Source: a virus (taxonomy: Duplodnaviria; Caudoviricetes). From it: DNA of 64,000 nt. How positions within the stretch are numbered: position 1 is the first letter of the stretch; every line of letters starts with the position of its first letter. Made by a program: the position numbers and the translations under genes. Where the stretch lies: IMG/VR virus record IMGVR_UViG_3300025597_000009, positions 1 through 64,000 of that record; one strand, written 5' to 3'. Shown one piece after another: positions 1-64,000 of the stretch. A model generated the notes under the pieces. That model made no database searches. It had not been told where the DNA came from and was given only the letters and a program-made list of their open reading frames with translations.

Positions 1-2
1 CT

Positions 3-191
3 GCAATTGGTAAAACACTGTATATCCGAGCACAGCAAGGAGGATCAGGAAGCTATACGATTACCTTCCCAGGTGCTGTAACCTTTGGTAGTACACCAAG
101 CTGGAACACCACTGTAGGCAAGATCAACACCTTCGCTATGGTTGCTTACTCCAGCACAGTGATTGAAGCTAACTCAACCAAGTATCCATAA
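3..191 (+). CDS. 3' end of tail fibre/tail-spike-like protein (truncated by window edge)
   Basis: Open frame from nt 3: AIGKTLYIRAQQGGSGSYTITFPGAVTFGSTPSWNTTVGKINTFAMVAYSSTVIEANSTKYP*. The QQxxSGSxTITFP motif is typical of phage tail-fibre C-terminal domains. Confidence 0.55.
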   Translation, partial: AIGKTLYIRAQQGGSGSYTITFPGAVTFGSTPSWNTTVGKINTFAMVAYSSTVIEANSTKYP

Positions 192-193
192 TT

Positions 194-493
194 ATGATTG
201 CTGTAACAAAAGAAATGATGTCTCCTACAGAGCTATTATTGGGACCAATTAGTGCACTTCCTTCCAATGCTCCTGTAGGAGCATGGATTACCGTGTATTT
301 CTATAATCATACCGATACTAAACAGGTACAACTGGAATGGTCTCAAAACCAGGTTAGTTGGTCTACTGCTACAATTCCCAATCAGTTTTCCTATTACATC
401 CAAGGTTTAGTGGAGAATCAAACCTACTATATCCGAGCAAAATATGTGGGTACATCCACCTATACAAGTACAATATCTTCAATAGCAACCTAA
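194..493 (+). CDS. Fibronectin type III-like virion accessory protein
   Basis: Beta-rich, with FN3-like C-terminal signature IQGLVENQTYYIRAKY. Confidence 0.5.
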   Translation: MIAVTKEMMSPTELLLGPISALPSNAPVGAWITVYFYNHTDTKQVQLEWSQNQVSWSTATIPNQFSYYIQGLVENQTYYIRAKYVGTSTYTSTISSIAT

Positions 494-539
494 CTCAACT
501 AAGTACCCATAATTTTTTACTATTAAATTATATAACACA

Positions 540-992
540 ATGAATATTGAACTAAATATAACATCGACAAGAATTATTAATGAAGAAGAAGGTTATGTTT
601 TAACAGAACAAGATGCATTAGACTTACAAACTGAATATCAACGAATTTGTGCTTTTTGGTCAAAACTAACCCAAGATGAAATAGATGCCTTAGTAGCAGA
701 CAACACAGTAACTACACAAATTGAAACAAATAATAATCAAGCTGCTAGAGGTGCTTATTACACAGGTAGATCTGAATTCAGACAAGTATATGTACACACA
801 CTAACGGATCAAGTTTTAATTCTACCAGATGGGTCTACTGCTATAGGCCATGATTGGATTACCATTGAACCTAGTGCTAGTGAAGTATATAATATGCTGG
901 CTTATGGGTTAAATCAATCAGTAGCTGCGCAAACAGCTATTGTTACTGTTAATGGGGGAACATTTCCAGAAGTTTTAGCACCTAAAGTTTAA
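540..992 (+). CDS. Hypothetical protein, possibly tail fibre assembly
   Basis: 150 aa acidic ORF in tail-gene context. Confidence 0.45.
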   Translation: MNIELNITSTRIINEEEGYVLTEQDALDLQTEYQRICAFWSKLTQDEIDALVADNTVTTQIETNNNQAARGAYYTGRSEFRQVYVHTLTDQVLILPDGSTAIGHDWITIEPSASEVYNMLAYGLNQSVAAQTAIVTVNGGTFPEVLAPKV

Positions 993-1005
993 TACTTTCT
1001 AAATC

Positions 1006-1440
1006 ATGGTAACTGTACCCTTTAATGCAACTAGATGCCAACGGCATTTACCTGTAGATATTTGGGGAGGGTTAGAAAAAAGGGATCAGTTTATTCTCCT
1101 GGATGATTTAGAAGTAGAATTACCAGATCAAAGATGGATTATTATTCCTAAAGGATTTGTATCGGATGGGGCTAGTATTCCTCCTTTACTTTGGAGCATC
1201 CTCCCATTTTTTGACAATCGAATTGAAATTGTTTGGGTGCTACATGATTATTTGTATATCCACTGGGAAAAAACACAAATTATAACAACTAACCCAAGAC
1301 TTTATGCAGATAAAGTAATGTATACAATGAGCAAACAATATGATCCTGCTAAATTATTCAGGCATAAACTTTATTACATGGGAGTACGATTAGGAGGGAA
1401 AGCCAACTGGGAAAAATTTCGAAAAATAGCACAACTATAA
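1006..1440 (+). CDS. DUF1353 family protein
   Basis: IPKGFVSDGASIP, VLHDYLY, ADKVM and YMGVRLGG motifs. Confidence 0.85.
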   Translation: MVTVPFNATRCQRHLPVDIWGGLEKRDQFILLDDLEVELPDQRWIIIPKGFVSDGASIPPLLWSILPFFDNRIEIVWVLHDYLYIHWEKTQIITTNPRLYADKVMYTMSKQYDPAKLFRHKLYYMGVRLGGKANWEKFRKIAQL

Positions 1441-1447
1441 CATCAAT

Positions 1448-1759
1448 ATGATTCACATACAGAAAGAAATGATGCAAATAGCCTTTGTTCCTACAGCAAA
1501 TATTGATTCAATGAATGTATATGGTTGGGCTCCAGGTTCTGGATCACGATCTGTTAGTTTTTCTAATACGTCAACAGGAAATGCAAATCAGTATGAGCAT
1601 GTTATTAATGGAACTAGTTATGGAGTTAAATCAGGTTCTGGTGGGGTAACAACTATAACACTTAATGTGCCTAGTAGTTTTACTTTTGTAGCAAGAGTAT
1701 TTTATAATGGTACACTATTACAAAGTAAAACATATAGTGGTAATTTAACTCCCTATTAG
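1448..1759 (+). CDS. Hypothetical beta-rich virion-associated protein
   Basis: 103 aa Ser/Thr/Gly-rich ORF closing the + strand block. Confidence 0.5.
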   Translation: MIHIQKEMMQIAFVPTANIDSMNVYGWAPGSGSRSVSFSNTSTGNANQYEHVINGTSYGVKSGSGGVTTITLNVPSSFTFVARVFYNGTLLQSKTYSGNLTPY

Positions 1760-1820
1760 ACAGACCGTTACTCTAATAACCAAAACTAATTAGTTAGAAG
1801 ACCTTTATAGTTTCTTATTG

Positions 1821-1828
1821 TAGCTTTG
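1821..1828 (+). promoter_or_regulatory. Bacteroidota-type -7 promoter element
   Basis: TAGCTTTG matches TAnnTTTG; intergenic, upstream of ORF 1918. Confidence 0.45.
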
Positions 1829-1917
1829 ATTAGTAATCACCTACCTCACTCCCCAACCAAACAATCGAGTTTGAGTCTGTAGGTGGTTACCTCTTTTATT
1901 CTGGTTTACTTAACATT

Positions 1918-2193
1918 ATGGAAAAAACAATTGACTATTCAGAATTTAGACAGTCCTTAGAGTGGAACCCACAAGATGACTTTTTGATAAAAGGATACGA
2001 ACTTCAAACCTTAGTTGATATAGCTAATTTATTCAGACCCTTTATACAATCTGTAGATAGTGTAGTCCAAAAAAGTGTAGTAGATGGTAAAATTACAGCT
2101 ATCTTTTATGATAAAGATGGCAATAAGATTGACCCTGAACAAACACAAGCGTTGCTTAACCTAGTTAAAGAGCAGCTAGGACAACGAACCTAA
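1918..2193 (+). CDS. Hypothetical protein
   Basis: 91 aa ORF with its own putative promoter. Confidence 0.6.
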   Translation: MEKTIDYSEFRQSLEWNPQDDFLIKGYELQTLVDIANLFRPFIQSVDSVVQKSVVDGKITAIFYDKDGNKIDPEQTQALLNLVKEQLGQRT

Positions 2194-2248
2194 ATAAAAA
2201 AAAGTGTAGGGGAAGGTTTGTAATTAGGCCTTCCCTTTTTTATACTTA
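2194..2248. terminator. Bidirectional intrinsic terminator at the strand switch
   Basis: A-run, then GGGAAGGTTT-gtaatt-AGGCCTTCCC hairpin, then T-run, between convergent genes. Confidence 0.6.
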
Positions 2249-2514
2249 CCAAGTAGTTCAATAAGATCAATATCCAATACCTCAATAACTGTAGTACTTT
2301 GTTTGTTTAGGAACTCAGTAGACAGTTCTGTTTTTAGTTGATAAGCTTTTGTTCTACAAGTAAAGAAACTTCGGTTAAACGTTGTACTTACTCTTTCTAC
2401 AGCTTTGGCATCAATTTTAAATACTTGAGTTGAATCTTGATAAATGCATTGCTTTAGGGCATGCAACTCCTCCTGAGAGAATGGATTGTGTTTAGGTCCA
2501 ATCTTACGTGTCAT
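2224..2514 (-). CDS. Myb/SANT-like HTH protein (paralog of 2619..2981)
   Basis: FSQEELHALKQCI...VSTTFNRSFFTCRTKAYQL pattern. Confidence 0.55.
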   Translation of the reverse strand: MTRKIGPKHNPFSQEELHALKQCIYQDSTQVFKIDAKAVERVSTTFNRSFFTCRTKAYQLKTELSTEFLNKQSTTVIEVLDIDLIELLGKYKKGKA

Positions 2515-2544
2515 ACTGTTGAGCTTCTAGGCAGTTGTAGACTA

Positions 2545-2552
2545 CAAAGCTA
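2545..2552 (-). promoter_or_regulatory. Bacteroidota-type -7 promoter element
   Basis: TAGCTTTG on the minus strand, ~30 nt upstream of the ATG at 2514. Confidence 0.4.
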
Positions 2553-2618
2553 ATCAATAAGCATGAACATGGTATATTAAAAACACAACCATACTCATAC
2601 TTATTGATTATCAACAGA

Positions 2619-2981
2619 TTACACAGCAATCAAACTACTAGCATCTACTGAGATTATCAAGTTCCCTTCTTTAATTTCCAATTTCTCTATGGGTAAGTGA
2701 AACTGCAAGGGCTTGACAGATGGCTGTATCTGGGGTACTATTGGTAACTGTTGACCTTCAAGTTTGACTCTAAGCTTATCTGCTTTAATTCTACACCCAT
2801 TAAAACTCCTGTTTAGTTTAAGGGCAACATTTTTAACTAGATCCTGCTTAACAGATAACTGACCAATAGAATTTCTTACAATACATTTTTGAAGTTCATT
2901 CACTTCTGCTTTAGACCAATAGTTCCGATTCAGTGTTTTAGTACTCATGGTTGATTTTTTAAAGAAAATAATCTCTTTCAT
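2619..2981 (-). CDS. Myb/SANT-like HTH protein
   Basis: WSKAEVNELQKCI...VALKLNRSFNGCRIKADKL; likely starts at the second Met (MSTK). Confidence 0.55.
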   Translation of the reverse strand: MKEIIFFKKSTMSTKTLNRNYWSKAEVNELQKCIVRNSIGQLSVKQDLVKNVALKLNRSFNGCRIKADKLRVKLEGQQLPIVPQIQPSVKPLQFHLPIEKLEIKEGNLIISVDASSLIAV

Positions 2982-2987
2982 AGTAAA

Positions 2988-3014
2988 TAAAAAACCCAGG
3001 TTATTAGCCTGGGT
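2988..3014 (-). terminator. Intrinsic terminator
   Basis: ACCCAGG-ctaataa-CCTGGGT followed by a U-run on the minus strand. Confidence 0.55.
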
Positions 3015-3049
3015 ATATACATAAACTTAAGTAGTTGCTTTAATAAGCG

Positions 3050-3253
3050 TTACATTGTTGTTAGTTGCTGGGCTGGTTTCAAAAATAGAATACCATTATC
3101 CCAATCAATTCCAGGAATAACCGCATCCACTTCTACATGAGGTTTAGCTCTGGCAAAGAAAGGTTTATCTGCTTTTTCAACTGGGATAGCTACTTTGAAC
3201 TTTCGATCAGTAGGAAGTTTTTGTAGGGCTTCAATAAGCTCTAGATGATCCAT
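3050..3253 (-). CDS. Hypothetical protein
   Basis: Co-oriented, tightly packed ORF. Confidence 0.6.
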   Translation of the reverse strand: MDHLELIEALQKLPTDRKFKVAIPVEKADKPFFARAKPHVEVDAVIPGIDWDNGILFLKPAQQLTTM

Positions 3254-3265
3254 ATTAGATTTAGT

Positions 3266-3493
3266 TTAGTAATGTTTATCACCAGGTAAAGCACCAATTC
3301 TAGGATTGCTTCCATACTTGGTAGTTTCTCTTAAAACCCTAAGCAATTTGACTTCTACAGTTCTGTACTGTGCTGCTTTTTCATAATCTCGTTCTTTCAC
3401 AAAATCTCTTTTATAAGCTGTAGCTTTTAGCAACTCAATAAGTACATCTTGATCAGAATACTCAGGGTCAGCGTTAACTATTTTTACTTCCAT
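3266..3493 (-). CDS. Small protein with UvrB/UvrC (UVR) motif
   Basis: KRDFVKERDYEKAAQYRTVE resembles the UVR coiled-coil motif. Confidence 0.5.
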   Translation of the reverse strand: MEVKIVNADPEYSDQDVLIELLKATAYKRDFVKERDYEKAAQYRTVEVKLLRVLRETTKYGSNPRIGALPGDKHY

Positions 3494-3738
3494 TAGAATT
3501 CATGAAAGGATCTTTCACCTTGCCGATAATAAGTACCACCAATAAATGTGTAGTCTAGCTTACTATTTTCAAACCAAAAATGGATATAATGTCTCCGACT
3601 ATTTGGTTTAAACCATTTGCAATTTGACCTTGCTTGCCACACCTTGATTACTAGATAATCATCATCGGGAGTTCTTATCCTTTCAAAACTAATTCCATTA
3701 CTATCCAGGTAGGCAATCAGCTTCTCTAAATCGGTCAT
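3493..3738 (-). CDS. Hypothetical protein
   Basis: Stop/start overlap with neighbour. Confidence 0.6.
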   Translation of the reverse strand: MTDLEKLIAYLDSNGISFERIRTPDDDYLVIKVWQARSNCKWFKPNSRRHYIHFWFENSKLDYTFIGGTYYRQGERSFHEF

Positions 3739-3739
3739 A

Positions 3740-5131
3740 TCATATTGTACTGGCAGCAGTTTCCAAGTCCACTACTTCCTTGTCTAACTGCTTAGATTCC
3801 CATTCCAGGAACTTAAAGCTCTTCATCTTGTAGATGTTACAAATACCTGCTATATCCTGTCTGATACAGATTCCTTCATCAGGAAGGCCATCTGCCAGTT
3901 CATATTCTAGGTATTTGTCACATAGAGCTACACCAAAGTTAGCAGCCCAATCAGCATTGATTTTTAGTTCAGGAAATAAATCCTTAACCAGCCCTGAATA
4001 CAGCTCAGGTACAGTAAGTAGCCTATTAGCTTCACAGAAAGCTTTTACCTGTTCCCAGCTGTATTCCACTACTAATCCATCTGGACTAGTCATAGTAATT
4101 CGGTAAACAACAAAAACACACTCAAAAGGTTTCATGCCATACGTGTAAGGTTCAGCAATGTGATTACCTGCTGGAGTGTAACCTAAAACCTCCCCATAAA
4201 TAGAAATACCAGGAGTTAATACTGACTTATATTCCTCGAACACTGACCCATATACGTTGTCATTTTGAGCACCCAAATATTGATTGTCATAATCATTAAG
4301 TACTTTTCGTCGAGAAGCATACATTTTCTTATACCTAACATTAGATATTCTTGCTAGATCAAGGTTATCAAGAAGTTTTTCAAACCAGGAGAGCTTCCGG
4401 TCACACAGCAAATTTGATAGAATGACACTGGTGCCATGCAATTTCTGTGTAATAGTGATAAAACTGTTGGGTCCAAGCTCATTGATCCTACTTCCCAAGA
4501 ATGGTGTATTGAAGTGGAATCTGAATTGGTCAGGTAAGAGCAAAGAGTTACTGTCTGTTGTTCTGATGGTTCTTTCTGGTGCTGGCTTAACTGGTTTATC
4601 GCGTGTTCTAGGGACATACTTGGTACAAATCTCAGTGTTGACAATACAATCAAACTCCAGCCCATTCCATTCTTTCTTCAGTTGTTTAGCATTGTCAGCC
4701 ATTTCCAGATGATATTTTTCCAATTGCAACTCATTCAAGGTTACAGCAAGTACATCATCTAGTTTAACTAAGAAACCATAGCTAGGCTGTTGTCTAATCT
4801 TCAATGCTTTGACTCTACCCGTATGTTCAAAGAAACCAGTCTTAGAGCTATCAGCATTCAGTGTAGAGTCTTTAAACAGGTTTAGCTCACCTAGTAAGTC
4901 TTTATCAATTTGGCTTTCTAGGGGAAAGTAAACCATCAAGTCTCCTTTCTTGGCATAGTCTTTAGTTAACCAAACTGGTTGGTTATTGACTAGCCAGCCT
5001 TTAAGGTTCTTAGCTGATGGATGCGTTATAAACTGATCCAATGCAATCACCTTAGCCACATAGTTAGGACTATAGGTGTCACTCAACGAAAACAGATTAG
5101 TTATCATTTGTTTTACTGTAAAAATTTGCAA
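3740..5131 (-). CDS. ATP-dependent RNA ligase (DRB0094/Rnl5-like, with N-terminal OB fold)
   Basis: Motif I TQKLHGTS, IYGEVLG, FVVYRI, DEGICIR, IYKMKS. N-terminal HPSAKNL...GDLMVYFPLES...RVKALKIR...SYGFLV. Confidence 0.85.
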   Translation of the reverse strand: MQIFTVKQMITNLFSLSDTYSPNYVAKVIALDQFITHPSAKNLKGWLVNNQPVWLTKDYAKKGDLMVYFPLESQIDKDLLGELNLFKDSTLNADSSKTGFFEHTGRVKALKIRQQPSYGFLVKLDDVLAVTLNELQLEKYHLEMADNAKQLKKEWNGLEFDCIVNTEICTKYVPRTRDKPVKPAPERTIRTTDSNSLLLPDQFRFHFNTPFLGSRINELGPNSFITITQKLHGTSVILSNLLCDRKLSWFEKLLDNLDLARISNVRYKKMYASRRKVLNDYDNQYLGAQNDNVYGSVFEEYKSVLTPGISIYGEVLGYTPAGNHIAEPYTYGMKPFECVFVVYRITMTSPDGLVVEYSWEQVKAFCEANRLLTVPELYSGLVKDLFPELKINADWAANFGVALCDKYLEYELADGLPDEGICIRQDIAGICNIYKMKSFKFLEWESKQLDKEVVDLETAASTI

Positions 5132-5481
5132 TACCTAAAAACAGCTTTGGTAAGCCTTTCAAGCGTGATTCCTGGCATCTCACTGGATTCATATAGGTTA
5201 GTTGAGTGTTTGTTTACACGTATATAGCCAGCAGGGTTACCACATTTGTACACATGCTCTGATAATGGTAGTTTATTACCAGAAAGCTTATCAAAATCAA
5301 AGCCCCAACCAATAGAGAATGGATAGTTGTTATCAGTTGGGACACCTACCATTAATACTGGAGGATTCAACTTAAATTTCACTTGGTTAGCCTCTAAGAA
5401 ATACCATTTACGAACTATTTGTTCACTAAATTCAAAACCTAGAGACTCAATAAATGCTACTAGTACTTGTTTATTATCCAT
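5113..5481 (-). CDS. Small 'LGF' paralog family protein
   Basis: N-terminus MDNKQVLVAFIESLGF. Confidence 0.6.
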   Translation of the reverse strand: MDNKQVLVAFIESLGFEFSEQIVRKWYFLEANQVKFKLNPPVLMVGVPTDNNYPFSIGWGFDFDKLSGNKLPLSEHVYKCGNPAGYIRVNKHSTNLYESSEMPGITLERLTKAVFRYCKFLQ

Positions 5482-5486
5482 AGGAA

Positions 5487-5780
5487 TCAGATTAGTTTTT
5501 TATTGGTTACCATCATTAATAAGCCATTAAGTAGCTTAGTTGGGTCTTCATACAAACCTCCATATTCACAGCCATCTATAGTCCTCATATCTAGTCTGTA
5601 AAGTTGAAGTAAACTAGCTGGAGTAGGTAGTCTTATCTCAACATACTTGGTATCAACTAATGAAATGAATTTGTATTGATTAGGGTTAGTTAATCGCCAA
5701 TACGCATAGAAAGTTGTGTTGTGGTTAATTAGCTCAAAGCCTAATTGCGTTAGTGCATCAATTAATTGCTCTCTTTCCAT
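5487..5780 (-). CDS. Small 'LGF' paralog family protein
   Basis: MEREQLIDALTQLGF. Confidence 0.6.
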   Translation of the reverse strand: MEREQLIDALTQLGFELINHNTTFYAYWRLTNPNQYKFISLVDTKYVEIRLPTPASLLQLYRLDMRTIDGCEYGGLYEDPTKLLNGLLMMVTNKKLI

Positions 5781-6069
5781 GCTCTAGTAATTCAATTACC
5801 CTAGTGAGGAGATTACTATAATTACCTGGCTCAAACATTTCATGTTTATAACCAGTTTTACTATTTACTTCTTTAAAGTATAGACTAAGTGTAAGTTTCT
5901 GTTCCTTTTCAGAAATAGGCACCTTAATAAAAGCATCTTTAATAGTTTGGTTTGTTGACCACTTCATCTCTATTACTTCCAAATCAAACCATTCTACAAC
6001 GTCATAAAACTTACAATCTTTCACAAAGCCATATTGGAGTAATTTATCTATTAACACTTCTCTTGTCAT
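5758..6069 (-). CDS. Small 'LGF' paralog family protein
   Basis: MTREVLIDKLLQYGF. Confidence 0.6.
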   Translation of the reverse strand: MTREVLIDKLLQYGFVKDCKFYDVVEWFDLEVIEMKWSTNQTIKDAFIKVPISEKEQKLTLSLYFKEVNSKTGYKHEMFEPGNYSNLLTRVIELLEHGKRAIN

Positions 6070-6355
6070 GTCTTACTAATTTAAAAAGGGCAGGTAATAC
6101 TTTTTCATAAGCACCAATTCCTAACGTTAATTGCTTGTACCTGCCAGGATCATTACTTGTAAGATAATAGATAATAAGTGACTCAGTTTTCTCAAAAGTT
6201 TTAGTGGGTATTCTAATTTCAATATGAGTTACCCAGTGGCTATTCATCCATTTTGCATTGACTTCTTCCAGAACAAGCCAATCAGCTAATGTACTTGGCT
6301 GATCTTGTTTAAGTCCAAGTTGTGTCAACTGAAAAATCAAGTTTGATCTAAGCAT
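6044..6355 (-). CDS. Small 'LGF' paralog family protein
   Basis: MLRSNLIFQLTQLGL. Confidence 0.6.
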   Translation of the reverse strand: MLRSNLIFQLTQLGLKQDQPSTLADWLVLEEVNAKWMNSHWVTHIEIRIPTKTFEKTESLIIYYLTSNDPGRYKQLTLGIGAYEKVLPALFKLVRHDKRSVNR

Positions 6356-6359
6356 GAGA

Positions 6360-6662
6360 TTAGTAAAACACTTTAAAATTTGAGATATTATTTTCAGTCA
6401 AAGCTTTTATTAACATACCAAAAGCTATTTCTGGCTTTTGTGTTGCAAACTTTAGTCCACCCTTACTACTGCCTCTAAAAAGATATACCTGAAATTCTTC
6501 TAAAGTTCTACTATATCTAAAAGATACTTCTTCAAAGTCTTTTAGGGTAGCCCATTTATGGTGTTGAGGATAAATACACCACCAAGTAGTGGTTAATTCT
6601 TCTTTGTGGAAGCCGAGTAATTGTAATTCTTTTTCGTAGGGATTTACTACTTGGTGGTGCAT
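6360..6662 (-). CDS. Small 'LGF' paralog family protein
   Basis: YEKELQLLGF...WW...KW. Confidence 0.55.
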   Translation of the reverse strand: MHHQVVNPYEKELQLLGFHKEELTTTWWCIYPQHHKWATLKDFEEVSFRYSRTLEEFQVYLFRGSSKGGLKFATQKPEIAFGMLIKALTENNISNFKVFY

Positions 6663-6665
6663 AGG

Positions 6666-6929
6666 TTATTTAGCTTTTCCAGCTTGTTGTTTTAGATTGT
6701 TAATGCCTACATTAAGGGTATGATTAGCTGCACTTAGTTTTTTATTCTTTTCCATAAGTGCATCATTCTGCTCTCTTAATGCCTGAACTTTTTTAGCTTT
6801 AGCTGAATTGTCTTCCTTTAATTTAGAGACTTCTTGTTCTAAACCTGTTACTTGCTTGAGCAAGAACTTATTGTGTTTAGTCATCAGCTTAAACTTGACT
6901 GGCAAGGGTAATTCGTGGAAGCTACTCAT
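6666..6929 (-). CDS. Coiled-coil protein
   Basis: Heptad repeats; LREQNDAL is shared with the neighbour. Confidence 0.55.
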   Translation of the reverse strand: MSSFHELPLPVKFKLMTKHNKFLLKQVTGLEQEVSKLKEDNSAKAKKVQALREQNDALMEKNKKLSAANHTLNVGINNLKQQAGKAK

Positions 6930-7144
6930 ACATCACAATGTTCTAATGATTCTAGCAAATGCTGCTGAAGTAGTGCATTTAATCCTTCAAGTGTTTTTAC
7001 TCTATCCTTTAGAGATCTAACCTGGGTAATAAGCTTTTCATTTTTAGTCTCTAAGGCTTTATTCTGCTCTCTTAGCTTACCTATTCTGGCTTCCTGCATT
7101 TCAATTAATTGCAGATTTTCCAGCACTGATTTGTGGTTAAACAT
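6926..7144 (-). CDS. Coiled-coil protein
   Basis: Heptad repeats; LREQNKAL. Confidence 0.55.
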   Translation of the reverse strand: MFNHKSVLENLQLIEMQEARIGKLREQNKALETKNEKLITQVRSLKDRVKTLEGLNALLQQHLLESLEHCDV

Positions 7145-7160
7145 AACGCTGGTCAGTGAG

Positions 7161-7403
7161 TTAGGTTTGCAAAATGGCTGTAGCCAATGAATCTAGATCT
7201 TTATCTGGCAACTTGTTGAACCAGTCAATAAATCCATTTTCTAAAGACTTGATAAGCATAGGCTTTGTTACTGCACCATATCTTAATTCTTCTAGTACAG
7301 ACAAAGCAACCCCCTTGTACTCAAAACCAGGAGCACCCTTGGCTATTAATCCCAAGGGGTCATGGTGATCCAGGAGATAGTTTAGTTTGTTGTAATCCAG
7401 CAT
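7161..7403 (-). CDS. DUF1871-like protein
   Basis: HDPLGLIAKGAPGFEY motif. Confidence 0.5.
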   Translation of the reverse strand: MLDYNKLNYLLDHHDPLGLIAKGAPGFEYKGVALSVLEELRYGAVTKPMLIKSLENGFIDWFNKLPDKDLDSLATAILQT

Positions 7404-7442
7404 ATTACACTTAGAAATCTATTACGTTTTCCATTTTCATTG

Positions 7443-7664
7443 TCAGGCAGTAACATCTTTTCCGGCAAGGATAGTATCCGGATCTACAACTTCTATATCA
7501 ATGTCAACATAAGTCATTGTAATTGTTTTAGTGTCCGCATTCTTAGCAGCCCACTCTAAAGCAGCATCCCAACCTGACTGATAAGAAAATCTGTTTTGAC
7601 TGGCACAAGCAGAAATACTGTTTTCACGTACATATTCTAATGCCAGCTTTTCTTTTAGCTTCAT
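7443..7664 (-). CDS. Hypothetical protein
   Basis: Packed co-oriented ORF; SYQSGWDAALEWA phage helix motif. Confidence 0.55.
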   Translation of the reverse strand: MKLKEKLALEYVRENSISACASQNRFSYQSGWDAALEWAAKNADTKTITMTYVDIDIEVVDPDTILAGKDVTA

Positions 7665-7972
7665 TGTTTGTTGTTTAGTAATTCATTTTTTATTAAAAAT
7701 TTTTTACACTCATCAATAGCATTCAATAAATCTTCATCAGTTTCAATGCTATCCTGAAACCACAGGAATCCTGTACAATTATCATCTGAATACCGATTAT
7801 TCCAGCAACTATACTGTTTTACTAAATATGAATGAGGTGAATCATGTTCTGCACCTACAACCTCATAACTTAGTAACAAAGAGGTTGGAGTATCATGTTC
7901 TAATTTAAAATCAAACCAAACTCCTTCAATTTGAACTTGAGGTGGTAATTCTTTTAGTTTTTCTACTATCAT
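7661..7972 (-). CDS. Hypothetical protein
   Basis: ATGA overlaps with both neighbours. Confidence 0.6.
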   Translation of the reverse strand: MIVEKLKELPPQVQIEGVWFDFKLEHDTPTSLLLSYEVVGAEHDSPHSYLVKQYSCWNNRYSDDNCTGFLWFQDSIETDEDLLNAIDECKKFLIKNELLNNKQ

Positions 7973-8307
7973 AACTCAATTCGGGGTAATGAAGATACAC
8001 TATAACCTTGAAGTTGATGTGTTAAACGAATAATTTCTGCAAATGCTCTTTGTTTAGCATCAAACATACCAAAAGGCCATGCTGAAATATCTCCATTTTG
8101 ATGGTTAATGTAAATTTTTTGAGAGTTATAAATAACATAATAACCCTCTAACTGCTTCTGTAGTATCTGAATACGTACATGATTTAGCTGATTTTCATTA
8201 TGTATTAACCCAATTGATTTACCTTCAGGTGTAAAGAGTTCTACAGTAGTTCCCCAAATATCTTGCGGAGGAATTACAACTCGATTTTCCATAGTTATAA
8301 AAAACAT
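7969..8307 (-). CDS. Hypothetical protein
   Basis: Packed co-oriented ORF. Confidence 0.6.
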   Translation of the reverse strand: MFFITMENRVVIPPQDIWGTTVELFTPEGKSIGLIHNENQLNHVRIQILQKQLEGYYVIYNSQKIYINHQNGDISAWPFGMFDAKQRAFAEIIRLTHQLQGYSVSSLPRIEL

Positions 8308-8347
8308 AGGTGGTTCGGATTACTCCTCCCCACCTTTATTATGTTAG

Positions 8348-8635
8348 TTAATCAAATACAGCCCGAATGTCATTGTCAAAAGGAGAATACTCAATCTGGT
8401 TAAAGGTGAAGTATTTCCCAGCAGTAAGCACCATGTTGCCATGCTTCTGATCTGTTTCATCTGGCCCATCATGCCTGACTACTCCAGTACCTTTTAAAAG
8501 CAGCTCAATAGCTCCTTCATGTTGTTGATAAGCAAAGTCCTTTGTACATTCCAGGGTATGGGAGTTCAATCCTTCTCCTTGAAGCAGGACTAGTTTTTTA
8601 GCTTTGTTCATTGGATAAATTAAGATTAAAAACAC
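8348..8635 (-). CDS. Small His-rich beta protein (likely start MNKAKK)
   Basis: LLQGEGLNSHTL, VRH, KHG and QIEYSP...RAVFD motifs of a phage family usually found next to DUF6745-like genes. Confidence 0.55.
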   Translation of the reverse strand: MFLILIYPMNKAKKLVLLQGEGLNSHTLECTKDFAYQQHEGAIELLLKGTGVVRHDGPDETDQKHGNMVLTAGKYFTFNQIEYSPFDNDIRAVFD

Positions 8636-10206
8636 GCATTAAACAATTTCAGCAATTTAGTTGCTTCATTTTTTGACAACATTACTTTTGAATGTTTATT
8701 ATAAAAAGACATCCATTCACTAACCACTTTGTTGGTTTTCCACGCTTCAAAATAAGATACAATTGTATTTTCAAAGAGTTTGAAATTAAGTGTATCAGTT
8801 TTTTCTTCAGAAGTGTTTAACCAATTAAATAGTTTATTCCTAAACCGCTCACAGCCTTTGTAACCCCCATCTTGCCATTTCCCACCTTCAAAATAATGAT
8901 TAATAAACATCAAATACATTCTAAGAAGTTGTGGATCATAGCCTAAAGGACTAATCACATTCCCTTTTGACTTTGACATTTTTTCACCATCTGGGCCTAA
9001 AATCATACCTTGGTGTATGACCTTTTTAAAAGGCTCATCAAAATCAATATAACCAATATCATACAAGAATTTACAAATAAATCTTGAATAAATTAAATGC
9101 ATACAGGCATGCTCTGGGCCACCAACATATACATCTACAGGTCTTGATTTATCATACTCAATAGTATAAAAAGAGCTATCTACAAATGTATCCAATGTGT
9201 CTAACTCTCCTTCTATTGGAATAGAGCAACCCCATGTACGCTGTCTGGATACACACCAATCAGTTAGTTTATAGTTTGTAGCTTTCTTAATAAAACTATA
9301 CTGTTGATAATCAGTTAGTATCCTTTTATCATTAGAAAATCCTATTCCATGCCTGTTGGCAAAAGAAGCATCTCTACTGTCATCATTAGGTACTCCCATA
9401 ACATATTGTGTACCATACCCTTCAATTACATATTCAGCTGTGTAAACGGGTATTTGATTACCTTTAATGAGTGGGTGTTCACAATAACCAATAAACTTTT
9501 CTATACCATCTTCTTCTAAAGCTGTTACAATAAAAGCAACATCCAATAAAGTTTCTGGTTTAGTAGTAAAGCAAGTAATACCACTTCCGAAATCAATATT
9601 ATAGCCTTCACTTTTACCAATCCAATTAATCTGTTGTTTTTTTGTAGATATTGGATAATCCACTTTATCCAGATCAGACAGTAATCGTTCAGCATAATCT
9701 GTAATTTTAAAGAACCATTGATTTAGTTCTTTTTTTAGTACAGCAGTGCCACATCTATCACAGGTTTCATTCTTAACTTGCTCTCTAGCTAATACTGTTT
9801 GACAAGAAGGGCAGTAATTTTCTTTTCTAATAGCTTTATAAGCTAAACCATGTGATAATAATTCATTAAATAGCCATTGGGTTCTTTGTTGATACGCTTC
9901 TGAATGGGTAGACAATTTAGTTTGAAATCCAGTACTCATTCGAAGCATCTCATTCTCAAAATTAAGAATATTGGCTTCAGTAATTTCTTTGGGGTTACCT
10001 CCAACAAGCTTTGCATAGTTTTCAGCCGGTAATCCAAAAGAGTCATAACCAAAAGGTTGAAATACAGTATGGCCTAAGTACTTTTGAATTTTACAATAGC
10101 TGTCTACAATGGCATAATTATACCAATGCCCTATGTGTAATCCATATCCACTTGGATATGGAAACATTACTGTAATGTACTTATCCATATTATTACGATT
10201 CAGCAA
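8626..10206 (-). CDS. leuS: Leucyl-tRNA synthetase, class Ia, miniaturised
   Basis: MFPYPSGYGLHIGH, GYDSFGLPAEN, Zn knuckle CPSC/CDRC, QWFFKITDYA, DWCVSRQRTWG, DTLDTFVDSS, GGPEHACMHLIYSRF, KMSKSKGN. Confidence 0.93.
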   Translation of the reverse strand: MLNRNNMDKYITVMFPYPSGYGLHIGHWYNYAIVDSYCKIQKYLGHTVFQPFGYDSFGLPAENYAKLVGGNPKEITEANILNFENEMLRMSTGFQTKLSTHSEAYQQRTQWLFNELLSHGLAYKAIRKENYCPSCQTVLAREQVKNETCDRCGTAVLKKELNQWFFKITDYAERLLSDLDKVDYPISTKKQQINWIGKSEGYNIDFGSGITCFTTKPETLLDVAFIVTALEEDGIEKFIGYCEHPLIKGNQIPVYTAEYVIEGYGTQYVMGVPNDDSRDASFANRHGIGFSNDKRILTDYQQYSFIKKATNYKLTDWCVSRQRTWGCSIPIEGELDTLDTFVDSSFYTIEYDKSRPVDVYVGGPEHACMHLIYSRFICKFLYDIGYIDFDEPFKKVIHQGMILGPDGEKMSKSKGNVISPLGYDPQLLRMYLMFINHYFEGGKWQDGGYKGCERFRNKLFNWLNTSEEKTDTLNFKLFENTIVSYFEAWKTNKVVSEWMSFYNKHSKVMLSKNEATKLLKLFNACF

Positions 10207-10969
10207 CTAACTTCTCTTTGTATTGATCGGCAGTAAGGTGATACCACTTGTCTTGAGGAAGTAATCCTGTACTAGGATCAACTTCAACTAGAAGCAAATC
10301 ACCCTGTCGTTTAATACTTTTTACCTTTTCCCAGGGAACACCAATACGGAATGTCCAGGCAATAGCTTCTACAGCTTTGGCTGGTCTCATCATTGCATTC
10401 CTGTACGCCCAGGATCTCCAATGACTCTTTGATTCTCCTTCTTCGTAGAAAGCATTTCTATCCACAAAAATCCAGTATTCTCTACCTGTTGAAGTACACC
10501 AACACCTTACCAGATATAAAACACCATTACCATCTTGATAGACAACTGGTTTTAATAATACAGAAGCAAGAACACTATATAATTCATACGTATCCTCAAT
10601 AGTTTCTGTGTATGGTTTGTTGTCAGCATCCCATTTGGTATTGGTTTTAATCAGTGTTTCCTTATCTACTAAGGTTAGTTTATCCTTGATCTCATTGATG
10701 TACGTAGCTGGATTCAAACAAGTAAATAGAGCCCTTCTTTTCTCTATATTGTCTTGCTGTAGAATATCTGAAAAACCATAAGGCTGTATTAAATCCCAGG
10801 ATTCAGCCATCAATTCCCAAAGATCAAGAAGGATTCTATCAACAGCTTGATTCTTTTGATACAGCTCCAGAGCCTGATATTTAGTTTTCATGGCTCTCAT
10901 GTACTCCGTTAAGCCAAAATTGTTAACTCCATTGAGTACAAACGTTAGTGTATGCAGGTTGTTGGTCAT
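10193..10969 (-). CDS. DUF6745-like phage protein
   Basis: NIEKRR, VRCWCTSTGREYWIFV, AVEAIAWTF, RQGD motifs; ends in AES. Confidence 0.55.
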   Translation of the reverse strand: MTNNLHTLTFVLNGVNNFGLTEYMRAMKTKYQALELYQKNQAVDRILLDLWELMAESWDLIQPYGFSDILQQDNIEKRRALFTCLNPATYINEIKDKLTLVDKETLIKTNTKWDADNKPYTETIEDTYELYSVLASVLLKPVVYQDGNGVLYLVRCWCTSTGREYWIFVDRNAFYEEGESKSHWRSWAYRNAMMRPAKAVEAIAWTFRIGVPWEKVKSIKRQGDLLLVEVDPSTGLLPQDKWYHLTADQYKEKLVAES

Positions 10970-10971
10970 AA

Positions 10972-11655
10972 TTACCAGTAACTAGTAGTTTTCAGATTCA
11001 TTGTCTTATTAGAAATTTCAATCTCATGATAAATCTCTTTATCTGCTACTTGACCAATTTCCAACTTGATAGGCTCAGTTACCATAAAGTTAGTGTCGAC
11101 ATACAACCTACAACCATCACTGTATTCATAGTCATTGAGTAAGGTTATCAATTGATCTTTTAGACTGTTTTCAAGGCTGATAAACTGAGTAAACCAGGGA
11201 CCATTTTTAATGTTAACTCGAACTCTAATTGTATCATCAGGGTCATAGTCATCAGTAATACGAGCATATACATTCACACTATCAATGAGGCCAGCATAAG
11301 GTTCCTCAATAAAGTCTAGTATTCGTAGCTCATGAGTAGCTATGGTTTCCTGATTTTCTTCATCATACTCATTTCCAGAAAGGATTACTTTAGATTGGTG
11401 TTCATCATATCGGATAGTACCATCACTAGAGAAATCACCAGCCCAACTACCATAAGCTAAAAGCTGTTCACATTCATATTCCAGATAGTTTTGGACAGCT
11501 TGTCTAACTTTCTCATCTATCTCAGGGTGTTCTTCTAATTCAATAGTACAACCACCACTATCATTGCCCCCATTCCAATTTCCAGATAGCTCACATTTGC
11601 TGAGCACATCCTTCAGATTCACTTTGATTGTCTGAGGTTTCTCTTCTGTTACCAT
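10972..11655 (-). CDS. Acidic hypothetical protein (DUF6878-like N-terminus)
   Basis: WNGGNDSG motif; adjacent to the DUF6915 gene. Confidence 0.5.
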   Translation of the reverse strand: MVTEEKPQTIKVNLKDVLSKCELSGNWNGGNDSGGCTIELEEHPEIDEKVRQAVQNYLEYECEQLLAYGSWAGDFSSDGTIRYDEHQSKVILSGNEYDEENQETIATHELRILDFIEEPYAGLIDSVNVYARITDDYDPDDTIRVRVNIKNGPWFTQFISLENSLKDQLITLLNDYEYSDGCRLYVDTNFMVTEPIKLEIGQVADKEIYHEIEISNKTMNLKTTSYW

Positions 11656-12022
11656 TTTCTACTTCTTTTAACCAATGTAATTCTCTTGGGTCTGGATGAT
11701 TAATCCAGGATTCTTTTGTTTCAAATGTTATACATCTTAGCCAATCAGCTGGAGCAGGAGCTTTGCCATTATGGTCTTCCTTGAGGTGTTCAATCAATAC
11801 ATCTCTTACCGAGAGTACACCTCCAGTTTTAGTATTAGGAACAGTATCCCCAAGCAGGTCCACCACTACACTAATAAACCAGAGATTATGAGAGAACATT
11901 CTATGTTGCCACTGAGGAAAATACAGCTTACTACTATCCATTAGTTTATGGAGCTTTAAGGTATCTTCTACATGGCAATTAAACTTCCTGGCTGATATCT
12001 TGGCGTGATCCAGGTAAAACAT
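11591..12022 (-). CDS. DUF6915 family protein
   Basis: HAKISARKF...LHKLMDSSK...HRMFSHN...VRDVLIEHLKED motifs. Confidence 0.7.
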   Translation of the reverse strand: MFYLDHAKISARKFNCHVEDTLKLHKLMDSSKLYFPQWQHRMFSHNLWFISVVVDLLGDTVPNTKTGGVLSVRDVLIEHLKEDHNGKAPAPADWLRCITFETKESWINHPDPRELHWLKEVENGNRRETSDNQSESEGCAQQM

Positions 12023-12023
12023 G

Positions 12024-12410
12024 CTAGAGGTGTTTTTGAGCTTTGTAGGCTTTTTCTTCTTCTCTTAATCGTCTTATTTCAGCTCTAAAGGAAGCTAGTA
12101 AACCATCTTTTCGGTCTTCAAACTCCTTTAGTTTGGCTGCATGTTCTGTATACACTACCTCTTCTTCAGGAGTAAGATTAGAAATAGTAGCTCCTTGAAG
12201 GTAATAAGTCCGGTGATCAAAATCAGGTTGAAAACTTAAATGAGTTTGTCCTTTAGTTTTTAATTCATCCAGGACTCGCTGCATTTCCTCTACACTGATA
12301 AATGGAAAGATGAGATCATAATACTTACCTCCCTGAATAACTTCTGAATTCTCAGCTGGAGTAAACAAAGCCGGTGTAATAAGATCACCCAATTCAATTT
12401 TTACATACAT
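12024..12410 (-). CDS. Hypothetical protein
   Basis: Packed co-oriented ORF. Confidence 0.6.
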   Translation of the reverse strand: MYVKIELGDLITPALFTPAENSEVIQGGKYYDLIFPFISVEEMQRVLDELKTKGQTHLSFQPDFDHRTYYLQGATISNLTPEEEVVYTEHAAKLKEFEDRKDGLLASFRAEIRRLREEEKAYKAQKHL

Positions 12411-12430
12411 AGCACTACTAACGGATGTAT

Positions 12431-12892
12431 TTATACGTTAATAAAATAAGGCATCAAATTCACAGGTCGGTAGTTGATGGACTTTAATACTTTACCATCT
12501 TCTTCCCTATACACAATCCAATATTTCCCATGTTGCTGAATATAAGTAGGTACATTCTTAGCAGCATACATTGTCTGAGTTAGCTTAGCTTCATCTAAAG
12601 AAACACAAGCTTTAGTCATGTTACTCGCATGTACATCATCAAAAGCTGGATCAAATACATGCTGGAAGCCAAACTCCAGCACAGTACCTTTAAGAATGTA
12701 TTCTATGTCACATAACGCATCCAATACTTCTACTTGATTCTTACTTTGGATAGCTGTTTGCAGTTCATTTAATTCCTCCTGCAACAAGCTTAATCTAAGT
12801 AAAGCCCTACTGGGATCAATGTGACCTACTTGGTCTTCAATAGGATGATTAAATGTTTGATGAAATTCGGCAACTTGTTCTAATTGAGTCAT
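12431..12892 (-). CDS. MazG-like nucleoside triphosphate pyrophosphohydrolase
   Basis: VAEFHQTF, LLQEELNEL, EVLDALCDIEY, VHASNMTK, DGKVLKS. Confidence 0.88.
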   Translation of the reverse strand: MTQLEQVAEFHQTFNHPIEDQVGHIDPSRALLRLSLLQEELNELQTAIQSKNQVEVLDALCDIEYILKGTVLEFGFQHVFDPAFDDVHASNMTKACVSLDEAKLTQTMYAAKNVPTYIQQHGKYWIVYREEDGKVLKSINYRPVNLMPYFINV

Positions 12893-13050
12893 GATGGAGT
12901 TACTATTTGAATTCTACCTTCTTCATCTGCACCAAATTCTTCCTGGGCAAATTTGATAGCCTCTTCTTTTGATGTAAATGTGTCCACATTTACCCATTCC
13001 TCTCTATCCAATTGAGGAATATCAACATAGTACTTAATCTCTTCTTCCAT
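12889..13050 (-). CDS. Small acidic protein (53 aa, below the ORF-track cutoff)
   Basis: MEEEIKYYVDIPQLDREEWVNVDTFTSKEEAIKFAQEEFGADEEGRIQIVTPS*; fills the gap with an ATGA overlap. Confidence 0.55.
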   Translation of the reverse strand: MEEEIKYYVDIPQLDREEWVNVDTFTSKEEAIKFAQEEFGADEEGRIQIVTPS

Positions 13051-13054
13051 ACTT

Positions 13055-13528
13055 TTATTCAGGAATATGTCTAGCCAAAAACTCAGATGTAACTTCTACA
13101 TGAGACATATCTTTTACTGAAGCTTTGACAATAACCTCTACTTCTTCTTTGGTATAAAGCCTCTTTCCCTGCTCAACATTAGAGAGTAAGATAGATAAGT
13201 CTATTAGCTTAACATAAGGCTGGGTAAAGAACAGATTTACAAAGGAAAACAATGTATCTAGTTGAAAATCCCTTTCATAGGTTACCACCTCTGTATCAAC
13301 GGATAGCGAAGACTTCACAGGAAGTTGGTTTTCTCTTAATTTTTCAGCTCGTTCATAGATATGCTTATTGGCAGTTAGTAGCTTATCCAGTAAGTTCTTA
13401 TTATAAGACTTATACCAAGCATTATCTTCCTTAAATAGCTTACCAGCTATGTGCAATAAATAAGAACAAACCAGGGCAATTCCATATGCCCTAGTCAGTC
13501 TATTCTTCTCTTTAAGCGTTTGTTCCAT
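13055..13528 (-). CDS. Hypothetical protein
   Basis: Packed co-oriented ORF. Confidence 0.6.
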   Translation of the reverse strand: MEQTLKEKNRLTRAYGIALVCSYLLHIAGKLFKEDNAWYKSYNKNLLDKLLTANKHIYERAEKLRENQLPVKSSLSVDTEVVTYERDFQLDTLFSFVNLFFTQPYVKLIDLSILLSNVEQGKRLYTKEEVEVIVKASVKDMSHVEVTSEFLARHIPE

Positions 13529-14261
13529 GCCTACTTAAAAATAGAGCTTGTTGTAAAATCAAATAATTTAGTAAATCGGTGAATTTCTCCTTAACCATAG
13601 CTTCACTAGCCACTTTACCAGCTTTTAAATCTTGTAGCATATCCCGGTAACTGATCCAATGTTTAAGCATAAAGCCATCCAGAATTTCTTCAGGTAACTC
13701 TCCACTAATCTTTGCTCCTACATCAAAATTGTGCATCATATTATTACCTCTTGAGTACTCTTTATTCTTAGTCCCTAAGGTCTGTTGAATACTTTGTAAA
13801 CAACTCTGTAAATAGGCACTAAACTGCTCTGGATCTCTCAGATTGTAATCTGACTTAACAGGAACAGTAGCTGGCACCACAAAAGTAGGAGTAGCTTGCG
13901 TAGTTAATGTACTATTGGTTGTTACACTGTGAGTGGCTACAGAAGGAGCACCTCCATTCAAATAACTTAGGTAATCTTTGGTTACTGGAGCAAAATACTC
14001 TCCACTAAAAGGTGCTGAATACACTGGATTCTTAGTACCAATGTTGATAAACTCAGGGTTGCTATCCAGGACATAAAACACTTTTTTATTAACTACAATA
14101 AAGGTGAATCTCTTTACTTCATTCTTAAAGAGTTTAACCATATTGGAAGTTCTGTTGTAGTGTCTGTTGTCAATCAAATTATAGTTAAACACTACAGTTT
14201 GATACTGGCTGATACACTCCCTAAACTCCTCTTTTCCAATTGCCTCTGCATCAATCAGCAT
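13512..14261 (-). CDS. Protein with C-terminal DUF1599-like (nucleotide-modification-associated) domain
   Basis: LGTKNKEYS...MHNF...KH...DLLNYLIL helical signature. Confidence 0.6.
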   Translation of the reverse strand: MLIDAEAIGKEEFRECISQYQTVVFNYNLIDNRHYNRTSNMVKLFKNEVKRFTFIVVNKKVFYVLDSNPEFINIGTKNPVYSAPFSGEYFAPVTKDYLSYLNGGAPSVATHSVTTNSTLTTQATPTFVVPATVPVKSDYNLRDPEQFSAYLQSCLQSIQQTLGTKNKEYSRGNNMMHNFDVGAKISGELPEEILDGFMLKHWISYRDMLQDLKAGKVASEAMVKEKFTDLLNYLILQQALFLSRHGTNA

Positions 14262-15144
14262 ACATAATACTTGTTAGTTGAGAAAATTCTTTAAACACAT
14301 TGCTTGTAATTGATTGGTTATTTCTGGCATAATAAGCCGGGTGATATTCTTCCAGAATAGTGTGCCTGGGGGCAATCAATTGTTTAAATCCCTGAGCTTC
14401 CTTACCCCACAAAACCCACACAAAATCAGATTTGCTATTTAACTCATCAATAACCACCTCAATAAAAGGTCTCCATAAAGTAAGATGAGACCTAGGATCA
14501 TCAGTAGTTGTTAAAGCACAGTTGAGTAGCAAGAGTCCTTGATGAATCAGATTACTCAAATCATTAGGTAAACTCCATCTGAAATCCAGCTTATACGATG
14601 ACCTAATTCCATTTTCGAGTACAGCTAGAGAAGCTGGTTTACGTTTCTCATAGGTAGCAAAAGCAAAACCATTAGCCAGATTAGGTTGATTGTAAGGGGA
14701 TAACCCTAGCCAACATCCTTTTAATTGGTCAAAATCAGTCAAAAAAGCATTGAGTATTTGATAATGAGCTGGATAAACAGCTTGATGTTCTCTGGCTTTT
14801 TTAGACTGGTAAATGATCTGTTTAAACTCAGAAGTATACAAATAGGCTTTTAACCTGTTGTACCAACTAGGATGCAACCGTTTTGATAGCTCTGCTGTGT
14901 AAGGATCAAGTTGTACTTCATAATTGACATCAAAGGGAAGATTAATAGATGGGTGTTCAGTGGGTTTCAGGTGATCTGTTAACCACTGGCACGAATATAC
15001 ACAGGTTTTGTTTTGTATTGGATCAACCAATAACACAGATTGATTACTAGAGATGGCTTTTGTTAGTTTACTATACGATAAAGCTGTCCAGTAATTACCA
15101 ATGGCCTCTCCCCTAATCATTTCTGCCTGACTAATATCAATCAT
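14251..15144 (-). CDS. ung: Family-1 uracil-DNA glycosylase-like protein with divergent active site
   Basis: VYP...ILNAF, GLSPY (canonically GQDPY), ANGFAF, PASL, QGLLLLNCALT, HLTLWRPF, VLWGKEAQ, HPA. Confidence 0.8.
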   Translation of the reverse strand: MIDISQAEMIRGEAIGNYWTALSYSKLTKAISSNQSVLLVDPIQNKTCVYSCQWLTDHLKPTEHPSINLPFDVNYEVQLDPYTAELSKRLHPSWYNRLKAYLYTSEFKQIIYQSKKAREHQAVYPAHYQILNAFLTDFDQLKGCWLGLSPYNQPNLANGFAFATYEKRKPASLAVLENGIRSSYKLDFRWSLPNDLSNLIHQGLLLLNCALTTTDDPRSHLTLWRPFIEVVIDELNSKSDFVWVLWGKEAQGFKQLIAPRHTILEEYHPAYYARNNQSITSNVFKEFSQLTSIMYAD

Positions 15145-15359
15145 TAGAAAAGCTTCTGATGTAATAGATCATCAGGAATAATTAACTTGAACACACTAAG
15201 CGGCCAACAAATAGCCTCATTGAAAATCTTAAGTAAATCCCCTACTGTAACTCGCCTAGTGCGAGATTTAACCAGATAGGCATAATACAGGGCAAACACA
15301 ATACCAACAGCTACATACCAAAACATATTAAGAAACAGAAATGTAAGCAAGTACGTCAT
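15144..15359 (-). CDS. Small membrane protein
   Basis: Hydrophobic N-terminus and a WP motif. Confidence 0.55.
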   Translation of the reverse strand: MTYLLTFLFLNMFWYVAVGIVFALYYAYLVKSRTRRVTVGDLLKIFNEAICWPLSVFKLIIPDDLLHQKLF

Positions 15360-15843
15360 TCAGGGTAGCCAGCACATAGGTATTAGGTTCAATGTACCAG
15401 TTTTCTTTAAGAAATTCTTCCTGATCCAATTGAAAGTAAGTAGCAATGAATTGGCCTATAGCTCCTGACCTACAGATACCTGCTGTACAGTGAATAATAA
15501 ACCCTTGAGCATCTTCATTTTCTTTCACAAACTCAATGATTTGTTTAGCCTGGGATTCATCAAATAGCTTAACCCACTCTTTTCTATGTAAGGAGAACCG
15601 ATCAAACTCTTCTTTAGTATAATCATCAAAGACCAGTTGTAGCACATTAGGATGTGTTTGTTTTAACAGAAAGTGATTCTCAGTTTCCTTATTCTCAATT
15701 AGAATGAAGCCATACTTATACTGTTCTACATTGGCATCTGTTATTTGATCCTTAGCTAAGGTTTTCTTGAACTCAAGTCTGGAGAGACATTTGACTTTCA
15801 TAGTGGTTAGTGACAATAGTTTTAGCTTTTTGAATGTCTTCAC
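15328..15843 (-). CDS. Protein tyrosine/dual-specificity phosphatase
   Basis: LVFDD and HCTAGICRS (CX5R) motifs, then PN; probable start MKVK. Confidence 0.85.
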   Translation of the reverse strand: MKTFKKLKLLSLTTMKVKCLSRLEFKKTLAKDQITDANVEQYKYGFILIENKETENHFLLKQTHPNVLQLVFDDYTKEEFDRFSLHRKEWVKLFDESQAKQIIEFVKENEDAQGFIIHCTAGICRSGAIGQFIATYFQLDQEEFLKENWYIEPNTYVLATLNDVLAYISVS

Positions 15844-16174
15844 TCATGTTGCTAACTAGTTTTTTAAGTGTCTGAAATACCTGTTGCTTAGCAGTTTCTA
15901 CATAACCTTCTTCTGCATAGAAACTTAAGTCAATAGTCATATGCATGAACTCACAGGAATAACTAGCGTAGGTCACTATAGCATAATTAACAGTCTGTGT
16001 TGCTGTTCTTTTAATTCGATACTGTGCATCCCACCAACCTCCTACTTTTTCATAGATTTTGGCTTTCTTCGTATAAAGCCCTAGCTGAGTTTCCTGAATA
16101 TCCCCTACTTCATCAGTATGTAGTCGATAACTCAAATTCAACTGGATTAGGTTTACTTGCTTGTACTTGGTCAT
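15773..16174 (-). CDS. Hypothetical protein
   Basis: Co-oriented ORF overlapping neighbours. Confidence 0.5.
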   Translation of the reverse strand: MTKYKQVNLIQLNLSYRLHTDEVGDIQETQLGLYTKKAKIYEKVGGWWDAQYRIKRTATQTVNYAIVTYASYSCEFMHMTIDLSFYAEEGYVETAKQQVFQTLKKLVSNMSEDIQKAKTIVTNHYESQMSLQT

Positions 16175-16934
16175 AATGAAATGGGCTTACATTAACTACA
16201 AATCCAGTGGTATCTTTTTTGGCTCTTCCCTTTGGCCTAAGACCGATAATGACTCCAGTAGAATCAAAATACCTGTCATCAGATAAGTCTCCATCTTCCA
16301 CACGATACCCCATATACGTTGTAGGAAGCTGCTTAAAAACAACTGCTACATTCATACCAGCATCCAGGACACGCACACAATCTGACCAGTTATTTTCTGA
16401 TTTAGAAAAGGTCAGGTGATAGTTAGTACCCTGGTAATAAAACATTCTATCTACATGTTTGGTGTAGTCATATAATATGATGTTTTTGAGTGCCGTTGGA
16501 TACCAGTTAAGTTTTTTATGAAAAAGCAGTAGCCAATCCATATCAGAAGTCCCATTTAGTCTGACAGCATACTGTGTGTTCTCTTTACCTGCCTTTTCAT
16601 TGAGTTTAATTAACTCTTGTTGTAAAAGGCCTAAAAACACATCAGTATGCTTCAGGAATACTTCTGTATTTAATTGTCTGCTCTGCTGAACAGAAGTGAA
16701 TTTCCCAAAACCAGCCGTGTATAAACAGGAGGCAATACAGCCTGGACTAGCTTTAGCACACAGGTTTCTGCCCTTATTATTCTGTTTATAGGGACTTAGG
16801 TTGAGAATAAATGATTTGACAATATTCTTCTTCAACTTGACATTGTTAGCTCCCGGTTGAAGAAGTTTTTTTTTACCAGTGAGTAAATCAGAAAGTCTTT
16901 TTTGAATATCAACAGCCTCTACCATTCTACACAA
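16113..16934 (-). CDS. GP88 family (radical-SAM-like) phage protein
   Basis: CAKASPGCIASCL, VRLNGTSD, YDYTK, YHLTFSKSE, NVAVVF, DGDLSDDR, GLRPKG, TGFV. Confidence 0.8.
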   Translation of the reverse strand: MCRMVEAVDIQKRLSDLLTGKKKLLQPGANNVKLKKNIVKSFILNLSPYKQNNKGRNLCAKASPGCIASCLYTAGFGKFTSVQQSRQLNTEVFLKHTDVFLGLLQQELIKLNEKAGKENTQYAVRLNGTSDMDWLLLFHKKLNWYPTALKNIILYDYTKHVDRMFYYQGTNYHLTFSKSENNWSDCVRVLDAGMNVAVVFKQLPTTYMGYRVEDGDLSDDRYFDSTGVIIGLRPKGRAKKDTTGFVVNVSPFHYDQVQASKPNPVEFELSTTY

Positions 16935-17114
16935 ATATTCGATTTATTCTTCTGAGGACCAATAGCTTACATCAACTTCATTAGGTGTTTCAGAAGATGT
17001 TGTTCTGATTTCAATTTCTAGTTCAGGTGGGATTGGGTGTACACAAGTTACTGTTCCGTCGAGAATCTCAACAGTTATCATTTTGTCAGGCATAGTTTAG
17101 TTTGAATTACAACT

Positions 17115-17723
17115 TTAGCTTAGTTTCAAGGTAAATTCCTCTAAGTGTGGATGTGTCTCCAATTCTTCCAGTTTAGCCACTAGCTTAGCAAATAGGGATT
17201 TATTTGCTACATAGTCTCTTTCTCCAAAGTGTTCATGACAAAAATGGGTAGCACTTTTAACTTGAAAAACTTTATAGTAGCTATTAGCCCTGTTTTTTGC
17301 TTGCAGATACTTAGTCATAGCTTGGCTCATAAACTGTTCTCTTTTTTCAAGTAACCGTGCAGGATCAGGATACTGCCAAATATACGCTACACCTACCAAC
17401 TGACTATTAATAAACAGTTCTGATCCATAAGCAGACTCATCCAGGATTACTACCTGAACATAATCAGGCTGTTTTTGAATAGTTGCTTTGATCTTAGCTG
17501 GCTTTTGTATACTAGACTTAATGCTGCTAATTTTCCAGGTTGTGACACTACCACTACTAGTATCTAATACATCAAGTGAAGTGTATCTTGGAGCTGAACT
17601 ACTAGAAGCTGTATACTTGTTTTCGACAAAGGTTTGTCCATGAAACTTAGGCTTGCCCATTTTTCTGCTTAGGATTAAACCGAATTCCACAATCTTGACA
17701 TTCCCAGAAGCTATCCAATACAT
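17115..17723 (-). CDS. Hypothetical protein
   Basis: Co-oriented ORF; likely start MGKPKF. Confidence 0.55.
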   Translation of the reverse strand: MYWIASGNVKIVEFGLILSRKMGKPKFHGQTFVENKYTASSSSAPRYTSLDVLDTSSGSVTTWKISSIKSSIQKPAKIKATIQKQPDYVQVVILDESAYGSELFINSQLVGVAYIWQYPDPARLLEKREQFMSQAMTKYLQAKNRANSYYKVFQVKSATHFCHEHFGERDYVANKSLFAKLVAKLEELETHPHLEEFTLKLS

Positions 17724-17928
17724 GGAAATGACCTCCAGGCCCTATTACCCCATTATGCTCCCCAATTCGTCTAAATTGGGTATTATTGGTGTTACATAAC
17801 GGACAATCAGGTGTAGAAGAAGTCTTAGGTGGAACAACTTGTTCTTCTTCTAGAGATGTTTGTAAGCTCTTTAAAACAGTCTCAAGGCTTTCTGTTTTTC
17901 TAATTAACTTTAGCTTTTTTAAGCTCAT
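17647..17928 (-). CDS. Zn-ribbon protein
   Basis: CPLC...CQDC. Confidence 0.6.
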   Translation of the reverse strand: MSLKKLKLIRKTESLETVLKSLQTSLEEEQVVPPKTSSTPDCPLCNTNNTQFRRIGEHNGVIGPGGHFHVLDSFWECQDCGIRFNPKQKNGQA

Positions 17929-18096
17929 GATTAATGAAAATTAGTTAGAATGAAAAAAGCAATAGCCCCACTCAATACCAAACCAGTCAGAATAGCTTCT
18001 AAATCACCTTCCAGAACTTTATCTGTAATCTCACCAGCTGTATAACTAGCTGCACAACTACCTACTACTGTGAGTAAATGAATAAGACCTTCCATG

Positions 18097-18573
18097 TTAA
18101 GATTCAGTTAAGTGCTCTTGACAGTAATCACTAACCAGCTCAAACAGGGCTAGTATTTTTAGACTAGCACTTTCAGGGGGAAAGAAGTTGACTTTAGGCA
18201 GTTTAGGATGAGTACCCCCTAATTGCTCTAAAGAAACATACTGTCTGGCAATAGTAAAAGCATATACACATCCATAAGTAGGAGAAGATGAGTCAGTTAA
18301 ATCTAGTTTAGCTTCAATCTTTGCTACTACCTTCATTAGTCTATTCCAATCACTATGAAATCGAAGGTCTTTATGAGATCTTCCCAAATAAGCTTCACTG
18401 CTTTTTAAGTGCTTAGAATAGTCAAACCAAGTTTGATTAGTTGGGTTGTAGGGAACAGTCTTTCTCCACCATCCAGCAAATCTAGGATCACTTACTTCAT
18501 TATTGGGACGATACTCATAACCCATCCAGACAGCAATAGCCTTGTTTCTCTTGATTAATTCCTTATTAGTCAT
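18097..18573 (-). CDS. Hypothetical phage protein
   Basis: NKAIAVWMG...FHSDWNRLMKVVAKIE, a motif common in Bacteroidota phages. Confidence 0.65.
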   Translation of the reverse strand: MTNKELIKRNKAIAVWMGYEYRPNNEVSDPRFAGWWRKTVPYNPTNQTWFDYSKHLKSSEAYLGRSHKDLRFHSDWNRLMKVVAKIEAKLDLTDSSSPTYGCVYAFTIARQYVSLEQLGGTHPKLPKVNFFPPESASLKILALFELVSDYCQEHLTES

Positions 18574-18619
18574 AAAAGAAAGTTAGGAGTAACCTGCTAC
18601 AGCTACTCCCTATTCATTT

Positions 18620-18898
18620 TTAGATAACTACACCAAGGCTAGGCTTTACAGTACTCCCATCAGCCATGAAACTATGAGCCCAAGTTTGAGTATAATGCCC
18701 ACAAGGACAAACCCACCCATCTGCTGTAGCTATTAGTTCTCCATCACCCGTATGTAATCTACGTTCACATATGTCTGCTGGACCAGTGCTACAACAGGTG
18801 AATGGATGAAACCGGCCAGCTTGTTGGAATCGATTTAATTGTTCCACTTGCTCATCTGTGAAAGGAGCTGTCACTTTATCAAACATGTTTAGCTGCAT
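18620..18898 (-). CDS. Small Zn-binding protein
   Basis: HPFTC...WVCPC..YTQTWAH. Confidence 0.6.
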   Translation of the reverse strand: MQLNMFDKVTAPFTDEQVEQLNRFQQAGRFHPFTCCSTGPADICERRLHTGDGELIATADGWVCPCGHYTQTWAHSFMADGSTVKPSLGVVI

Positions 18899-19340
18899 AA
18901 AAATCTTTAGGTAGAATCACATTTCTGGGAGATTCCCATTTAGCAAATAGCTGATCAATTTCAGTCAGTTGAAAACCAGCTAAACCTGTACCCACTTTTG
19001 TTACATAGAAATGTAAATCAGGCCTGAATTGAGCAAATTTGTACAAGGTAAATACCTGACTACTAATAAGGGCCAACATATTTTTCTTATACATTAACCC
19101 ACCACGAGAATATTCATAAAAATCCTTAGTGATGATGGCATAACTTCTTCCCTGAAGACCCATAGGTACTCCAAATTTAGCTCCAAAATGATCCATAGCT
19201 GTTTTAGCTGAACCTGATTTATGGATTCCCTCTGTATTTGAACCAAATACCATGATTTCATAGGGTTCAGTTAAAATAGTGCCATCTAGGAAATCAGGAG
19301 TACTTTTGAATCTAAGTGCTTTTTGTTGTCTGCTAACCAT
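18879..19340 (-). CDS. A1S_2505 family (macrodomain-like) phage protein
   Basis: VFGSNTEGIHKSGSAKTA, FGAKFG, GRSYAIITK, FYVTKVGTGLAG. Confidence 0.8.
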   Translation of the reverse strand: MVSRQQKALRFKSTPDFLDGTILTEPYEIMVFGSNTEGIHKSGSAKTAMDHFGAKFGVPMGLQGRSYAIITKDFYEYSRGGLMYKKNMLALISSQVFTLYKFAQFRPDLHFYVTKVGTGLAGFQLTEIDQLFAKWESPRNVILPKDFYAAKHV

Positions 19341-19377
19341 CTACTTCTTTTCTTTAGCTTGTGTTTGTAGAGTTCAA

Positions 19378-19662
19378 TTAATAGTCTCCACCTGCTCCAG
19401 CTCCTCCACCAAAATCAGAGCCACCAAAATCTACAGTAGGCTCAGGAGTAGATGTGCTATCTACTGTGACAGTTGAATTAGAGTTAGTGTTATCTTCCCA
19501 CCAGGGTGATGTAGCTGGGTAGGAAGGTGTATCATCAGAAGATGAAGAACTTGAAGTATAGCTGCTACTAATGCGTGTGTAATCACGCTGATCTGCCCAA
19601 CTAAGACGATTGTACTCCATAGAACTGATTTGCTTACCAGTTCTGATGTGTTGATAATCCAT
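19378..19662 (-). CDS. Small protein with Ser-rich linker and Gly-rich tail
   Basis: Ends FGGSDFGGGAGAGGDY. Confidence 0.6.
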   Translation of the reverse strand: MDYQHIRTGKQISSMEYNRLSWADQRDYTRISSSYTSSSSSSDDTPSYPATSPWWEDNTNSNSTVTVDSTSTPEPTVDFGGSDFGGGAGAGGDY

Positions 19663-19690
19663 TATTTTTAAATAAGTTAGAAGTTAAAAA

Positions 19691-19876
19691 TTAATCTTGA
19701 TACCCACCAACTAAAACTGGATACCCCATGGTGGATGATGAGGTAGCTACATTGCTGGAGCTGGCCAGCACAACAGAGGAATCATCTATAAAGTGATAAT
19801 ACTGTTTCTCTTTCAGGGGAAGATTAAAATAAGCCGTGGGAGAAATGACTTTCCCAGTTTCATTATGCTTGTACAT
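19691..19876 (-). CDS. Small protein, paralog of 19378..19662
   Basis: Shared YxHxxTGKxISxxxY N-terminus. Confidence 0.55.
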   Translation of the reverse strand: MYKHNETGKVISPTAYFNLPLKEKQYYHFIDDSSVVLASSSNVATSSSTMGYPVLVGGYQD

Positions 19877-19877
19877 C

Positions 19878-20345
19878 TTACTTCAATTTAGATTGCACTA
19901 GCATACCACCCACAAAAGAACCAATTACTAACACTGGATTTTTAATCGATTGCCAGGTATTAATCCAGCTAACCCTCCTGGATATACGTTGAGTGGTTTG
20001 CTTAATAGTTGTAGTTTGTTTTAGCTGAATTTGTTGGTTTTGCTGAAGGGTGATAAGACTACTTTCCATGAGTTTCTGCTGTTCACCCCATTGATTCAAG
20101 GCTGAATCATAGCTAATGTTACAGGCATTTAACTGGCTGGATAAATCTCTGATAAGTAAATAACCTTGATCCAGTAGTCTTTCCTTTTCCAGTAATTTAT
20201 GCATTCTGGCTTTACTCACCAGCGTATCAGTCTGAATTAGTAGTCCAATGGGATCATCAGGGTCTACAACAACCTGACCAGTCACTGGACCACTCAAACA
20301 GCAGAAAAGAACAATTATTTTAATTTTTTGTAGGCAGTTTGCCAT
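19878..20345 (-). CDS. Secreted/membrane coiled-coil protein (spanin-like)
   Basis: N-terminal signal-like stretch with Cys, a coiled coil, and a C-terminal hydrophobic helix. Confidence 0.4.
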   Translation of the reverse strand: MANCLQKIKIIVLFCCLSGPVTGQVVVDPDDPIGLLIQTDTLVSKARMHKLLEKERLLDQGYLLIRDLSSQLNACNISYDSALNQWGEQQKLMESSLITLQQNQQIQLKQTTTIKQTTQRISRRVSWINTWQSIKNPVLVIGSFVGGMLVQSKLK

Positions 20346-20632
20346 TGATCTGCTTTTTTAAGGAGGATACTGTCCTGCTTTTTGAGCAAGTCATTTTCCT
20401 GTTTAAGTTTTAAAATCCAGGTGTTTTGGCTCTTCACAATCCCAAGTAGTTTAGTAAACTGAGCAAGAGAACGGTTTTGAAAACTCATCAAAGAATCCAC
20501 CTGTACTGTCAGCCGGTTAATCTGGGGAGTCGTTAGGTTGCTTGGTTTGAATAGTGTATACAAATTAACACTAACACTAAATAGTAGCACCAGAATTACA
20601 CCAATTTTGGTTAGTCTGTCTTTATTTTCCAT
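20315..20632 (-). CDS. Membrane-anchored coiled-coil protein (i-spanin-like)
   Basis: One N-terminal TM helix plus a coiled coil; overlaps the next gene. Confidence 0.4.
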   Translation of the reverse strand: MENKDRLTKIGVILVLLFSVSVNLYTLFKPSNLTTPQINRLTVQVDSLMSFQNRSLAQFTKLLGIVKSQNTWILKLKQENDLLKKQDSILLKKADQWQTAYKKLK

Positions 20633-20638
20633 TGAGTT

Positions 20639-20908
20639 TTAATGAGAAAGGCATTCAAGTTGCTGAGAATCTTGAATAAGGTAAACACATTTTAGAATTT
20701 CACAATCTTCTTTTATGAAGAGTTTATTGGTAAAACTTGTTATGCCACAGGTAACAGAAGTTTTTAGGTAAATACTCACCAATCTATAATCCTCTTTAAA
20801 AACATTACTTTCAATTACCCAAAACTGTTTCCCTATGTGGTGTCTATACCAGTATTTAGGCCCGGAAGCCCTTATTACTTCAACCAGAAATACTTTACGT
20901 TTTCCCAT
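20639..20908 (-). CDS. Small SH3-like paralog
   Basis: YWYRHHIG...EDCEILKC. Confidence 0.55.
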   Translation of the reverse strand: MGKRKVFLVEVIRASGPKYWYRHHIGKQFWVIESNVFKEDYRLVSIYLKTSVTCGITSFTNKLFIKEDCEILKCVYLIQDSQQLECLSH

Positions 20909-21149
20909 GAAATCGACATTTCAATATTTCACAATCTGATTTCTTAAGCACCTTAGTATGATAGGTTGGGCTCTTCAAATCACTCAGATCAGCCAGCCAC
21001 CAAAATGCTTCCATACCATCATCTACTACAGGAACTACCTGTCCAATTAATTTAGCATACCAGAAAATAGGTCTTTCAGCTTTTGTAATTTCTACAAAAT
21101 GGATTGTTTGATCTGCTGATACGGTAGAAGGTTCATAGCTAAATCTCAT
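20895..21149 (-). CDS. Small SH3-like paralog
   Basis: FWYAKLIG...SDCEILKC. Confidence 0.55.
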   Translation of the reverse strand: MRFSYEPSTVSADQTIHFVEITKAERPIFWYAKLIGQVVPVVDDGMEAFWWLADLSDLKSPTYHTKVLKKSDCEILKCRFHGKT

Positions 21150-21367
21150 ACTAATTTCGGTTTACATTTAAGTACCTCAGCATCTTCAATATCAATACCT
21201 AATCCTGAATGTCTAGTAGAACTAACTAATCTACTTTTCTTGTCAATCATACTTAATACTGAAATAGAGCTTCTGTAAACCAATTGAATGCTTTTTTCTA
21301 GCACAATATCACTTGTAAGATACCCATTAACTTCTACATAAAAACAAGTTGAAAAATCGACTGGCAT
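21146..21367 (-). CDS. Small paralog (degenerate)
   Basis: EDAEVLKC C-terminus. Confidence 0.45.
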   Translation of the reverse strand: MPVDFSTCFYVEVNGYLTSDIVLEKSIQLVYRSSISVLSMIDKKSRLVSSTRHSGLGIDIEDAEVLKCKPKLV

Positions 21368-21387
21368 AGCTAATAAGTGTGCTACTT

Positions 21388-21708
21388 TTATTTTCCTTGG
21401 AAATGGATGCGTTTATCTTCTTTCAAAGAAGAGAGTAAACTGATATAGGTTCTAATCCTAAGTGATAAGGAATTATTCAACCGCTCAGCCAGTAAGTTAG
21501 TGGCAAACTTCTCTTCACTTTTTTTATCTTTCCTATACCACAATTCAGCAGATGCCATTAAAGTACAGGAGTAAGAATACCACTGGTTTAACTCTGCTAA
21601 TTTTTCAGCAACAGCATCTCCATCTGTATAGTCTACCTGACTTTCCAGAACTGTCTGAACTTCCAGTAATCCTTTGCATACTTGCTCGTAGGTTTTAAAT
21701 AAGCTCAT
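21388..21708 (-). CDS. Hypothetical helical protein
   Basis: Packed ORF in the replication module. Confidence 0.6.
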   Translation of the reverse strand: MSLFKTYEQVCKGLLEVQTVLESQVDYTDGDAVAEKLAELNQWYSYSCTLMASAELWYRKDKKSEEKFATNLLAERLNNSLSLRIRTYISLLSSLKEDKRIHFQGK

Positions 21709-22142
21709 TATTTCAGTGTTACAGTTATAGTGTCATCTCCTTGAGTTTTCACTGGTGGGTAATAAGTAATTACCTCTCCACTAGTAGGATCAACTTCCTC
21801 AGTTGGCCCTTTTAATGTTTTCAAATATGTTTCATGTTTTTTGAGCATGTCATTGAGCTTAGTCCAAGTAGGATCAGTACTGAAATCCCAAGTGGTCCTT
21901 CCTTTAGTCCGTTTAAATTCAGCACCAAAGAATGTATCAGTTGTACCCAATTGCTTGGCTACATCTTCTCTAACTCGTTTCTCCAGGATACCCATTACCA
22001 GTTTCATCTTAGAAATTTCAACTAGTACCTGAAATGTATTTTTAGTAGCTATAGCATGATCAGCAAGCTTTTCTCCATAGCTAATTGTTTCAATTCTGTT
22101 TAATTCAAGAATACTATTCTTCTTGGCTAGCTCTTGCTTCAT
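21708..22142 (-). CDS. Conserved Bacteroidota phage protein
   Basis: VDPTSGEV...PPVK...ITVTLK motif. Confidence 0.6.
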   Translation of the reverse strand: MKQELAKKNSILELNRIETISYGEKLADHAIATKNTFQVLVEISKMKLVMGILEKRVREDVAKQLGTTDTFFGAEFKRTKGRTTWDFSTDPTWTKLNDMLKKHETYLKTLKGPTEEVDPTSGEVITYYPPVKTQGDDTITVTLK

Positions 22143-22149
22143 ATCTCTA

Positions 22150-22596
22150 CTACACTAAATCCCTTCTAAAAAACTTACCAAGAACATTATCATTAAAGTA
22201 TTCCTGTTTCCTGAGTACATTATGCTTCACCAAATATTCAACTTCCATATACGTAAGTTCACGTTTGGTTCTGCATAAACATAAAATAACCCTGGTAAAC
22301 TGACTGGAATCTTCTTGACTAACCAGTTTCTTCAATTCCTGATTAGAGCCAAAATATTGTTTCCAATTTGATTCTGTTGTTACTTTTCTTGGTCTACTTT
22401 TAGGCTTATTAAGTAACTCTTTTTTAGTAGGCCTAACTGTTTTTGTACTATAAAAATGCTTTTTGCCTATGTAGTACTGTTTTGAAGTTTTATTTCCTGT
22501 GTATGTAATTAGATATACAAAACCAACATAGCCCTCTGGTACTGTTTGTAATGGAGTCCCATTATAGTACCAAGGGTACTGGACTTTCTTGGGCAT
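22150..22596 (-). CDS. GIY-YIG-like endonuclease
   Basis: GFVYLIT...YYIGKK, ESNWKQYFGSN, FTRVIL, YFNDNVLGKF. Confidence 0.75.
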   Translation of the reverse strand: MPKKVQYPWYYNGTPLQTVPEGYVGFVYLITYTGNKTSKQYYIGKKHFYSTKTVRPTKKELLNKPKSRPRKVTTESNWKQYFGSNQELKKLVSQEDSSQFTRVILCLCRTKRELTYMEVEYLVKHNVLRKQEYFNDNVLGKFFRRDLV

Positions 22597-23596
22597 TTAT
22601 TAGTTGATCGTTGAGTAATTTTTGTAACATATAAGCTCCATAACGTTTACCATAATCCCAAGCATCTTTATACAACTTGTCATAGGTAAACAGAAGCTCA
22701 AATCCTTCTTGTTTTGACCAGATTTCTGCCTGTTTTCTACCTGTTGTGTCATAATCATAGAACAAGTATTTAGTAGGAAATCGGTTAATCGCTTTTAATT
22801 CTTCTTTTGTAAAGGTGTGTGTTTCTGTTAGTACTGTAATGGCATTAAAGCCTAATAGTTGCAGGAGAAACCAGTCTTTAATTGATTTGGTGATTAGAAT
22901 GTAGGAGTTTACTTTAGTAATATACCCCCATCCATATACGCCATTACTGGTTGACTGCCTAAATCGTTGAGTCCTGTCAGGCAATAGAGGTCTGTATATT
23001 TGATACTGATGTACTCCCAGCCTATAGGCAAATGTATATTGTTGCTTTTTTAACCAGAGATTACCATCCCACCACACATCCGACACTGAGTAAATACTAT
23101 GTGTGTTTAGGTTATTCTCTGTAACAACCATATCTGGAAGTTGCCAGAAAGACAACTCAGCTGATGTAATCTTCCTCTTTTTAACCTGAACCTGAGTGGA
23201 GGGCTTGAAAACCTTACCCGGCTGCTTAACTGGTGACCTGGGTTCTAATGCTATTGCACTGCAATCCAGTGTATTTAAGTGGAAATCTTCAATGATGTGA
23301 TCCAATGCTTCTTTAAAACTACATTGGTAGTATTCACACACCATATCAAAACAATCCCACTTTATTCCTCTGGCAAAATCATTGAACAATAGCCAACCTG
23401 AATCTGTATACCAAAACTTACAACCAGGACGCTCATCAGCTCTAAAGGGATTACAAACAGGTACTCCAGGGATGACTTCTAATCCTGTGTAATGTTCTAT
23501 CAGTTGCTCAGGAGACACAAGTTTTAAAATTTGATCTCTACTTACTAACTGATAAGCACTGGTTTGAAACATAAAATAGAGTAGGGAGCACTTCAT
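22562..23596 (-). CDS. DNA primase (crAss-like, TOPRIM)
   Basis: NPFRADERPGC...NDFA zinc-binding-like domain, ITKSIKD, YDYDTTG, KDAWD. Confidence 0.8.
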   Translation of the reverse strand: MKCSLLYFMFQTSAYQLVSRDQILKLVSPEQLIEHYTGLEVIPGVPVCNPFRADERPGCKFWYTDSGWLLFNDFARGIKWDCFDMVCEYYQCSFKEALDHIIEDFHLNTLDCSAIALEPRSPVKQPGKVFKPSTQVQVKKRKITSAELSFWQLPDMVVTENNLNTHSIYSVSDVWWDGNLWLKKQQYTFAYRLGVHQYQIYRPLLPDRTQRFRQSTSNGVYGWGYITKVNSYILITKSIKDWFLLQLLGFNAITVLTETHTFTKEELKAINRFPTKYLFYDYDTTGRKQAEIWSKQEGFELLFTYDKLYKDAWDYGKRYGAYMLQKLLNDQLINAQESPVPLVL

Positions 23597-23620
23597 AGTA
23601 CCCCCTACCTTACTCTTTAC

Positions 23621-24307
23621 TTAAAATGGATTATCAGTAACTTCCTCAAAAGGAATAGTTTCAGCAAAAGCTGGTTCAGCCATAGCAAATACAGGATTAT
23701 CCTGGAAGCTCATAGGCAATCCACCTCCAATGCTATCTTCTGGATCAGGAGCTTTGGCAATCAACTCATAGGTCAAGTTATCTTGGTAAGACCCAGATGT
23801 TGCATACTTGAACTTAGCTGGATTATCCATGGCCAGAATACTAGGTTCATTCTTAGAAACCCGAACAAAAGGATGAATGACTGCTTTAATTTCTTCTAGT
23901 GTCTTCCCTTCAAACTTAGTAGGGTCATATTCCACTTCTGTACCTTTGTAGTCCAGTTTTACCCGGACTTGAACAGGGAATACCTGCTCAGCAAAATAGA
24001 AGTCACAGAAATCTTTCCAAGTACCAAAGTTCTTACCCTCTTCCACTTTCCATCCAGGATGAAGCTGTTGTTTCAGAAAATCTACCTGCTTAACCACAAC
24101 GTCAATCCTTTTCTCAGAACTACCTGCTGGAGAGTAAATGCGTTTCTGTAATTCAACACCATCTACTTCGACAGTAAGTAAAGCAAATTCACTTCCATTT
24201 TCAGACATGAACTCATAGGACTTAACCTGCATCACTGTGCCATACTCTAAATCCTGTGGGAGGTTCAACACAACTGAAGTGTCTTTTGCTTGTTTGGTTG
24301 TAAACAT
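23621..24307 (-). CDS. Putative single-stranded DNA-binding protein
   Basis: Acidic tail ending DNPF; located in the replication module. Confidence 0.5.
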   Translation of the reverse strand: MFTTKQAKDTSVVLNLPQDLEYGTVMQVKSYEFMSENGSEFALLTVEVDGVELQKRIYSPAGSSEKRIDVVVKQVDFLKQQLHPGWKVEEGKNFGTWKDFCDFYFAEQVFPVQVRVKLDYKGTEVEYDPTKFEGKTLEEIKAVIHPFVRVSKNEPSILAMDNPAKFKYATSGSYQDNLTYELIAKAPDPEDSIGGGLPMSFQDNPVFAMAEPAFAETIPFEEVTDNPF

Positions 24308-24349
24308 ATAATTGGTTGTTTATTATAATTGAAAAAAAAACTTGTCAAA

Positions 24350-24376
24350 ATAAAAGGGGAGTGGTTAGCTCCCCCT
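24350..24376 (-). terminator. Intrinsic terminator
   Basis: GGGGAG-ctaacca-CTCCCC followed by TTTT on the minus strand. Confidence 0.55.
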
Positions 24377-24382
24377 GTTCTC

Positions 24383-24814
24383 TTATTCTTTAGCTGTTAT
24401 CTCATATACCTTTATCTTACTCCCTGAATCGTCTAGATCCACTGGTTTCAGATCAAAGTATGTGCTTACTTCTGGAGTAAGGAGATTAGCTAAAAGAGCT
24501 TTTAAGAAGGAAGATCGAAACTGATTGTTATTGGTAGTCTTTAAAAACTTTGGTTGTAAAGCCTTTTCACTACTTTCTGTGTCAGTTTGTACAAGGTATA
24601 CGTTGCCTGTATCATCAGTAGCAGCAGTCCAGCCTTGATGGTCTGTTTGAGATTCTATGAACCTCTTATCAATGGTGAACTTATCCTTGTCTGAATCATA
24701 TCGCAAATCAAATGTAGGAACTACACTTTTCACAGTTAATAACTCTTTTAGGTTAACTGAACCCTTTTTCACATTACTTTTTGGAATGAAAAGTAATTCT
24801 TGTAGTTTTTTCAT
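24383..24814 (-). CDS. Hypothetical protein
   Basis: 143 aa co-oriented ORF. Confidence 0.6.
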   Translation of the reverse strand: MKKLQELLFIPKSNVKKGSVNLKELLTVKSVVPTFDLRYDSDKDKFTIDKRFIESQTDHQGWTAATDDTGNVYLVQTDTESSEKALQPKFLKTTNNNQFRSSFLKALLANLLTPEVSTYFDLKPVDLDDSGSKIKVYEITAKE

Positions 24815-24904
24815 GATTTTTGTCTACTTAGAATTTATGAAGTATCAAATACAATAATAGCATCCATTGTATCTTATGTTTTCAACAATTTTCATTCCAA
24901 AACC

Positions 24905-26586
24905 CTAATCCTCTACTACAGAAGCATCTTGATCTTCTACTTCCACAAAGTTTGACTCATCCATACCTACAGCTGCTGCAATCTCTAGTGAGCTATAGAA
25001 TCCAAGTAATAAATCTGAAGCTACTTTATCTGCTCCATTGCTAAAAGCCCTGGCTGTAAGCATTGCTCGCATTTTGTTATCATAGGGTTTATTATCCCTA
25101 TTTCTTACTGTTTACCATACAGTAAGTTCAGCTTATATCATCAACTAGTAATTTAGTGTACAATTTGGATTTTCTGCCAACTCCAGTAAGTTGTTGAATC
25201 TTACTTCTTGAGTAACCAGCTTTTAGATATTGTTCTACAAGTTCTACTGTATTTCTAGTTAAATGTTGATGGAAGATTCTCTTACTGTTATTTACAACAG
25301 CTTCTTTATTCAACACTATACCTGCTCTCTTTTTTCTACCAGTACGATAACCAGAAACAGTCGTCAATGGTATACCTGTCATATCAGAAACTTCTTTAGG
25401 GCCATAACCCTGCTCAAAGTACTCATAAAGTTTAAGTATTACTTTATCTGAATATTTTGTAGAATTATGGGCTTCTCCTAGTTTGATTGGAGTTAGTCCT
25501 AGTCTAACAGCATGTAAACTATTCTCCTGATAGGTAACCCATTCCAGATTCTCTAATCTGTTGTTTCTTTTATTACCATCTTTGTGATTTACACATAATG
25601 GTTTACCTGTTACTGATTGTGTTAAGAAAACTTCTGCAACTAATCTGTGTACTCTTTTTCTAAGCCTTTTGTTTTGCTTACTTAAATTTACACACTCATA
25701 ACCAGTTGCTATATCTATACTAGTTACTAGTACTACTTGCTTTTTGAAACCTTTTTTAGGTATACTTCTAACTCTACCTAAATTTGAAATTTCATACAAC
25801 CCCTCATAGCCTATAATAGGCTTCCAAATTTCATCACTCATCACTCTAATTTACTAAAAAAGAGTCACTTATACTAGTTGGTAGGCACTCATGGATAGAT
25901 TATTGATTGGTTTATCTCACTATCTAAGCGTTGAACCTTCTCCATACTTATTAACCTTTCAGGAGCTTGGCTGCTGATTACCCAATATTGTATTTTTAAA
26001 ACATTCACACTTACCGTTTCCAGTTATGTTGTAGTATACAATACTATTATGGAGGGTTTCCAGCAATTCACCTACTTAACATTACCTATCACTAAGCAAT
26101 GCCCCCGACTTGAGGATATTTTACCCATCCTGAACCATCTTTAACTAGATCAGCTTTTCTAGCTTCCTTCATACTGAACAAGCCTGTTTCTACCATGGTA
26201 ATACCATTGATATGCCGGGTGAATTCAACTTTGGAAACTTGATCGATTAGCTTTAAACCTTCCTTTTCAAAAGGGAATTGCTCTATTGAACCATCTGAGT
26301 ACAAATAGATACCATCCCAAATAATCTTCCAGGTTACTCCTCCTCTTAATAATAAAGCTTTTTGGCCTTTTACAGAGAGCGTAAGTCTTCCTTTTATATT
26401 TTGAATGTAGCTAAAGGAAGTCATAGGAGTAAGTCCTAATTCTCTTCCATAGGTGGCTACAGTGAATGCCTCTTCAACTGATTTACAAGGAATCGTTTTA
26501 GAGTCAACTAAAGTTTGTAAAAACTGCCCTTGTGTCTGGATAGTCCAGTCCTCTCTAGGCAGCTGCTTTGCTAACTGATTTTGCAT
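24905..26586 (-). CDS. RecT/Red-beta-like ssDNA-annealing recombinase, spliced (exons 26586-26113 and 25069-24905; 212 aa)
   Basis: Exon 1: YGRELGLTPM, IKGRLTLS, ARKADL...GWVKYP. Exon 2: RAMLTARAFSNGADKVASDLLLGFYSSLE. Joining restores the WxKYPxxMLxARA motif. Confidence 0.82.
25070..26112 (-). mobile_element. Group I intron in the recombinase gene
   Basis: Exon ends in U (TATCCT|CAAGTCGGGGG, forming P1 with a G.U pair). Core motifs AATTGCTGGAAA, AATCAGCAGCCAAGC, GTTCAACGCTTAG, GATATAAGCTGAAC. Intron ends in G (ACAAAATG|CGA). Confidence 0.88.
25128..25844 (-). CDS. Intron-encoded NUMOD4/HNH homing endonuclease
   Basis: EIWKPIIGYEGLYEISNLGRVRS, VHRLVAEVF, VNHKDGNKRNNRLENLEW; C-terminal HTH. 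Confidence 0.92.
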   Translation of the reverse strand: MMSDEIWKPIIGYEGLYEISNLGRVRSIPKKGFKKQVVLVTSIDIATGYECVNLSKQNKRLRKRVHRLVAEVFLTQSVTGKPLCVNHKDGNKRNNRLENLEWVTYQENSLHAVRLGLTPIKLGEAHNSTKYSDKVILKLYEYFEQGYGPKEVSDMTGIPLTTVSGYRTGRKKRAGIVLNKEAVVNNSKRIFHQHLTRNTVELVEQYLKAGYSRSKIQQLTGVGRKSKLYTKLLVDDIS

Positions 26587-27670
26587 TAGGAATAAATGAT
26601 ACTGGTTTTTTAGACTGTGTGGTGATTAGATCATGATCCAGATAAAACTGAGTTAAAGCAACGGGATCACTGGGCCTAGGGAGTTCTTCTACATCCAGAT
26701 GGGCATTATCAATGTAAACCCCTACTCCTACTCCTTCTTCTCCATAAGAGCTTTTGACCACTCTCAGGTAACGGAAGTTGTTACCCATGGCTGCTATGTC
26801 ATAGCCATCATAGTCAGCAACCTCATATCGACTAGGATTGTAAATTGAGATTGCACAACTCACATCATCTGGAGTAGTCTTTACCTTAGCTAGATGCTCA
26901 ATCCTAGGGATAAACTTATCATCTACTTTCTTTCCTGAATTGGTATATTGAGAAGTAGTTGATTGCTTATCTGTCTGCTGGATATTAAAGATGGCACACT
27001 TATACACCATTTTAAGGGTTTGTTTGGTATAGTGTTCTGACCACCTCTTAATGCTCTCATACTCACTAGGATCATCCTTTTCTTTCTGAAGGGCATTGAT
27101 TGTATCAACTACCACTACAATCTTCAGATTAGGATTATTTTTCACATACAAGGTAGCTCCATCTACGACTTTCTTACTACCTATTTTAAGTAGTTGACCT
27201 TCTAGATATTTGAAAATAGAGCCTGGAGTTCTGTATTGATCCTGAATTACTACTTTTTGATCTAGTACATCTAACCAGGGTTTGATCAAGGCCAACTCTT
27301 CCAGGGCTGCCTGAGTTAACTGTTGTTTCTTATTTCTGAAATAATCTACACTGTATTGCTTTCCTGTCTTTCTATGAAGTAGATGAGCAAATATCTTGTA
27401 ATAGAGAATCTCAGCACTTAATTCCAGTGAAAAGTAGTAAGTCCTGAAATCATCTTTAGGGTGAGCAAGAATGTGATCAACTAGATCAATAATGGTTAGT
27501 TTGACAGCTAGGCCAGTTTTAGTTGTGCCAGTAGCTCCAAAGATTAAATAAGCTTCTTCTTCCCCAATTCCTCCCAAGTACTCGTTTAGTCGGGGCAGAT
27601 TGATATTCAAGCTAGTAACTTTATTATCAATCCTTCGCTGAATTGCTTTTACAGCCTGTATATAGGACAT
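26555..27670 (-). CDS. DnaB-like replicative helicase
   Basis: Walker A GATGTTKT, YFSLEL, VVVDT, IQQ, RVVKS. Confidence 0.8.
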   Translation of the reverse strand: MSYIQAVKAIQRRIDNKVTSLNINLPRLNEYLGGIGEEEAYLIFGATGTTKTGLAVKLTIIDLVDHILAHPKDDFRTYYFSLELSAEILYYKIFAHLLHRKTGKQYSVDYFRNKKQQLTQAALEELALIKPWLDVLDQKVVIQDQYRTPGSIFKYLEGQLLKIGSKKVVDGATLYVKNNPNLKIVVVVDTINALQKEKDDPSEYESIKRWSEHYTKQTLKMVYKCAIFNIQQTDKQSTTSQYTNSGKKVDDKFIPRIEHLAKVKTTPDDVSCAISIYNPSRYEVADYDGYDIAAMGNNFRYLRVVKSSYGEEGVGVGVYIDNAHLDVEELPRPSDPVALTQFYLDHDLITTQSKKPVSFIPNAKSVSKAAA

Positions 27671-27675
27671 GATGT

Positions 27676-28323
27676 TTACAGGTAACTCTTACTTCTCCTT
27701 CTCTGCTCTGCTTCCTGATACTTCTCTAGCCTTTCCATGATACCCTCAAAATCTCTAAGAAACTGAAATACAGTTAAATTATTACCAAAAACTTCAACAT
27801 ACTCTTCTGTTTTGGTAAGTACATACCCTATATCATGCATATTACCATTTTGACACAAAGCCCAGAATTTAGCTTTGACATCTTCCATGCTATATTGCTT
27901 GTCAATCCATAAGGTGTTGTATTCTTTTCCATTTCTATAGGATGTGTATCCATAGGTAGCCATAAAGTGATTCCACCATTTTTCCCTATCCCCATCAAAG
28001 AGGGTATCCTTAAACTTATCAGTTACTTCAAGTCGGGTTAGATCAATGTACAATTGACCCTCCCTTTTCTTTTTGTAATGAGGATAAGCATCCAGAAAAC
28101 CCCTTGTAACCAAACTGTCGACCATGGTTTCCCAGGTCATTCCAATAGACATAGACCCCTTATCATAAAACATATTATGCTGATAATAATGGGTTGACAG
28201 ACTCATAAAGTCTTTGTCATTGGGTGCACTGTTCCGCACATGGACTGTATAGAGAAAGAGGGCCTCTTCTGCTAATAATTCATGTTGCTTGCAGTATTTT
28301 AATAAACTCGAAAAATTCAACAT
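27676..28323 (-). CDS. Hypothetical replication-module protein
   Basis: Lies between the two helicases. Confidence 0.6.
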   Translation of the reverse strand: MLNFSSLLKYCKQHELLAEEALFLYTVHVRNSAPNDKDFMSLSTHYYQHNMFYDKGSMSIGMTWETMVDSLVTRGFLDAYPHYKKKREGQLYIDLTRLEVTDKFKDTLFDGDREKWWNHFMATYGYTSYRNGKEYNTLWIDKQYSMEDVKAKFWALCQNGNMHDIGYVLTKTEEYVEVFGNNLTVFQFLRDFEGIMERLEKYQEAEQRRRSKSYL

Positions 28324-28345
28324 AAGGTGACTTCACAAAATCCAA

Positions 28346-29704
28346 CTACACCATTTCCTCCAACCACACCAACTCATCAGGACTAGTAATCCAGTTGATA
28401 AAGAGTTGATCTTTTTGAGCACTCATTAACCATCTTTTTTCTTGACTAGGTATGATTTCTCCCTTATGCATAAAATCATCCACATATAAGTTGACCATGG
28501 TACACATCTTATCTGGATTATTAGGATCAGGATTAAGTAATCTACCTGTTTTCTGAATGAATTCTTTAGCCTTAGACGAGAATCCCATGTTCAGGCCAAA
28601 TTGGACATCCTCTACTGTGAAACCTTCCTGCAACGCTTTACAAGAGACTATATGTGGTTTTATATCACTGTAAAAGTCCACTAAAGCTTGCTTTTTCTGC
28701 TTATCTGTTAACTTGTAATGATAAGGCTGAGCCTGACTATCATGAGCTAACAGTTTGTTGACGGTATCTACTGTTGTACAGAATACCAGTGCTTTTTTGC
28801 CCTGCACTTCTCCAAGTATCTGCTTAGCTGCTTCTAGCTTATTGTGAGCATTTTGTAGTAACCGGCTTCGTTTACTAACAACAGCTTGCCATTTTCTAGC
28901 TAATCCAATAACCTGTCCAGGAGTAATACCCAATTCTCTTCCAATCTCAGAAGCCCACTGATTACCTGTCATAGTTAGGGCTCCAAACTTCTTGATTTTA
29001 GTCCCAGCCAAACAATTTGCTATATACATAGCTGTGTATTCAGCACTATACTTACTGAAGTAGTTGATGTAACTGTTGTATTCCTGGTTATAATTCAGGT
29101 AAAGCAGCTTTTCTTCAGCAGTTAAAGAAATAGCCAGATTATAAGACTCATAAGCTGGTACTACTCCTAGTTTATACCCAGTTTTAAGTGGAATATGGAA
29201 TCGATGTTCTACACCAAAGCTTTCCAGATATTCTGTCTCTTTCTGAGTAAGTGTTGCAGATAAGAATAGACCATAATCATAAGTAGTCTTCGGGATCACT
29301 TGGCTAAACCAAGTAGAATTGCCCAGTACCCAGTGGCACTCATCTACAATCAGCATACCAATAGTATCAAAGAATTCAGCTGGTAACTGTTCACTTAATA
29401 CATACGTATTGATGACATAAATGGATACATTGGGTAGACTAGCTGTAGCAATACTCCAATCCTGTTTTAGTTTTAGAGAAGGTACTACAATGACTACTGG
29501 TTTATTATATTTCTGCTGATATAACTTGATTGCATTTACAGATAAATGCGTTTTACCCCCTCTGGTAAAGAGATTAACTAGTAACCTCTTTACCTTCCCA
29601 AAATGTTGAATAATTAGGTGCTGGTATCCACTTTTGCGCTGGTTAACAGTTGGAAATTGTAAAAGGGTAGTAATTTCATTACTAGTTAACTCTCTGGTGA
29701 CCAT
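28346..29704 (-). CDS. Superfamily 2 DEAD/DEAH-box helicase
   Basis: TRGGKT, VPS, DECH, LSAT, LVF, LQEGF, QKTGR. Confidence 0.88.
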   Translation of the reverse strand: MVTRELTSNEITTLLQFPTVNQRKSGYQHLIIQHFGKVKRLLVNLFTRGGKTHLSVNAIKLYQQKYNKPVVIVVPSLKLKQDWSIATASLPNVSIYVINTYVLSEQLPAEFFDTIGMLIVDECHWVLGNSTWFSQVIPKTTYDYGLFLSATLTQKETEYLESFGVEHRFHIPLKTGYKLGVVPAYESYNLAISLTAEEKLLYLNYNQEYNSYINYFSKYSAEYTAMYIANCLAGTKIKKFGALTMTGNQWASEIGRELGITPGQVIGLARKWQAVVSKRSRLLQNAHNKLEAAKQILGEVQGKKALVFCTTVDTVNKLLAHDSQAQPYHYKLTDKQKKQALVDFYSDIKPHIVSCKALQEGFTVEDVQFGLNMGFSSKAKEFIQKTGRLLNPDPNNPDKMCTMVNLYVDDFMHKGEIIPSQEKRWLMSAQKDQLFINWITSPDELVWLEEMV

Positions 29705-30054
29705 GAATAAATTCGTGGTGGCTCAGGCTCCTGGTGAAAACTACCTAGAAATTGAATCATGGGTTTTAGTTGCCAATCCAAGATAGGTACATCCGCCATT
29801 TCTCCATTAGCAGTGTATCCAGCTATGATAGCATTGCCAGTGAATACATTAGAGCTACCCACAAAACAGAACTTAGGAGCTTGGGGATTCTGGAGTAATC
29901 CTTCTTCATCTAACCACATATCAATCCCATTAGCTAGGGTTACTTTTTCAACCAATTCACAACCAATTTCGTTGTACAAGGCGTTTAGGCCTTTATCCAT
30001 TTTAATGGTTGTAACAACCTGATTAACCACATCAATCTTAATTACTCTGAGCAT
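29686..30054 (-). CDS. DUF3846 family protein
   Basis: IGCELVE, MWLDEEGLL, GNAII. Confidence 0.75.
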   Translation of the reverse strand: MLRVIKIDVVNQVVTTIKMDKGLNALYNEIGCELVEKVTLANGIDMWLDEEGLLQNPQAPKFCFVGSSNVFTGNAIIAGYTANGEMADVPILDWQLKPMIQFLGSFHQEPEPPRIYSWSPES

Positions 30055-30104
30055 AAAATTACTTATTTTTCATCTTTAATGTGCTGACCAATAAGCAACT
30101 CTGG

Positions 30105-30506
30105 TTAGTGAGGTTTATGTAATTCATCTAAGCTTTCTTTGATTCGAGCTATTACTTCTTCAGGACTAGGCAGTTGAGGTTCTTCAATTTTTAACTCATT
30201 TCTCTCAAAGTACTTAAGATACTTCCGTTGCACTTCAGCTAGTTCAAGCACCTTTGATTCCAAAGATCTTCTTCCCATAATCAGGCTTAGTCTTTCTGCC
30301 TGAAGTTGCTCAAAGAATACAAACTGGTATTTGTTCCAGAACATTAGGTTAAATAAAATGCTGCAAGCTGTTAATAGGGCAAAGCCAGTGGCCAACCACC
30401 ACATCCAGTTAGGAATTAAGCTATCCCAGTAAATTAACAGGAAACCGGCCATCACTAAAAAAGAAACCAGATGGGCCATTAAAATAGATACTCTAAACAA
30501 CTTCAT
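30105..30506 (-). CDS. Two-TM membrane protein
   Basis: Two hydrophobic helices followed by a coiled coil. Confidence 0.55.
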   Translation of the reverse strand: MKLFRVSILMAHLVSFLVMAGFLLIYWDSLIPNWMWWLATGFALLTACSILFNLMFWNKYQFVFFEQLQAERLSLIMGRRSLESKVLELAEVQRKYLKYFERNELKIEEPQLPSPEEVIARIKESLDELHKPH

Positions 30507-30903
30507 GGACTACTTCTTTTTGATAAAGCTTGATTGTGGTTTTGATGTAAACATGACTTAGCCAGTAACTAAAGGCAAAGTTGCCATGGGGGAATACACC
30601 TTTTCTACTGAAAAAAAGTCTAGCATTTAACTCCTCAGCAGCAGTACGTAGGGTTTTTAACCAAGATTGACTGTATTCTCTATGCTCATTAAAGTTAAGT
30701 AATGCTTTTAGATGTTTATGATAGAACACAGCCAATCCATAATCTTGTTGAATCTCCCTAATGAGCTGCTCTTTATTGGCTGTTGAGCCTTGCATGTCTA
30801 AATAAGGACCAAACTGGGTCCTATATACTTCTTCCAGAATTGAGCTAACGGTCATTAATATACGTTTAAAAGGTAAAGGGATTTTGAATCTGAATTTTAA
30901 CAC
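30493..30903 (-). CDS. Hypothetical protein (likely start MTVSS)
   Basis: Co-oriented ORF. Confidence 0.5.
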   Translation of the reverse strand: MLKFRFKIPLPFKRILMTVSSILEEVYRTQFGPYLDMQGSTANKEQLIREIQQDYGLAVFYHKHLKALLNFNEHREYSQSWLKTLRTAAEELNARLFFSRKGVFPHGNFAFSYWLSHVYIKTTIKLYQKEVVHEVV

Positions 30904-31208
30904 TGACTCCAGAGTTTGTAAACTTTACATGAGACTGAGCAGTAACCATGATTTCTACACCAGACTCCTTGACAAAATCATCCAATAACTGTTGAATCTG
31001 CTTTTCTACTTCTACTTTTTTCTTTTTGATTTCCTGAATGTTCATGCTTATAAAAGGCTAGTAGACCTGGCAAACAGTATTTATTCACCAGGTCTTGGAT
31101 GCGTACTTAGTTTACAGTTGTGAATCAATAACAGAGTATTGGGATAGAAACCTTACAAGGTTCCTTTCCAAACTTCTCTAATTAGCACCTTAAATGGTTG
31201 GTAATTAA

Positions 31209-31469
31209 TTACTTTCTAAAACAACGAGGATAATCAGTAGTACTTCGATTAAAGTCTAAGTACTTAAAATCAATGATATCATAAGGGTTAGTTACCTCAT
31301 CAACTAAGAGAGGTTCTTTTTCTTGTTGAACCCTAACTTTATTTATTCTTCTGAATCTACGAGAGGCTATTTTCTTTTTGCCATGAGAAACATCTGATCC
31401 ACAACCAACCCTTCTATATGATCTACTCATTGACTTATATACCTTAAAGCTTACTAACCATTCCTTCAA
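31209..31469 (-). CDS. Small basic protein (likely start MSRSYRR)
   Basis: MSRSYRR...KKIASRRFRR...YDIIDF, a common phage family. Confidence 0.6.
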   Translation of the reverse strand: MKEWLVSFKVYKSMSRSYRRVGCGSDVSHGKKKIASRRFRRINKVRVQQEKEPLLVDEVTNPYDIIDFKYLDFNRSTTDYPRCFRK

Positions 31470-31977
31470 AATAAGGCTCTATTTCTGCTTTAATTTTTTG
31501 TCTTCGTTCATACAAAACTTCTCTGAAAGCAGACATAAATTCTTTAGGCAAATCATCACATTCCATCTTTAAGAATTGATAAATGTGCTGAATTTCTGGA
31601 CTATTTTCCCGATATACATATTGATAAATGTCCAACGCAGAATCCATAAATCCTATGCCATTGTCCTCAGGATCAAATGTAGTACGAATAGTAATAGCTG
31701 ATTTATTGAGCCCAGCAATATACCCATCCAGTGTTTCTTCCTCTGGATTCACACAATCATTACAGAATATAGTACAATCTGAGGCTAGTTTCAACTTATA
31801 GGCTTCTTGCTCATATGCATCTCCAGTAACTTGGCCATAGATACACTGATTACAATCCAAGCCATTATGCTCTTCTGCATCAAGAGATTCTCGTTGTTCT
31901 GGAGTTATTGTATCTCGTAAATACCACAACTCTTTTACACAATCCTTTAAAAAGGAAGCTTTGGTTATTTTTTGCAT
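31444..31977 (-). CDS. 'CIYG' paralog family protein
   Basis: VKELWYLR...CIYGQVTGDA...IYQFLK. Confidence 0.6.
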   Translation of the reverse strand: MQKITKASFLKDCVKELWYLRDTITPEQRESLDAEEHNGLDCNQCIYGQVTGDAYEQEAYKLKLASDCTIFCNDCVNPEEETLDGYIAGLNKSAITIRTTFDPEDNGIGFMDSALDIYQYVYRENSPEIQHIYQFLKMECDDLPKEFMSAFREVLYERRQKIKAEIEPYFEGMVSKL

Positions 31978-32417
31978 TTGTTGTACATATATTTAGGAAG
32001 TACTTTATCAAAATGGGATGGAAGTTGAAAAGACTTTCCATGAATAAAATCAAAAACCATTTGCATATGCTTATCTAAAGCTGCTATCATATAGACTTCT
32101 AAAGGCGTAACCCCATCTGACTTATAATTGCTTACTTCTGGATCAGAATTTATCCATTCTCTATAAGGATAACCAGTAAGCCTTAAGTCTATTTCCCAAT
32201 CTAATGAATATTGGACTCCAGCTGTTCTTTTGAAAGTACAAGCTACATGATTATAAGCATGTCCAAAAGCCAAACCATAAAGGCAAAAATTAGAAGATTC
32301 TCCCTCAAATTTGCTAAAGTCTAATTTGGCTTTATGTTCAGTAGATAACTGAAATTTAAATGCGCAAATTTCCTTTAATACTTCAGCATAGAACTCTTCT
32401 TCACTAAGTAGCATCAT
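31965..32417 (-). CDS. 'CIYG' paralog family protein
   Basis: LKEICAFK...CLYGLAFGHA...TPLEVYM. Confidence 0.6.
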   Translation of the reverse strand: MMLLSEEEFYAEVLKEICAFKFQLSTEHKAKLDFSKFEGESSNFCLYGLAFGHAYNHVACTFKRTAGVQYSLDWEIDLRLTGYPYREWINSDPEVSNYKSDGVTPLEVYMIAALDKHMQMVFDFIHGKSFQLPSHFDKVLPKYMYNKCKK

Positions 32418-32477
32418 ACAAGAAAAAAATAGAAGAAGACTGTTACAAAATACTCCTATAACAGTCTTCCCATTTAC

Positions 32478-33530
32478 TTAGATGTCAGCTTCAACTAAAG
32501 CACTAGTGGCTGCGCTGACAGCTGTTTCCTTAGCTTTATTTTGCTCATATTCAAGCTCTTTCCGGGTACTTTCCAGCTCCTTAGGCAAAGAATCTGTCTC
32601 ATCTTTCAGATAAGCATACACGCCTTCCATTACTGGCTTAGGAGCAAATTCCATGTAGTACTCAAAAGCTGTGAAATGCTCTTCTGGCTTACCATTTACC
32701 ACCATTGGCTCGATGTTAAACATTTTGTCATAAGTGAACTTAGGGTCTTCCAGCAGTGGAATGGATTCTGTTGGAATTGGATAATTTTCCCAGGCAATAC
32801 TCATGTCAGCACACAAGGTCTTTAATTCAAGTGCACGTTCACTTCTGGAATCACCAGTTGCTTGTCCATACACATCACGGCCAACTAATACAGGTCTAAA
32901 AGTGGCAAAATCTAATTTGCTTTTTTCATCCTGGGTCAAGTTAGTTTTAAGACCCATGATTTCTTTAGTGGCCTGACGAATAAAGTTAGCTTTTGTTTGT
33001 GTAATCTTAGTTGGAGTTGCCATTTTTGTTTGTTTAATTGATTTGTACTTGTAATACTTAATACTGTCTAAAGCAGTCCCTAATTCATCAGATAAAGTAT
33101 CTGTTTCATGTTTTAGGAACTGAAAGATTTCCATCATCATGGGTTTATTTCCATTAGGAAACCAAAACATTACTATTTCTAGTAAAGTCCTGTAAAAATC
33201 TGTTGAATACGGAACACAGTTACTATGTTCCATAAACCATTCCACTTTATCACTAAATTCAGGTAATCCTTTGGGGCTTCTAAAATAGAACTCTCTAGAA
33301 TCTGGCATATATTCAGCATATTGAGCCGCATTTTCTCTAAGCTTTGTACTTGTTTTAGAATGTGCATCCCCTGTCAACAAGCCGTAGATACAGTTGGAAT
33401 CATGTTTCCCATTATAGCTAGATAAAACCAGTTTATCCTGAAGTGTTTCTATGGGAATAGTTTCCCTTAAAAAGATTAATTCTTTTACAACAGCTGTGTA
33501 AAAAACTTGATTACCCAAAGATCCCGTCAT
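32478..33530 (-). CDS. 'CIYG' paralog family protein with two tandem domains
   Basis: CIYGLLTGDA and DVYGQATGDS copies joined in frame. Confidence 0.6.
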   Translation of the reverse strand: MTGSLGNQVFYTAVVKELIFLRETIPIETLQDKLVLSSYNGKHDSNCIYGLLTGDAHSKTSTKLRENAAQYAEYMPDSREFYFRSPKGLPEFSDKVEWFMEHSNCVPYSTDFYRTLLEIVMFWFPNGNKPMMMEIFQFLKHETDTLSDELGTALDSIKYYKYKSIKQTKMATPTKITQTKANFIRQATKEIMGLKTNLTQDEKSKLDFATFRPVLVGRDVYGQATGDSRSERALELKTLCADMSIAWENYPIPTESIPLLEDPKFTYDKMFNIEPMVVNGKPEEHFTAFEYYMEFAPKPVMEGVYAYLKDETDSLPKELESTRKELEYEQNKAKETAVSAATSALVEADI

Positions 33531-34011
33531 ATACCAATTCTTTTTTAACCGATTCTAACTCAGCAGGCAGTAGATTAGCCGTATTTACAATATACTCCAG
33601 GACTGCTTGCCTTTTCTCAGGAGAAGCCCAGATTAAATACATTTCTAGTGGAGTAAAATCTGCTGTCTTATTATATGGCTCAGTACTTCTTCCAATTTCA
33701 GCCTCTGGTTCTTTGGCTAACCAATGTTGAAGTGTTATTCCACTAACTATTTTGGGTTCTATCTCGTTTAATGAGCCGGATTCATTTGACCACCAGTATT
33801 TAGAAATGTTAAATAGCTCTCTGAACTTTGAAGCTATTTCGTCTTCTGCAAACATATAAGGAGACATTGACTCCATAAATTCTTGAACTCCACAATCAGT
33901 TTTAAAATCAGCTATCAGGATTTGTTTGAATTCAGTTATCAATAATTTTCTCAAATAGAAAGCTTCCTGCACAGCTCCTTTGTACAGTTCAGTTTTAGTT
34001 ATTCTTGCCAT
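33511..34011 (-). CDS. 'CIYG' paralog family protein (divergent)
   Basis: MARITKTELYKGAVQEAFYLR...FTPLEMYL. Confidence 0.55.
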   Translation of the reverse strand: MARITKTELYKGAVQEAFYLRKLLITEFKQILIADFKTDCGVQEFMESMSPYMFAEDEIASKFRELFNISKYWWSNESGSLNEIEPKIVSGITLQHWLAKEPEAEIGRSTEPYNKTADFTPLEMYLIWASPEKRQAVLEYIVNTANLLPAELESVKKELVYDGIFG

Positions 34012-34012
34012 T

Positions 34013-37000
34013 TTATTTCTGCCAGTGAGTTGCCATTTTCATGGAAGATTGCATACTAAGTCCAATCAAGTAACTGGACCCAACTTCTTCCATAATTTCC
34101 CTAATTCGTTTAGCAATATCTTCTCGACCTTTTGGGATTTGTACTACAAGTTCATCATGCACACTCAATTTGATACTACAGTCAGGCTGTGTTAGTATAT
34201 AATTATGCACAGCTATAGTAGCTTCTTTTAACATGGAAGCAGCTGAGGCTTGGATCATTTTATTACCCTACTTGCTCTTTATCAAGTAGTTCTGAATATT
34301 TCTATTCAGTTTCGACTATATCACAGCGTAAGTATTTAATTATGTTTTGACTAAAGTCTAATAGTTCTCCAGGCGTTGCATTGTTTTTCATAGTGTTAGC
34401 TTTCATTGAGATAATTCTACAATTATCTGGAGTATATCCAAAATCAAGTCTAACCCTATCAATAGAAGGGGAATTTATTGGTAAGTTAGCTTCATCTAAC
34501 AACGGAATGTTTAATAAAGGGCAGTACTTGGGAATTTTCAAAGATTCAAGTGTTAAACTAAAATCAAGTCCTTTTTCTGCTGCTCTTTTTTTAGCATTTC
34601 TTACCAAAGTGGTCATAATTCTTCTTTTATAGGATTCTTTTCTAAGCTTAGAAAGCCTTTCCTTAAATTCAGTGTCCTTATGAACCCTTTCTCTTCTTTG
34701 TTTATTAATAGCATCTCTTCTACCTGTATTGTGCTCATTATGATAAGCATTAAAACAATCTCTACATTTTCCTGTAGGATAGCTACAATAGCTTTTCTTC
34801 CCTGACTTTAATACATTGTATTTTGTCATTATAGGGAAAGCACTTATTGGTAGTTCCTGTTTACATCTAGTACAAACTTTACTAGTTTTTTCCTTTTTCA
34901 TAACGTCTGAATTGATTCTCAAACTTATAAAATGAGGAATTAACTTTCATAACTATAACTAATTATGCTTACACCCTGGACACTCGTGTTAGGATTATTG
35001 TCTACAATAACTCACCTATTAGTCTGTGAACTTTCCCCATACTTTTATTTGCTTTCAGGGGCTTAGCTGCTGATTATCCAATTTTTCAACTTTTCAAACA
35101 TTCACAATTGCCATTTCTAGCTTTGTTGTAGTGTTAAAAACTCTAAGGATTTTCCAGCAATTCATCCAGTTTTACTTTCCCTATCCATTAAGGAAAATTG
35201 ACACCTTCTTTTTCTACTTCATAGTCCTCAGACATTTTCTTAGTAAACCAATTGAACCGTCTGATTCTATTGATTTTACTACCACATCTGACTTCCATGT
35301 TATTAACTACTTTCCGTTTAATCTTCTGCTGATACTCATGTAGTGCTTTTAGATTGGCTTGTAGCTTAGCTAATACTTTCTTGGCCACAGGCACTTCAAT
35401 GTTAAGAACAGCAGCAATCCTGGCAGCTCCTCCACCAAAGAGAACAATTATGTTATCTCATCAGCTCTTTATCTGATGATTCTACAGTTTCATTTTTAGA
35501 TTATATCTGTAGTTCAGACTATATCATAAGTATTTTAAAGAAAATACTCCCGGACGCTCGTGTTAACTTCATCACTGTTCTAGTGGTATGTTATTAGTCG
35601 TTGAACCTTCTAAGTATCCCTACTTAGCTTGGCTGCTGATTATCTATCTCTAGTTTTCCCAGCAGTTCATCCGGTTTTTTTTGGGCTATCTCACAAGCTA
35701 AATCAAATTTCCTTTTTAAATAATAGGCCGCATCTTTGTAAAGATAATTTATCAATTGCTTAGTTTGCTTCTGGTTCATTTCAAGTCTATAGGTTACTGT
35801 GTTAGTATAAGAAGTTTCTGACCATTTGATTATACTACCTAGATGTAATTCTAAAAAATTACATAATTTATCAAACAACTTTTTTGAACATGAAACAAAC
35901 CCAGACCTATGCTTTGCACTAAAATGCCCATCTCCATCCATTAATCCTCTAACAAAATCCCAAGTAAACTCAAATTCAGGATTTACTATTATGGATTTTT
36001 TAGCGGGTATTCCTAATGAAGTTATAAATTTATGCAAGTCTTTATGGCCAAATAAAACTTCATAACATTCATTAACTTTGTATATACTTATATTCACACC
36101 TAAAAACTTTTGAAATTGTTCAAGAAGTTCTTTATCTTTTTGAACAATAGAAATAGTTTTTTTTGTTGACCCTAAATTCCCATCTGTTACAATTATACCT
36201 AACCAGTACATTGCACTATGGTTCAATTTTGTAAAACAACTTATATCTTGAAGTACTCTATTTTTCCCTCCACTACCTTCTAAAGGTATATTGTGCTTCT
36301 TATAAGTTTTTATTACAAATGGCCTCCCATAACCAAACATAGTACAAATTTGATTAGGGGTGTGACAATAAGCATACTCAAGTATTTTAAGTTCTTTATA
36401 ATTATAAAAGTTAAAATTTAAACTTTTTGAAACTTTTTGTACTTGATGGTAAGAGATGTTAAGTTCCTCTGCAATTGATTTTATTGATGCACCCTTTTCT
36501 AATTTTTCTTTAATTTGATCTAGCATTTTATTCATTATTTACTTATGTAAAAATAATGAATTTTTTGACAATTATTCAACCCAAACAAAACAGGTTTGTG
36601 GGGATCTCTTAGTTCTCCATTTACTTCTTTGCTAACAATGAATGTAGGGTCACCTCTAATGATCCGGTGTGTGTCCTGAGCCAGGAAAGAGTGTAAATCC
36701 ATTCCTTTATTAAAGTTATCCAGTAGGGCTTGATCCTGGCTATAGGAAGCAGCTAACCTTAACTCTTGATTAGATAAATCCACATCCACAAATACATAAT
36801 CCTCAGAGTCAGGAACAAAGCATTGTCTGATCTCTTTAATAGCTGGAAGATTTTGCATATTAGGATTATTGCTGGATAACCGACCAGTAGCAGTAAAGCA
36901 TTGAGAAAAATCAGAATGAATCCTTTTTGTAACTGGATTGATATACTTTAAAAAGTTATCTCCATAAGTACTGATTAGCTTACTATACTCCCTGTGTTTA

Positions 37001-37971
37001 AGCAGAGCTGTAATCAGTGGAGCTAGTTTTCCTTGTGGTTTGTCCCTAACATAAGCTTCCAGAAATTCTGCATTCGTGCTATCCATTGGTTCTCCACATT
37101 TGGCAAAGATGGCTTTCATCTGTGTGGAGGAACTCATGTTAAAATGGGCCATAATCAGCTCAATTCTCTCTTCTACTGTCTCACAGCTGTCAAAGAGTTT
37201 TGCCAGTTTTTTGGTGATGTTTTTAGGTCTATGAATGAAATCCTGATTCAAAGCAGGTACATTCTCAACTAATTGGCGAACCTCTATGGTAATCTGCTGT
37301 TCATACTCAGTAAGTTTCCCTCTAAAGATGGATGTGTTTTTATTCCATTTTTCTACATCCAGAGAAATCCCATTCAGCTCCATCTGGGCTAGTACTGGTA
37401 AGAATTTATTTTCCAGACTAGAACAAGCTTGCAACTTCCATTGTCTAAGCTTTTGCTGCTGTCGGACAAACAGAGGGTATAGATGAATCAAGTCATCATA
37501 GAGATAATCTAGTTGTTCATTGGTAATTACATCTCCTGGTTTCCAGTTGATAAAAGACAATCGAATATCCTTATTCATTTTGATATTGAAATGCCTTTCC
37601 AGACAAGCATCCAAACTATGCTTCAAGTCAGAACCATTATATAAAATCTGAGAGTTAACCATGGTACAATACACATTAGGTAACTCTACTTGATAATGGT
37701 ACTTTAGAATCTTCCAGTCAAACTTGGCATTATGAGCTATCCATAACTTGTCTACTAGCAGTGTAATAGCAGCTTCAATTTCTTTTAGTGTCCAATCATC
37801 TAGCTTGATGATAAAATACCCTGTAGAGCCTCCTAAACCCAATAGAATTGGATGTAAGGTAAACACATCCAATCCATTGGTTTCAAAGTCAAATTCAATG
37901 TAGGGAGAATCTCTAAGGGGCTGTAGCTGTGCTAAGTTGGTTACTAATGTATACTTGTCCAGTTTTGTCAT
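34013..37971 (-). CDS. polA: Family A DNA polymerase with 3'-5' exonuclease, spliced from 3 exons (37971-36579, 35444-35191, 34255-34013; 629 aa)
   Basis: ExoI DFET, ExoII HNAKFD, ExoIII YLYDD, TGRLSSNNPNMQN, motif A DLSNQELR. Splicing restores motif B KPVLFGFLFGGG and NFP|IQASAA; motif C VHDEL. Confidence 0.92.
34256..35190 (-). mobile_element. Group I intron 2 of polA
   Basis: TTTCCT|TAATGGATAGGGAAA (P1). Core GAATTGCTGGAAA, AATCAGCAGCTAAGC, GTTCACAGACTA, GATATAGTCGAAAC. Ends ...AAAATG|ATC CAA. Confidence 0.9.
34302..34922 (-). CDS. Intron-encoded His-Me (HNH-like) homing endonuclease with Zn finger
   Basis: CTRC/CRDC, CPLLNIPL, SPSIDRV..GYTPDNCRIISMKANTMKN. Confidence 0.8.
   Translation of the reverse strand: MRINSDVMKKEKTSKVCTRCKQELPISAFPIMTKYNVLKSGKKSYCSYPTGKCRDCFNAYHNEHNTGRRDAINKQRRERVHKDTEFKERLSKLRKESYKRRIMTTLVRNAKKRAAEKGLDFSLTLESLKIPKYCPLLNIPLLDEANLPINSPSIDRVRLDFGYTPDNCRIISMKANTMKNNATPGELLDFSQNIIKYLRCDIVETE
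35445..36578 (-). mobile_element. Group I intron 1 of polA
   Basis: Exon end TTTGGGT pairs with the guide GCCCAAA located near the end of the ORF. Core GAACTGCTGGGAAA, AATCAGCAGCCAAGC, GTTCAACGACTA, GATATAGTCTGAAC. Ends ...CATAATTG|TTCTC. Confidence 0.9.
35624..36535 (-). CDS. Intron-encoded LAGLIDADG homing endonuclease
   Basis: YWLGIIVTDG and FVRGLMDGDG motifs; N-terminal HTH. Confidence 0.9.
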   Translation of the reverse strand: MNKMLDQIKEKLEKGASIKSIAEELNISYHQVQKVSKSLNFNFYNYKELKILEYAYCHTPNQICTMFGYGRPFVIKTYKKHNIPLEGSGGKNRVLQDISCFTKLNHSAMYWLGIIVTDGNLGSTKKTISIVQKDKELLEQFQKFLGVNISIYKVNECYEVLFGHKDLHKFITSLGIPAKKSIIVNPEFEFTWDFVRGLMDGDGHFSAKHRSGFVSCSKKLFDKLCNFLELHLGSIIKWSETSYTNTVTYRLEMNQKQTKQLINYLYKDAAYYLKRKFDLACEIAQKKPDELLGKLEIDNQQPS

Positions 37972-38308
37972 CTACTACCACATTTTCCAACTCCTCCAAC
38001 AACACTCCCGGTTTTCCAAGATAACAATGGTCTTTATGCACGACAATGACTTCCAATGCCATTTCCAGTTCATCCAAGGCTTCCATATCTTCCTCATCTA
38101 ATGCTTTATGCAATAAGGTTAGATTCTGGTCGACTTGTTCTAATTGGGAACGAGTGGCTACTACAATTACATAATCTTGGTATAAATTGTGAAAAATCAT
38201 TTGATCATACCCAGACATACCAATAATGTCCACATAATCCCCTCTTTTGACTGCTTCTTCAATGTTTGCAAAGCCAGTAAGGGGAACTTCAATTGTATAC
38301 GCTTTCAT
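37913..38308 (-). CDS. Hypothetical protein
   Basis: Co-oriented ORF upstream of polA. Confidence 0.55.
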   Translation of the reverse strand: MKAYTIEVPLTGFANIEEAVKRGDYVDIIGMSGYDQMIFHNLYQDYVIVVATRSQLEQVDQNLTLLHKALDEEDMEALDELEMALEVIVVHKDHCYLGKPGVLLEELENVVVDDKTGQVYISNQLSTATAP

Positions 38309-38504
38309 GTAAATATTCAGGGGTTAAGTCTTCTTCAAATACTTCCTTAGAAATGTACTCAACTACTTCTTCTTCAGGTATAAATGTTCGTTGACCCTTG
38401 ACTCTGAAAGACTCTTTGTGGATGGTAAGTACCTGAAACAAATTACCATCCACTGTTTTAATAAAATCTCCAGGTCTAAGATCACCTTTAAACATCTGTA
38501 GCAA
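38289..38504 (-). CDS. Small KOW/SH3-like protein
   Basis: LRPGDFIKTVDG. Confidence 0.5.
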   Translation of the reverse strand: MLQMFKGDLRPGDFIKTVDGNLFQVLTIHKESFRVKGQRTFIPEEEVVEYISKEVFEEDLTPEYLHESVYN

Positions 38505-38919
38505 ATTCAGTTTTTAGCTTATCGTACTTTTGAGCCATTTCACTCATAATCTGAGTATCCTCTCTATTCAGCATTCTCAGACTCATGAAGATGGGATAGC
38601 CATTGATACTTCTTGGGCCAGCTTCACTGAGGTATTCATAAACCAAGCCTACAGTATTAATGTCTTTATCATTAAAGCACCCAAACATAACAGGCATAAA
38701 AATCGAGGCAAATAGCCTACTATCAGTCTGATCAATACTACGATCTGTAAAGATTTTGCCATCTACCAGATCCATAGCAATCTGCTTTAGTTCTTCATGT
38801 GTTTTAGAAGACACTGGTTTTTTTTCAACTGGTGTAGTATCTTCAGCTGAGTTTTGATTATTTTCTTCTTGATTGTCAATTAGTTGTTTATCCATGATAC
38901 TATCTGTAGCCCTAGCCAA
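38488..38919 (-). CDS. Hypothetical phage protein
   Basis: YEYLSEAGPRSINGYPIFMS conserved-looking motif. Confidence 0.6.
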   Translation of the reverse strand: MARATDSIMDKQLIDNQEENNQNSAEDTTPVEKKPVSSKTHEELKQIAMDLVDGKIFTDRSIDQTDSRLFASIFMPVMFGCFNDKDINTVGLVYEYLSEAGPRSINGYPIFMSLRMLNREDTQIMSEMAQKYDKLKTEFATDV

Positions 38920-38981
38920 AGGACAAGGGAGTAGCCTAATAGTGCTACCACTACTTTTAAAAAGTCAGGAATTTTCTTCAA

Positions 38982-39425
38982 TTAAACTGTGATTTTAGAA
39001 AGCTTATGGGTGTAAGTTTCCTTCTGCTTGATTCGGGTATCTGGATACTTCTTGTCTAGTATAGTCAGGTAAACAGCTTCTGTAGTAATTCTATATTTAG
39101 TAATCCAGAAGGTTTGTAACCGGGAATAATCAGCTACTCCTGTCTTTATTGATTTGTATCCAGCATAACCTCTGTAAGGTTTTACAGTCACTTTATAGTC
39201 TGCCAGCCCATTAGGTGTGTACTTCATACCAAAGCAATTATTATGCTTTGTGCAAAGCTCTGATTTACCATTGGCCGATTCATCTACAAATTGACGTTTA
39301 ACCCATACTTTGTACTTTAATGTAGGATGAGTGTCAATAAGACTAAACACTTCCTGTCTCTTGGTAGGCTCTCTTGCTTCTACCCCAATAAAGTAGAGCA
39401 ATAGAAATGCTGATAGCAATTTCAT
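38982..39425 (-). CDS. GH73 glucosaminidase-like peptidoglycan hydrolase with signal peptide
   Basis: ESANGKSELCTKHNNCFGMK, YAGYKS; N-terminal MKLLSAFLLLYFIGVEA. Confidence 0.7.
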   Translation of the reverse strand: MKLLSAFLLLYFIGVEAREPTKRQEVFSLIDTHPTLKYKVWVKRQFVDESANGKSELCTKHNNCFGMKYTPNGLADYKVTVKPYRGYAGYKSIKTGVADYSRLQTFWITKYRITTEAVYLTILDKKYPDTRIKQKETYTHKLSKITV

Positions 39426-39506
39426 AGTACTAGAAGGATTGGTGAGGTATCAAAAGTAATAGAGGGACTAACAATTGTCGTTCAGAATAACCTAGTTTGA
39501 TTATTG

Positions 39507-39851
39507 CTACGTAACTGTTGCAGTTGGAGTACTCATCAGAAGCTCTCCACATACAATGTGATGATGGGTAAGGGCTTCATTGTAAGTGGTGTATCTCCAT
39601 TGCTGATTAGTATACTCTTCTAACTCTGAGTTAAATACCATAGTCTCAAATACAATGGGATCACCTTCCCCATCAAAAGTAGAAAATCGATGGTCTAATC
39701 CTAGGAATACAGTAGAGACTTCTCCTAATTTTCCTAGATCAGTTTTCTTTACTACTCTTTGATCAGGATTTTGCCACATCCATGTAGACCACTCTTCTAG
39801 TGTACAAGGCACTACCCTATTATCCTCATCCAATTTATAGTATAGACGCAT
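39507..39851 (-). CDS. Hypothetical phage protein
   Basis: VSTVFLGLDH...FETMVF...RYTTYNEALTHH family motif. Confidence 0.65.
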   Translation of the reverse strand: MRLYYKLDEDNRVVPCTLEEWSTWMWQNPDQRVVKKTDLGKLGEVSTVFLGLDHRFSTFDGEGDPIVFETMVFNSELEEYTNQQWRYTTYNEALTHHHIVCGELLMSTPTATVT

Positions 39852-39857
39852 ATTTCT

Positions 39858-40133
39858 TTAAGCAGGTAGTAACTTTCTACCAATAGTAAAGGCACAGATG
39901 GGAGTTTCAGGGTCTTTAGTATCTCCATCAAACTCCACTAAATATAAATCAGTACCTCTTTCAGGTTCTTGTATACTGCCAAGTACTGTGCCTTTAGTAC
40001 CATCTTTATGTCTATCTTCAGGTCCAGAATTTGCCTTTTCAACTCTATTTCCAACTTTGAAGAGGCATTTAGGATCACCTTTTAGTATTTGCTGAAGTAG
40101 TGGATTATCCTCATTCATTTGTATTTTTTGCAT
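39858..40133 (-). CDS. Small SH3-like protein
   Basis: FKVGNRV...GTKGTV...YLVEFD. Confidence 0.55.
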   Translation of the reverse strand: MQKIQMNEDNPLLQQILKGDPKCLFKVGNRVEKANSGPEDRHKDGTKGTVLGSIQEPERGTDLYLVEFDGDTKDPETPICAFTIGRKLLPA

Positions 40134-40428
40134 TGTAGTCGTTGTATTTTCTAAATGGAACTAATGGTTTATTATCAGGAAGGGGTATAAACTGCACTGC
40201 TATCCCTAATTCCTTATACAATTGCAGCTTATCAACTTGATCCCCATACTTGTCATAATACCCTCTACACATTACTTCGAGAGCAGTATTTTGTATAGTA
40301 GCTTTATGACAAACAAAATATCCTTTTTTCTTTAAGCAGCCTTCAATAATATCTTGGGCTCGCTCAGGACTAACTATCCTATCCTCAGAAAACAGACAAT
40401 TCTTACAACGTTTATTGTATACAAACAT
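40111..40428 (-). CDS. Small Cys-rich metal-binding protein
   Basis: CKNCLF, FVCHK, CRG. Confidence 0.6.
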   Translation of the reverse strand: MFVYNKRCKNCLFSEDRIVSPERAQDIIEGCLKKKGYFVCHKATIQNTALEVMCRGYYDKYGDQVDKLQLYKELGIAVQFIPLPDNKPLVPFRKYNDYNAKNTNE

Positions 40429-40602
40429 CTTACATCATGTGGCTACGTTCACGATACAAGATAGTCACAACATGGTTAGCATTATTATAAGCTGTGTGTA
40501 TTTGTTCAATCTGAATTTGAGGGTTTTTGTCTAACCACTCATTTATAGCTCGTTCTGAAGTATAAGCAGAGCTAAGAAATACCTTAATTTTCTGAGGTTC
40601 AT

Positions 40603-41319
40603 TCATTTCTTCTTTTCCTTTCTAAATGAAGATTTAACATCAAATCCATGGCTAACAATCTTCTCCTTATCAGTCAATTGTCTTGGCTGAGGATCTTTGT
40701 CAGTGAGTTGCATACTGATAAACTGCTCCAATTCCTGGTAAGCAGTGAAGGGGTCTTTTACAGTAATGAAATCAACACTAGATTTATCCAGTTGAGGATT
40801 TACTATTAGTAAAGGATCATTTGAAATAGTTGGCCAGCTTACTTTATTAGCTAAAGTTGGATAGGTATATCCCCTGGCAATAGCAAAAACTGGAACTTTG
40901 TACTGTAAGAACAGGTTAACTTGCTCTATTTTAGGTAGAAACTCCTTAAACAGATGGTCTGTTTTCCAACGGAAATACCCAATTTCATCTTCATAAACCT
41001 TTTTGACTTCTTCCAGGTCATAGGTAGTTACTCTATGTATTTCTTTATCACAAACCAAAGTCCTAGTCCAGTCACATATGTCCAATCCTACATGCAGTTG
41101 ACCAGCAAAGCCAATAATGAAAGGAGCAATGTACATGTTCTCTGATCTACCTCTGAATTGTCTGTATCCAGATGCTCCATGTGTAAACTTGTTTAGAAGT
41201 GGTAGTTGTTGTGCAGTAATGATGGATGTGTTTCTGTAATACTTTACTGTATCATCTGGTTTACCCAGTGTATACTGTATTGTATCATAGTAGTCTCTGA
41301 AATCAGAATAAATTTTCAT
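40603..41319 (-). CDS. Conserved hypothetical phage protein
   Basis: MKIYSDFRDYYD...DPFTAYQEL...HGFDVKSSFRK. Confidence 0.7.
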   Translation of the reverse strand: MKIYSDFRDYYDTIQYTLGKPDDTVKYYRNTSIITAQQLPLLNKFTHGASGYRQFRGRSENMYIAPFIIGFAGQLHVGLDICDWTRTLVCDKEIHRVTTYDLEEVKKVYEDEIGYFRWKTDHLFKEFLPKIEQVNLFLQYKVPVFAIARGYTYPTLANKVSWPTISNDPLLIVNPQLDKSSVDFITVKDPFTAYQELEQFISMQLTDKDPQPRQLTDKEKIVSHGFDVKSSFRKEKKK

Positions 41320-41785
41320 AATTATTAGTAGACAGAATTTTGATAATCCTATTACTATAAATATTCCAATCGAGATTGCTTAGCTTACTCATCCTATTAC
41401 CGGCAAAATTGACAATAGCTGGTTTATGCTCTTGGATATAAGCAATGGCTTCTTCTACTGAAGGATTCTCTAAACAAGGCTTTTGACATTGCTTACACAA
41501 CGTAATAGTTTGTTTACTGCCAGGAGAGTTTAAATTACCAAACACAATAGTTAGATCACTATGTTGGATATTTAGCTTAGTTCTAATTGGATAAGATGAA
41601 GACTCACACTCTACTAAACCATATGTAGTTCTAAGTAGAAAGTTAGGCCCACGCTCTGTCTTAAAATCTTTAGGAGCATACCCACCTGTAGTATACCCAA
41701 GTTGATGAGCTATATTTAAAGCAGCTTCATCAATACCTGTCTGACCTCCAGAGATCACCTTCTGAACAATATCACTAACTTTCAT
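41303..41785 (-). CDS. SLOG superfamily (putative molybdenum carrier/YpsA-like) protein
   Basis: KVISGGQTGIDEAAL, GGYAPK, YPIRTKLNIQHSDLT, NFAGNR. Confidence 0.82.
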   Translation of the reverse strand: MKVSDIVQKVISGGQTGIDEAALNIAHQLGYTTGGYAPKDFKTERGPNFLLRTTYGLVECESSSYPIRTKLNIQHSDLTIVFGNLNSPGSKQTITLCKQCQKPCLENPSVEEAIAYIQEHKPAIVNFAGNRMSKLSNLDWNIYSNRIIKILSTNNYENLF

Positions 41786-41860
41786 TGCTTGTTAAGTTTA
41801 GAAATACAAAACAAAAAGCCAGCACCTCACTTGATGCTAGCAATAATCAAACTTGGTTAT

Positions 41861-41868
41861 TATCTTTG
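41861..41868 (+). promoter_or_regulatory. Bacteroidota-type -7 promoter element upstream of attP/integrase
   Basis: TATCTTTG. Confidence 0.35.
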
Positions 41869-41931
41869 TTGAGTTATTGGTGAGCGACTTTAAGAACTCA
41901 TATATAGGGCTATGATTGTCAGTGAGTTAGG

Positions 41932-41959
41932 CCGGGGGTTCGAATCCCTCTCTCTCTGC
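41932..41959 (+). mobile_element. attP core: 3' fragment of a tRNA-Ser-like gene
   Basis: CCGGGGGTTCGAATCCCTCTCTCTCTGC is a T-arm plus 3' acceptor strand with no 5' half; ~160 nt upstream of the integrase. Confidence 0.75.
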
Positions 41960-41971
41960 TGAAGTAACGAT

Positions 41972-42006
41972 AAAACCCTGTAAACTAACCACTTACAGGG
42001 TTTTTT
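41972..42006 (+). terminator. Terminator following the attP tRNA fragment
   Basis: AAAACCCTGTAA-actaaccac-TTACAGGGTTTT followed by a T-run. Confidence 0.7.
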
Positions 42007-42046
42007 GTTTTTCAAGAGTGCCAAAAACTGAGAATGTTAGTGAACT

Positions 42047-42078
42047 ATCTGTGAGTTAAAAATAAAATCTGTGAGTTA
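42047..42078 (+). repeat. Direct repeats, candidate integrase arm-type sites
   Basis: ATCTGTGAGTTA at 42047 and 42067; GTGAGTTA also at 41922, on the other side of the core. Confidence 0.6.
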
Positions 42079-42115
42079 CTCACCAGTGGCATAACTTTTT
42101 AACACTCAGTTTCCT

Positions 42116-43321
42116 ATGGTTCCTTTTTCTTACAGTTTCCTGGTGAGGAAATCTCCCAAAGCAGCAGCTGGATTTGCCACTCTGTATTTACGCATCCAAG
42201 TACAGACACAAAAGATTGAAGTTTCCCTTAAGAGGGATGTGTTACAGCACAGATGGGATATTAAAACCCAACGGCTAAAAGGTAATTCTCCAGATAATAA
42301 AGAAATTAATAGTTATCTGGACCAAGTAGGTACTACCCTTCATCAGCACTACAAAGAACTAGTGCTAAAAAACAAAGAAATTAGTGCAACTAGCCTTAAA
42401 AAAGCTTTTCTGGGTGAGACTGACAATGAAAAAATGCTGGTCAGTCTGTTCAAAGACCACAATGAGCAAATCCACAAACGGATTGGAGTAGATTACAAAT
42501 GGGGTACTTATGAAAGGTATCGGTCTTGTCAGATTCATGTAGAACACTTTCTTAAACTAAAAAAGAAAGTCACAGATATAGCCCTCAAAGACCTGAATCT
42601 TCAATTTGTTACAGACTTTGAGTTATACCTGAAAATTGACAAGAAAAATCAGCACAATACTGCTCATAAGTACTTAATGGTGCTGAAAAAAGTAATTAGG
42701 CTTGCTCTTCTTAATGGTTGGACCAATGTTGATCCTTTTGCCCATTTTAAAATTACTACCAGAGAGGTTAACAGAGATTTCTTAACCAAGACTGAACTAG
42801 CTACTTTAGAACAGAAAGAAATGCCTAATATCAGGCTAAATCAAGTGAAAGATTGCTTTATCTTCAGTTGTTACACTGGGTTAGCATATGCTGATTTGAA
42901 GAAGCTCACCTTGAGTCATATTAAAACTGATGATGAGGGTAGGCAGTGGATCATTATTGCCAGAACCAAAACAGAAAGCCAATCAAAAATCCCCCTTTTG
43001 CCTAAAGTTAAAGAGCTGATTAACAAATATGTGCTGGGAAGTAGAAAGGGTTCTGAATATTTATTACCTGTATTGACCAACCAGAAAATGAACAGCTATT
43101 TAAAGGAAATAGCTGACATTTGCAACATCCATAAAAAACTAACTACACACGTAGCTAGGCATACTTTTGCTACTACTGTCACCTTAACCAATAATGTTCC
43201 CTTGGAAACTGTGAGTAAACTGTTGGGCCACCGGAGTATTCTAATGACCCAACATTATGCTAAGGTGGTAGATGATAAGGTAGCAAAAGATATGGATGAT
43301 TTACTAACTAAGCTACAGTAA
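42116..43321 (+). CDS. int: Tyrosine integrase, Bacteroidota type (arm-binding, SAM-like and catalytic domains)
   Basis: LYLRI...W arm domain, FSCYTGLAYAD, RTKT, NQKMNSYLKEIA, HVARHTFAT, LLGH, TQHYAK. Confidence 0.93.
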   Translation: MVPFSYSFLVRKSPKAAAGFATLYLRIQVQTQKIEVSLKRDVLQHRWDIKTQRLKGNSPDNKEINSYLDQVGTTLHQHYKELVLKNKEISATSLKKAFLGETDNEKMLVSLFKDHNEQIHKRIGVDYKWGTYERYRSCQIHVEHFLKLKKKVTDIALKDLNLQFVTDFELYLKIDKKNQHNTAHKYLMVLKKVIRLALLNGWTNVDPFAHFKITTREVNRDFLTKTELATLEQKEMPNIRLNQVKDCFIFSCYTGLAYADLKKLTLSHIKTDDEGRQWIIIARTKTESQSKIPLLPKVKELINKYVLGSRKGSEYLLPVLTNQKMNSYLKEIADICNIHKKLTTHVARHTFATTVTLTNNVPLETVSKLLGHRSILMTQHYAKVVDDKVAKDMDDLLTKLQ

Positions 43322-43733
43322 CAGAATCAAAGACTGGAACCTCAAACTGAAATGTACCTGATTCAACTAAAGCCTGGGCTGTGTCTTTTGTAACATACAT
43401 ATAGACACCAGGAACAGAAACATGGTATACTGTAATTTTAGGTTCCAGCTTTTCTAATTGCTCTGTAACCATACTGGCAATAATCTTCAATGTTTTTGCC
43501 TTATTTTGGGTATTAAGAAGCAATTGCTCTGCATGTTTGACTTTCTCCTCCTGAGCCTCCTGAAAATCTACTACCTGATCTAATATAGCATGAGCATTAT
43601 TTGGCCCCTCCTCCCAAGTTAAAGCATCCATATCAATGGTTACTTCATTGATGATGTATACTCTTGGATTTACTGTCTCAATGTGAATTGGTTTTGCCAT
43701 AATATATTGGTAGAAATAAAAAGGGCTAGTCAA
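43308..43733 (-). CDS. Hypothetical protein (likely start MAKPIH)
   Basis: Convergent with the integrase; 14-nt overlap. Confidence 0.55.
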   Translation of the reverse strand: MTSPFYFYQYIMAKPIHIETVNPRVYIINEVTIDMDALTWEEGPNNAHAILDQVVDFQEAQEEKVKHAEQLLLNTQNKAKTLKIIASMVTEQLEKLEPKITVYHVSVPGVYMYVTKDTAQALVESGTFQFEVPVFDSVTVA

Positions 43734-43779
43734 GTAATTAGCTCAACTAGCCCTAAGGTTAAACAATAGATTCTGATTA

Positions 43780-44466
43780 TTATACCCAAGCGTCTGCTAC
43801 TGGAATTTCAGTAAGCACTTCTTTATTGTAGGTCCGGTACAATTCATTCAGGAAGGCTGTATAGTCAGCTGTTTTCCGGTTTTTGAAACCATCATGAATG
43901 GTCTTAGTTCCATCAAAACCTTCAACCCACTGGTCTTTAAGAGGAGTGGGTTTAGCTTGAGATTTTGGCAAATCAGCTACACTAGTAGCCTTTACTAAAT
44001 CAACAAACCGAAATTTTAATTTTCGGCCAGTATACAACATAATTCTGTTGTTACTTGGACTACTAATAGGTTCAACAATTACATCACCTGTCTGACTGTT
44101 AATACCTCTTCCTGGCCGCAATTGTTCTTCATATACTTCAATGAGGTCATAGATAAACTCTTCACCCGCATCATTGTAATGACCTAAGGTATTGATGTCC
44201 AGGCCAACTTCTAATTTAATTGCTTCTACAGATTGTTTGGTCATATTTAACCAAACCAATAAACTTTTTGACTCTCTAGTATTGATTCTAGGATCACCCT
44301 GTCGAATAAAAGCCAAATTGTCAAAGTGCATGCCCTGAGGATTGGCTACTTCTTTTCTGAAACCTACACTGACTTCATTGGGATTGTTAGAATTTTCCCG
44401 AATGTCTGAAATAACTACTACTGGTTTTTTGGCTGTTGCTACTGGGGTTGTGTTTTGAGATTCCAT
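43780..44466 (-). CDS. Hypothetical protein
   Basis: 228 aa ORF flanked by intergenic hairpins. Confidence 0.65.
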   Translation of the reverse strand: MESQNTTPVATAKKPVVVISDIRENSNNPNEVSVGFRKEVANPQGMHFDNLAFIRQGDPRINTRESKSLLVWLNMTKQSVEAIKLEVGLDINTLGHYNDAGEEFIYDLIEVYEEQLRPGRGINSQTGDVIVEPISSPSNNRIMLYTGRKLKFRFVDLVKATSVADLPKSQAKPTPLKDQWVEGFDGTKTIHDGFKNRKTADYTAFLNELYRTYNKEVLTEIPVADAWV

Positions 44467-44602
44467 GATTTTTGGAAATGTTTTTGTGATTGTTTTTTAA
44501 TTGTTTTCAAATGCTTAGTTGTCATATAGCTTTAATATATTATAGAAACACTATATGACAAGGAACCCATGCAGTATGGGACAGTAGAGCTATCGCTAGA
44601 AA

Positions 44603-44731
44603 TTATTTGTGTTTAGGACACTTGGTTTGACTGCCCTTAGGAGAATAAGCATCAGCATATCTGGCAGTAACACAGGTTGGTGTACAAGCAGTACTAAGTA
44701 GTAGCACTGACAGGAACAGGAGCATTTTCAT
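44603..44731 (-). CDS. Small lipoprotein (42 aa from MKMLL)
   Basis: MKMLLFLSVLLLSTAC lipobox-like signal; the longer listed 5' extension overlaps a terminator hairpin. Confidence 0.45.
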   Translation of the reverse strand: MKMLLFLSVLLLSTACTPTCVTARYADAYSPKGSQTKCPKHK

Positions 44732-44815
44732 AAAAAAAAATAACCCTGCCAGTAAGTACCAGCAGGGTTGATTGACTTTACTTATAACTTTTAAACAGGC
44801 CAACTTCAGGCTTTG

Positions 44816-44923
44816 CCCAGGGAAAAGGAATCGAACCTCTATACAAACTGATTCAGTTAATGAAAGCCTATTATTGGCTTTTATAAAACCTCAGTTTTGC
44901 TCTACCAGTTGAGCTATCCCCGG
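44816..44923 (-). ncRNA. tRNA-like RNA with expanded anticodon arm
   Basis: Acceptor CCGGGGA/TCCCTGG, D-arm TAGCTCAACTGGTAGAGC, T-arm AGAGG-TTCGATT-CCTTT. 43 nt sit where the 7-nt anticodon loop should be. Confidence 0.75.
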
Positions 44924-44940
44924 AACTTATTCTATCTAAT

Positions 44941-45123
44941 TTAATCTACTACAACTTCTTTGTGCTTGGTCTTACGTGTGTACCTAGGCTTTTTACAAAG
45001 AAAACAGCTACAAGGTCTAGTCTGGTGTTTATAACAGTAATAATTACCATCTCTTAGGTTTAACCTCCTCAGTCTTTGGATGTGTTTTCTCTTGGTTATT
45101 TCTGTTCTTAAGCCTTTGTCCAT
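44941..45123 (-). CDS. Small basic Cys-containing protein
   Basis: PCSCFLC motif. Confidence 0.55.
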   Translation of the reverse strand: MDKGLRTEITKRKHIQRLRRLNLRDGNYYCYKHQTRPCSCFLCKKPRYTRKTKHKEVVVD

Positions 45124-45277
45124 ATTACTAATTTAGCTAAAAAGGAAAAGAAAACCCACCCTTAAAAAGAATGGGCTTATCTGATATATCCACACCATTT
45201 AAATAGAGTAACAGCCATAACTATTACCTCTACAATTTTACTATTTAAGGTATAATATATCAAATAAAGATTAAGAT

Positions 45278-45556
45278 TCATTTTACAAAAGCATGTTTTT
45301 TTACTAATTGAATCGCTTCTTCAAAAGAATAATGCCTACCTCCTAAGTTTAATTTCCTATTAATAGAAGTTTGATTAATAAAAAACCACCAATAAACAGG
45401 TTTATCTGGATAGTTAAGCAACTCAACCCAATTGAGCCTAATGCAAGGAAGTTGAAGTTTAGTTTTTACCTGAGTTTGATTTAACTCCATTGTTACAGAG
45501 TTAAACCATGTAAATCCTAATGCATACAATTCATCAATAAATTCTTCTTTAGTCAT
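45278..45556 (-). CDS. Small 'LGF' paralog family protein
   Basis: MTKEEFIDELYALGF...PCIRL...VYWW...VKKHAF. Confidence 0.65.
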   Translation of the reverse strand: MTKEEFIDELYALGFTWFNSVTMELNQTQVKTKLQLPCIRLNWVELLNYPDKPVYWWFFINQTSINRKLNLGGRHYSFEEAIQLVKKHAFVK

Positions 45557-45840
45557 AGCCGTCTTTTAATAAAAGCGTACTTTTTGACTAGATTCAGTAC
45601 CTCCTCATACTTAAGATAATCCCGAAAACTTATGCTATTACCAGCAAAAAAATCATTAGAATATCCCCACCAATATACATGACTATCATATACATGAAGC
45701 CTAATACAGGGCTGTCTACAGGCACACTTCATATTATTTTCGAGTAATAGTAATGCTGAATTACCAGAGTTATCAGTAAGAAACCCCTCATTATTAAAAC
45801 CTAACTCCTTTAATTGAGTTATCAATTCCTGTTTAGTCAT
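45553..45840 (-). CDS. Small 'LGF' paralog family protein
   Basis: MTKQELITQLKELGF...PCIRL...VYWW...VKKYAF. Confidence 0.65.
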   Translation of the reverse strand: MTKQELITQLKELGFNNEGFLTDNSGNSALLLLENNMKCACRQPCIRLHVYDSHVYWWGYSNDFFAGNSISFRDYLKYEEVLNLVKKYAFIKRRL

Positions 45841-46106
45841 TTGGTATGTGCTGGTTTTAGGATATGTTCCTTTACTACTTCTAAGAAATCTAGGTAGCTA
45901 TATGTTTGGCCAGATATATTATTTATAAAAAGATATTGATCAGAAATTGTCATACTCAAATAAATTCTTAGGTCAGTATCCACTAGAATAGTTGACTTAC
46001 GGCATTTGAACTTTACATTTTCTGGGTCAAGTCTAAATATATTTAGAGAGCCAGAATTTATAAACCCTAACTTCCTTAACTCCTCATATATACTATCGCG
46101 TGTCAT
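45837..46106 (-). CDS. Small 'LGF' paralog family protein
   Basis: MTRDSIYEELRKLGF...VKFKC...NISG. Confidence 0.65.
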   Translation of the reverse strand: MTRDSIYEELRKLGFINSGSLNIFRLDPENVKFKCRKSTILVDTDLRIYLSMTISDQYLFINNISGQTYSYLDFLEVVKEHILKPAHTK

Positions 46107-46381
46107 GATTGTATAGCTAAAGCCTTTTCCAATGCGGCTTTAAGAGTATCTAGCGTATAGACTTTACCCTCAAACTCTCTGTAAGCATAGGTATTATCAT
46201 TAACTACATACGGCCACCAATAGATACAATTAGGAGTCATTAGAGCTACTTCTAATTGGATAGTATGATACAAATTATACTTAACAAGCTTAGTATAAAG
46301 AACATACCTTGTAAGGCTTTGTTTAATAAAACCCAAGCTCTCGAAATATTCTTTAAATTCCTTAGGTATCATGGTTATCAC
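46103..46381 (-). CDS. Small 'LGF' paralog family protein
   Basis: KEFKEYFESLGF...IYWW. Confidence 0.65.
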   Translation of the reverse strand: MITMIPKEFKEYFESLGFIKQSLTRYVLYTKLVKYNLYHTIQLEVALMTPNCIYWWPYVVNDNTYAYREFEGKVYTLDTLKAALEKALAIQS

Positions 46382-46647
46382 GTTTTGATTAGTATGTACT
46401 TCTTTACTACCTCTAAAAAACCTGAATAGTCATACCAACTACCAGAAATATTTGTTCTAAACAAATAGCCATCAGACCAATCTGCATGTAGGTATATTCT
46501 AATTTCTGGAGTGATTAAGATCGTTGTTTTAAGGCATTTGAATTTAACCTTTCTTGGGTTCAGTTTCAATACATCATATTTTTCAGCAGTAACATGCTGT
46601 ACAAATCCCAACTTGCTTAGCTCTGCATATAAAGCTTCCTTTGTCAT
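46378..46647 (-). CDS. Small 'LGF' paralog family protein
   Basis: MTKEALYAELSKLGF...VKFKC...NISG. Confidence 0.65.
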   Translation of the reverse strand: MTKEALYAELSKLGFVQHVTAEKYDVLKLNPRKVKFKCLKTTILITPEIRIYLHADWSDGYLFRTNISGSWYDYSGFLEVVKKYILIKT

Positions 46648-46931
46648 AACACTTCTTTTACTCTTCCAAAGACTTGCTTAGTCCAGCCATTGACGTATCC
46701 ATGATTATTAGCAATTAATAATCCCTTGGTTGGATCAACAGCTTTTACCAAATGAGTAAACAGGTTACCCTTCACTTTGCAAAAAACAACATCACCTACT
46801 TTGACATCTTTCAATTCTACTGGTTCCAGTATGTGTTTCTGTCCAGATTTGATCAAAGGAGTCATAGAGTTCCCTTTCTCTGAGGTTTCAAAAGTCTCCC
46901 CCTTTGCTAACCGCTCAATCTTATAGTTCAT
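46644..46931 (-). CDS. S24/S26 peptidase-like protein
   Basis: KGNSMTPLIKSG, VGDVVFCKV, HLVKA. Confidence 0.7.
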   Translation of the reverse strand: MNYKIERLAKGETFETSEKGNSMTPLIKSGQKHILEPVELKDVKVGDVVFCKVKGNLFTHLVKAVDPTKGLLIANNHGYVNGWTKQVFGRVKEVL

Positions 46932-47149
46932 TATTCACATTCAATAATGAATGCAGTTTCCTGCTGACCATCTATGGTTACTCGGTGAGTTCTAAGTGTC
47001 TCAAAATATTGACCTCCTTTAGTTAAAGGGGCAACCACTCCTTGATTATTAAACCACTCTTCACAGTTTTGTTCTCCTTCTCCAGAAAACCATTGGAGTA
47101 ATACTTGAGCCTGTCTGTCTGATAGGTTTGTAAAAATTGCAACTGCCAT
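46931..47149 (-). CDS. Hypothetical protein
   Basis: WFSGEGEQ motif; stop/start overlap. Confidence 0.55.
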   Translation of the reverse strand: MAVAIFTNLSDRQAQVLLQWFSGEGEQNCEEWFNNQGVVAPLTKGGQYFETLRTHRVTIDGQQETAFIIECE

Positions 47150-47244
47150 AAGCTTGCTAACGATTAAGGATATACGTTAATAAAAAAGTGGTTTAATTGA
47201 AAGTGTGTTGTTACACCAAAAGCTATCTGGCCTTTGTTAAGCTC

Positions 47245-47457
47245 TTACCCTAAATACTTCTGAATCAGGCTCAACTTTTTCCATTTATCTTCAATATTTT
47301 TTGGAAGAGTTGGTAAATTCTGAATTTCCTGTTCTAGTGGTGAAATGTCTTCTGTATCAAAGGCCATTGTAGTAGTTCCAGCCACCTTTGGATTTACTAA
47401 TAAATAATGTCTGTGATTAGTGGCATCACTGATAATACTTCCACTTAAGTAGTACAT
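47245..47457 (-). CDS. Hypothetical protein
   Basis: Co-oriented ORF downstream of tRNA-Tyr. Confidence 0.5.
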   Translation of the reverse strand: MYYLSGSIISDATNHRHYLLVNPKVAGTTTMAFDTEDISPLEQEIQNLPTLPKNIEDKWKKLSLIQKYLG

Positions 47458-47477
47458 AATAGTCGAGGATTTGTTAG

Positions 47478-47562
47478 TGGGTACACTAGGAGTCGAACCT
47501 AGACAAGTTTTAAACTACCAGATTTACAGTCTGGCCCCATTGACCAATATGAGACTGTACCC
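47478..47562 (-). tRNA. tRNA-Tyr (GUA)
   Basis: Acceptor GGGTACA/TGTACCC, anticodon arm CCAGA-CTGTAAA-TCTGG, long variable arm, T-loop TTCGACT; no encoded CCA. Confidence 0.9.
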
Positions 47563-47629
47563 AAAAAACTGCCTATCTTCAATTTGTGCTAGGCAGTAGG
47601 CATTCTAAGTAAACAACAAAATAGTAGCT

Positions 47630-47890
47630 TTATTTTTTAACTGAGCTATGTTTAGGATCAACAATAGCACTCGCAGCAATAGTCATCACTTTATTAGGCT
47701 TGTTTGGATCAACCCACTCATATTTATTTATCTTCCGAGTGCCTGCAATAGCTAATACCAATAAGTCTAAATTGTTCTTACTAGCAGCAAAACTGGAATG
47801 AAAATTATTCAGAATTTGATAAGTTGTGTCCAAAAAATAGATTGTCAACATGATAATAAAAGGTAAGTTTTCTGTAAAAACAATTGCCAC
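47630..47890 (-). CDS. Hypothetical protein (start uncertain)
   Basis: Co-oriented ORF. Confidence 0.4.
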   Translation of the reverse strand: MAIVFTENLPFIIMLTIYFLDTTYQILNNFHSSFAASKNNLDLLVLAIAGTRKINKYEWVDPNKPNKVMTIAASAIVDPKHSSVKK

Positions 47891-47952
47891 TTATATAACC
47901 TTTAGTACAAAGATCAATACTTTCAGGTATAGCTTAAAAATTCTAACAAAAG

Positions 47953-48537
47953 TTAGTTATTAGAGAAAGGAGTTGAATTTTGCTTGTGGGCTACTCTAAA
48001 TTTATTTGCCAATACATTAATAGCCTCTGTAAATAAAGGTCTATTATAGTCTAACTTTTCAACCAATTCCTCATTTTGAGCTATTTTGTCAAGAAACTCT
48101 TCCCGCTTTTCTTCATATTGCTCTGGAGCTTGAACAGCCATAGCCCCTAAACTATAGGTAAATAATATCATAGTAAGCTGTAGAGCTTGATCTGTTAGAA
48201 TACCAGCTCCATTTTTAAATAGATTCCCTTCTTTATCCATAAAGGAAAAACTTTGACTCTCTAGATCAATCATTAGATCGTACATTGCTGCTGAAGGCAT
48301 AAGAGCATTTGGGCTGGGGGCAAAAACAATCAAATTGAGCATTAATTCACTTATATTAGTGAATGCATTGTATTGAAGGGAGCTATTAGTATCTGATTTT
48401 TCTATTTCTTGGAGTGCAAATGCAAGAAAGCCATTTACTTTTTCTTCAAGAGATATTTTACCATTTCCACTAGCTAATAGTGTTTCAAAAGCTTCCTGCA
48501 AATACTCTTTGTTCAGATTCAAATTTAATAATGGCAT
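47953..48537 (-). CDS. Hypothetical helical protein
   Basis: 194 aa ORF. Confidence 0.6.
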   Translation of the reverse strand: MPLLNLNLNKEYLQEAFETLLASGNGKISLEEKVNGFLAFALQEIEKSDTNSSLQYNAFTNISELMLNLIVFAPSPNALMPSAAMYDLMIDLESQSFSFMDKEGNLFKNGAGILTDQALQLTMILFTYSLGAMAVQAPEQYEEKREEFLDKIAQNEELVEKLDYNRPLFTEAINVLANKFRVAHKQNSTPFSNN

Positions 48538-48598
48538 ACAATTAGTTGGAATTTCATAAGGAGTCTAGCCCTATGTAATAGAGAGCCAGACTCCAGGT

Positions 48599-48886
48599 TT
48601 AATTGTGATTGCTTTTTGCATTTCGTGTTATAGTAAGAAGGTTACCAACTTGTTCAGCTTCTTTAAACATCTGCTGGACACCTCCTTTTTTTGTAGCAGC
48701 TACCTGTTTGGTAATGAACATGAAACAGTATGTCTCTACTGCTTTTAGATTAAAATCAGTAGGTTCAGCTTCATAATTCTGAATTGCCTTTTTAATCAGG
48801 TTAACAACTGCCGGTACTGGCAAACTTTCAGCCAGTGTTCCAAGCATTTCCGTAATGGGGTTTTGATTATGCATAGACTGGTGCAA
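48599..48886 (-). CDS. Hypothetical protein
   Basis: Packed ORF. Confidence 0.55.
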   Translation of the reverse strand: MHQSMHNQNPITEMLGTLAESLPVPAVVNLIKKAIQNYEAEPTDFNLKAVETYCFMFITKQVAATKKGGVQQMFKEAEQVGNLLTITRNAKSNHN

Positions 48887-49238
48887 TGGTTCTATGATAG
48901 GTCATCATACAGAATTCATAGTTATTAGGGTCTTCTGTATTGATGTGACCTTTTTGAGATGGATCTTTAATCCGGTATGGTAATTTTGCAACTAGTACCA
49001 CACTTTTATCATCTAATTGGGTCATGTTCCTATTCACTGTTACGCGCTTTCCTGTTAGTTTAGAAATCATATTAGCTACAGCATCATAGCCAACTGAAGA
49101 GCTAACTTCTTCTGCATCTTGCAGAATCATTTTGAATGTATCTTGATCAATTGTTGTTCTCATAAAGATACCATCCTGAGGCATCATTGCTGAGTTCATT
49201 ACATATACTTTGGACATACTCTTATGTAAATAAAACAC
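48867..49238 (-). CDS. DUF1874 (STIV B116-like) protein
   Basis: VYVMNSAMMP, SSVGYDAVA, VTVNR, VAKLPYR. Confidence 0.7.
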   Translation of the reverse strand: MFYLHKSMSKVYVMNSAMMPQDGIFMRTTIDQDTFKMILQDAEEVSSSVGYDAVANMISKLTGKRVTVNRNMTQLDDKSVVLVAKLPYRIKDPSQKGHINTEDPNNYEFCMMTYHRTIAPVYA

Positions 49239-49254
49239 TGAACGTTAATTTCTT

Positions 49255-49587
49255 TCAGTTCTGGAATTTATTTACATAGTTTGTAGCACTGCTCTTGACC
49301 AACTCCCTCTCTAATTCTTTTTGTTCTACAACCATGAACATCGCAGCTAATCCCTGTTTGCCATAGCAAAACATTGTACCCTTCCTTTTTAAGGTTGGAA
49401 TAATTTTAGTAACAATCTCGTATACACTATTGCCTTGACTAACTTCTTCAATGTTTCCAGTTGTTTTATCAATAGCTATGAGAATAAACTTGTCTAACTC
49501 TTCACACTTTTTTACCACCTTGTCGATGTTTAATTCTAGCAGTACTTTAATACCAGCAGGAATATCATCTTCTTCCTCTTCATTCAT
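49255..49587 (-). CDS. Hypothetical protein
   Basis: Packed ORF. Confidence 0.55.
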   Translation of the reverse strand: MNEEEEDDIPAGIKVLLELNIDKVVKKCEELDKFILIAIDKTTGNIEEVSQGNSVYEIVTKIIPTLKRKGTMFCYGKQGLAAMFMVVEQKELERELVKSSATNYVNKFQN

Positions 49588-49650
49588 TGTTTAAAGTTGT
49601 TAAATGAAAAATAGAGCAGAGAATACTATCTCTGCTCCAGTGTAAGACTG

Positions 49651-50964
49651 TTAATCAGCTTTTACACTAAATTCCTGATAAGAACCACCAGATCGAATAC
49701 AAAACTTCTGCATTCCTTCATGATCACCTTCCAGGATAAATCCATGGGTTACCACTTTAGGATACCAGCCTTCTTTAATATGGTCTTGGCCATCATTGAT
49801 AATACAAATCTGTGGTCTATCCCCATTAAAGCTAACCTCACCTTCTTTTGTAGGTACACTACCTTTTTTAATAAATTCAATAGTGTTCTCAATTGCTCGT
49901 TGCATGTCAGTACCTCCTCTACCAAATTGGAAATACTTATTAAACTTTTCCCATACATGCAGACATTCTTCTCTAGTCTTGATAACTAACCAATGAGGGT
50001 CTAGGCGGCTTTCAAATGTGCAAATGTAGAGTTCAGCATTTCCCTGACTTACCTGTTCACACCGATTTAGTAGTAAGGCTTTTACCCACCCAATTTTATC
50101 TGAATCATGCATGGAACCAGAGTCATCAATAAGCAGAATAAGTACTTGCTTATTGAAGCTAATTCTAACCCCCTTTTTGATCTCCAGTTGCTTGGTAGCC
50201 ACTTTATAATTAAAGGTGGGCATAGCTAATTGAATAGCTCCAACTTTTTGTACTTCAGAGTATTGCTGTATACGCAACATCCGTGTCTTCCTGGCACTAG
50301 GATCATCTTCTTTGGATTTTGATCTATATGCTTTGATATTTCCTTTCCTGTTTAAAATGGAAAGCTTTTTCAATACATCCAGATTTTCAGCACCTAGTTG
50401 GCCAGCTCGAACACCATTGAATACAGAGGGATCTTGATCCCCTAGTAAAGCTTTCTCAGTGAAACTGTCAGCTGGCATAATTTTACCAACCATCTCAGCA
50501 TTCTCTTTTAGCTTTTTAGCAATATTGGCTCCTGATTGGTTTCCCTGGAATATAGGAAGTTCTTCTTCTTCAGTAGCTCCTCCTTTACCTTTACGGCCAC
50601 CTGCTCCCTGATTAGAAAGAGAATGGGCAATGTTTAAGGCTTGTTCCAGCGGAGTATCCCCATTGAAAACTGATACATCAATGTTCTTTAAGAATTCCTG
50701 AGCTTTCTTATTGAACTCAAACACACGTTCCTCTGCCTTTTCCTGAGTCTCCCCTTCTTTAGGTTCTACATTATCATAGTTCCAGGTAGAAGGTTTGGTA
50801 AAAGCTTTAGCACGTTCATCTTCAGGAAATGAAGTTAGATTGGCAATATCCTGTACTAATTGTACTGAATATGTACCCTGTAAATTCATTTTCTTCACTA
50901 CATGCTCAATCTCTTTTTTGGATGGAGTGATGTAGTTTTTGTGGGGTACAGTTCGTTGGATCAT
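49651..50964 (-). CDS. vWA-domain protein (partner of the MoxR-like ATPase)
   Basis: MIDAS LIDDSGSM, GGTD, INDG. Confidence 0.85.
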   Translation of the reverse strand: MIQRTVPHKNYITPSKKEIEHVVKKMNLQGTYSVQLVQDIANLTSFPEDERAKAFTKPSTWNYDNVEPKEGETQEKAEERVFEFNKKAQEFLKNIDVSVFNGDTPLEQALNIAHSLSNQGAGGRKGKGGATEEEELPIFQGNQSGANIAKKLKENAEMVGKIMPADSFTEKALLGDQDPSVFNGVRAGQLGAENLDVLKKLSILNRKGNIKAYRSKSKEDDPSARKTRMLRIQQYSEVQKVGAIQLAMPTFNYKVATKQLEIKKGVRISFNKQVLILLIDDSGSMHDSDKIGWVKALLLNRCEQVSQGNAELYICTFESRLDPHWLVIKTREECLHVWEKFNKYFQFGRGGTDMQRAIENTIEFIKKGSVPTKEGEVSFNGDRPQICIINDGQDHIKEGWYPKVVTHGFILEGDHEGMQKFCIRSGGSYQEFSVKAD

Positions 50965-50967
50965 TGA

Positions 50968-53291
50968 TTAGGCTAGTGCTCCTAAGAAGTTCAAATCAGT
51001 ATCAGCATTGGTTTTTTCCAAGGCATTATCCAGACAGGTTTTCTGGTATGTTTTCCAGATTTCCCGAAGTTTTTTGTATTGTGGCTGAAACTCATCTCTG
51101 AAGGATTGATCATCCAGAAACTTAATAACTCTCTCAGCTGCTTTACTGTACTGGATGTACCGGATAGGGGTATTCTTATCCACTGGAGGCAAATCAGAAA
51201 GCTGTTTGTGCATAGCATTAAACTTCTCTCTTTCCTGCCGAATAGCTTCAAATTCTTCCATTTGAGACTCAATCTCATTTACATGGTGAGGATCAAAGCC
51301 AGCTACATACTTCAGCCCAGACAAGCCAGCTGTGTTGTACACAATAGCTGCCTTAACAGCTGTTCTTGGAGAAATGAAATTGTTTCTACTTACTTCAGCC
51401 ACAATTTGGGCAAACGTATGCATGGGTTTTTTGAGCACTTTATCAAACAGGAGTGCATAATCTTCCTGATTGTAAGTTTCCCATTCTACCCGGTGCTCTA
51501 AAGGAAAACGCTCCATCAAGGCTTTGATAGAATCATCCTCAGCAATTTCTTCCCGGCTTCTGTTGGTACAAACTACAATACACTTGGTTTTGATGGGTAC
51601 TTGCTGATTTCCATTTCTGAACTGTTTTGAAGTTAGAATATCCTTGAGCTGTTCTAATACGGCTGTAGGAGCATCCAAACCTTCTTCCAGTATAACATAC
51701 TCATGGCTCATGAAACTCCGTTCAATATTATATTCAATGGCACCATGGTCTTGAAATTCTTTCATTTTCAATCCCCCTAACAAGGATTCTATTGTTGAGC
51801 CCTGGCCAAGTGATTGAATAAACGGCTTTTCATCAATAGCCTTAAAGAATGCTTCACTCATTTCACTTTTCTAATTGTTATTAACCACAGGCTTTTTATC
51901 CTGTGCTCTGGAAGTTTCCCTCATTTTCATCAGTTGGTCATTTCCAACTCAGTATAGCATATATTTTCACCTCCAACTCAATGGTAAGGTGGGGAACACT
52001 CGTGGTAGTATTATAGTCTGTTTTACAGGATCAACTACTATGCGTTACACTACCAATAAATCTTTAAGTTATTGGTTAGCTCGGTATTAGCACTTCACTT
52101 TGAGCCTTCACCGATTTTGCTCCCTCATAATCCAAGATATTTCTATCCTGGACGGCAAATCCAAAATTCTTGAAAAGTTGGTATCTGTTGTACTTTCTAT
52201 CTAAATGCAAAGAACTAGTTTCATATAGCTTTTTTAAAATATCAATACTGTCTGGACAACTATAAGAAGTCTCAAAAACAAAGTGGCTTGCTGTTTCTTC
52301 AGAGTTAGCCAATAAGTAATTTCTTTCCCTATAGTTTAAGACCTTGTTAATACCTTGTAAAACATCTTTAGTGCCTAAAAATTTAACAATTGGTTTGTAT
52401 CCACTTGTGGTATGTGTAAATGTAAAGCAACCATCACCATCAAAGTAACCTCTTACAAAAGCTAGTTGATGTTTATTAGGTAGTTGATTTTCAGACGGAA
52501 ATAGTAAAGTTTCAGATTTTTTAGGAGTACATCCTAAACTAATTAGATCTAATCTCATTTGTTTACTATAAAAACAATATCGAGCAGCTTTCCCATCTTT
52601 AGTTAGATAGATTTTATTATCTGCCTTTATAAATTGCTTAAATTTTAACAAATGGTTCATATCACTAATTTTTAATCCTAGTTCAATAGCATTTGTAGTC
52701 GAATGGATTGCACCATCTGCATACAAAAACCCAAGCCAGTAAGCTTTTTCATCAGTATCAATAGTTGAAAAGAGATTATGTTGAGTTCCTCTTTCATTTT
52801 GTCTATTGATAATCTGTATTCCATTAGCTTTGAGTATTTTAGATATTCTTTCTGGTCTTGTTTTGAACATTTTACCTATTTTTTCCAAACTGTAACCTTG
52901 CTTATAATACTGTATGTATTCTTCAGCTGTACCTAATGTTTGATTTTGTTGATTTAATACACATACCCCCTTACTTCTTAGATACTTATTAATAATGTAA
53001 GGTGAATTCCCAAATTGTTTTACAAGAGAAGCTATACTTCTTTGATTTACAACATACTCATACTCAATTAATTTACCTAACTCCTCTTCCATATCTACAC
53101 ATATTTAACTATATGTAAATATACGAATTTTAGATGTGTTTACCATGTCCACCTTTCCCAAACAAGACTACATTTTCATTTGTTATGTACCCTAGGTGTA
53201 GAATTTCAGCAACTTGATCTACATAAATGAAGTTTTTGTTAAGAGCTTCTTTAACAGCTTCTAATGAAATAGAGGTTCCTTTAGATTTCAT
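50968..53291 (-). CDS. MoxR/RavA-like AAA+ ATPase, spliced (exons 53291-53142 and 51870-50968; 350 aa)
   Basis: Exon 1 MKSKGTSIS...ENVVLFGKGGHG plus exon 2 KSEMSEAFF restore Walker A GKGGHGKS. Also Walker B ILEE, CTN, ALMERF, ISPR. Confidence 0.85.
51871..53141 (-). mobile_element. Group I intron within the Walker A codons of the AAA+ gene
   Basis: Exon ends CATGGT (U); guide TTTGCCGT lies near the ORF end. Core AAAATCGGTGAA, AATACCGAG, GTGTAACGCATAG, ATATGCTATAC. Ends ...ACAATTAG|AAA. Confidence 0.85.
52076..53092 (-). CDS. Intron-encoded LAGLIDADG homing endonuclease
   Basis: YWLGFLYADG and FVRGYFDGDG; two N-terminal HTH repeats. Confidence 0.9.
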   Translation of the reverse strand: MEEELGKLIEYEYVVNQRSIASLVKQFGNSPYIINKYLRSKGVCVLNQQNQTLGTAEEYIQYYKQGYSLEKIGKMFKTRPERISKILKANGIQIINRQNERGTQHNLFSTIDTDEKAYWLGFLYADGAIHSTTNAIELGLKISDMNHLLKFKQFIKADNKIYLTKDGKAARYCFYSKQMRLDLISLGCTPKKSETLLFPSENQLPNKHQLAFVRGYFDGDGCFTFTHTTSGYKPIVKFLGTKDVLQGINKVLNYRERNYLLANSEETASHFVFETSYSCPDSIDILKKLYETSSLHLDRKYNRYQLFKNFGFAVQDRNILDYEGAKSVKAQSEVLIPS

Positions 53292-53475
53292 GAAATTTTT
53301 AATAAACAGTAACTAATTGCCTACCTTTTTAGTACAGTTGTCGGCTGTTCTGTAGAAAGAGAAGAAATTGAGAAAGCTTGTATAATTCTATTCACAAAGA
53401 TCAAGGGTCTTTGCTTTCAAATAAGCTTTCTCTAACAACTTCTGGTTATTGTTATTCTATTGTGATAATAGCCAC

Positions 53476-53841
53476 TTAAAACCAATCATGAGGATCATAG
53501 AGCTGTAGTCTGACAAAAGCATGATGCATGTCTTCTTGATCCTGATAATGGTGAATTTCAGTAACTTGAGTAAGTCTCTCTCGTACACTACCTACATAAC
53601 TAGCTCCCTGATACACATCCAATTCCAGAAAAGGCAATTGTTCAGTAGTAAAGCCAGGATACTTTCTGTCCAGAGGAAACTGATAGACTTCCTCATTACA
53701 CTCATTGAGCACACTGATCTTATCAGCATGTTTTACACATCTTAACATAAGGGTATGATTTATAGGGTTATTAATGAGGAATTCAGTTTCTTGGGATAAA
53801 AAACTTATCTTTAATTTAAAGTCAGGTATCCCTTGATGCAA
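53476..53841 (-). CDS. Hypothetical protein
   Basis: Co-oriented ORF. Confidence 0.5.
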   Translation of the reverse strand: MHQGIPDFKLKISFLSQETEFLINNPINHTLMLRCVKHADKISVLNECNEEVYQFPLDRKYPGFTTEQLPFLELDVYQGASYVGSVRERLTQVTEIHHYQDQEDMHHAFVRLQLYDPHDWF

Positions 53842-54023
53842 GTGTTTTTGGTCTTGTCAAAAAGCTTTCCAAATACATGGTCATTAACTTTCTCAATGAC
53901 CCGAAATGTAAAACCATCTACAGTTACACCTGAGTTTCCTTTAAGAATCTCTTCTTTTTTGGTTAGTAACTGCTTAGCAATTGTGGGTAAAAATGGAAAG
54001 AATTTAGTGCCGTTGTGATGCAT
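53811..54023 (-). CDS. Hypothetical protein
   Basis: Co-oriented ORF. Confidence 0.5.
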   Translation of the reverse strand: MHHNGTKFFPFLPTIAKQLLTKKEEILKGNSGVTVDGFTFRVIEKVNDHVFGKLFDKTKNTCIKGYLTLN

Positions 54024-54104
54024 AAGTCAATAACGGTTATTGATATACGTTTAACAAAGTGTAGAGCTACCCTAAGTGTTTGGCTTAAGATAGCTCTAGT
54101 TCAT

Positions 54105-54734
54105 TTAGGCAGCTACTTTATACAATGTACCCTGAATCTTGAGTGTTTTGATAGTCTGAAGATTCACCTGCCGAATACAATCATGAGGTGTTGTTTTCTT
54201 CTTACTTAACTCAACCACTTTCACATACCCTAACACATTTGGGTCCTGACCAGACAAGTATTGACCATTAAGCACCCTTTCTTCCCCTTTCTTTTTCTTA
54301 AAGGTTACAGTAAAGAAACGGCCACCAGCATTGCTCATCAGCTCAAAAGCCTTTTTCTTGCCAATTTTTATGACTTTAGAAGGTTGTTGAACTGGCAGAG
54401 CAGGAGTAGCTACAGCATTAGCTGCAATAGCTTGACCAAAAGCAGCTTGTACATCAGGAGTTTGCAAATTTGTCATGGTAATGTTTGGGTCTGAATAAAT
54501 TCTGAATACACCTGTATCCTCAAAGGTAAATAGGCCTTGAGCAGTAAATCCTTGCATAAGCTTACTTACCAGTTCCTGAGTCCAATTGTATTCTGGGTGA
54601 TCTTCCCTGAGCTTTAATTTTATCTCCAGGGTGGTTACTCGATTGGTAGCTTTGAGCAGTTGTAAGGCTGCATCTAAACAAAGTTGATCTCTTTTACTCA
54701 TGATTTGAGCCAAATCACTTTTTTTATATGGCAC
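54105..54734 (-). CDS. wHTH-like N-terminal plus SH3/WYL-like C-terminal domain protein (likely start MSKRD)
   Basis: VTTLEIKLKLR...WTQELVS; GRFFTVTFKKKKGEERVLNG...IRQVNLQTI. Confidence 0.55.
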   Translation of the reverse strand: MPYKKSDLAQIMSKRDQLCLDAALQLLKATNRVTTLEIKLKLREDHPEYNWTQELVSKLMQGFTAQGLFTFEDTGVFRIYSDPNITMTNLQTPDVQAAFGQAIAANAVATPALPVQQPSKVIKIGKKKAFELMSNAGGRFFTVTFKKKKGEERVLNGQYLSGQDPNVLGYVKVVELSKKKTTPHDCIRQVNLQTIKTLKIQGTLYKVAA

Positions 54735-55906
54735 TGTGACTCATTATAGGCTATGATTTCTGAATTCAATAGCCCATTACCAGCACTAACAAAGGTGCTG
54801 TCAAATCCACGTTCCTTTAGGTTTTTATAGGTAAGAGCAAATTCATTCCCTCTAAACCATCCCTCATACTTAAAAGGATTTCCCACATGTACTTCATACA
54901 CCAGGATTACCTTGTCTGAGTCATATCCAGTATAACCCAATGATTTAGCCATTGTCTCACTGAAATAATTCCCATCACCATACGCTTTACCACTGAACTG
55001 AAAATTCCCTGTTGGTCTGATCTTTAAACCCTGTTCCAGAATTGGAAGTACTGAAGTACATCTTGTACCATGAATGAGTGTTCTGGTCTGTCTGTTCTCT
55101 TGGGAACTCATCCACTGGTTAAATGCTTCATCTTCCCTGGTTTTCTTCACAGAAAATACAGCATGTACTTTTCCAGATCGTCCATGATAGCCTGAACTGA
55201 AATTTTGATCCAGCAAATACTGAATATCAGCATAATCCTCTGTTTCTTCCATTTCAATTCCCAACATATCCAGTAAGGATTGTTGTAACGTGACCTCTGC
55301 TTGGGTTGCTGGCTTTTTGCTAAGCAGTGCAACCTGTGAGGCAATTGCATCCAGATTATCTTGTTCCTGTTCAAAGACTTTGTCTAGGTTAATATTGGGT
55401 AGTAAGTAATCTCCTACTCTGCCCATGTATCTAGGGATCACTGTGTAGATTTCAATCAGCTTTTTGTTAATTGTCAGGGTATCCAGCCGATTTAAAACAC
55501 TCAACTCATTGATTAGCTTTTGAGCAGCTTCTAACTGATGTTGAGTTACCTGAGTAGCTTTAACTGAGTAGGTTTTTCTAACCAAATTATCCCGATAACT
55601 CTGCATGAGCTTTAAAAACTCAGCTACCTTTCTACTAACAGTGTCACCAATAATTGGCTGAGTATCTGTAACAGGATCATCTACTACAGTTGTAGCTACT
55701 AATTCAGTTACATCTTTGTAACCTTTAGCAATCTTTTCCCTTTTCAGGCTATTCCACTTGCTATAAGGATAAGACTTACTAGTGGATGTGCTTTCTACCC
55801 TGCCATAATTGACAGTAAAATTAGCTCCACCAGTATAGACCATCTCGTAGAATTTATTATTGTTACCACTGGTTACCATTAGTAACTTACAATAATCTTG
55901 TTGCAT
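54698..55906 (-). CDS. WGR-domain PARP-family ADP-ribosyltransferase
   Basis: NNKFYEM...YGRV...KIAKGY (WGR), IYTVIPR helical regulatory segment, LIHGT, GKAYGDGNYFS, KSLGY, NSEIIAYN (H-Y-E triad). Confidence 0.88.
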   Translation of the reverse strand: MQQDYCKLLMVTSGNNNKFYEMVYTGGANFTVNYGRVESTSTSKSYPYSKWNSLKREKIAKGYKDVTELVATTVVDDPVTDTQPIIGDTVSRKVAEFLKLMQSYRDNLVRKTYSVKATQVTQHQLEAAQKLINELSVLNRLDTLTINKKLIEIYTVIPRYMGRVGDYLLPNINLDKVFEQEQDNLDAIASQVALLSKKPATQAEVTLQQSLLDMLGIEMEETEDYADIQYLLDQNFSSGYHGRSGKVHAVFSVKKTREDEAFNQWMSSQENRQTRTLIHGTRCTSVLPILEQGLKIRPTGNFQFSGKAYGDGNYFSETMAKSLGYTGYDSDKVILVYEVHVGNPFKYEGWFRGNEFALTYKNLKERGFDSTFVSAGNGLLNSEIIAYNESQCHIKKVIWLKS

Positions 55907-56001
55907 ATAGTAATTGAAGTTTCTTTTAGAAATTAGAAGAAAAAGTACCCAGCCAGCTTAGCCAGCTGGATAACCCGACTCATAACCTAAATACTCTTGT
56001 C

Positions 56002-58230
56002 TTAATCAGCCAGGAGTTGAGTCACTCCAGCTACATCTTTAGCCCAGTCCAGATCATAGACTTCATTGGCCTCAGCTGGCTCACTGATAATAGTAAGCCC
56101 TTGAGCTAAGGCTTTTATTACTAGTAACTTCTGAATACTGAATTTGGCAGATAGCTTATTGAGCATAGCCTTTACATTGTCCATACCACTTTTACCTGCA
56201 TTACCTGTTTGGGGCATTTCTAGCCAGACAATTTGTTCAGCCTGAAGATCCAGGTAACCAAAAATCAACCCTTGACCTAATTCTGATTTAACAGAAATCA
56301 TCTGCTCTACACAGGAAGGATCAAAAGCAACTCCAGATGCAGTTACTTTCATAGGATTTGTAGAAGCCATCCAACCTACTCTCAGATTCATTTCCAGAGC
56401 ACTCTTATTATAAGCTCTGCAATGGAAGATCACACCAGAGGCCCCATTAGCTTGTAGCTTTTCTACATCCAGGTTAATAAATTCAGCTGTACCAATCTTA
56501 TTAGGAATGTGTTGAATATCCCCTGAATGAGTGGCCCCTGTAATGTTAAGGTGACCGAAGTAGCAGATGTCTGTATGATTTGGATAGACCACATCAGCAT
56601 ACAAATCCATATCTAGGTGTTGAGCTGGTAATCCTTCTCCCCAATTCATAAACAGTCTGACTTGTTTAGATTGTAGTGGGAATCGTTGTCCTTGCAAGAA
56701 ATGAGCTAAGTCCTGTACAGTTTCTGATCTGTCTCCAATGCTAAATGGAATGTACTCAAGATCAGGATGAATGTACATGGTTTTGTTTTCATTAGGAGTA
56801 GCAGCAAATCTCTGGAAGATAGCTTCATCTACTAAGGACTCAACTAGTTCCATGTATTGCTTTCTTTCTGTAGCTGACATAACTGCTACCAATGGATGTG
56901 GGTCAATAGTTTTAGTTAATCCAGCTCCTAATGGTTTTACCACTCTAGTTTGACCAGAAAAGTAAACTTTAGCAGCCTGAGTTAATGTAACAATGAGCCT
57001 CATAGGTAGCTTAGTAAGCACTTCTTTAAACGCATCCATAACTAGGGCAGCATCATACTTCAGCAACAAACTAAATAGCATTCTAGAAAATACTCCTGGA
57101 CGTTGTTTTAGTAAGTGCAATCCTAGAGTAAGACTGTGCTCTTTCATGGCCTTGTTGACCAAATGAGCCCAACCTAAACCAGTACCTTGATTTTGGAAGA
57201 TATACAGCAGATCCTTTAGTCGCTCAAAACCAGCTTGCTTGGCAAACTCATTCAATCTAGCTGCTCTGATGAACCTAACCCACATTTCTCTGTGAGGATT
57301 CATAGAGTCTAATACTGGCCTGATGCCATCAAATTCATTCATCCACTCAGCAATCTTCCTGGCTTCTGGTCTAGAATACTTTAGTTTCAGTTGCTCCTTT
57401 TTATTGGCAACCTCACTAGTATTCACAGAACTCCGGTATCTACTGTAGCCTCTTCTACTATCTCTTGCTGTTTTGTTGAGAATAGTCTTAGGCTTAACAA
57501 TCTGAAGATTACCCGTATGTTTATACCACAGATATCTTAACACATCAGAAGGCAGCTTAAAAAGCTTACTAGCTTCTTTACGTTTACCCAAGGCTACCAA
57601 TTGATCCACCAGGAACATTTTGGTTTCAATCATGCCTACTTCTACCTCTGGTACTGGGTAGATTTCTAGCAAGGTTAACACAGCTTCTTTCTGTGTACCA
57701 TCTAAAGGAGTCTTAGACTTCAACAGATTATCAAAGTAGTTCAGTAACTCCCGGTCTCCCCATAGCTTGAGTATTTTCAGCTTAGAACCCTGGCCTACTG
57801 GAATCTCCATATCAGCCTCAAAAGGAGTACCACAAAAAGGGCAACCATTGTACTTTTCCAGCTCAAACACATTGGCCGGGATAGTGTGTCCACAAACTAA
57901 AGTAGTTCCTGATCCACCAACTAACTGGTTAAACCAGGTAAGCACATGAGCAAACTCACTGTCTTTAGGTGGCACATCCCACTGTTTGATCAGAGGAGTC
58001 CAATTTAATTTGCTGCCTGTAACAGTCCTTACAAAATCCACATACAAATCCTGAAATTCTTCTGTGGTTGTTTTCCAGATAGACAGGGCTTTTGAGTCCA
58101 ATGTATAGCCTAGTTCCTTCAATTTAGCTAGGTTTACAAAGGTGGAGACCCAGTTCTGAACACTGGTAATCTCTTGGGCAGGCACATAGATAGCACCTTG
58201 CCGAATGGCAATTTTGTTGTGTTTTTCCAT
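56002..58230 (-). CDS. Large protein with prokaryotic RING-like Zn finger, helical core and C-terminal TerD-like domain
   Basis: CGH...YNGCPFCG, DVLRY, RPGVFSRML, VRLFMNW, DMDL, HSGDI, TAEFINLD. Confidence 0.75.
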   Translation of the reverse strand: MEKHNKIAIRQGAIYVPAQEITSVQNWVSTFVNLAKLKELGYTLDSKALSIWKTTTEEFQDLYVDFVRTVTGSKLNWTPLIKQWDVPPKDSEFAHVLTWFNQLVGGSGTTLVCGHTIPANVFELEKYNGCPFCGTPFEADMEIPVGQGSKLKILKLWGDRELLNYFDNLLKSKTPLDGTQKEAVLTLLEIYPVPEVEVGMIETKMFLVDQLVALGKRKEASKLFKLPSDVLRYLWYKHTGNLQIVKPKTILNKTARDSRRGYSRYRSSVNTSEVANKKEQLKLKYSRPEARKIAEWMNEFDGIRPVLDSMNPHREMWVRFIRAARLNEFAKQAGFERLKDLLYIFQNQGTGLGWAHLVNKAMKEHSLTLGLHLLKQRPGVFSRMLFSLLLKYDAALVMDAFKEVLTKLPMRLIVTLTQAAKVYFSGQTRVVKPLGAGLTKTIDPHPLVAVMSATERKQYMELVESLVDEAIFQRFAATPNENKTMYIHPDLEYIPFSIGDRSETVQDLAHFLQGQRFPLQSKQVRLFMNWGEGLPAQHLDMDLYADVVYPNHTDICYFGHLNITGATHSGDIQHIPNKIGTAEFINLDVEKLQANGASGVIFHCRAYNKSALEMNLRVGWMASTNPMKVTASGVAFDPSCVEQMISVKSELGQGLIFGYLDLQAEQIVWLEMPQTGNAGKSGMDNVKAMLNKLSAKFSIQKLLVIKALAQGLTIISEPAEANEVYDLDWAKDVAGVTQLLAD

Positions 58231-58237
58231 AAAAGAG

Positions 58238-58295
58238 AAGGTAATTACAGAGCTATAGGAGCTTTTTTAGTGAGAAGTAAGCTCTGTTTGACCTT
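58238..58295 (-). promoter_or_regulatory. Y-RNA-like structured 5' leader of the RING-TerD gene
   Basis: AAGGT-C-AA-ACAGAGCT-TACTTCT...AGCTCTGT-AA-TT-ACCTT; ends 7 nt before the ATG. Confidence 0.75.
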
Positions 58296-58923
58296 ATTTA
58301 TTTTTGATGATTTTAATGGCTTTAATTACCAACTGGATGGTTTCTTTTCTGGCTTCCAAATAACCAGTTCTTATGAATGGTGTAATGAGTGTGTGTTTGG
58401 GGCTACAATACTGTTCTAACTCAACACTTTCAGGGGCATGTACATGGCCCACTAAAGTACCAACAGTAAAAGAACTACAGATATAGACACTCAAGCTAAA
58501 TTCATGCAAAGCCCACATTACAATCTGATCAAATGTAGGAGCTCTAAACATAACGTTAGAGTCTATACGTGGATTGAATGGAGGTAAGAGGTCTTCATTA
58601 CCTAAGTAAATTTCTTTATCCTTCCCAGTATAATAACCCAAAGTAGGCCAGTCAAAACCTAATTTTTTAAACTCCAGTGATTCTTCATAAGAAAGAAAGG
58701 TCTCTCCCAAAGTTGGAATTGGCTCAAAGGTTTCATTAGCTTCTAAATAAGCCATGATTGTTTCATCACTTGGGCTTTCAGGCAGTTCTTTATGATAAAT
58801 CAAGCTATCAATTAGGTTTGCACCATGTTTGACTTTGCTTTCCTTTACTTCTGCAATAATCTGCTCTTGACTTCCATAGTATTTCCTTACCATGTCCAGC
58901 ATTTTGAATTGTCTGATCTTCAT
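58294..58923 (-). CDS. Hypothetical protein
   Basis: FLSYEESLEFKKLGFD...APTFDQIVMW, a Bacteroidota phage motif. Confidence 0.65.
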   Translation of the reverse strand: MKIRQFKMLDMVRKYYGSQEQIIAEVKESKVKHGANLIDSLIYHKELPESPSDETIMAYLEANETFEPIPTLGETFLSYEESLEFKKLGFDWPTLGYYTGKDKEIYLGNEDLLPPFNPRIDSNVMFRAPTFDQIVMWALHEFSLSVYICSSFTVGTLVGHVHAPESVELEQYCSPKHTLITPFIRTGYLEARKETIQLVIKAIKIIKNK

Positions 58924-58929
58924 ATGGAT

Positions 58930-59292
58930 TTAAGCAAATTCTGTTTGACCTTTGTTTAAGAATTTTGAAACTATTTCTGTGTATAAATCAGGCTTTTTTT
59001 GTCCAGTAAATCTACCCCATTGTGTTTGACAATGTGGACATTCCCAAACCAATACTCCATCATAAAAACCTTCATATTCAATTCCAATTAAATCAGAAAA
59101 ATAAGTAGGGTTTTCTGGAGTATAGCCATACATTCCAGCTACTTCAATAATTTGCTCATCAGTCTTATCTTTATAGTGAGCATGATTAGGATTAGTTGGG
59201 TCTTCTTTAACTTCTCTAAAGAATTGTAAAACATCTTTTCTATTAAAGCTGCCTCCACATTCAGGACAATTATCTAGGTTTAAAATGTTCAT
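58930..59292 (-). CDS. Zn-ribbon protein
   Basis: CPEC...IGIE..YDGVLVWECPHC..WGRFTG. Confidence 0.65.
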   Translation of the reverse strand: MNILNLDNCPECGGSFNRKDVLQFFREVKEDPTNPNHAHYKDKTDEQIIEVAGMYGYTPENPTYFSDLIGIEYEGFYDGVLVWECPHCQTQWGRFTGQKKPDLYTEIVSKFLNKGQTEFA

Positions 59293-59651
59293 TATGCAGG
59301 TACATCAGGTGAGAAAATACGGTTTTCAGGCTTACTCCAATCAATCCACTCCATGTCACAATATGGACGATTAGAACCATTAAGTTGTACAGGAATGTAC
59401 ATTCCCCAACTGGGTGTAGGTTGTAAGCAAAGTGCATCATTGGCCAGCATGCCTACAATCAAATCATGACAGGTGTCATCTTCATACTTCTGTTTACCAG
59501 CTTCTGTAAAACAAACCCAGATGCCTTCATTAGGCCCAACAGGTACCAGTAACTGAACTTTACCCAGGTGTCGCTGGTCATAACTAAAAGGGCTGAATGT
59601 TAAACTCCGGCCATCTTTTAGGGTTAGTGTAGCTGTTTCTTGAATGGTCAT
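59292..59651 (-). CDS. Hypothetical protein
   Basis: EGIWV...LANDAL...RP. Confidence 0.6.
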   Translation of the reverse strand: MTIQETATLTLKDGRSLTFSPFSYDQRHLGKVQLLVPVGPNEGIWVCFTEAGKQKYEDDTCHDLIVGMLANDALCLQPTPSWGMYIPVQLNGSNRPYCDMEWIDWSKPENRIFSPDVPA

Positions 59652-59836
59652 TTTAGTTCTTGTTTATGTAAAAACTCAAGAATTTCCTGGTCAGTTGGAT
59701 TCGGTTTTAATAGGCCACTTTTAATGCACAAAAACATAAGTGGGCTATTATGGTATTTGTCTTGTTTGAACTGGGCAACTAGATCTCCTTCTAAATACTC
59801 TCTGATTGAGAATAAGATTTTGAATCTTCTAGTCAT
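59648..59836 (-). CDS. Small protein similar to the N-terminus of 58294..58923
   Basis: RRFKIL...NPTDQEILEFL versus RQFKML...SPSDETIMAYL. Confidence 0.5.
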   Translation of the reverse strand: MTRRFKILFSIREYLEGDLVAQFKQDKYHNSPLMFLCIKSGLLKPNPTDQEILEFLHKQELK

Positions 59837-59853
59837 ACAATAATCAATTGGTT

Positions 59854-60281
59854 ATTAGCACCCTCTTCTCACTATCCTTTTCTGTCAAGCAGTAAGTGTA
59901 GGGTCACGTAGTTATTATATCTCGTTGTAGTAAGGACTGGGAATCCTCTGAGGTGATCGTTCCTCCATAATTAACTACTTGCTGAGAACTCATTAATGTG
60001 GAGTTGGAGTGATTCAGGAGTGTATAGCATTACCTTGTCACCAACTTTGCAAATTTCCCTTTACAGGTACTTTCCTGACATTCTATGCTCTTTCTCAAGG
60101 AGCCCACATTTCTAGGATTTCTCTTTCTGATAGCTACGGGTTTAAATTCTCTAATGTCTTAATATGAAGAGACCTAAGCATTATTAAGTAGACTGCTACT
60201 ACTCAGAAACTCATTAACTAGAGCTAGTATCTTTATTGAAATTAGATTAGTATAATTTCAACCAGGATCAATGTTTAGCCT
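59854..60281 (-). ncRNA. Large structured ncRNA, unit B (428 nt), family unrecognised
   Basis: Shares five ordered sequence blocks and covarying stems with unit A; no ORF of 60 aa or more. Confidence 0.72.
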
Positions 60282-60571
60282 ATTAGCACCCCTTAGTCAC
60301 TGTTACCTTCCATAGAGGAGGTGGTTTACCAGTCGGGTCAAGCTGAGAACTCATTTGTGTTGTATAACGAATGTCTAAACGATACTCATGTTATATTTAC
60401 ATCATTCCTTTCTCAAGGGAACAACACATCCATCATTACTGAAGCTAATCCTCCTTCTCTTCTATTGGCGAAGATTTGTTGGGTTGTCTTTAGCTAGTTT
60501 GTCAATTCAAACTTGGTATCTTTTATCAAGGCTAGATTAGTATAGCCTGACCAGGAATCAATGTTTAGCCT
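60282..60571 (-). ncRNA. Large structured ncRNA, unit A (290 nt), family unrecognised
   Basis: AGGCTAAACATTGAT..., TACTAATC loop, CTTGAGAAA loop, AATGAGTTCTCAGC, GGGTGCTAAT end. Confidence 0.72.
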
Positions 60572-60577
60572 GTTATT

Positions 60578-60714
60578 TTCCATGCTATCTGGACTCGAAC
60601 CAGAATCAATCAGAGGACTTACACCTCAACTTCAGTCCTGTTTAGGTGCTGCTTGGATTTACCCAAGCCCCGTATCTCTACAGGGGGATCTGCCATTCTC
60701 CCATGGACATGGAA
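60578..60714 (-). ncRNA. tRNA-like RNA (~137 nt) with a multi-hairpin insert
   Basis: Terminal stem TTCCATGT/GCATGGAA, D-like GGGAGAATGGCAGATCCC, T-arm TCTGG-TTCGAGT-CCAGA, three internal hairpins. Confidence 0.65.
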
Positions 60715-60720
60715 AAACTC

Positions 60721-61413
60721 TTAATTGACTTTAAATGAAATGTAGTAATGATTATTGTTAACAATTTCAACTCCTGGCACATTATAAATAGACGTTAAGT
60801 TATCTACACCAGCTTGAAATACATCATGCAATTCCTTGTAAGGTTCCGCATCATAATCTACCATTGTTGTGTAATATTTACTAAACTTTTCATGTCCCCA
60901 GGACTCATTCAAGAGAAATCTGCATAATTGATTCTCAGGCTTTATAAAAGCCTGCTCTAAGAAGTAAGTACAAGTTGGGCCAAGAGTGTAAGGCAATGAA
61001 TACTCAGGCTTAAACCGAAGATCAAAATTAATAACTGCCTTAGCTGTCACAATAGCTGGTTTTACACAATCCACTAAAGTAACCTGAGCACAATCAGAAA
61101 AATACTGTACATTATTTACTTTACTAGTTGCAGGATAAGCCTGTTCTAATTCTGCTAAAGCAGCCTCAAAAGCCTCAACAGAAGTACTATAATAAGTTTC
61201 TCCTGTTAAACAGAAAAAGGCTTTTACACTGCTTAAAGGCCCAACAAAGCCTTGTAAAGGCTGTTTGTATAACTGCTTATCTTTGTTAACAAATGAAGCA
61301 GCTAACCGATAGCCACCACCCATAAGCTTTTCAGTTGGTAACCAGATGACTGGTCTAAACTTGTTTTGTTCAGGGCTAAAATTTACTGTTATATTTCCAA
61401 GTAAACTATCCAT
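60721..61413 (-). CDS. Hypothetical protein
   Basis: 230 aa ORF. Confidence 0.6.
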   Translation of the reverse strand: MDSLLGNITVNFSPEQNKFRPVIWLPTEKLMGGGYRLAASFVNKDKQLYKQPLQGFVGPLSSVKAFFCLTGETYYSTSVEAFEAALAELEQAYPATSKVNNVQYFSDCAQVTLVDCVKPAIVTAKAVINFDLRFKPEYSLPYTLGPTCTYFLEQAFIKPENQLCRFLLNESWGHEKFSKYYTTMVDYDAEPYKELHDVFQAGVDNLTSIYNVPGVEIVNNNHYYISFKVN

Positions 61414-61416
61414 GGC

Positions 61417-61869
61417 TTATGCTTCAAAAATAGATAAATACAGTTTTTCAATCTTCTTGTAAATCCACTCATACACATCCCATAACAGCTCACCAAACAT
61501 CCAGTTGAAGGCTGAAAAGGGCTAGAAAAACCACCATCTAAATACATGATCTTTTAGTATAAAATACTTCTTTTCATCTGGCTTTTTCTTTAATTCTTGG
61601 CCTTTGAAGTATGTCCTAACTAAAGAGAAAATGAAGCCTATACTTAAATAATACAGGATATTTTCCACTGTCAAATAACTGAAAATCGGAAAATTACTCC
61701 AGTAATAACAGCAAATCACAAAAGCAATCAGAATACCAAATGCAGTAGCTAAACTGTTGTGCTTATCAGCTACTGCCAATAGCAATACTATAGCTACCAC
61801 TAAGCCAAAAAAGGCAAAAGCACTACCAAACAGGCTAAAAGCCATCCAGGTTTGAAACCAAGTCTCCAT
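61417..61869 (-). pseudogene. Membrane protein interrupted by an in-frame TAG at 61522-61524
   Basis: Frame continues RWWFF*PFSAFNWMFGELLWDVYEWIYKKIEKLYLSIFEA to TAA at 61417, 3 nt before the next ATG. Confidence 0.6.
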
Positions 61870-62282
61870 TAATTGAAAAGGTTTATTAAAAGTTGCAGAA
61901 AATCAATGTGTAAATGATACCTGTTCAGTACAATTAGTAATAGAAGTACTACAGATATATATCCATCAATACTAACAGCAAATCCTTCTTTTTTAATTTT
62001 AAAGATATTCCAAAACAAAATTGACCAGCAGAAAAACACAACAAATAAAAACCATTGACTAGTAAAGAAGCCAATAAACATCCAACACCAATATAAAAAT
62101 ATTAGTCCGGCTATATTTTTATTGGCATTTTGAGCCTTTGTTTTAAGTCGTTCGAGCATAGCTACATGTTTTGCTGGCTCTATTACTGCATGAAACTCAA
62201 ATACTAGAGCTAGACTAGTCCAACCATAAAATAAAAAACTAAGCATGCATGTAAAGGTTAATGACTCCCCAGATAAATTCAC
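61869..62282 (-). CDS. Multi-TM membrane protein
   Basis: Four hydrophobic segments. Confidence 0.6.
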   Translation of the reverse strand: MNLSGESLTFTCMLSFLFYGWTSLALVFEFHAVIEPAKHVAMLERLKTKAQNANKNIAGLIFLYWCWMFIGFFTSQWFLFVVFFCWSILFWNIFKIKKEGFAVSIDGYISVVLLLLIVLNRYHLHIDFLQLLINLFN

Positions 62283-62727
62283 TAAAGGCTGTATTCAAAT
62301 GCCAATTAAAAAATATAGCATTAACAGAAATAATACCTTGAAGTAGTATAATACCAAGTGTATTAAATCCTTGCCAATCATTGGTTAACCACCTGCTATT
62401 AAATTGTCTGGCAGTAATAATATTCGAGATGATGAGTACACCTATATTGCTGTGAAACACAACAAGCAACCCTACTAAATTGAAGTAACGATAGATAGTA
62501 TCTATACTAGGCAATATCCAAGCTAACCCAAATTCAGTATCATCTAGCAGATTAACAATTCTTTCTGGTAGTAATTTATGTCTTATCAAATACGATAAAT
62601 CATAATAAACCATCACACTGTAAGAAGGGTTAATCAGTAAATAGTAGTACCAAATGACAAATAGTAGGCCTACACTACCATAAATAATCTGAAGAGCCCT
62701 CCAGAATAGCATAAAGGATTCAAACAT
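62239..62727 (-). CDS. Multi-TM membrane protein
   Basis: Several hydrophobic segments. Confidence 0.55.
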   Translation of the reverse strand: MFESFMLFWRALQIIYGSVGLLFVIWYYYLLINPSYSVMVYYDLSYLIRHKLLPERIVNLLDDTEFGLAWILPSIDTIYRYFNLVGLLVVFHSNIGVLIISNIITARQFNSRWLTNDWQGFNTLGIILLQGIISVNAIFFNWHLNTAFSEFIWGVINLYMHA

Positions 62728-62766
62728 AATAATGCATGGTTTTTAAGTGAACAATAGAAAAAAAAT

Positions 62767-62892
62767 GGCCAGGTAATCGTGATTGTATTTCAGTCTTTTG
62801 CTCTACCAACTGAGCTATACCAGCGTTAGCTGATACCAGGAATTGAACCTGGGACCCAAAGTTTTTAGAAGTAACATTCACTTGACCTGACC
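62767..62892 (-). ncRNA. Y-RNA-like (YrlA-like) RNA with a circularly permuted tRNA module
   Basis: Bulged-C terminal helix GGTCAGGT-C-AA/TT-ACCTGGCC enclosing T-arm CCAGG-TTCAATT-CCTGG, a closed acceptor-like hairpin, then D-arm GCTCAGTTGGTAGAGC. Confidence 0.8.
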
Positions 62893-62899
62893 AATAAGG

Positions 62900-62971
62900 A
62901 AGTCTGGTAATCAATAATGTAATTACCTGTTTCAAAAAGTTTTTAGAAGTAACATTATTTTGACCAGACTC
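62900..62971 (-). ncRNA. Y-RNA-like RNA, minimal
   Basis: GAGTCTGGT-C-AA-AATAATGT-TACTTCTAAAAAC...ACATTATT-GA-TT-ACCAGACTT. Confidence 0.75.
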
Positions 62972-62973
62972 AG

Positions 62974-63044
62974 TTACCCAGGGAAGATTCGAACTCCCAC
63001 CAAGAGGACCAAAACCTCTTGTGCTACCATTACACCACCGGGTA
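62974..63044 (-). tRNA. tRNA-Gln (UUG)
   Basis: Acceptor TACCCGG/CTGGGTA, anticodon arm AGAGG-TTTTGGT-CCTCT, T-loop TTCGAAT. Confidence 0.92.
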
Positions 63045-63127
63045 GGGTTAATAAAGCAATCATTCAACTATTTTCGTAGTCATCATAGAGTTGTAGAAGT
63101 AAGTTGAATTTGGCCTTATTAATAAGA

Positions 63128-63200
63128 AAATCAGGTAATCCATACACTAATTTCAGTTTACCAATCTGTTTTTAGAAGTAAGTGTGTGTTGACCTGATCT
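63128..63200 (-). ncRNA. Y-RNA-like RNA, minimal
   Basis: AGATCAGGT-C-AA-CACACACT-TACTTCTAAAAAC...AGTGTATG-GA-TT-ACCTGATTT. Confidence 0.75.
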
Positions 63201-63202
63201 TG

Positions 63203-63275
63203 TGAGACCTACAGGATTTGAACCTGTAACCTTCTCATTAAAAGTGAGAAGCTCTACCAATTGAGCTAAGGCCTC
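63203..63275 (-). tRNA. tRNA-Lys (UUU)
   Basis: Acceptor GAGGCCT/AGGTCTC, anticodon arm TCTCA-CTTTTAA-TGAGA. Confidence 0.92.
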
Positions 63276-63361
63276 AGGAAACTCATCTAATTCAAAGAAA
63301 AAGATGAGTAAGCATCTTGTATGAGAAAAAAAACTAATCGGGTTTACCAGTTAAATGGTAG

Positions 63362-63435
63362 TAGGAATACCTGGACTTGAACCAGGGGCCTCAACATTAT
63401 CAGTGTTGTACTCTAACCAACTGAGCTATATTCCT
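63362..63435 (-). tRNA. tRNA-Ile (GAU)
   Basis: Acceptor AGGAATA/TATTCCT, anticodon arm CAACA-CTGATAA-TGTTG. Confidence 0.92.
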
Positions 63436-63504
63436 AGATTTTGTGCATAAATATTCCCCAATACCTATGCACATGTCCTTTTAGTTAACGTCCATTATAA
63501 TGGG

Positions 63505-63578
63505 TAGTGGGTGAGAGGCTCGAACTCCCAACTTCCTGCTTAGAAGGCAGGATTTCTATCCAATTGAATTAACCCACC
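63505..63578 (-). tRNA. tRNA-Arg (UCU)
   Basis: Acceptor GGTGGGT/ACCCACT, anticodon arm CCTGC-CTTCTAA-GCAGG. Confidence 0.9.
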
Positions 63579-63638
63579 AGAAAAAAAACTCTTATAATTC
63601 AAGGTGTATATAAGAGTCTTGTTCACCGTAACTTGAGT

Positions 63639-63723
63639 TTAATCAGGCAATCTACCTGCTAAGTCAAATCCCTATTTTGATGCCTATGCAGGCTAGAAGT
63701 AAGCTAGGTATTGGCCTGATTAA
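63639..63723 (-). ncRNA. Y-RNA-like RNA
   Basis: TTAATCAGGC-C-AA-TACCTAGCT-TACTTCT...AGCAGGTA-GA-TT-GCCTGATTAA; has a compensatory C-G where the other copies have U-A. Confidence 0.72.
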
Positions 63724-63798
63724 TTCATTGAATAACAACTAATTGGGAGTAATTAGCTGTTTAACTATACTATCGTATCACACGCTCACCATGCAATA

Positions 63799-63806
63799 CA
63801 AAGATA
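63799..63806 (-). promoter_or_regulatory. Bacteroidota-type -7 promoter element upstream of the tRNA/ncRNA cluster
   Basis: TATCTTTG on the minus strand, ~75 nt before the first Y-like RNA. Confidence 0.5.
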
Positions 63807-63854
63807 ACCTAGTCTGGTTAGGGTTGATGCTCCTAATAACAAGAGTTGGTTAGT

Positions 63855-64000
63855 CTATTTTTCACCAAACCAGCTAACAATAACTGTACCTACTAATAGT
63901 ATAAACATCCAGGCTGCCATACCTTCTCTAAATTCAGTTGGCCATTGAGCTAATGTAAATGAACCCACATGAACGCATCCAATCAATAGGAGGCAAAGCA
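63855..64000 (-). CDS. 3' end of a small membrane protein (truncated by window edge)
   Basis: ...LCLLLIGCVHVGSFTLAQWPTEFREGMAAWMFILLVGTVIVSWFGEK*. Confidence 0.4.
   Translation of the reverse strand, partial: LCLLLIGCVHVGSFTLAQWPTEFREGMAAWMFILLVGTVIVSWFGEK

What the first reader, a model, noticed from the sequence alone, without database searches (positions are those of the whole stretch)
58238..63723. Five covarying copies of a Y-RNA-like bulged-C helix interleaved with tRNAs, with no Ro60/TROVE gene in view
Seen: elements at 63639-63723, 63128-63200, 62900-62971, 62767-62892 and 58238-58295 all fit stem1-GG(U/C)-bulged C-AA-[~8 bp stem2]-UACUUCU-variable-[stem2']-(G/A)A bulge-UU-(A/G)CC-stem1'. 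Stem2 differs in each copy but stays paired (GTGAATGT/ACAATCAC, AATAATGT/ACATTATT, CACACACT/AGTGTATG, TACCTAGCT/AGCAGGTA, ACAGAGCT/AGCTCTGT). Established: Y RNAs bind Ro60/Rsr through a terminal helix with a bulged C, and bacterial ones are often tRNA-like and sit next to RNA-repair genes. Inference: this is a variant Y-RNA class (GGUCAA...UACUUC) with one constant protein-binding module and interchangeable payload loops. A canonical TROVE-vWA Ro60 is not evident in this window.
Basis: partly seen in the sequence, partly recalled or inferred. Interest (0 to 1): 0.85.

Follow-up and report, generated by a model that had tools for sequence, protein, structure and literature searches.

The report
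Y-RNA-like RNAs with Ro60-like partner
A phage carries six copies of a small structured RNA that, in hundreds of Bacteroidota genomes and in unrelated phages, always sits beside one uncharacterised 740-residue protein whose predicted fold resembles the RNA-binding ring protein Ro60, pointing to an undescribed counterpart of the Ro60/Y-RNA RNA-repair particle.

Summary
All lie on the minus strand: five in a tRNA cluster and one directly ahead of a 742-aa gene (56002-58230).

A covariance model built only from bacterial sequences finds exactly these six in the window (38-57 bits). The same module forms arrays of 2-11 copies immediately upstream of homologues of that gene in 78 of 80 Bacteroidota loci. 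Stem 2 covaries strongly.

In 150 sampled Bacteroidota genomes the RNA occurs only in the four that hold a close homologue, always adjacent to it. It occurs in none of the eleven genomes with a canonical TROVE/Ro60 gene.

- **Protein:** it has no detectable sequence similarity to TROVE. Its AlphaFold model (pLDDT 93) has a TerD C-terminal domain, and the only solved chains that align over the whole helical domain are three Ro60 structures (Z 7-9).
- **Context:** RtcB RNA ligase follows the gene in 30 of 80 loci. A WYL regulator precedes it in 45.
- **Other phages:** distant homologues in Rhodococcus and Rhodobacter phages, which have no TROVE gene, are flanked by variant modules with the same ACUUCU motif and YrlA-like tRNA domains.

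Best reading: a Y-RNA-like RNA family paired with a Ro60-like protein. Binding and expression are untested.

The parts
63640..63722 (-). Module E1: GGCCAA, 9-bp stem 2, UACUUCU, 41-nt payload with small hairpins, GA-UUGCC. It is followed by a hairpin plus U-run before tRNA-Arg.
   Evidence: R2 38.4 bits, E 9e-8. R1 45.2 bits. Fold z -2.66.
63501..63579 (-). tRNA-Arg(UCU), first tRNA of the cluster
   Evidence: ARAGORN. Rfam tRNA 54.6 bits.
63361..63435 (-). tRNA-Ile(GAU)
63202..63275 (-). tRNA-Lys(UUU). E2 starts 2-4 nt after its 3' end.
63128..63200 (-). Module E2: GGUCAA, stem 2 CACACACU/AGUGUAUG, UACUUCUAAAAAC, and a payload ending in ACUGAAAU.
   Evidence: R2 55.7 bits, E 2e-12. Fold z -2.91.
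63049..63121 (-). It ends 5 nt before tRNA-Gln.
   Evidence: R2 48.3 bits, E 2e-10. Motif scan. Fold z -2.76.
62973..63044 (-). tRNA-Gln(UUG)
62900..62971 (-). Module E4: GGUCAA, stem 2 AAUAAUGU/ACAUUAUU, UACUUCUAAAAAC. The payload ends in AGGUAA, which can pair with UUACU.
   Evidence: R2 56.7 bits, E 1e-12. Fold z -3.61.
62766..62893 (-). Module E5 with a circularly permuted tRNA-like payload. The order is T-arm, acceptor stem closed by a UAAC loop, D-arm, then a 4-bp anticodon-stem equivalent. Stem 1 is followed by U8, which looks like a terminator.
   Evidence: Rfam YrlA 32.5 bits over model positions 23-88 of 114. R2 45.5 bits. R1 36.1 bits although E5 was not in the training set. Fold z -4.15.
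58234..58299 (-). Module E6. It fills the gap between the stop codon of the 209-aa ORF (58294) and the ATG (58230) of the 742-aa gene.
   Evidence: R2 54.9 bits, E 4e-12. ORF map. The position matches the last module of the bacterial arrays, whose 5' motif starts a median 79 nt before the ATG.
56002..58230 (-). 742-aa protein. It has an N-terminal helical part with a single CxH...CPxC zinc knuckle (a weak Prok-RING_4 match), a helical solenoid at about 150-480 with a Ro60-like arrangement, and a TerD-fold domain at about 520-688. It is the proposed protein partner of the modules.
   Evidence: Pfam. AlphaFold model with pLDDT 92.8 and pTM 0.91. TerD matches at Z 13.2 and 11.7, and Ro60 matches at Z 9.2, 8.8 and 8.6. 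Domain alone: Ro60 at Z 9.2, 7.4 and 6.8 over 255-270 residues. Strict genomic linkage to the RNA.

Best explanation
The six elements are small non-coding RNAs of an undescribed family. The family is built like bacterial Y RNAs.

**RNA anatomy.** The constant part is a terminal helix (stem 1), an invariant GG(U/C)-C-AA / (N)A-UU-(A/G)CC junction, an 8-bp variable stem 2, and an invariant single-stranded UACUUC. This constant part carries a variable payload. The payload can be a plain loop, a small hairpin, an anticodon-stem-loop or T-arm look-alike, or a whole tRNA-like body. In phage E5 the tRNA body is circularly permuted, as in YrlA. In bacteria the module instead replaces the anticodon loop of a tRNA-shaped RNA.

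**Proposed partner.** Their cognate protein is most likely the 742-aa gene directly downstream of E6, not a canonical Ro60. This protein combines a zinc knuckle, a helical solenoid predicted to be arranged like the TROVE ring of Ro60, and a TerD domain where Ro60 has its vWA domain.

**Proposed mechanism (inferred).** The protein binds the constant junction and the UACUUC motif. The payload then acts as a tether or mimic that brings tRNA-handling or RNA-repair enzymes (RtcB in many bacteria) or damaged tRNAs to the ring. This would parallel the way Y RNAs gate and tether Ro60.

The phage carries the whole cassette and has seeded extra RNA copies into its tRNA operon. There, tRNA processing by RNase P and RNase Z and a terminal U-run would release them as discrete RNAs. 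The plausible purpose is to protect or repair tRNAs during infection. The leader copy E6 may also allow the protein to regulate its own translation.

**Shown:** the RNA structure and covariation, family membership, exclusive linkage to the gene, the lack of linkage to TROVE, and the recurrent RtcB and WYL neighbours. **Inferred:** binding, expression as discrete RNAs, and function.
For: **RNA.** All six copies share one fold. The bacteria-only model R2 finds exactly these six. Covariation is strong: stem-2 pairs show 18-30 double changes in 58 sequences, and the score is 0.569 against 0.168 in shuffles.

**Linkage.** Of 356 strict 5' motifs in 80 bacterial loci (1.02 Mb), 344 lie within 1 kb upstream of the homologous gene on its strand, and only 2 lie on the other strand. 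78 of 80 loci have 2-11 copies. The two loci without copies have no upstream DNA on the contig. R1 gives 279 hits, all on the gene strand.

In 150 evenly sampled Bacteroidota genomes, searched whole, R1 hits at E<=1e-6 occur only in the 4 genomes with a close homologue. Every hit lies directly upstream of the gene. None of the 11 TROVE-positive genomes in that sample has the RNA. Three of five other array-bearing genomes lack TROVE.

**Protein.** The model is confident. After two TerD chains, the next three of 48,161 PDB representatives are all Ro60: phiLo at Z 9.2 with 291 residues aligned, D. radiodurans Rsr at Z 8.8 with 281, and Xenopus Ro at Z 8.6 with 323. With the helical domain folded alone, Ro60 chains rank 1, 2 and 4 and are, apart from one low-ranking poor fit (rank 46, 211 residues at rmsd 24.7), the only hits spanning the whole domain at 255-270 residues. 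Every other hit covers 120 residues or fewer.

**Context.** RtcB lies next to the gene in 30 of 80 loci across Flavobacterium, Chitinophaga, Saprospiraceae and an unclassified MAG. A WYL-WCX regulator lies nearby, mostly divergently upstream, in 45 of 80 loci across several orders. This mirrors the Salmonella rsr-yrlBA-rtcBA operon (PMC4201824, PMC7790460).

**Other phages.** In Rhodococcus phage Weasels2 the homologue sits in the tRNA cluster, 3 kb from RtcB. It is followed by four variant modules (UACUUC conserved). One carries a permuted tRNA-like domain that hits YrlA. Rhodobacter phage RcXuper has upstream modules with AUACUUCU and a YrlA hit of 40.7 bits. Both complete genomes lack TROVE.
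Against: - No experiment or RNA-seq was available.
- Sequence methods see no relation to Ro60. Pfam TROVE gives no hit and hhalign against a TROVE alignment gives probability 0.2%.
- Foldseek did not list Ro60.
- The structural Z scores of 7-9, with rmsd of 4.7-7.1 A, fall in the range the tool warns can arise from generic helical repeats.
- The C-terminal domain is TerD, not vWA.
- The 5' motif lacks the CGAA of known Y RNAs.
- Arrays placed directly upstream of the gene are also what a purely cis-acting leader would look like.
- RtcB is absent from the 100-kb phage record and from 50 of 80 bacterial loci.
- The phage record is only about 43% complete, so a canonical Ro60 could lie in the unseen part.
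Confidence: 0.6

Rival explanations
1. The modules are purely cis-acting leader or processing elements. These would be autoregulatory operators, attenuators or RNase sites of the mRNA for the 742-aa gene, together with punctuation marks of the tRNA operon. They would not be trans-acting RNP RNAs.
For: In bacteria the arrays lie within 1 kb upstream of the gene on the same strand. The last module's 5' motif starts a median 79 nt before the ATG. E6 fills the leader of the phage gene. No expression data exist.
Against: Five of the six phage copies lie 4.5-5.5 kb from the gene, inside a tRNA cluster. In Weasels2 the modules lie downstream of the gene. Arrays of 2-11 copies with diverse tRNA-like payloads, including complete tRNA-shaped RNAs scoring 46-50 bits on the tRNA model, are not expected of an operator. 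A leader role for the last copy is compatible with the main explanation.
Confidence: 0.15
2. They are ordinary YrlA-type Y RNAs serving a canonical TROVE-vWA Ro60. That Ro60 would be encoded in the unsequenced 57% of the phage genome or supplied by the host.
For: The E5 payload aligns to the YrlA tRNA-like core. The record is 43% complete. Some Bacteroidota have TROVE genes. Phages with Ro60 and nearby Yrl RNAs are known (PMC4201824, PMC12135203).
Against: None of the 11 TROVE-positive genomes in the sample has the RNA, and none of the 4 RNA-positive genomes there has TROVE. Three of five further array-bearing genomes lack TROVE. Two complete phage genomes with the variant modules also lack it. 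All YrlA scores fall far below the gathering score, and the Ro-binding arm of the model does not align. The GNCGAA motif is absent.
Confidence: 0.07
3. The RNAs are tRNA decoys or damage sensors rather than tethers. Their anticodon-loop, T-arm and whole-tRNA look-alike payloads would be cut by tRNA-targeting toxins or defence nucleases. The cut RNAs would then signal, for example through the WYL regulator, or be resealed by RtcB. In this view the protein is a sensor or effector, with zinc-knuckle and TerD calcium-binding parts, rather than a Ro-like chaperone.
For: Payloads repeatedly imitate tRNA parts, such as CUGUUAA and CUUUUAA loops on 4-5-bp stems and GGUUCGAAUCC hairpins. RtcB and WYL are recurrent neighbours. 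Damaged tRNA fragments are the known signal for the Salmonella rtc operon (PMC7790460). The TerD calcium-site residues D540, D542, HSGD 568-571 and E583 are conserved.
Against: No nuclease or toxin is consistently linked. The invariant junction and UACUUC motif argue for a dedicated binding protein, which fits either model. This is a variant of the main explanation rather than its opposite.
Confidence: 0.15
4. The elements are selfish, tRNA-derived repeats (MITE- or REP-like) that accumulate near tRNA genes and have no function of their own.
For: They are multicopy and lie next to tRNAs in the phage. Some contain tRNA fragments.
Against: They are found nowhere else in whole genomes except beside one gene family. 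They keep a single orientation, 356 against 2. Compensatory changes preserve pairing across families and phyla. The invariant single-stranded motif is conserved from Bacteroidota to an actinophage.
Confidence: 0.03

Closest known systems
Ro60 (Rsr) with YrlA/YrlB Y RNAs, and the rsr-yrlBA-rtcBA RNA-repair operon of Salmonella (PMC4201824, PMC7790460)
   Same: - Several small RNAs are encoded beside the protein gene on the same strand.
- A terminal bulged helix carries an invariant purine-rich 5' motif.
- One RNA carries a T-arm, closed acceptor stem and D-arm tRNA mimic in the same permuted order, and the others lack it.
- RtcB is a neighbour.
- The protein has a predicted helical domain that aligns end to end only with Ro60 structures.
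   Different: - The protein is not recognisable as TROVE by Pfam or by profile-profile comparison.
- It carries a zinc knuckle, and a TerD beta-sandwich in place of the vWA/MIDAS domain.
- The RNA motif is GGYCAA...UACUUC...AUUACC rather than GNCGAA.
- Arrays reach 11 copies.
- In bacteria the module is often inserted into a normally ordered tRNA-shaped RNA.
- The regulator is of the WYL type, not RtcR.
Phage Ro60 with Yrl RNAs (mycobacteriophages, PMC4201824; Thermus phage phiLo Ro60 with Yrl1 and Yrl2, PMC12135203, PDB 9L5Y)
   Same: The cassette is phage-borne: protein plus two or more small RNAs nearby. phiLo Ro60 is the best structural match to the helical domain (Z 9.2).
   Different: Those phages encode bona fide TROVE-vWA proteins and RNAs with the CGAA motif. 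Here, and in Weasels2 and RcXuper, no TROVE gene exists.
Stable 'species 1' and 'species 2' RNAs in the phage T4 tRNA cluster (recalled from memory, not checked here)
   Same: Small non-tRNA stable RNAs are interleaved with phage tRNA genes and released by tRNA-processing enzymes. Their function is unknown.
   Different: No sequence or structural relation was tested. No linked protein is known for the T4 RNAs.
SPFH/Band-7 modules with a cognate tRNA-like RNA in RtcB repair systems (Burroughs and Aravind 2016, NAR; recalled from the abstract; the paper is not in the held library)
   Same: A scaffold protein plus a tRNA-like non-coding RNA is linked to RtcB.
   Different: The protein fold is different (SPFH, against helical ring plus TerD). 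I could not check whether that paper also mentions the family described here.

Membership tests
Rfam YrlA (RF02553) | Score at or above the gathering threshold (69 bits) over the full model | tested here: not met
   Only E5 matches, at 32.5 bits over model positions 23-88 of 114, which is the tRNA-like core only. The other five give no hit at E<=10.
Rfam YrlA (RF02553) | tRNA-like domain with T-arm, closed acceptor-like stem and D-arm | tested here: met
   This is met for E5 only. Its GGUUCAAUUCC T-loop hairpin, UAUCAGC-UAAC-GCUGGUA stem and GCUC-AGUUGGUA-GAGC D-arm all align to the model. E1-E4 and E6 lack the domain, as YrlB does.
Rfam YrlA (RF02553) | 5' motif GNCGAAN0-1G (PMC4201824) | tested here: not met
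   All six copies have GG(U/C)CAA with no CGAA.
Rfam YrlA (RF02553) | Encoded within about 4 kb of a TROVE Ro60 gene, on the same strand | tested here: not met
   The 100,586-bp record has no TROVE match, although the record is only about 43% complete. In sampled Bacteroidota the RNA and TROVE never share a genome.
Rfam Y_RNA (RF00019) | Match to the covariance model | tested here: not met
   No hit at E<=10 in 58000-64000 with permissive filters.
Y RNA in the functional sense | Bound by Ro60 in vivo | not testable with these tools
   This needs RIP or EMSA.
Ro60 / TROVE protein family (the 742-aa protein) | Pfam TROVE (PF05731) match | tested here: not met
   No match in six-frame search of the record or in hmmscan of the protein and 14 homologues at E<=1.
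Ro60 / TROVE protein family (the 742-aa protein) | Profile-profile sequence similarity to TROVE proteins | tested here: not met
   hhalign of A2 (85 sequences) against A4 (18 TROVE proteins) gives probability 0.2% and E 0.28.
Ro60 / TROVE protein family (the 742-aa protein) | HEAT-like helical solenoid arranged as in the Ro60 ring | tested here: inconclusive
   VIA-align on the full model gives Ro60 chains at Z 9.2, 8.8 and 8.6 with 281-323 residues aligned, ranking 3-5 of 48,161. On the domain alone they give Z 9.2, 7.4 and 6.8 with 255-270 aligned and are, apart from one poor fit at rmsd 24.7, the only full-length matches. However, rmsd is 4.7-7.1 A, Z is within the range the tool calls ambiguous for helical repeats, and Foldseek did not report Ro60.
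Ro60 / TROVE protein family (the 742-aa protein) | C-terminal vWA domain with a MIDAS site | tested here: not met
   Residues 520-688 adopt the TerD fold: 2qz7 at Z 13.2 and 2kxt at Z 11.7, with Foldseek E about 1e-3.
Prok-RING_4 (PF14447) | Score above the Pfam gathering cut-off (27 bits) | tested here: inconclusive
   The phage protein scores 18.7 bits. All 15 family members match weakly, with best E 2.7e-5. Only four zinc ligands are conserved (C113, H115, C130, C133).
   R2, built from 53 bacterial modules, scores the six phage copies at 38.4-56.7 bits. The next hit is at 13 bits.
   E6 abuts the gene. E1-E5 lie 4.5-5.5 kb upstream on the same strand. In bacteria 97% of copies lie within 1 kb upstream of the gene.

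The most novel reading that the evidence does not exclude
This would be a second branch of the Ro60 world that sequence methods cannot recognise: a zinc-knuckle, TROVE-like ring and TerD protein with its own class of Y RNAs. It is widespread in Bacteroidota and present in phages of three bacterial phyla.

Its RNA arrays would work as a set of interchangeable adaptors. Each would display a different tRNA part (anticodon arm, T-arm or whole tRNA) on one constant protein-binding handle, to recruit RtcB and tRNA enzymes, or to intercept tRNA-targeting nucleases. Phages would deploy the system from within their tRNA operons as a counter-defence.
Probability: 0.4. Interest if true: 0.9.

Novelty: new variant of a known kind. 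Interest (0 to 1): 0.82.

Why it matters
Ro60/Y-RNA particles are the best-known RNA quality-control particles shared by animals and bacteria. What Y RNAs do in bacteria, and why they mimic tRNA, is still open.

This system offers the same logic with different parts. A ring-like protein comes with several small RNAs sharing a constant handle and tRNA-like payloads, and with an RtcB neighbour.

It is common. At least 552 species-level genomes matched in one scan, and there are 1,905 protein clusters at 50% identity. It occurs in genetically tractable Flavobacterium johnsoniae and in cultured phages (Weasels2, RcXuper).

It supplies a large natural series of payload variants for testing how such RNAs select clients. 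It would also explain a family of 'hypothetical' phage proteins (phrog_33734) that sit in tRNA clusters, and it adds a family of structured RNAs, including tRNA chimeras, that is absent from Rfam 15.

Tried and rejected
- **IMG/VR motif scan.** An exact-motif scan gave one match. It was a chance hit inside a coding region with no pairing partner.
- **IMG/VR protein scans.** Two scans of IMG/VR viral contigs for the protein, one with a single sequence and one with an alignment, found no relatives. Relatives came instead from GTDB genomes and GenBank phages.
- **Rfam.** At E<=10 only the partial YrlA hit appeared. There was no Y_RNA hit, and no other family covers the modules in the phage or in four bacterial loci.
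- **Sequence searches for the protein.** PDB sequence search and Pfam gave nothing beyond the weak RING match. Foldseek gave only TerD.
- **Profile comparison.** hhalign to TROVE was negative.
- **The 437-aa vWA protein (49651-50964).** I considered it as a hidden Ro60. It has no TROVE signal and sits beside a MoxR ATPase, the usual MoxR-vWA pair.
- **UACUUCUAA as a tRNA-Arg(UCU) anticodon-loop mimic.** Only three phage copies carry the full CUUCUAA. Across the family only (U/A)ACUUC is fixed.
- **K-turn reading of the junction.** The 5' strand lacks the required G-A step.
- **Promoter and terminator scan.** The sigma-70 scan was uninformative, giving counts no different from shuffles.
- **Literature.** Burroughs and Aravind 2016 (NAR) is not in the held library. 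Prior description there cannot be excluded. Seven literature searches found no paper describing this RNA or protein family.

Full report
**Setting**

The window is the first 64 kb of a 100,586-bp IMG/VR viral record that CheckV rates about 43% complete. Nearly all genes are on the minus strand. Its replication proteins are below 30% identical to those of any GenBank phage, and the closest are crAss-like phages.

**The observation**

Read on the minus strand, the five listed elements are present as described. A sixth lies at 63049-63121.

A strict search for GG[CT]CAA-N7-10-TACTTC finds six sites in the whole record. All are on this strand, between 58,234 and 63,722.

The layout of the cluster is: E1, a hairpin with a U-run, tRNA-Arg, tRNA-Ile, tRNA-Lys, E2, E3, tRNA-Gln, E4, E5, then U8. 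E2 and E4 begin 2-4 nt after a tRNA 3' end. E3 ends 5 nt before a tRNA 5' end. Ordinary tRNA processing would therefore release them; this is an inference.

E6 stands alone. It exactly fills the gap between the stop codon of a 209-aa ORF and the ATG of a 742-aa ORF.

All six fold into stem 1, an internal loop, an 8-9-bp stem 2 and a payload loop, with z-scores of -2.7 to -4.2.

**E5 resembles YrlA**

The E5 payload is a circularly permuted tRNA body: T-arm, then an acceptor stem closed by a tetraloop, then the D-arm. It aligns to positions 23-88 of Rfam YrlA at 32.5 bits. This is well below the gathering score of 69, and the Ro-binding arm of the model is not matched.

Chen et al. define YrlA by three features: a 5' GNCGAAN0-1G motif, this tRNA-like domain, and a position within 4 kb of a TROVE gene on the same strand (PMC4201824). 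Here only the second holds, and only for E5.

**The link to a protein**

No TROVE domain is encoded in the record.

The 742-aa ORF downstream of E6 has only a weak Prok-RING_4 hit. It does, however, have more than 2,000 homologues of about 746 aa and about 45% identity, nearly all in Bacteroidota chromosomes.

A scan of GTDB species genomes matched 599 stretches, of which 552 encode a relative. Eighty loci were fetched.

In these loci the strict 5' motif occurs 356 times on the gene strand and twice on the other strand. Of these, 344 lie within 1 kb upstream of the gene. 78 of 80 loci have 2-11 copies, with a median of 5. The two loci without copies begin at the gene, so no upstream DNA is available. 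The motif nearest the gene starts a median 79 nt before the ATG, which matches the position of E6.

A parser found a downstream pairing partner for 231 motifs. For 70 it found an upstream partner, meaning the module is a hairpin closed at stem 1.

**Covariation and models**

I aligned 58 modules (5 from the phage, 53 bacterial) and tested a 19-pair structure.
- The structure is 87.5% paired, against 65.4% in shuffles.
- The covariation score is 0.569, against 0.168 in shuffles (0 of 500 reach it).
- Slid controls stay at or below 0.19.
- Seven stem-2 pairs each show 18-30 double substitutions.

The bacterial rows had been selected for at least 7 of 8 stem-2 pairs. This inflates the percentage paired but does not affect the diversity of the pairs.

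The pairs in AA/UU and the C between them never vary. The 'bulged C' is therefore a reading of the sequence, not a tested pairing.

Model R1 finds six hits in the phage record. This includes E5, which was not in the training set, at 36 bits. The next hit has E 0.08. R1 finds 279 hits in the bacterial loci, all on the gene strand.

Model R2, built from the bacterial modules alone, scores the six phage elements at 38-57 bits, with the next hit in the window at 13 bits. The phage elements therefore belong to the bacterial family.

**Whole-genome co-occurrence**

I searched an even sample of about 150 Bacteroidota genomes in full.
- The protein profile matches 5 genomes: 4 closely and 1 at E 4e-21.
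- R1 at E<=1e-6 matches exactly the 4 close ones. Every match lies directly upstream of the gene.
- TROVE matches 11 genomes, none of which is among those 4.

Of five other array-bearing genomes, three lack TROVE. In the two that have it, the gene lies on other contigs.

**The protein**

With an 85-sequence alignment, AlphaFold gives a model with pLDDT 92.8 and pTM 0.91.

Residues 520-688 adopt the TerD fold: 2qz7 at Z 13.2 and 2kxt at Z 11.7, with Foldseek E about 1e-3. The acidic and HSGD residues are invariant or nearly invariant across the family.

In the Foldseek-independent search of 48,161 PDB representatives, ranks 3-5 are the three Ro60 entries:

| Chain | Protein | Z | Residues aligned |
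|---|---|---|---|
| 9l5y | phiLo Ro60 | 9.2 | 291 |
| 2nvo | D. radiodurans Rsr | 8.8 | 281 |
| 1yvp | Xenopus Ro with RNA | 8.6 | 323 |

The next hit has Z 7.1 over 107 residues.

I folded the helical domain (residues 150-500) alone, giving pLDDT 93.8. Ro60 chains again take ranks 1, 2 and 4, at Z 9.2, 7.4 and 6.8. They are, apart from one low-ranking poor fit (rank 46, 211 residues at rmsd 24.7), the only matches that run colinearly over the whole domain, at 255-270 residues. Every other hit covers 120 residues or fewer.

Several points cut the other way. The rmsd values are high (4.7-7.1 A). The Z values are in the range the tool flags as possibly generic for helical repeats. Foldseek did not list Ro60. 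hhalign against a TROVE alignment is negative, at probability 0.2%.

I therefore call the fold Ro60-like and leave homology open.

**Genomic context**

Only the gene itself is universal among the 80 loci.

RtcB (Pfam E 8e-83) follows it in 26 Flavobacterium loci and 2 Chitinophaga loci. More divergent RtcBs flank it in a Saprospiraceae MAG and in an unclassified MAG.

A WYL-WCX regulator lies nearby, mostly divergently upstream, in 45 loci. These span Flavobacterium, Bacteroides, Bacteroidales, Saprospiraceae, Cytophagales, Taibaiella and Chitinophaga.

This arrangement of regulator, small RNAs, ring protein and RtcB parallels the Salmonella rsr-yrlBA-rtcBA operon (PMC4201824, PMC7790460).

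The phage record has no RtcB. It does have an Rnl-type RNA ligase at 3740-5131.

**Payloads**

In bacteria the payloads include plain loops, GNRA-capped hairpins, anticodon-arm look-alikes (for example CUGUUAA or CUUUUAA loops on short stems) and T-arm look-alikes.

They also include complete tRNA-shaped RNAs in which the module takes the place of the anticodon loop. The Rfam tRNA model scores these at 46-50 bits. It pairs GGUAG with the conserved UUACU as the anticodon stem. ARAGORN does not call them.

In several simple modules, including phage E2 and E4, a GGUA(A/G) near the 3' end of the payload can pair with the UUAC(U) that overlaps the conserved motif. In others it cannot. The motif is therefore conserved for something other than this helix alone.

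**Other phages**

tblastn finds distant homologues, at 23-26% identity, in three phage records.

In Rhodococcus phage Weasels2 the gene lies in the tRNA cluster, 3 kb upstream of RtcB. The 390-nt gap after it holds four modules. UACUUC is conserved, but the junction is of the GG(A/C)U(U/C)AAG ... CGCUCACC type. The third module carries a permuted tRNA-like body that hits YrlA at 26 bits.

In Rhodobacter phage RcXuper the 1.9 kb upstream of the gene holds a tmRNA, a YrlA-like domain at 40.7 bits, and modules reading CAUACUUCU ... CGCUCGCC.

A fecal phage contig has UUCCUUCU repeats upstream of its homologue.

None of the three records encodes TROVE, and two of them are complete genomes.

The protein-RNA pairing is therefore conserved across phages of Actinomycetota, Pseudomonadota and Bacteroidota, with co-varying junction sequences. 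This is what a specific protein-RNA interface would predict.

**Conclusion**

The Y-RNA analogy is apt, but the elements are not members of the curated Y RNA families, and their partner is almost certainly not canonical Ro60.

The best-supported model is a distinct Ro60-like particle. Binding, expression and function remain inferences.

Notes from other first-stage readers on this genome had proposed the same protein partner and an autoregulatory role for E6. I read them after reaching my own conclusion. The tests above address the first idea and not the second.

Noticed in passing
window 59840-60720 (minus strand): An ORF-free stretch of about 880 nt with internal repeats (for example the ...AAUGUUUAGCCU... 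blocks). At 60563-60700 there is a multi-hairpin RNA with a T-arm-like GGUUCGAGUCC hairpin and a 6-bp terminal stem. Neither Rfam nor ARAGORN matches it, and the fold z-score is only -1.25.
   Followed up: partly
window 49651-51861 (minus strand): A MoxR-type AAA+ ATPase (bpMoxR, E 4e-10) lies next to a 437-aa protein with a C-terminal vWA domain (VWA_2, E 1e-7). This is a MoxR-vWA pair a few kb downstream of the RNA and RING/TerD cassette on the same strand.
   Followed up: partly
window 54698-55906 (minus strand): A 402-aa protein with WGR and PARP catalytic domains (PARP E 1e-17; phrog_23333) lies immediately downstream of the 742-aa gene.
   Followed up: no
window 8626-10206 (minus strand): A 526-aa truncated leucyl-tRNA-synthetase-like protein, with class I synthetase and LeuRS editing-domain hits.
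   Followed up: no
window 35495-35727 and 44816-44923 (minus strand): A group I intron (Rfam 58 bits) lies at the 3' end of the 303-aa ORF (35624-36535) just downstream of the DNA polymerase ORF (36535-37971). Separately, a 108-nt tRNA-model hit (43.6 bits) that ARAGORN does not call may be an intron-containing or otherwise interrupted tRNA.
   Followed up: no
window 3740-5131 (minus strand): An Rnl-type RNA ligase (phrog_968, E 2e-41; Pfam RNA_ligase). It may be the phage's substitute for the RtcB that accompanies the cassette in bacteria.
   Followed up: no
L004 5618-5734; L012 5449-5572 and 5590-5707; L069 5757-5877: Bacterial arrays contain tRNA-shaped RNAs of about 117-124 nt. The Y-like module replaces the anticodon loop, and a long extra arm carries an anticodon-loop look-alike. 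They score 46-50 bits on the tRNA model but ARAGORN does not see them.
   Followed up: partly
L097 808-1108; L099 2011-2427: In two other phages a tmRNA gene lies directly upstream of the homologous protein gene, among the tRNAs and modules.
   Followed up: no
L067 8240-8310: One Saprospiraceae locus has an extra module directly downstream of the gene, as in phage Weasels2. It also has RtcB upstream of the array instead of downstream.
   Followed up: no

Follow-up and report, generated by a model that had tools for sequence, protein, structure and literature searches.

We identified two adjoining units, A and B, in a 64,000-nt window of phage DNA as genes for one phage-specific family of structured, pseudoknotted non-coding RNAs. 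Related units occur on more than one hundred other phage contigs, where covarying helices and compensated pseudoknot changes accompany a nearly constant set of loops and joiners, and data on the Cellulophaga phage phi14:2 strongly suggest that the family RNA is stable and abundant during infection. The window belongs to an IMG/VR virus record of 100.6 kb (estimated 43% complete, ~36% G+C) in which units A and B are the only copies.

Units A and B lie head-to-tail on the minus strand with zero spacer, and the P1 stem of unit B borrows the final bases of the unit A tail (Table 1). A preliminary description made from this DNA alone had proposed two abutting minus-strand units without spacer, and both the sequence and a block-by-block alignment confirm the arrangement, with loops and joiners identical between the two copies and all stems different yet complementary. 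Its view of the stretch as free of ORFs is borne out for the minus strand, on which there is no ORF of ≥40 aa in 59854–60571 or between the stop of ORF 61413–60721 and the start of ORF 59836–59648; three plus-strand ORFs of 50–58 aa overlap 59854–60571. The sizes first given, 290 and 428 nt, hold as unit lengths, of which only ~140 nt form the conserved core and the remainder consists of variable inserts. Together with a tRNA-shaped RNA, the two units make up a run of three RNA-like elements on the minus strand with gaps of 0–18 nt. Both units score significantly against a covariance model, R1, built from seven minimal members that all lie on other contigs, and the low score of unit B is due to its long inserts. 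Each unit has P1 with the AAACAUUGA loop, a GNRA-capped P3 one base before P4 (GUAA on a 5-bp split stem in A; GAAA with one mismatch in B), the exact CUUGAGAAA loop and AAUGAG-UUCUCAG-C motifs with different complementary P4/P4a stems, and P6 followed by the GCUAA tail (ACCC/GGGU with one non-pair in A; canonical in B). The 5′ strand of unit A P3 is split by a large three-way junction consisting of two inserted hairpins, one with the loop AAUUGA.

Table 1. Structured RNA features of the window (positions count from its first nucleotide; bits and E values are from covariance model R1)
Feature	Position	Strand	Basis or remark
tRNA-shaped RNA: 8-bp acceptor-like stem, D-like hairpin, canonical T arm	60578–60714	−	Upstream of unit A, 6 nt away
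Unit A, complete family member, ~290 nt, 'complex' class	60282–60572	−	All family blocks; 64.9 bits, E 1.8e-10
Unit A P1 hairpin CAGG/CCUG, conserved loop containing AAACAUUGA	60552–60572	−	P1 stem covariation across family
Unit A P2, variable hairpin, loop UACUAAUC	60527–60549	−	Loop common to unit B only; P2 length and sequence vary among members
Unit A joiner AUAAAAGAUA, then P3 (CCA^UC/GAUGG) with GUAA tetraloop cap	60430–60526	−	Family P3 pairing statistics
Unit A P4 (UGUGUUG/CAACACA) around P4a (UUCC/GGAA, loop CUUGAGAAA) and variable P4b	60356–60428	−	P4/P4a covariation
Unit A AAUGAG joiner, pseudoknot strand UUCUCAG (partner: P4a loop) and C	60342–60355	−	Compensatory variants in relatives
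Unit A 3′ domain: P6 (ACCC/GGGU), variable tip, then GCUAAU tail	60282–60341	−	P6 compensations elsewhere
Unit B, second complete member, ~428 nt	59854–60282	−	28.8 bits, E 0.005
Unit B P1	60263–60282	−	Family block
Unit B P2, variable hairpin	60235–60262	−	Family block
Unit B P3, large inserts, GAAA cap	60112–60227	−	Family block
Unit B P4/P4a	59995–60110	−	Family block
Unit B pseudoknot strand	59981–59994	−	Family block
Unit B extra hairpin P5	59907–59979	−	Optional element of the family
Unit B P6 and tail	59854–59906	−	Family block

The family fold opens with P1, a 4–6 bp hairpin with a 10–14 nt loop containing AAACAUUGA, followed by an optional and highly variable hairpin P2 and the joiner AUAAAGAUAC. 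P3 is a 5–6 bp hairpin closed throughout the family by an N-GNRA-N loop, with the tetraloop GUAA in 84 cores and GUGA, GAAA or GAGA in the others; in a 'complex' class, to which unit A belongs, a junction bearing a hairpin with an AAUUGA loop is inserted into the 5′ strand of P3 and splits it. One A separates P3 from a 7-bp P4 that encloses a 4-bp P4a (loop CUUGAGAAA) and a variable P4b, and directly 3′ of P4 stand AAUGAG, UUCUCAG and C, of which UUCUCAG pairs with the P4a loop to form the pseudoknot. An optional hairpin P5, present in unit B, precedes P6 (ACCCU/AGGGU, whose variable tip lies beyond a small internal loop) and the GCUAA tail. Five peripheral sites accept large inserts, in line with the constant scaffold with variable inserts first proposed, and ~60 nucleotides of the ~140-nt core are near-invariant, many of them unpaired.

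Most elements singled out in the preliminary description correspond to this fold. Its 5′ block, its nested hairpins, the strand that follows them and its GGGUGCUAAU end are real and represent conserved blocks of the family, whereas its list overlooked the GNRA-capped P3 just before the 7-bp helix. A further hairpin that it described, with the loop UACUAAUC, is common to both copies but is the variable P2, where this loop is not a family feature, and the likeness of the loop to the spliceosomal branch point is the coincidence that had been suspected. A proposed closure between AGUG and the 5′ CAUU found no support; the 3′ AGUGA is not conserved and pairs locally within the 3′ helix. Pairing of the P1-loop CAUU with the joiner AAUG was also rejected, as it comprises 4 bp only and loop variants are uncompensated, and comparison of the P1 loop with the adjacent phage tmRNA gave no consistent complementarity.

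To define the family we searched IMG/VR for two 14–15-nt blocks. Searched separately, these returned mostly chance matches and three contigs with both blocks at unit-like spacing. A combined pattern of the P4a loop, 25–55 nt and the pseudoknot strand matched at least 120 phage contigs, compared with ~6 that we estimate to be expected by chance, and nearly all of the matches also carry the remaining family blocks. We obtained about 110–124 distinct cores and 106 distinct full units, with lengths of 143–516 nt and a natural minimal form of 143–152 nt, exemplified by L215:998–1140 and L227:10916–11067. A global alignment derived from R1 (A4) was unreliable at both ends owing to long inserts, and anchored extractions and MAFFT cores were used instead. 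Among 185,579 prokaryote species genomes (one per species), the exact pattern gave 44 matches against ~34 expected by chance on our estimate, and R1 accepts one of the 44, on a 20-kb contig of a Sphingobacteriales metagenome-assembled genome; a search with R1 of 150 further genomes sampled from the same phylum returned no other match. The family is thus phage-specific and essentially absent from bacterial genomes, and its occurrence in a Cellulophaga phage and on the Sphingobacteriales contig points to Bacteroidota hosts. Several Lachnospiraceae/Eubacterium genomes (L290, L301, L304, L308, L311, L314 and L320–L322) match the pattern within an identical 66-nt span that R1 rejects and that is probably a conserved unrelated gene.

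Database searches agree with the earlier impression that these RNAs fit no recognized family. With Rfam 15, units A and B gave no match at gathering scores and, with the threshold relaxed to E 10, nothing beyond chance-level matches of eukaryotic snoRNA type below 19 bits; the units match none of the GOLLD, ROOL, RNase P, tmRNA, tRNA, known-ribozyme or Y RNA-like models. The same search over ten other loci found the neighboring tRNAs and tmRNAs and no match to the family units. Cultured phages searched by BLAST with the window region and with a typical unit gave no match, and the phi14:2 unit as query found phi14:2 itself and a P6-only remnant in phages phi4:1 and phi17:2. A full-text literature search for the signature motifs gave chance primer matches only.

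Comparison of more than 100 homologs supports the selection on RNA structure that had been deduced from the two copies in the window: helices covary through doubly changed pairs, G–U pairs are tolerated on the minus strand only, and the pseudoknot is compensated. In a MAFFT core alignment of 110 sequences (A5), changes occur on both sides in seven of seven P4 pairs and three of four P4a pairs, with 96.1% of P4 and P4a cells paired versus 37–46% with slid partners and 146 doubly changed cells versus 21 in shuffles; none of 500 shuffles reaches the observed values. In P3, the three pairs nearest the loop are 99.1% paired, each with double changes, and again no shuffle in 500 matches. P1 stems appear in 32 distinct combinations (for example AGGU/ACCU, CUCC/GGAG, GUCG/CGAC and UGGC/GCCA), with at least four contiguous pairs in 82 of 100 units; as loop lengths differ, the ungapped P1 alignment (A6) permits no single structure line. 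P6 is mostly invariant, with compensated types ACCUU/AAGGU, GCCCU/AGGGC and AUCCU/AGGAU. The near-invariance of the pseudoknot was fixed by the search pattern, and its variants come from members found via other blocks. Four such variants are compensated: loop A to G with strand U to C (L040), loop A to C with strand U to G (L021), loop UUGCA with strand UGCAA (L083) and loop UUGACA with strand UGUCAG (L087). These independent changes support the predicted pairing and back the contact between loop and 3′ strand that the preliminary description had put forward. The ends of P4, GUUG…CAAC, resemble Bacteroidota CRISPR repeats; P4 covaries freely in sequence, which is impossible for a repeat mimic, and an RNA anti-CRISPR that imitates a solitary repeat seems unlikely.

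The pattern of base pairing also identifies the functional strand. An almost invariant U–G pair in the pseudoknot and further G–U pairs in P4 would be A–C mismatches on the opposite strand, which assigns function to the minus strand of the window. Conserved blocks are invariant at every position and insert lengths keep no reading frame, indicating that the units are not protein-coding. Minimum-free-energy folding of the minimal form recovers P1, P3, P4, P4a and P6, with energies no better than those of shuffled controls (z of −1.6, −0.3 and −0.6, from calculations that ignore the pseudoknot), and the structural evidence is therefore comparative and not thermodynamic.

Evidence for transcription comes from phi14:2, a crAss-like phage unrelated to the window phage in size and gene content, which carries a full family member (KC821624 2913–3361, plus strand; R1 54 bits, E 4e-10) with every block present, compared with two copies in the window phage. 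The IMG/VR locus L257 is identical to phi14:2. The member begins 9 nt after gp006, within a 685-nt gap. Drobysheva et al. (bioRxiv 10.1101/2020.03.07.982082; later Nature) report two long intergenic regions of phi14:2 whose rightward transcription exceeds that of most genes, starts early and persists; transcripts of both are already there at the first time point and show no drop as others of the early set fall. The authors label both as long non-coding RNAs of unknown function and give the transcripts without sequence family, structure or function. In GenBank numbering the gp005–gp006 gap is merely 18 nt. In our own reconciliation, the sole consistent mapping, g004, g005 and g006 of the paper would be GenBank gp006, gp010(-012) and gp015/016, which would place the abundant regions at 2905–3589, containing the family member, and at about 4102–4601, containing a tmRNA. 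On this inferred mapping of gene numbers, the family member most likely lies in the 'g004–g005 junction', one of the two highly transcribed regions. The second region is most likely the phage tmRNA that ARAGORN calls at KC821624 4031–4500 (plus strand; tag GSSVQKLAMVA) and that scores 46 bits with the Rfam tmRNA model (gathering 47); GenBank lists no tmRNA feature within region 1–12000 of the record. Minus-strand ORFs gp007–gp009 (34–39 aa; KC821624 3106–3431) overlie the member and are probably spurious, and RefSeq NC_021806 marks the original small-ORF features over it as removed. Phages phi4:1 (KC821632 2501–2597) and phi17:2 have the P6 module and tail only, in a 143-nt gap after the gp006 homolog, as either a remnant or an autonomous module.

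The surroundings of the units are rich in tRNA-like elements. The tRNA-shaped RNA next to unit A has extra hairpins in place of the anticodon arm and is called by neither ARAGORN nor Rfam, and comparable uncalled elements, which contain long inserts and a type-II-like D arm, adjoin units in L011 (about 333–470), L241, L245, L244 and L267. Units adjoin each other (the window and L210) or tRNA-like elements at 0–6 nt, with uncalled tRNA-like elements lying 3–6 nt from the GCUAA tail, and the adjoining tRNA-like elements offer a natural route for RNase P to form unit ends. A tRNA or tmRNA lies within 1.5 kb in 32 of 106 units, always on the same strand, with a tmRNA just downstream in 13, and ORF clusters near units are all on the strand of the unit. 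A Bacteroidota-type promoter motif is not enriched upstream of units (8/101 versus 10/101 control windows), and no terminator or promoter excess was found around the units of the window. A list of co-occurring genes had been suggested as a check; that drawn up within 6 kb of the units from 103 loci contains no constant neighboring protein family, and the commonest cluster, phrog_15656 (which includes phi14:2 gp006), occurs at 24 of them in varying positions.

Parts of the fold also occur separately. In L266, L267 and L280 a stand-alone P3-P4-pseudoknot module, with neither P1 nor P6, directly follows the stop codon of a protein gene and is itself followed by an intrinsic terminator (L266 and L280) or a tRNA-like element (L267). 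A second conserved module of ~50 nt, which starts with AGCUAAGCUGUGUAAAGC and has an AGCU/AGCU-type closing stem, adjoins the 5′ end of units in at least nine loci (L186, L195, L214, L219, L220, L247, L250, L255 and L123), preceded in L220 and L123 by a TAnnTTTG promoter-like motif, and looks like another uncatalogued small RNA. Elsewhere in the window, Pfam searched at E up to 0.01 recognizes neither TROVE nor TerD in a 742-aa downstream gene (56002–58230, minus strand), which shows only a weak prokaryotic RING match and a match to phrog_33734. Rfam also finds a group I intron at 35495–35727 (minus strand; 58.2 bits, gathering 50) beside ORF 35624–36535 and a tRNA match of 108 nt at 44816–44923 (minus strand; 43.6 bits), which ARAGORN does not call and which could represent a tRNA carrying an insert or intron.

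How these RNAs act can be approached from their conservation. Some 60 near-invariant nucleotides, many unpaired, combined with a GNRA cap and a pseudoknot suggest a compact tertiary fold with exposed elements that bind something, and the partner is probably a host factor, since the RNA is common to widely differing phages and has no phage protein as its constant companion. We tentatively favor, at a little under even chances, a stable trans-acting RNA made from a polycistronic transcript that serves as a decoy or RNP scaffold for a Bacteroidota host RNA or translation factor. The units of the window, apparently with neither promoter nor terminator of their own, would share a transcript with downstream ORFs and, upstream, with the tRNA cluster and the tRNA-like RNA. 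Cleavage at the adjoining tRNA-like elements by RNase P and further host nucleases would then free the units as stable, abundant RNAs. The freed RNAs would then act in trans throughout infection, with the compact core presenting its invariant single-stranded loops and joiners to a conserved partner, and a second copy would raise the dose. Set against a decoy or scaffold are the variable company of proteins, with no constantly adjacent gene even for the best cluster (24/103 loci), the unremarkable predicted folding energies, and the reduced forms, P3-P4-pseudoknot before a terminator and P6 alone in phi4:1, which also suit cis-acting roles. Among the functions first proposed, a ribozyme and an RNP scaffold or decoy are still live, and a guide or template array has no support.

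The family could instead be a new self-cleaving or otherwise catalytic RNA whose core cuts at or near its own boundary and frees both itself and neighboring RNAs or mRNAs. The density of near-invariant unpaired nucleotides around a GNRA tetraloop and pseudoknot in a 140-nt core is of the kind expected from a ribozyme, spacerless adjoining units must be separated, and the P3-P4-pseudoknot module is able to stand alone. We nevertheless consider catalysis unlikely: no Rfam ribozyme model matches at E up to 10, the topology by inspection is neither hammerhead nor HDV-like, the sequence at unit junctions is not conserved beyond the tail, and with tRNA-like neighbors at hand host RNase P could readily produce the ends. 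An HDV-like fold was rejected on inspection of the consensus, which has a single pseudoknot with no second nested knot and a first P4 pair of U–A or C–G, not G–U, and a hammerhead was rejected as the consensus lacks the CUGANGA/GAAA three-way-junction core; the Rfam models for both are silent as well.

If the family were instead an operon element acting in cis (a processive antiterminator, a processing signal, or a stabilizer or insulator of RNA, for example), RNA accumulation would be a by-product of stability. Units always co-oriented with their flanks, the lack of an enriched dedicated promoter motif (8/101 versus 10/101), the module between stop codon and intrinsic terminator in L266 and L280 and the retention of just the P6 module after the homologous upstream gene in phi4:1 would all fit such an element. 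We judge it distinctly unlikely, as tandem copies in the window and L210 have no obvious purpose in cis, many units are flanked by RNA genes and not ORFs, and the RNA is common to phages with different RNA polymerases; in phi14:2, moreover, the region is reported to exceed most coding genes and to persist as other early transcripts fall (10.1101/2020.03.07.982082).

A conjecture that we regard as improbable is an RNA-only quaternary assembly like ROOL, GOLLD or raiA, in which partnerless invariant loops contact other copies. Cryo-EM work shows that RNAs of this type form homo-oligomers (PMC12286853). The family occupies a similar niche, phage-borne, beside tRNAs and abundant, and for its invariant AAACAUUGA and AAUUGA loops and GCUAA tail no covarying intramolecular partner was found; set against this, no self-complementary conserved loop or loop–loop covariation was found, and the core falls far short of ROOL or GOLLD in size. 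Finally, tandem copies and overlapping plus-strand ORFs of 50–58 aa could be read as a decayed DNA duplication, a small protein gene, or a DNA element such as an origin or a site of packaging or recombination, with no RNA function, which is very improbable when more than 100 homologs keep their helices through double changes and strand-specific G–U pairs, the two copies differ in every stem and keep every loop, inserts break reading frames, the phi14:2 member is, through the inferred gene mapping, abundantly transcribed, and RefSeq has dropped the small ORFs once annotated over it.

Orphan structured RNAs with this degree of conservation and covariation have repeatedly proved to be ribozymes, riboswitches or unusual RNA assemblies. 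The present family is common in environmental phages, absent from Rfam and essentially absent from bacterial genomes. A far-reaching possibility, which we consider doubtful, is that it constitutes a new functional class of RNA made only by Bacteroidota phages: a ribozyme, a self-assembling machine or one that captures a host factor, needed throughout infection by phages that range from a crAss-like podovirus to one of >200 kb. P3-P4-pseudoknot would in that case be an autonomous domain, also fit for grafting onto the 3′ ends of mRNAs. The cultured and transcriptome-profiled pair of Cellulophaga baltica and phi14:2 makes the role of abundant phage non-coding RNAs near tRNA and tmRNA genes testable, and the natural minimal forms of 143–152 nt suit biochemistry and structural work. 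What is new is the RNA family and its fold; the transcript itself had been seen before, and unnamed fragments of the family could be among the motifs of an automated phage RNA catalogue (PMC10690425).

Several known RNAs resemble the family in part. Like GOLLD and ROOL, it is phage-borne, often lies beside tRNA genes, is elaborately folded and is expressed in lytic growth. It differs from them in matching neither model at E up to 10, in a core of ~140 nt compared with their 500–800 nt and in hosts that appear to be Bacteroidota, and no sign of multimers was seen. The stable RNAs C and D of phage T4 are small, are co-transcribed with phage tRNAs and are released by host processing enzymes; they are tRNA-sized and not known to have this pseudoknot core. 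Y RNA and YrlA with Ro60, 6S RNA and CsrB are distinguished by Rfam, in which the family has no match, and its units have no Ro-type bulged helix, but the working principle proposed here would, by analogy, be alike: an abundant, stable RNA with conserved single-stranded elements, sometimes present in several copies.
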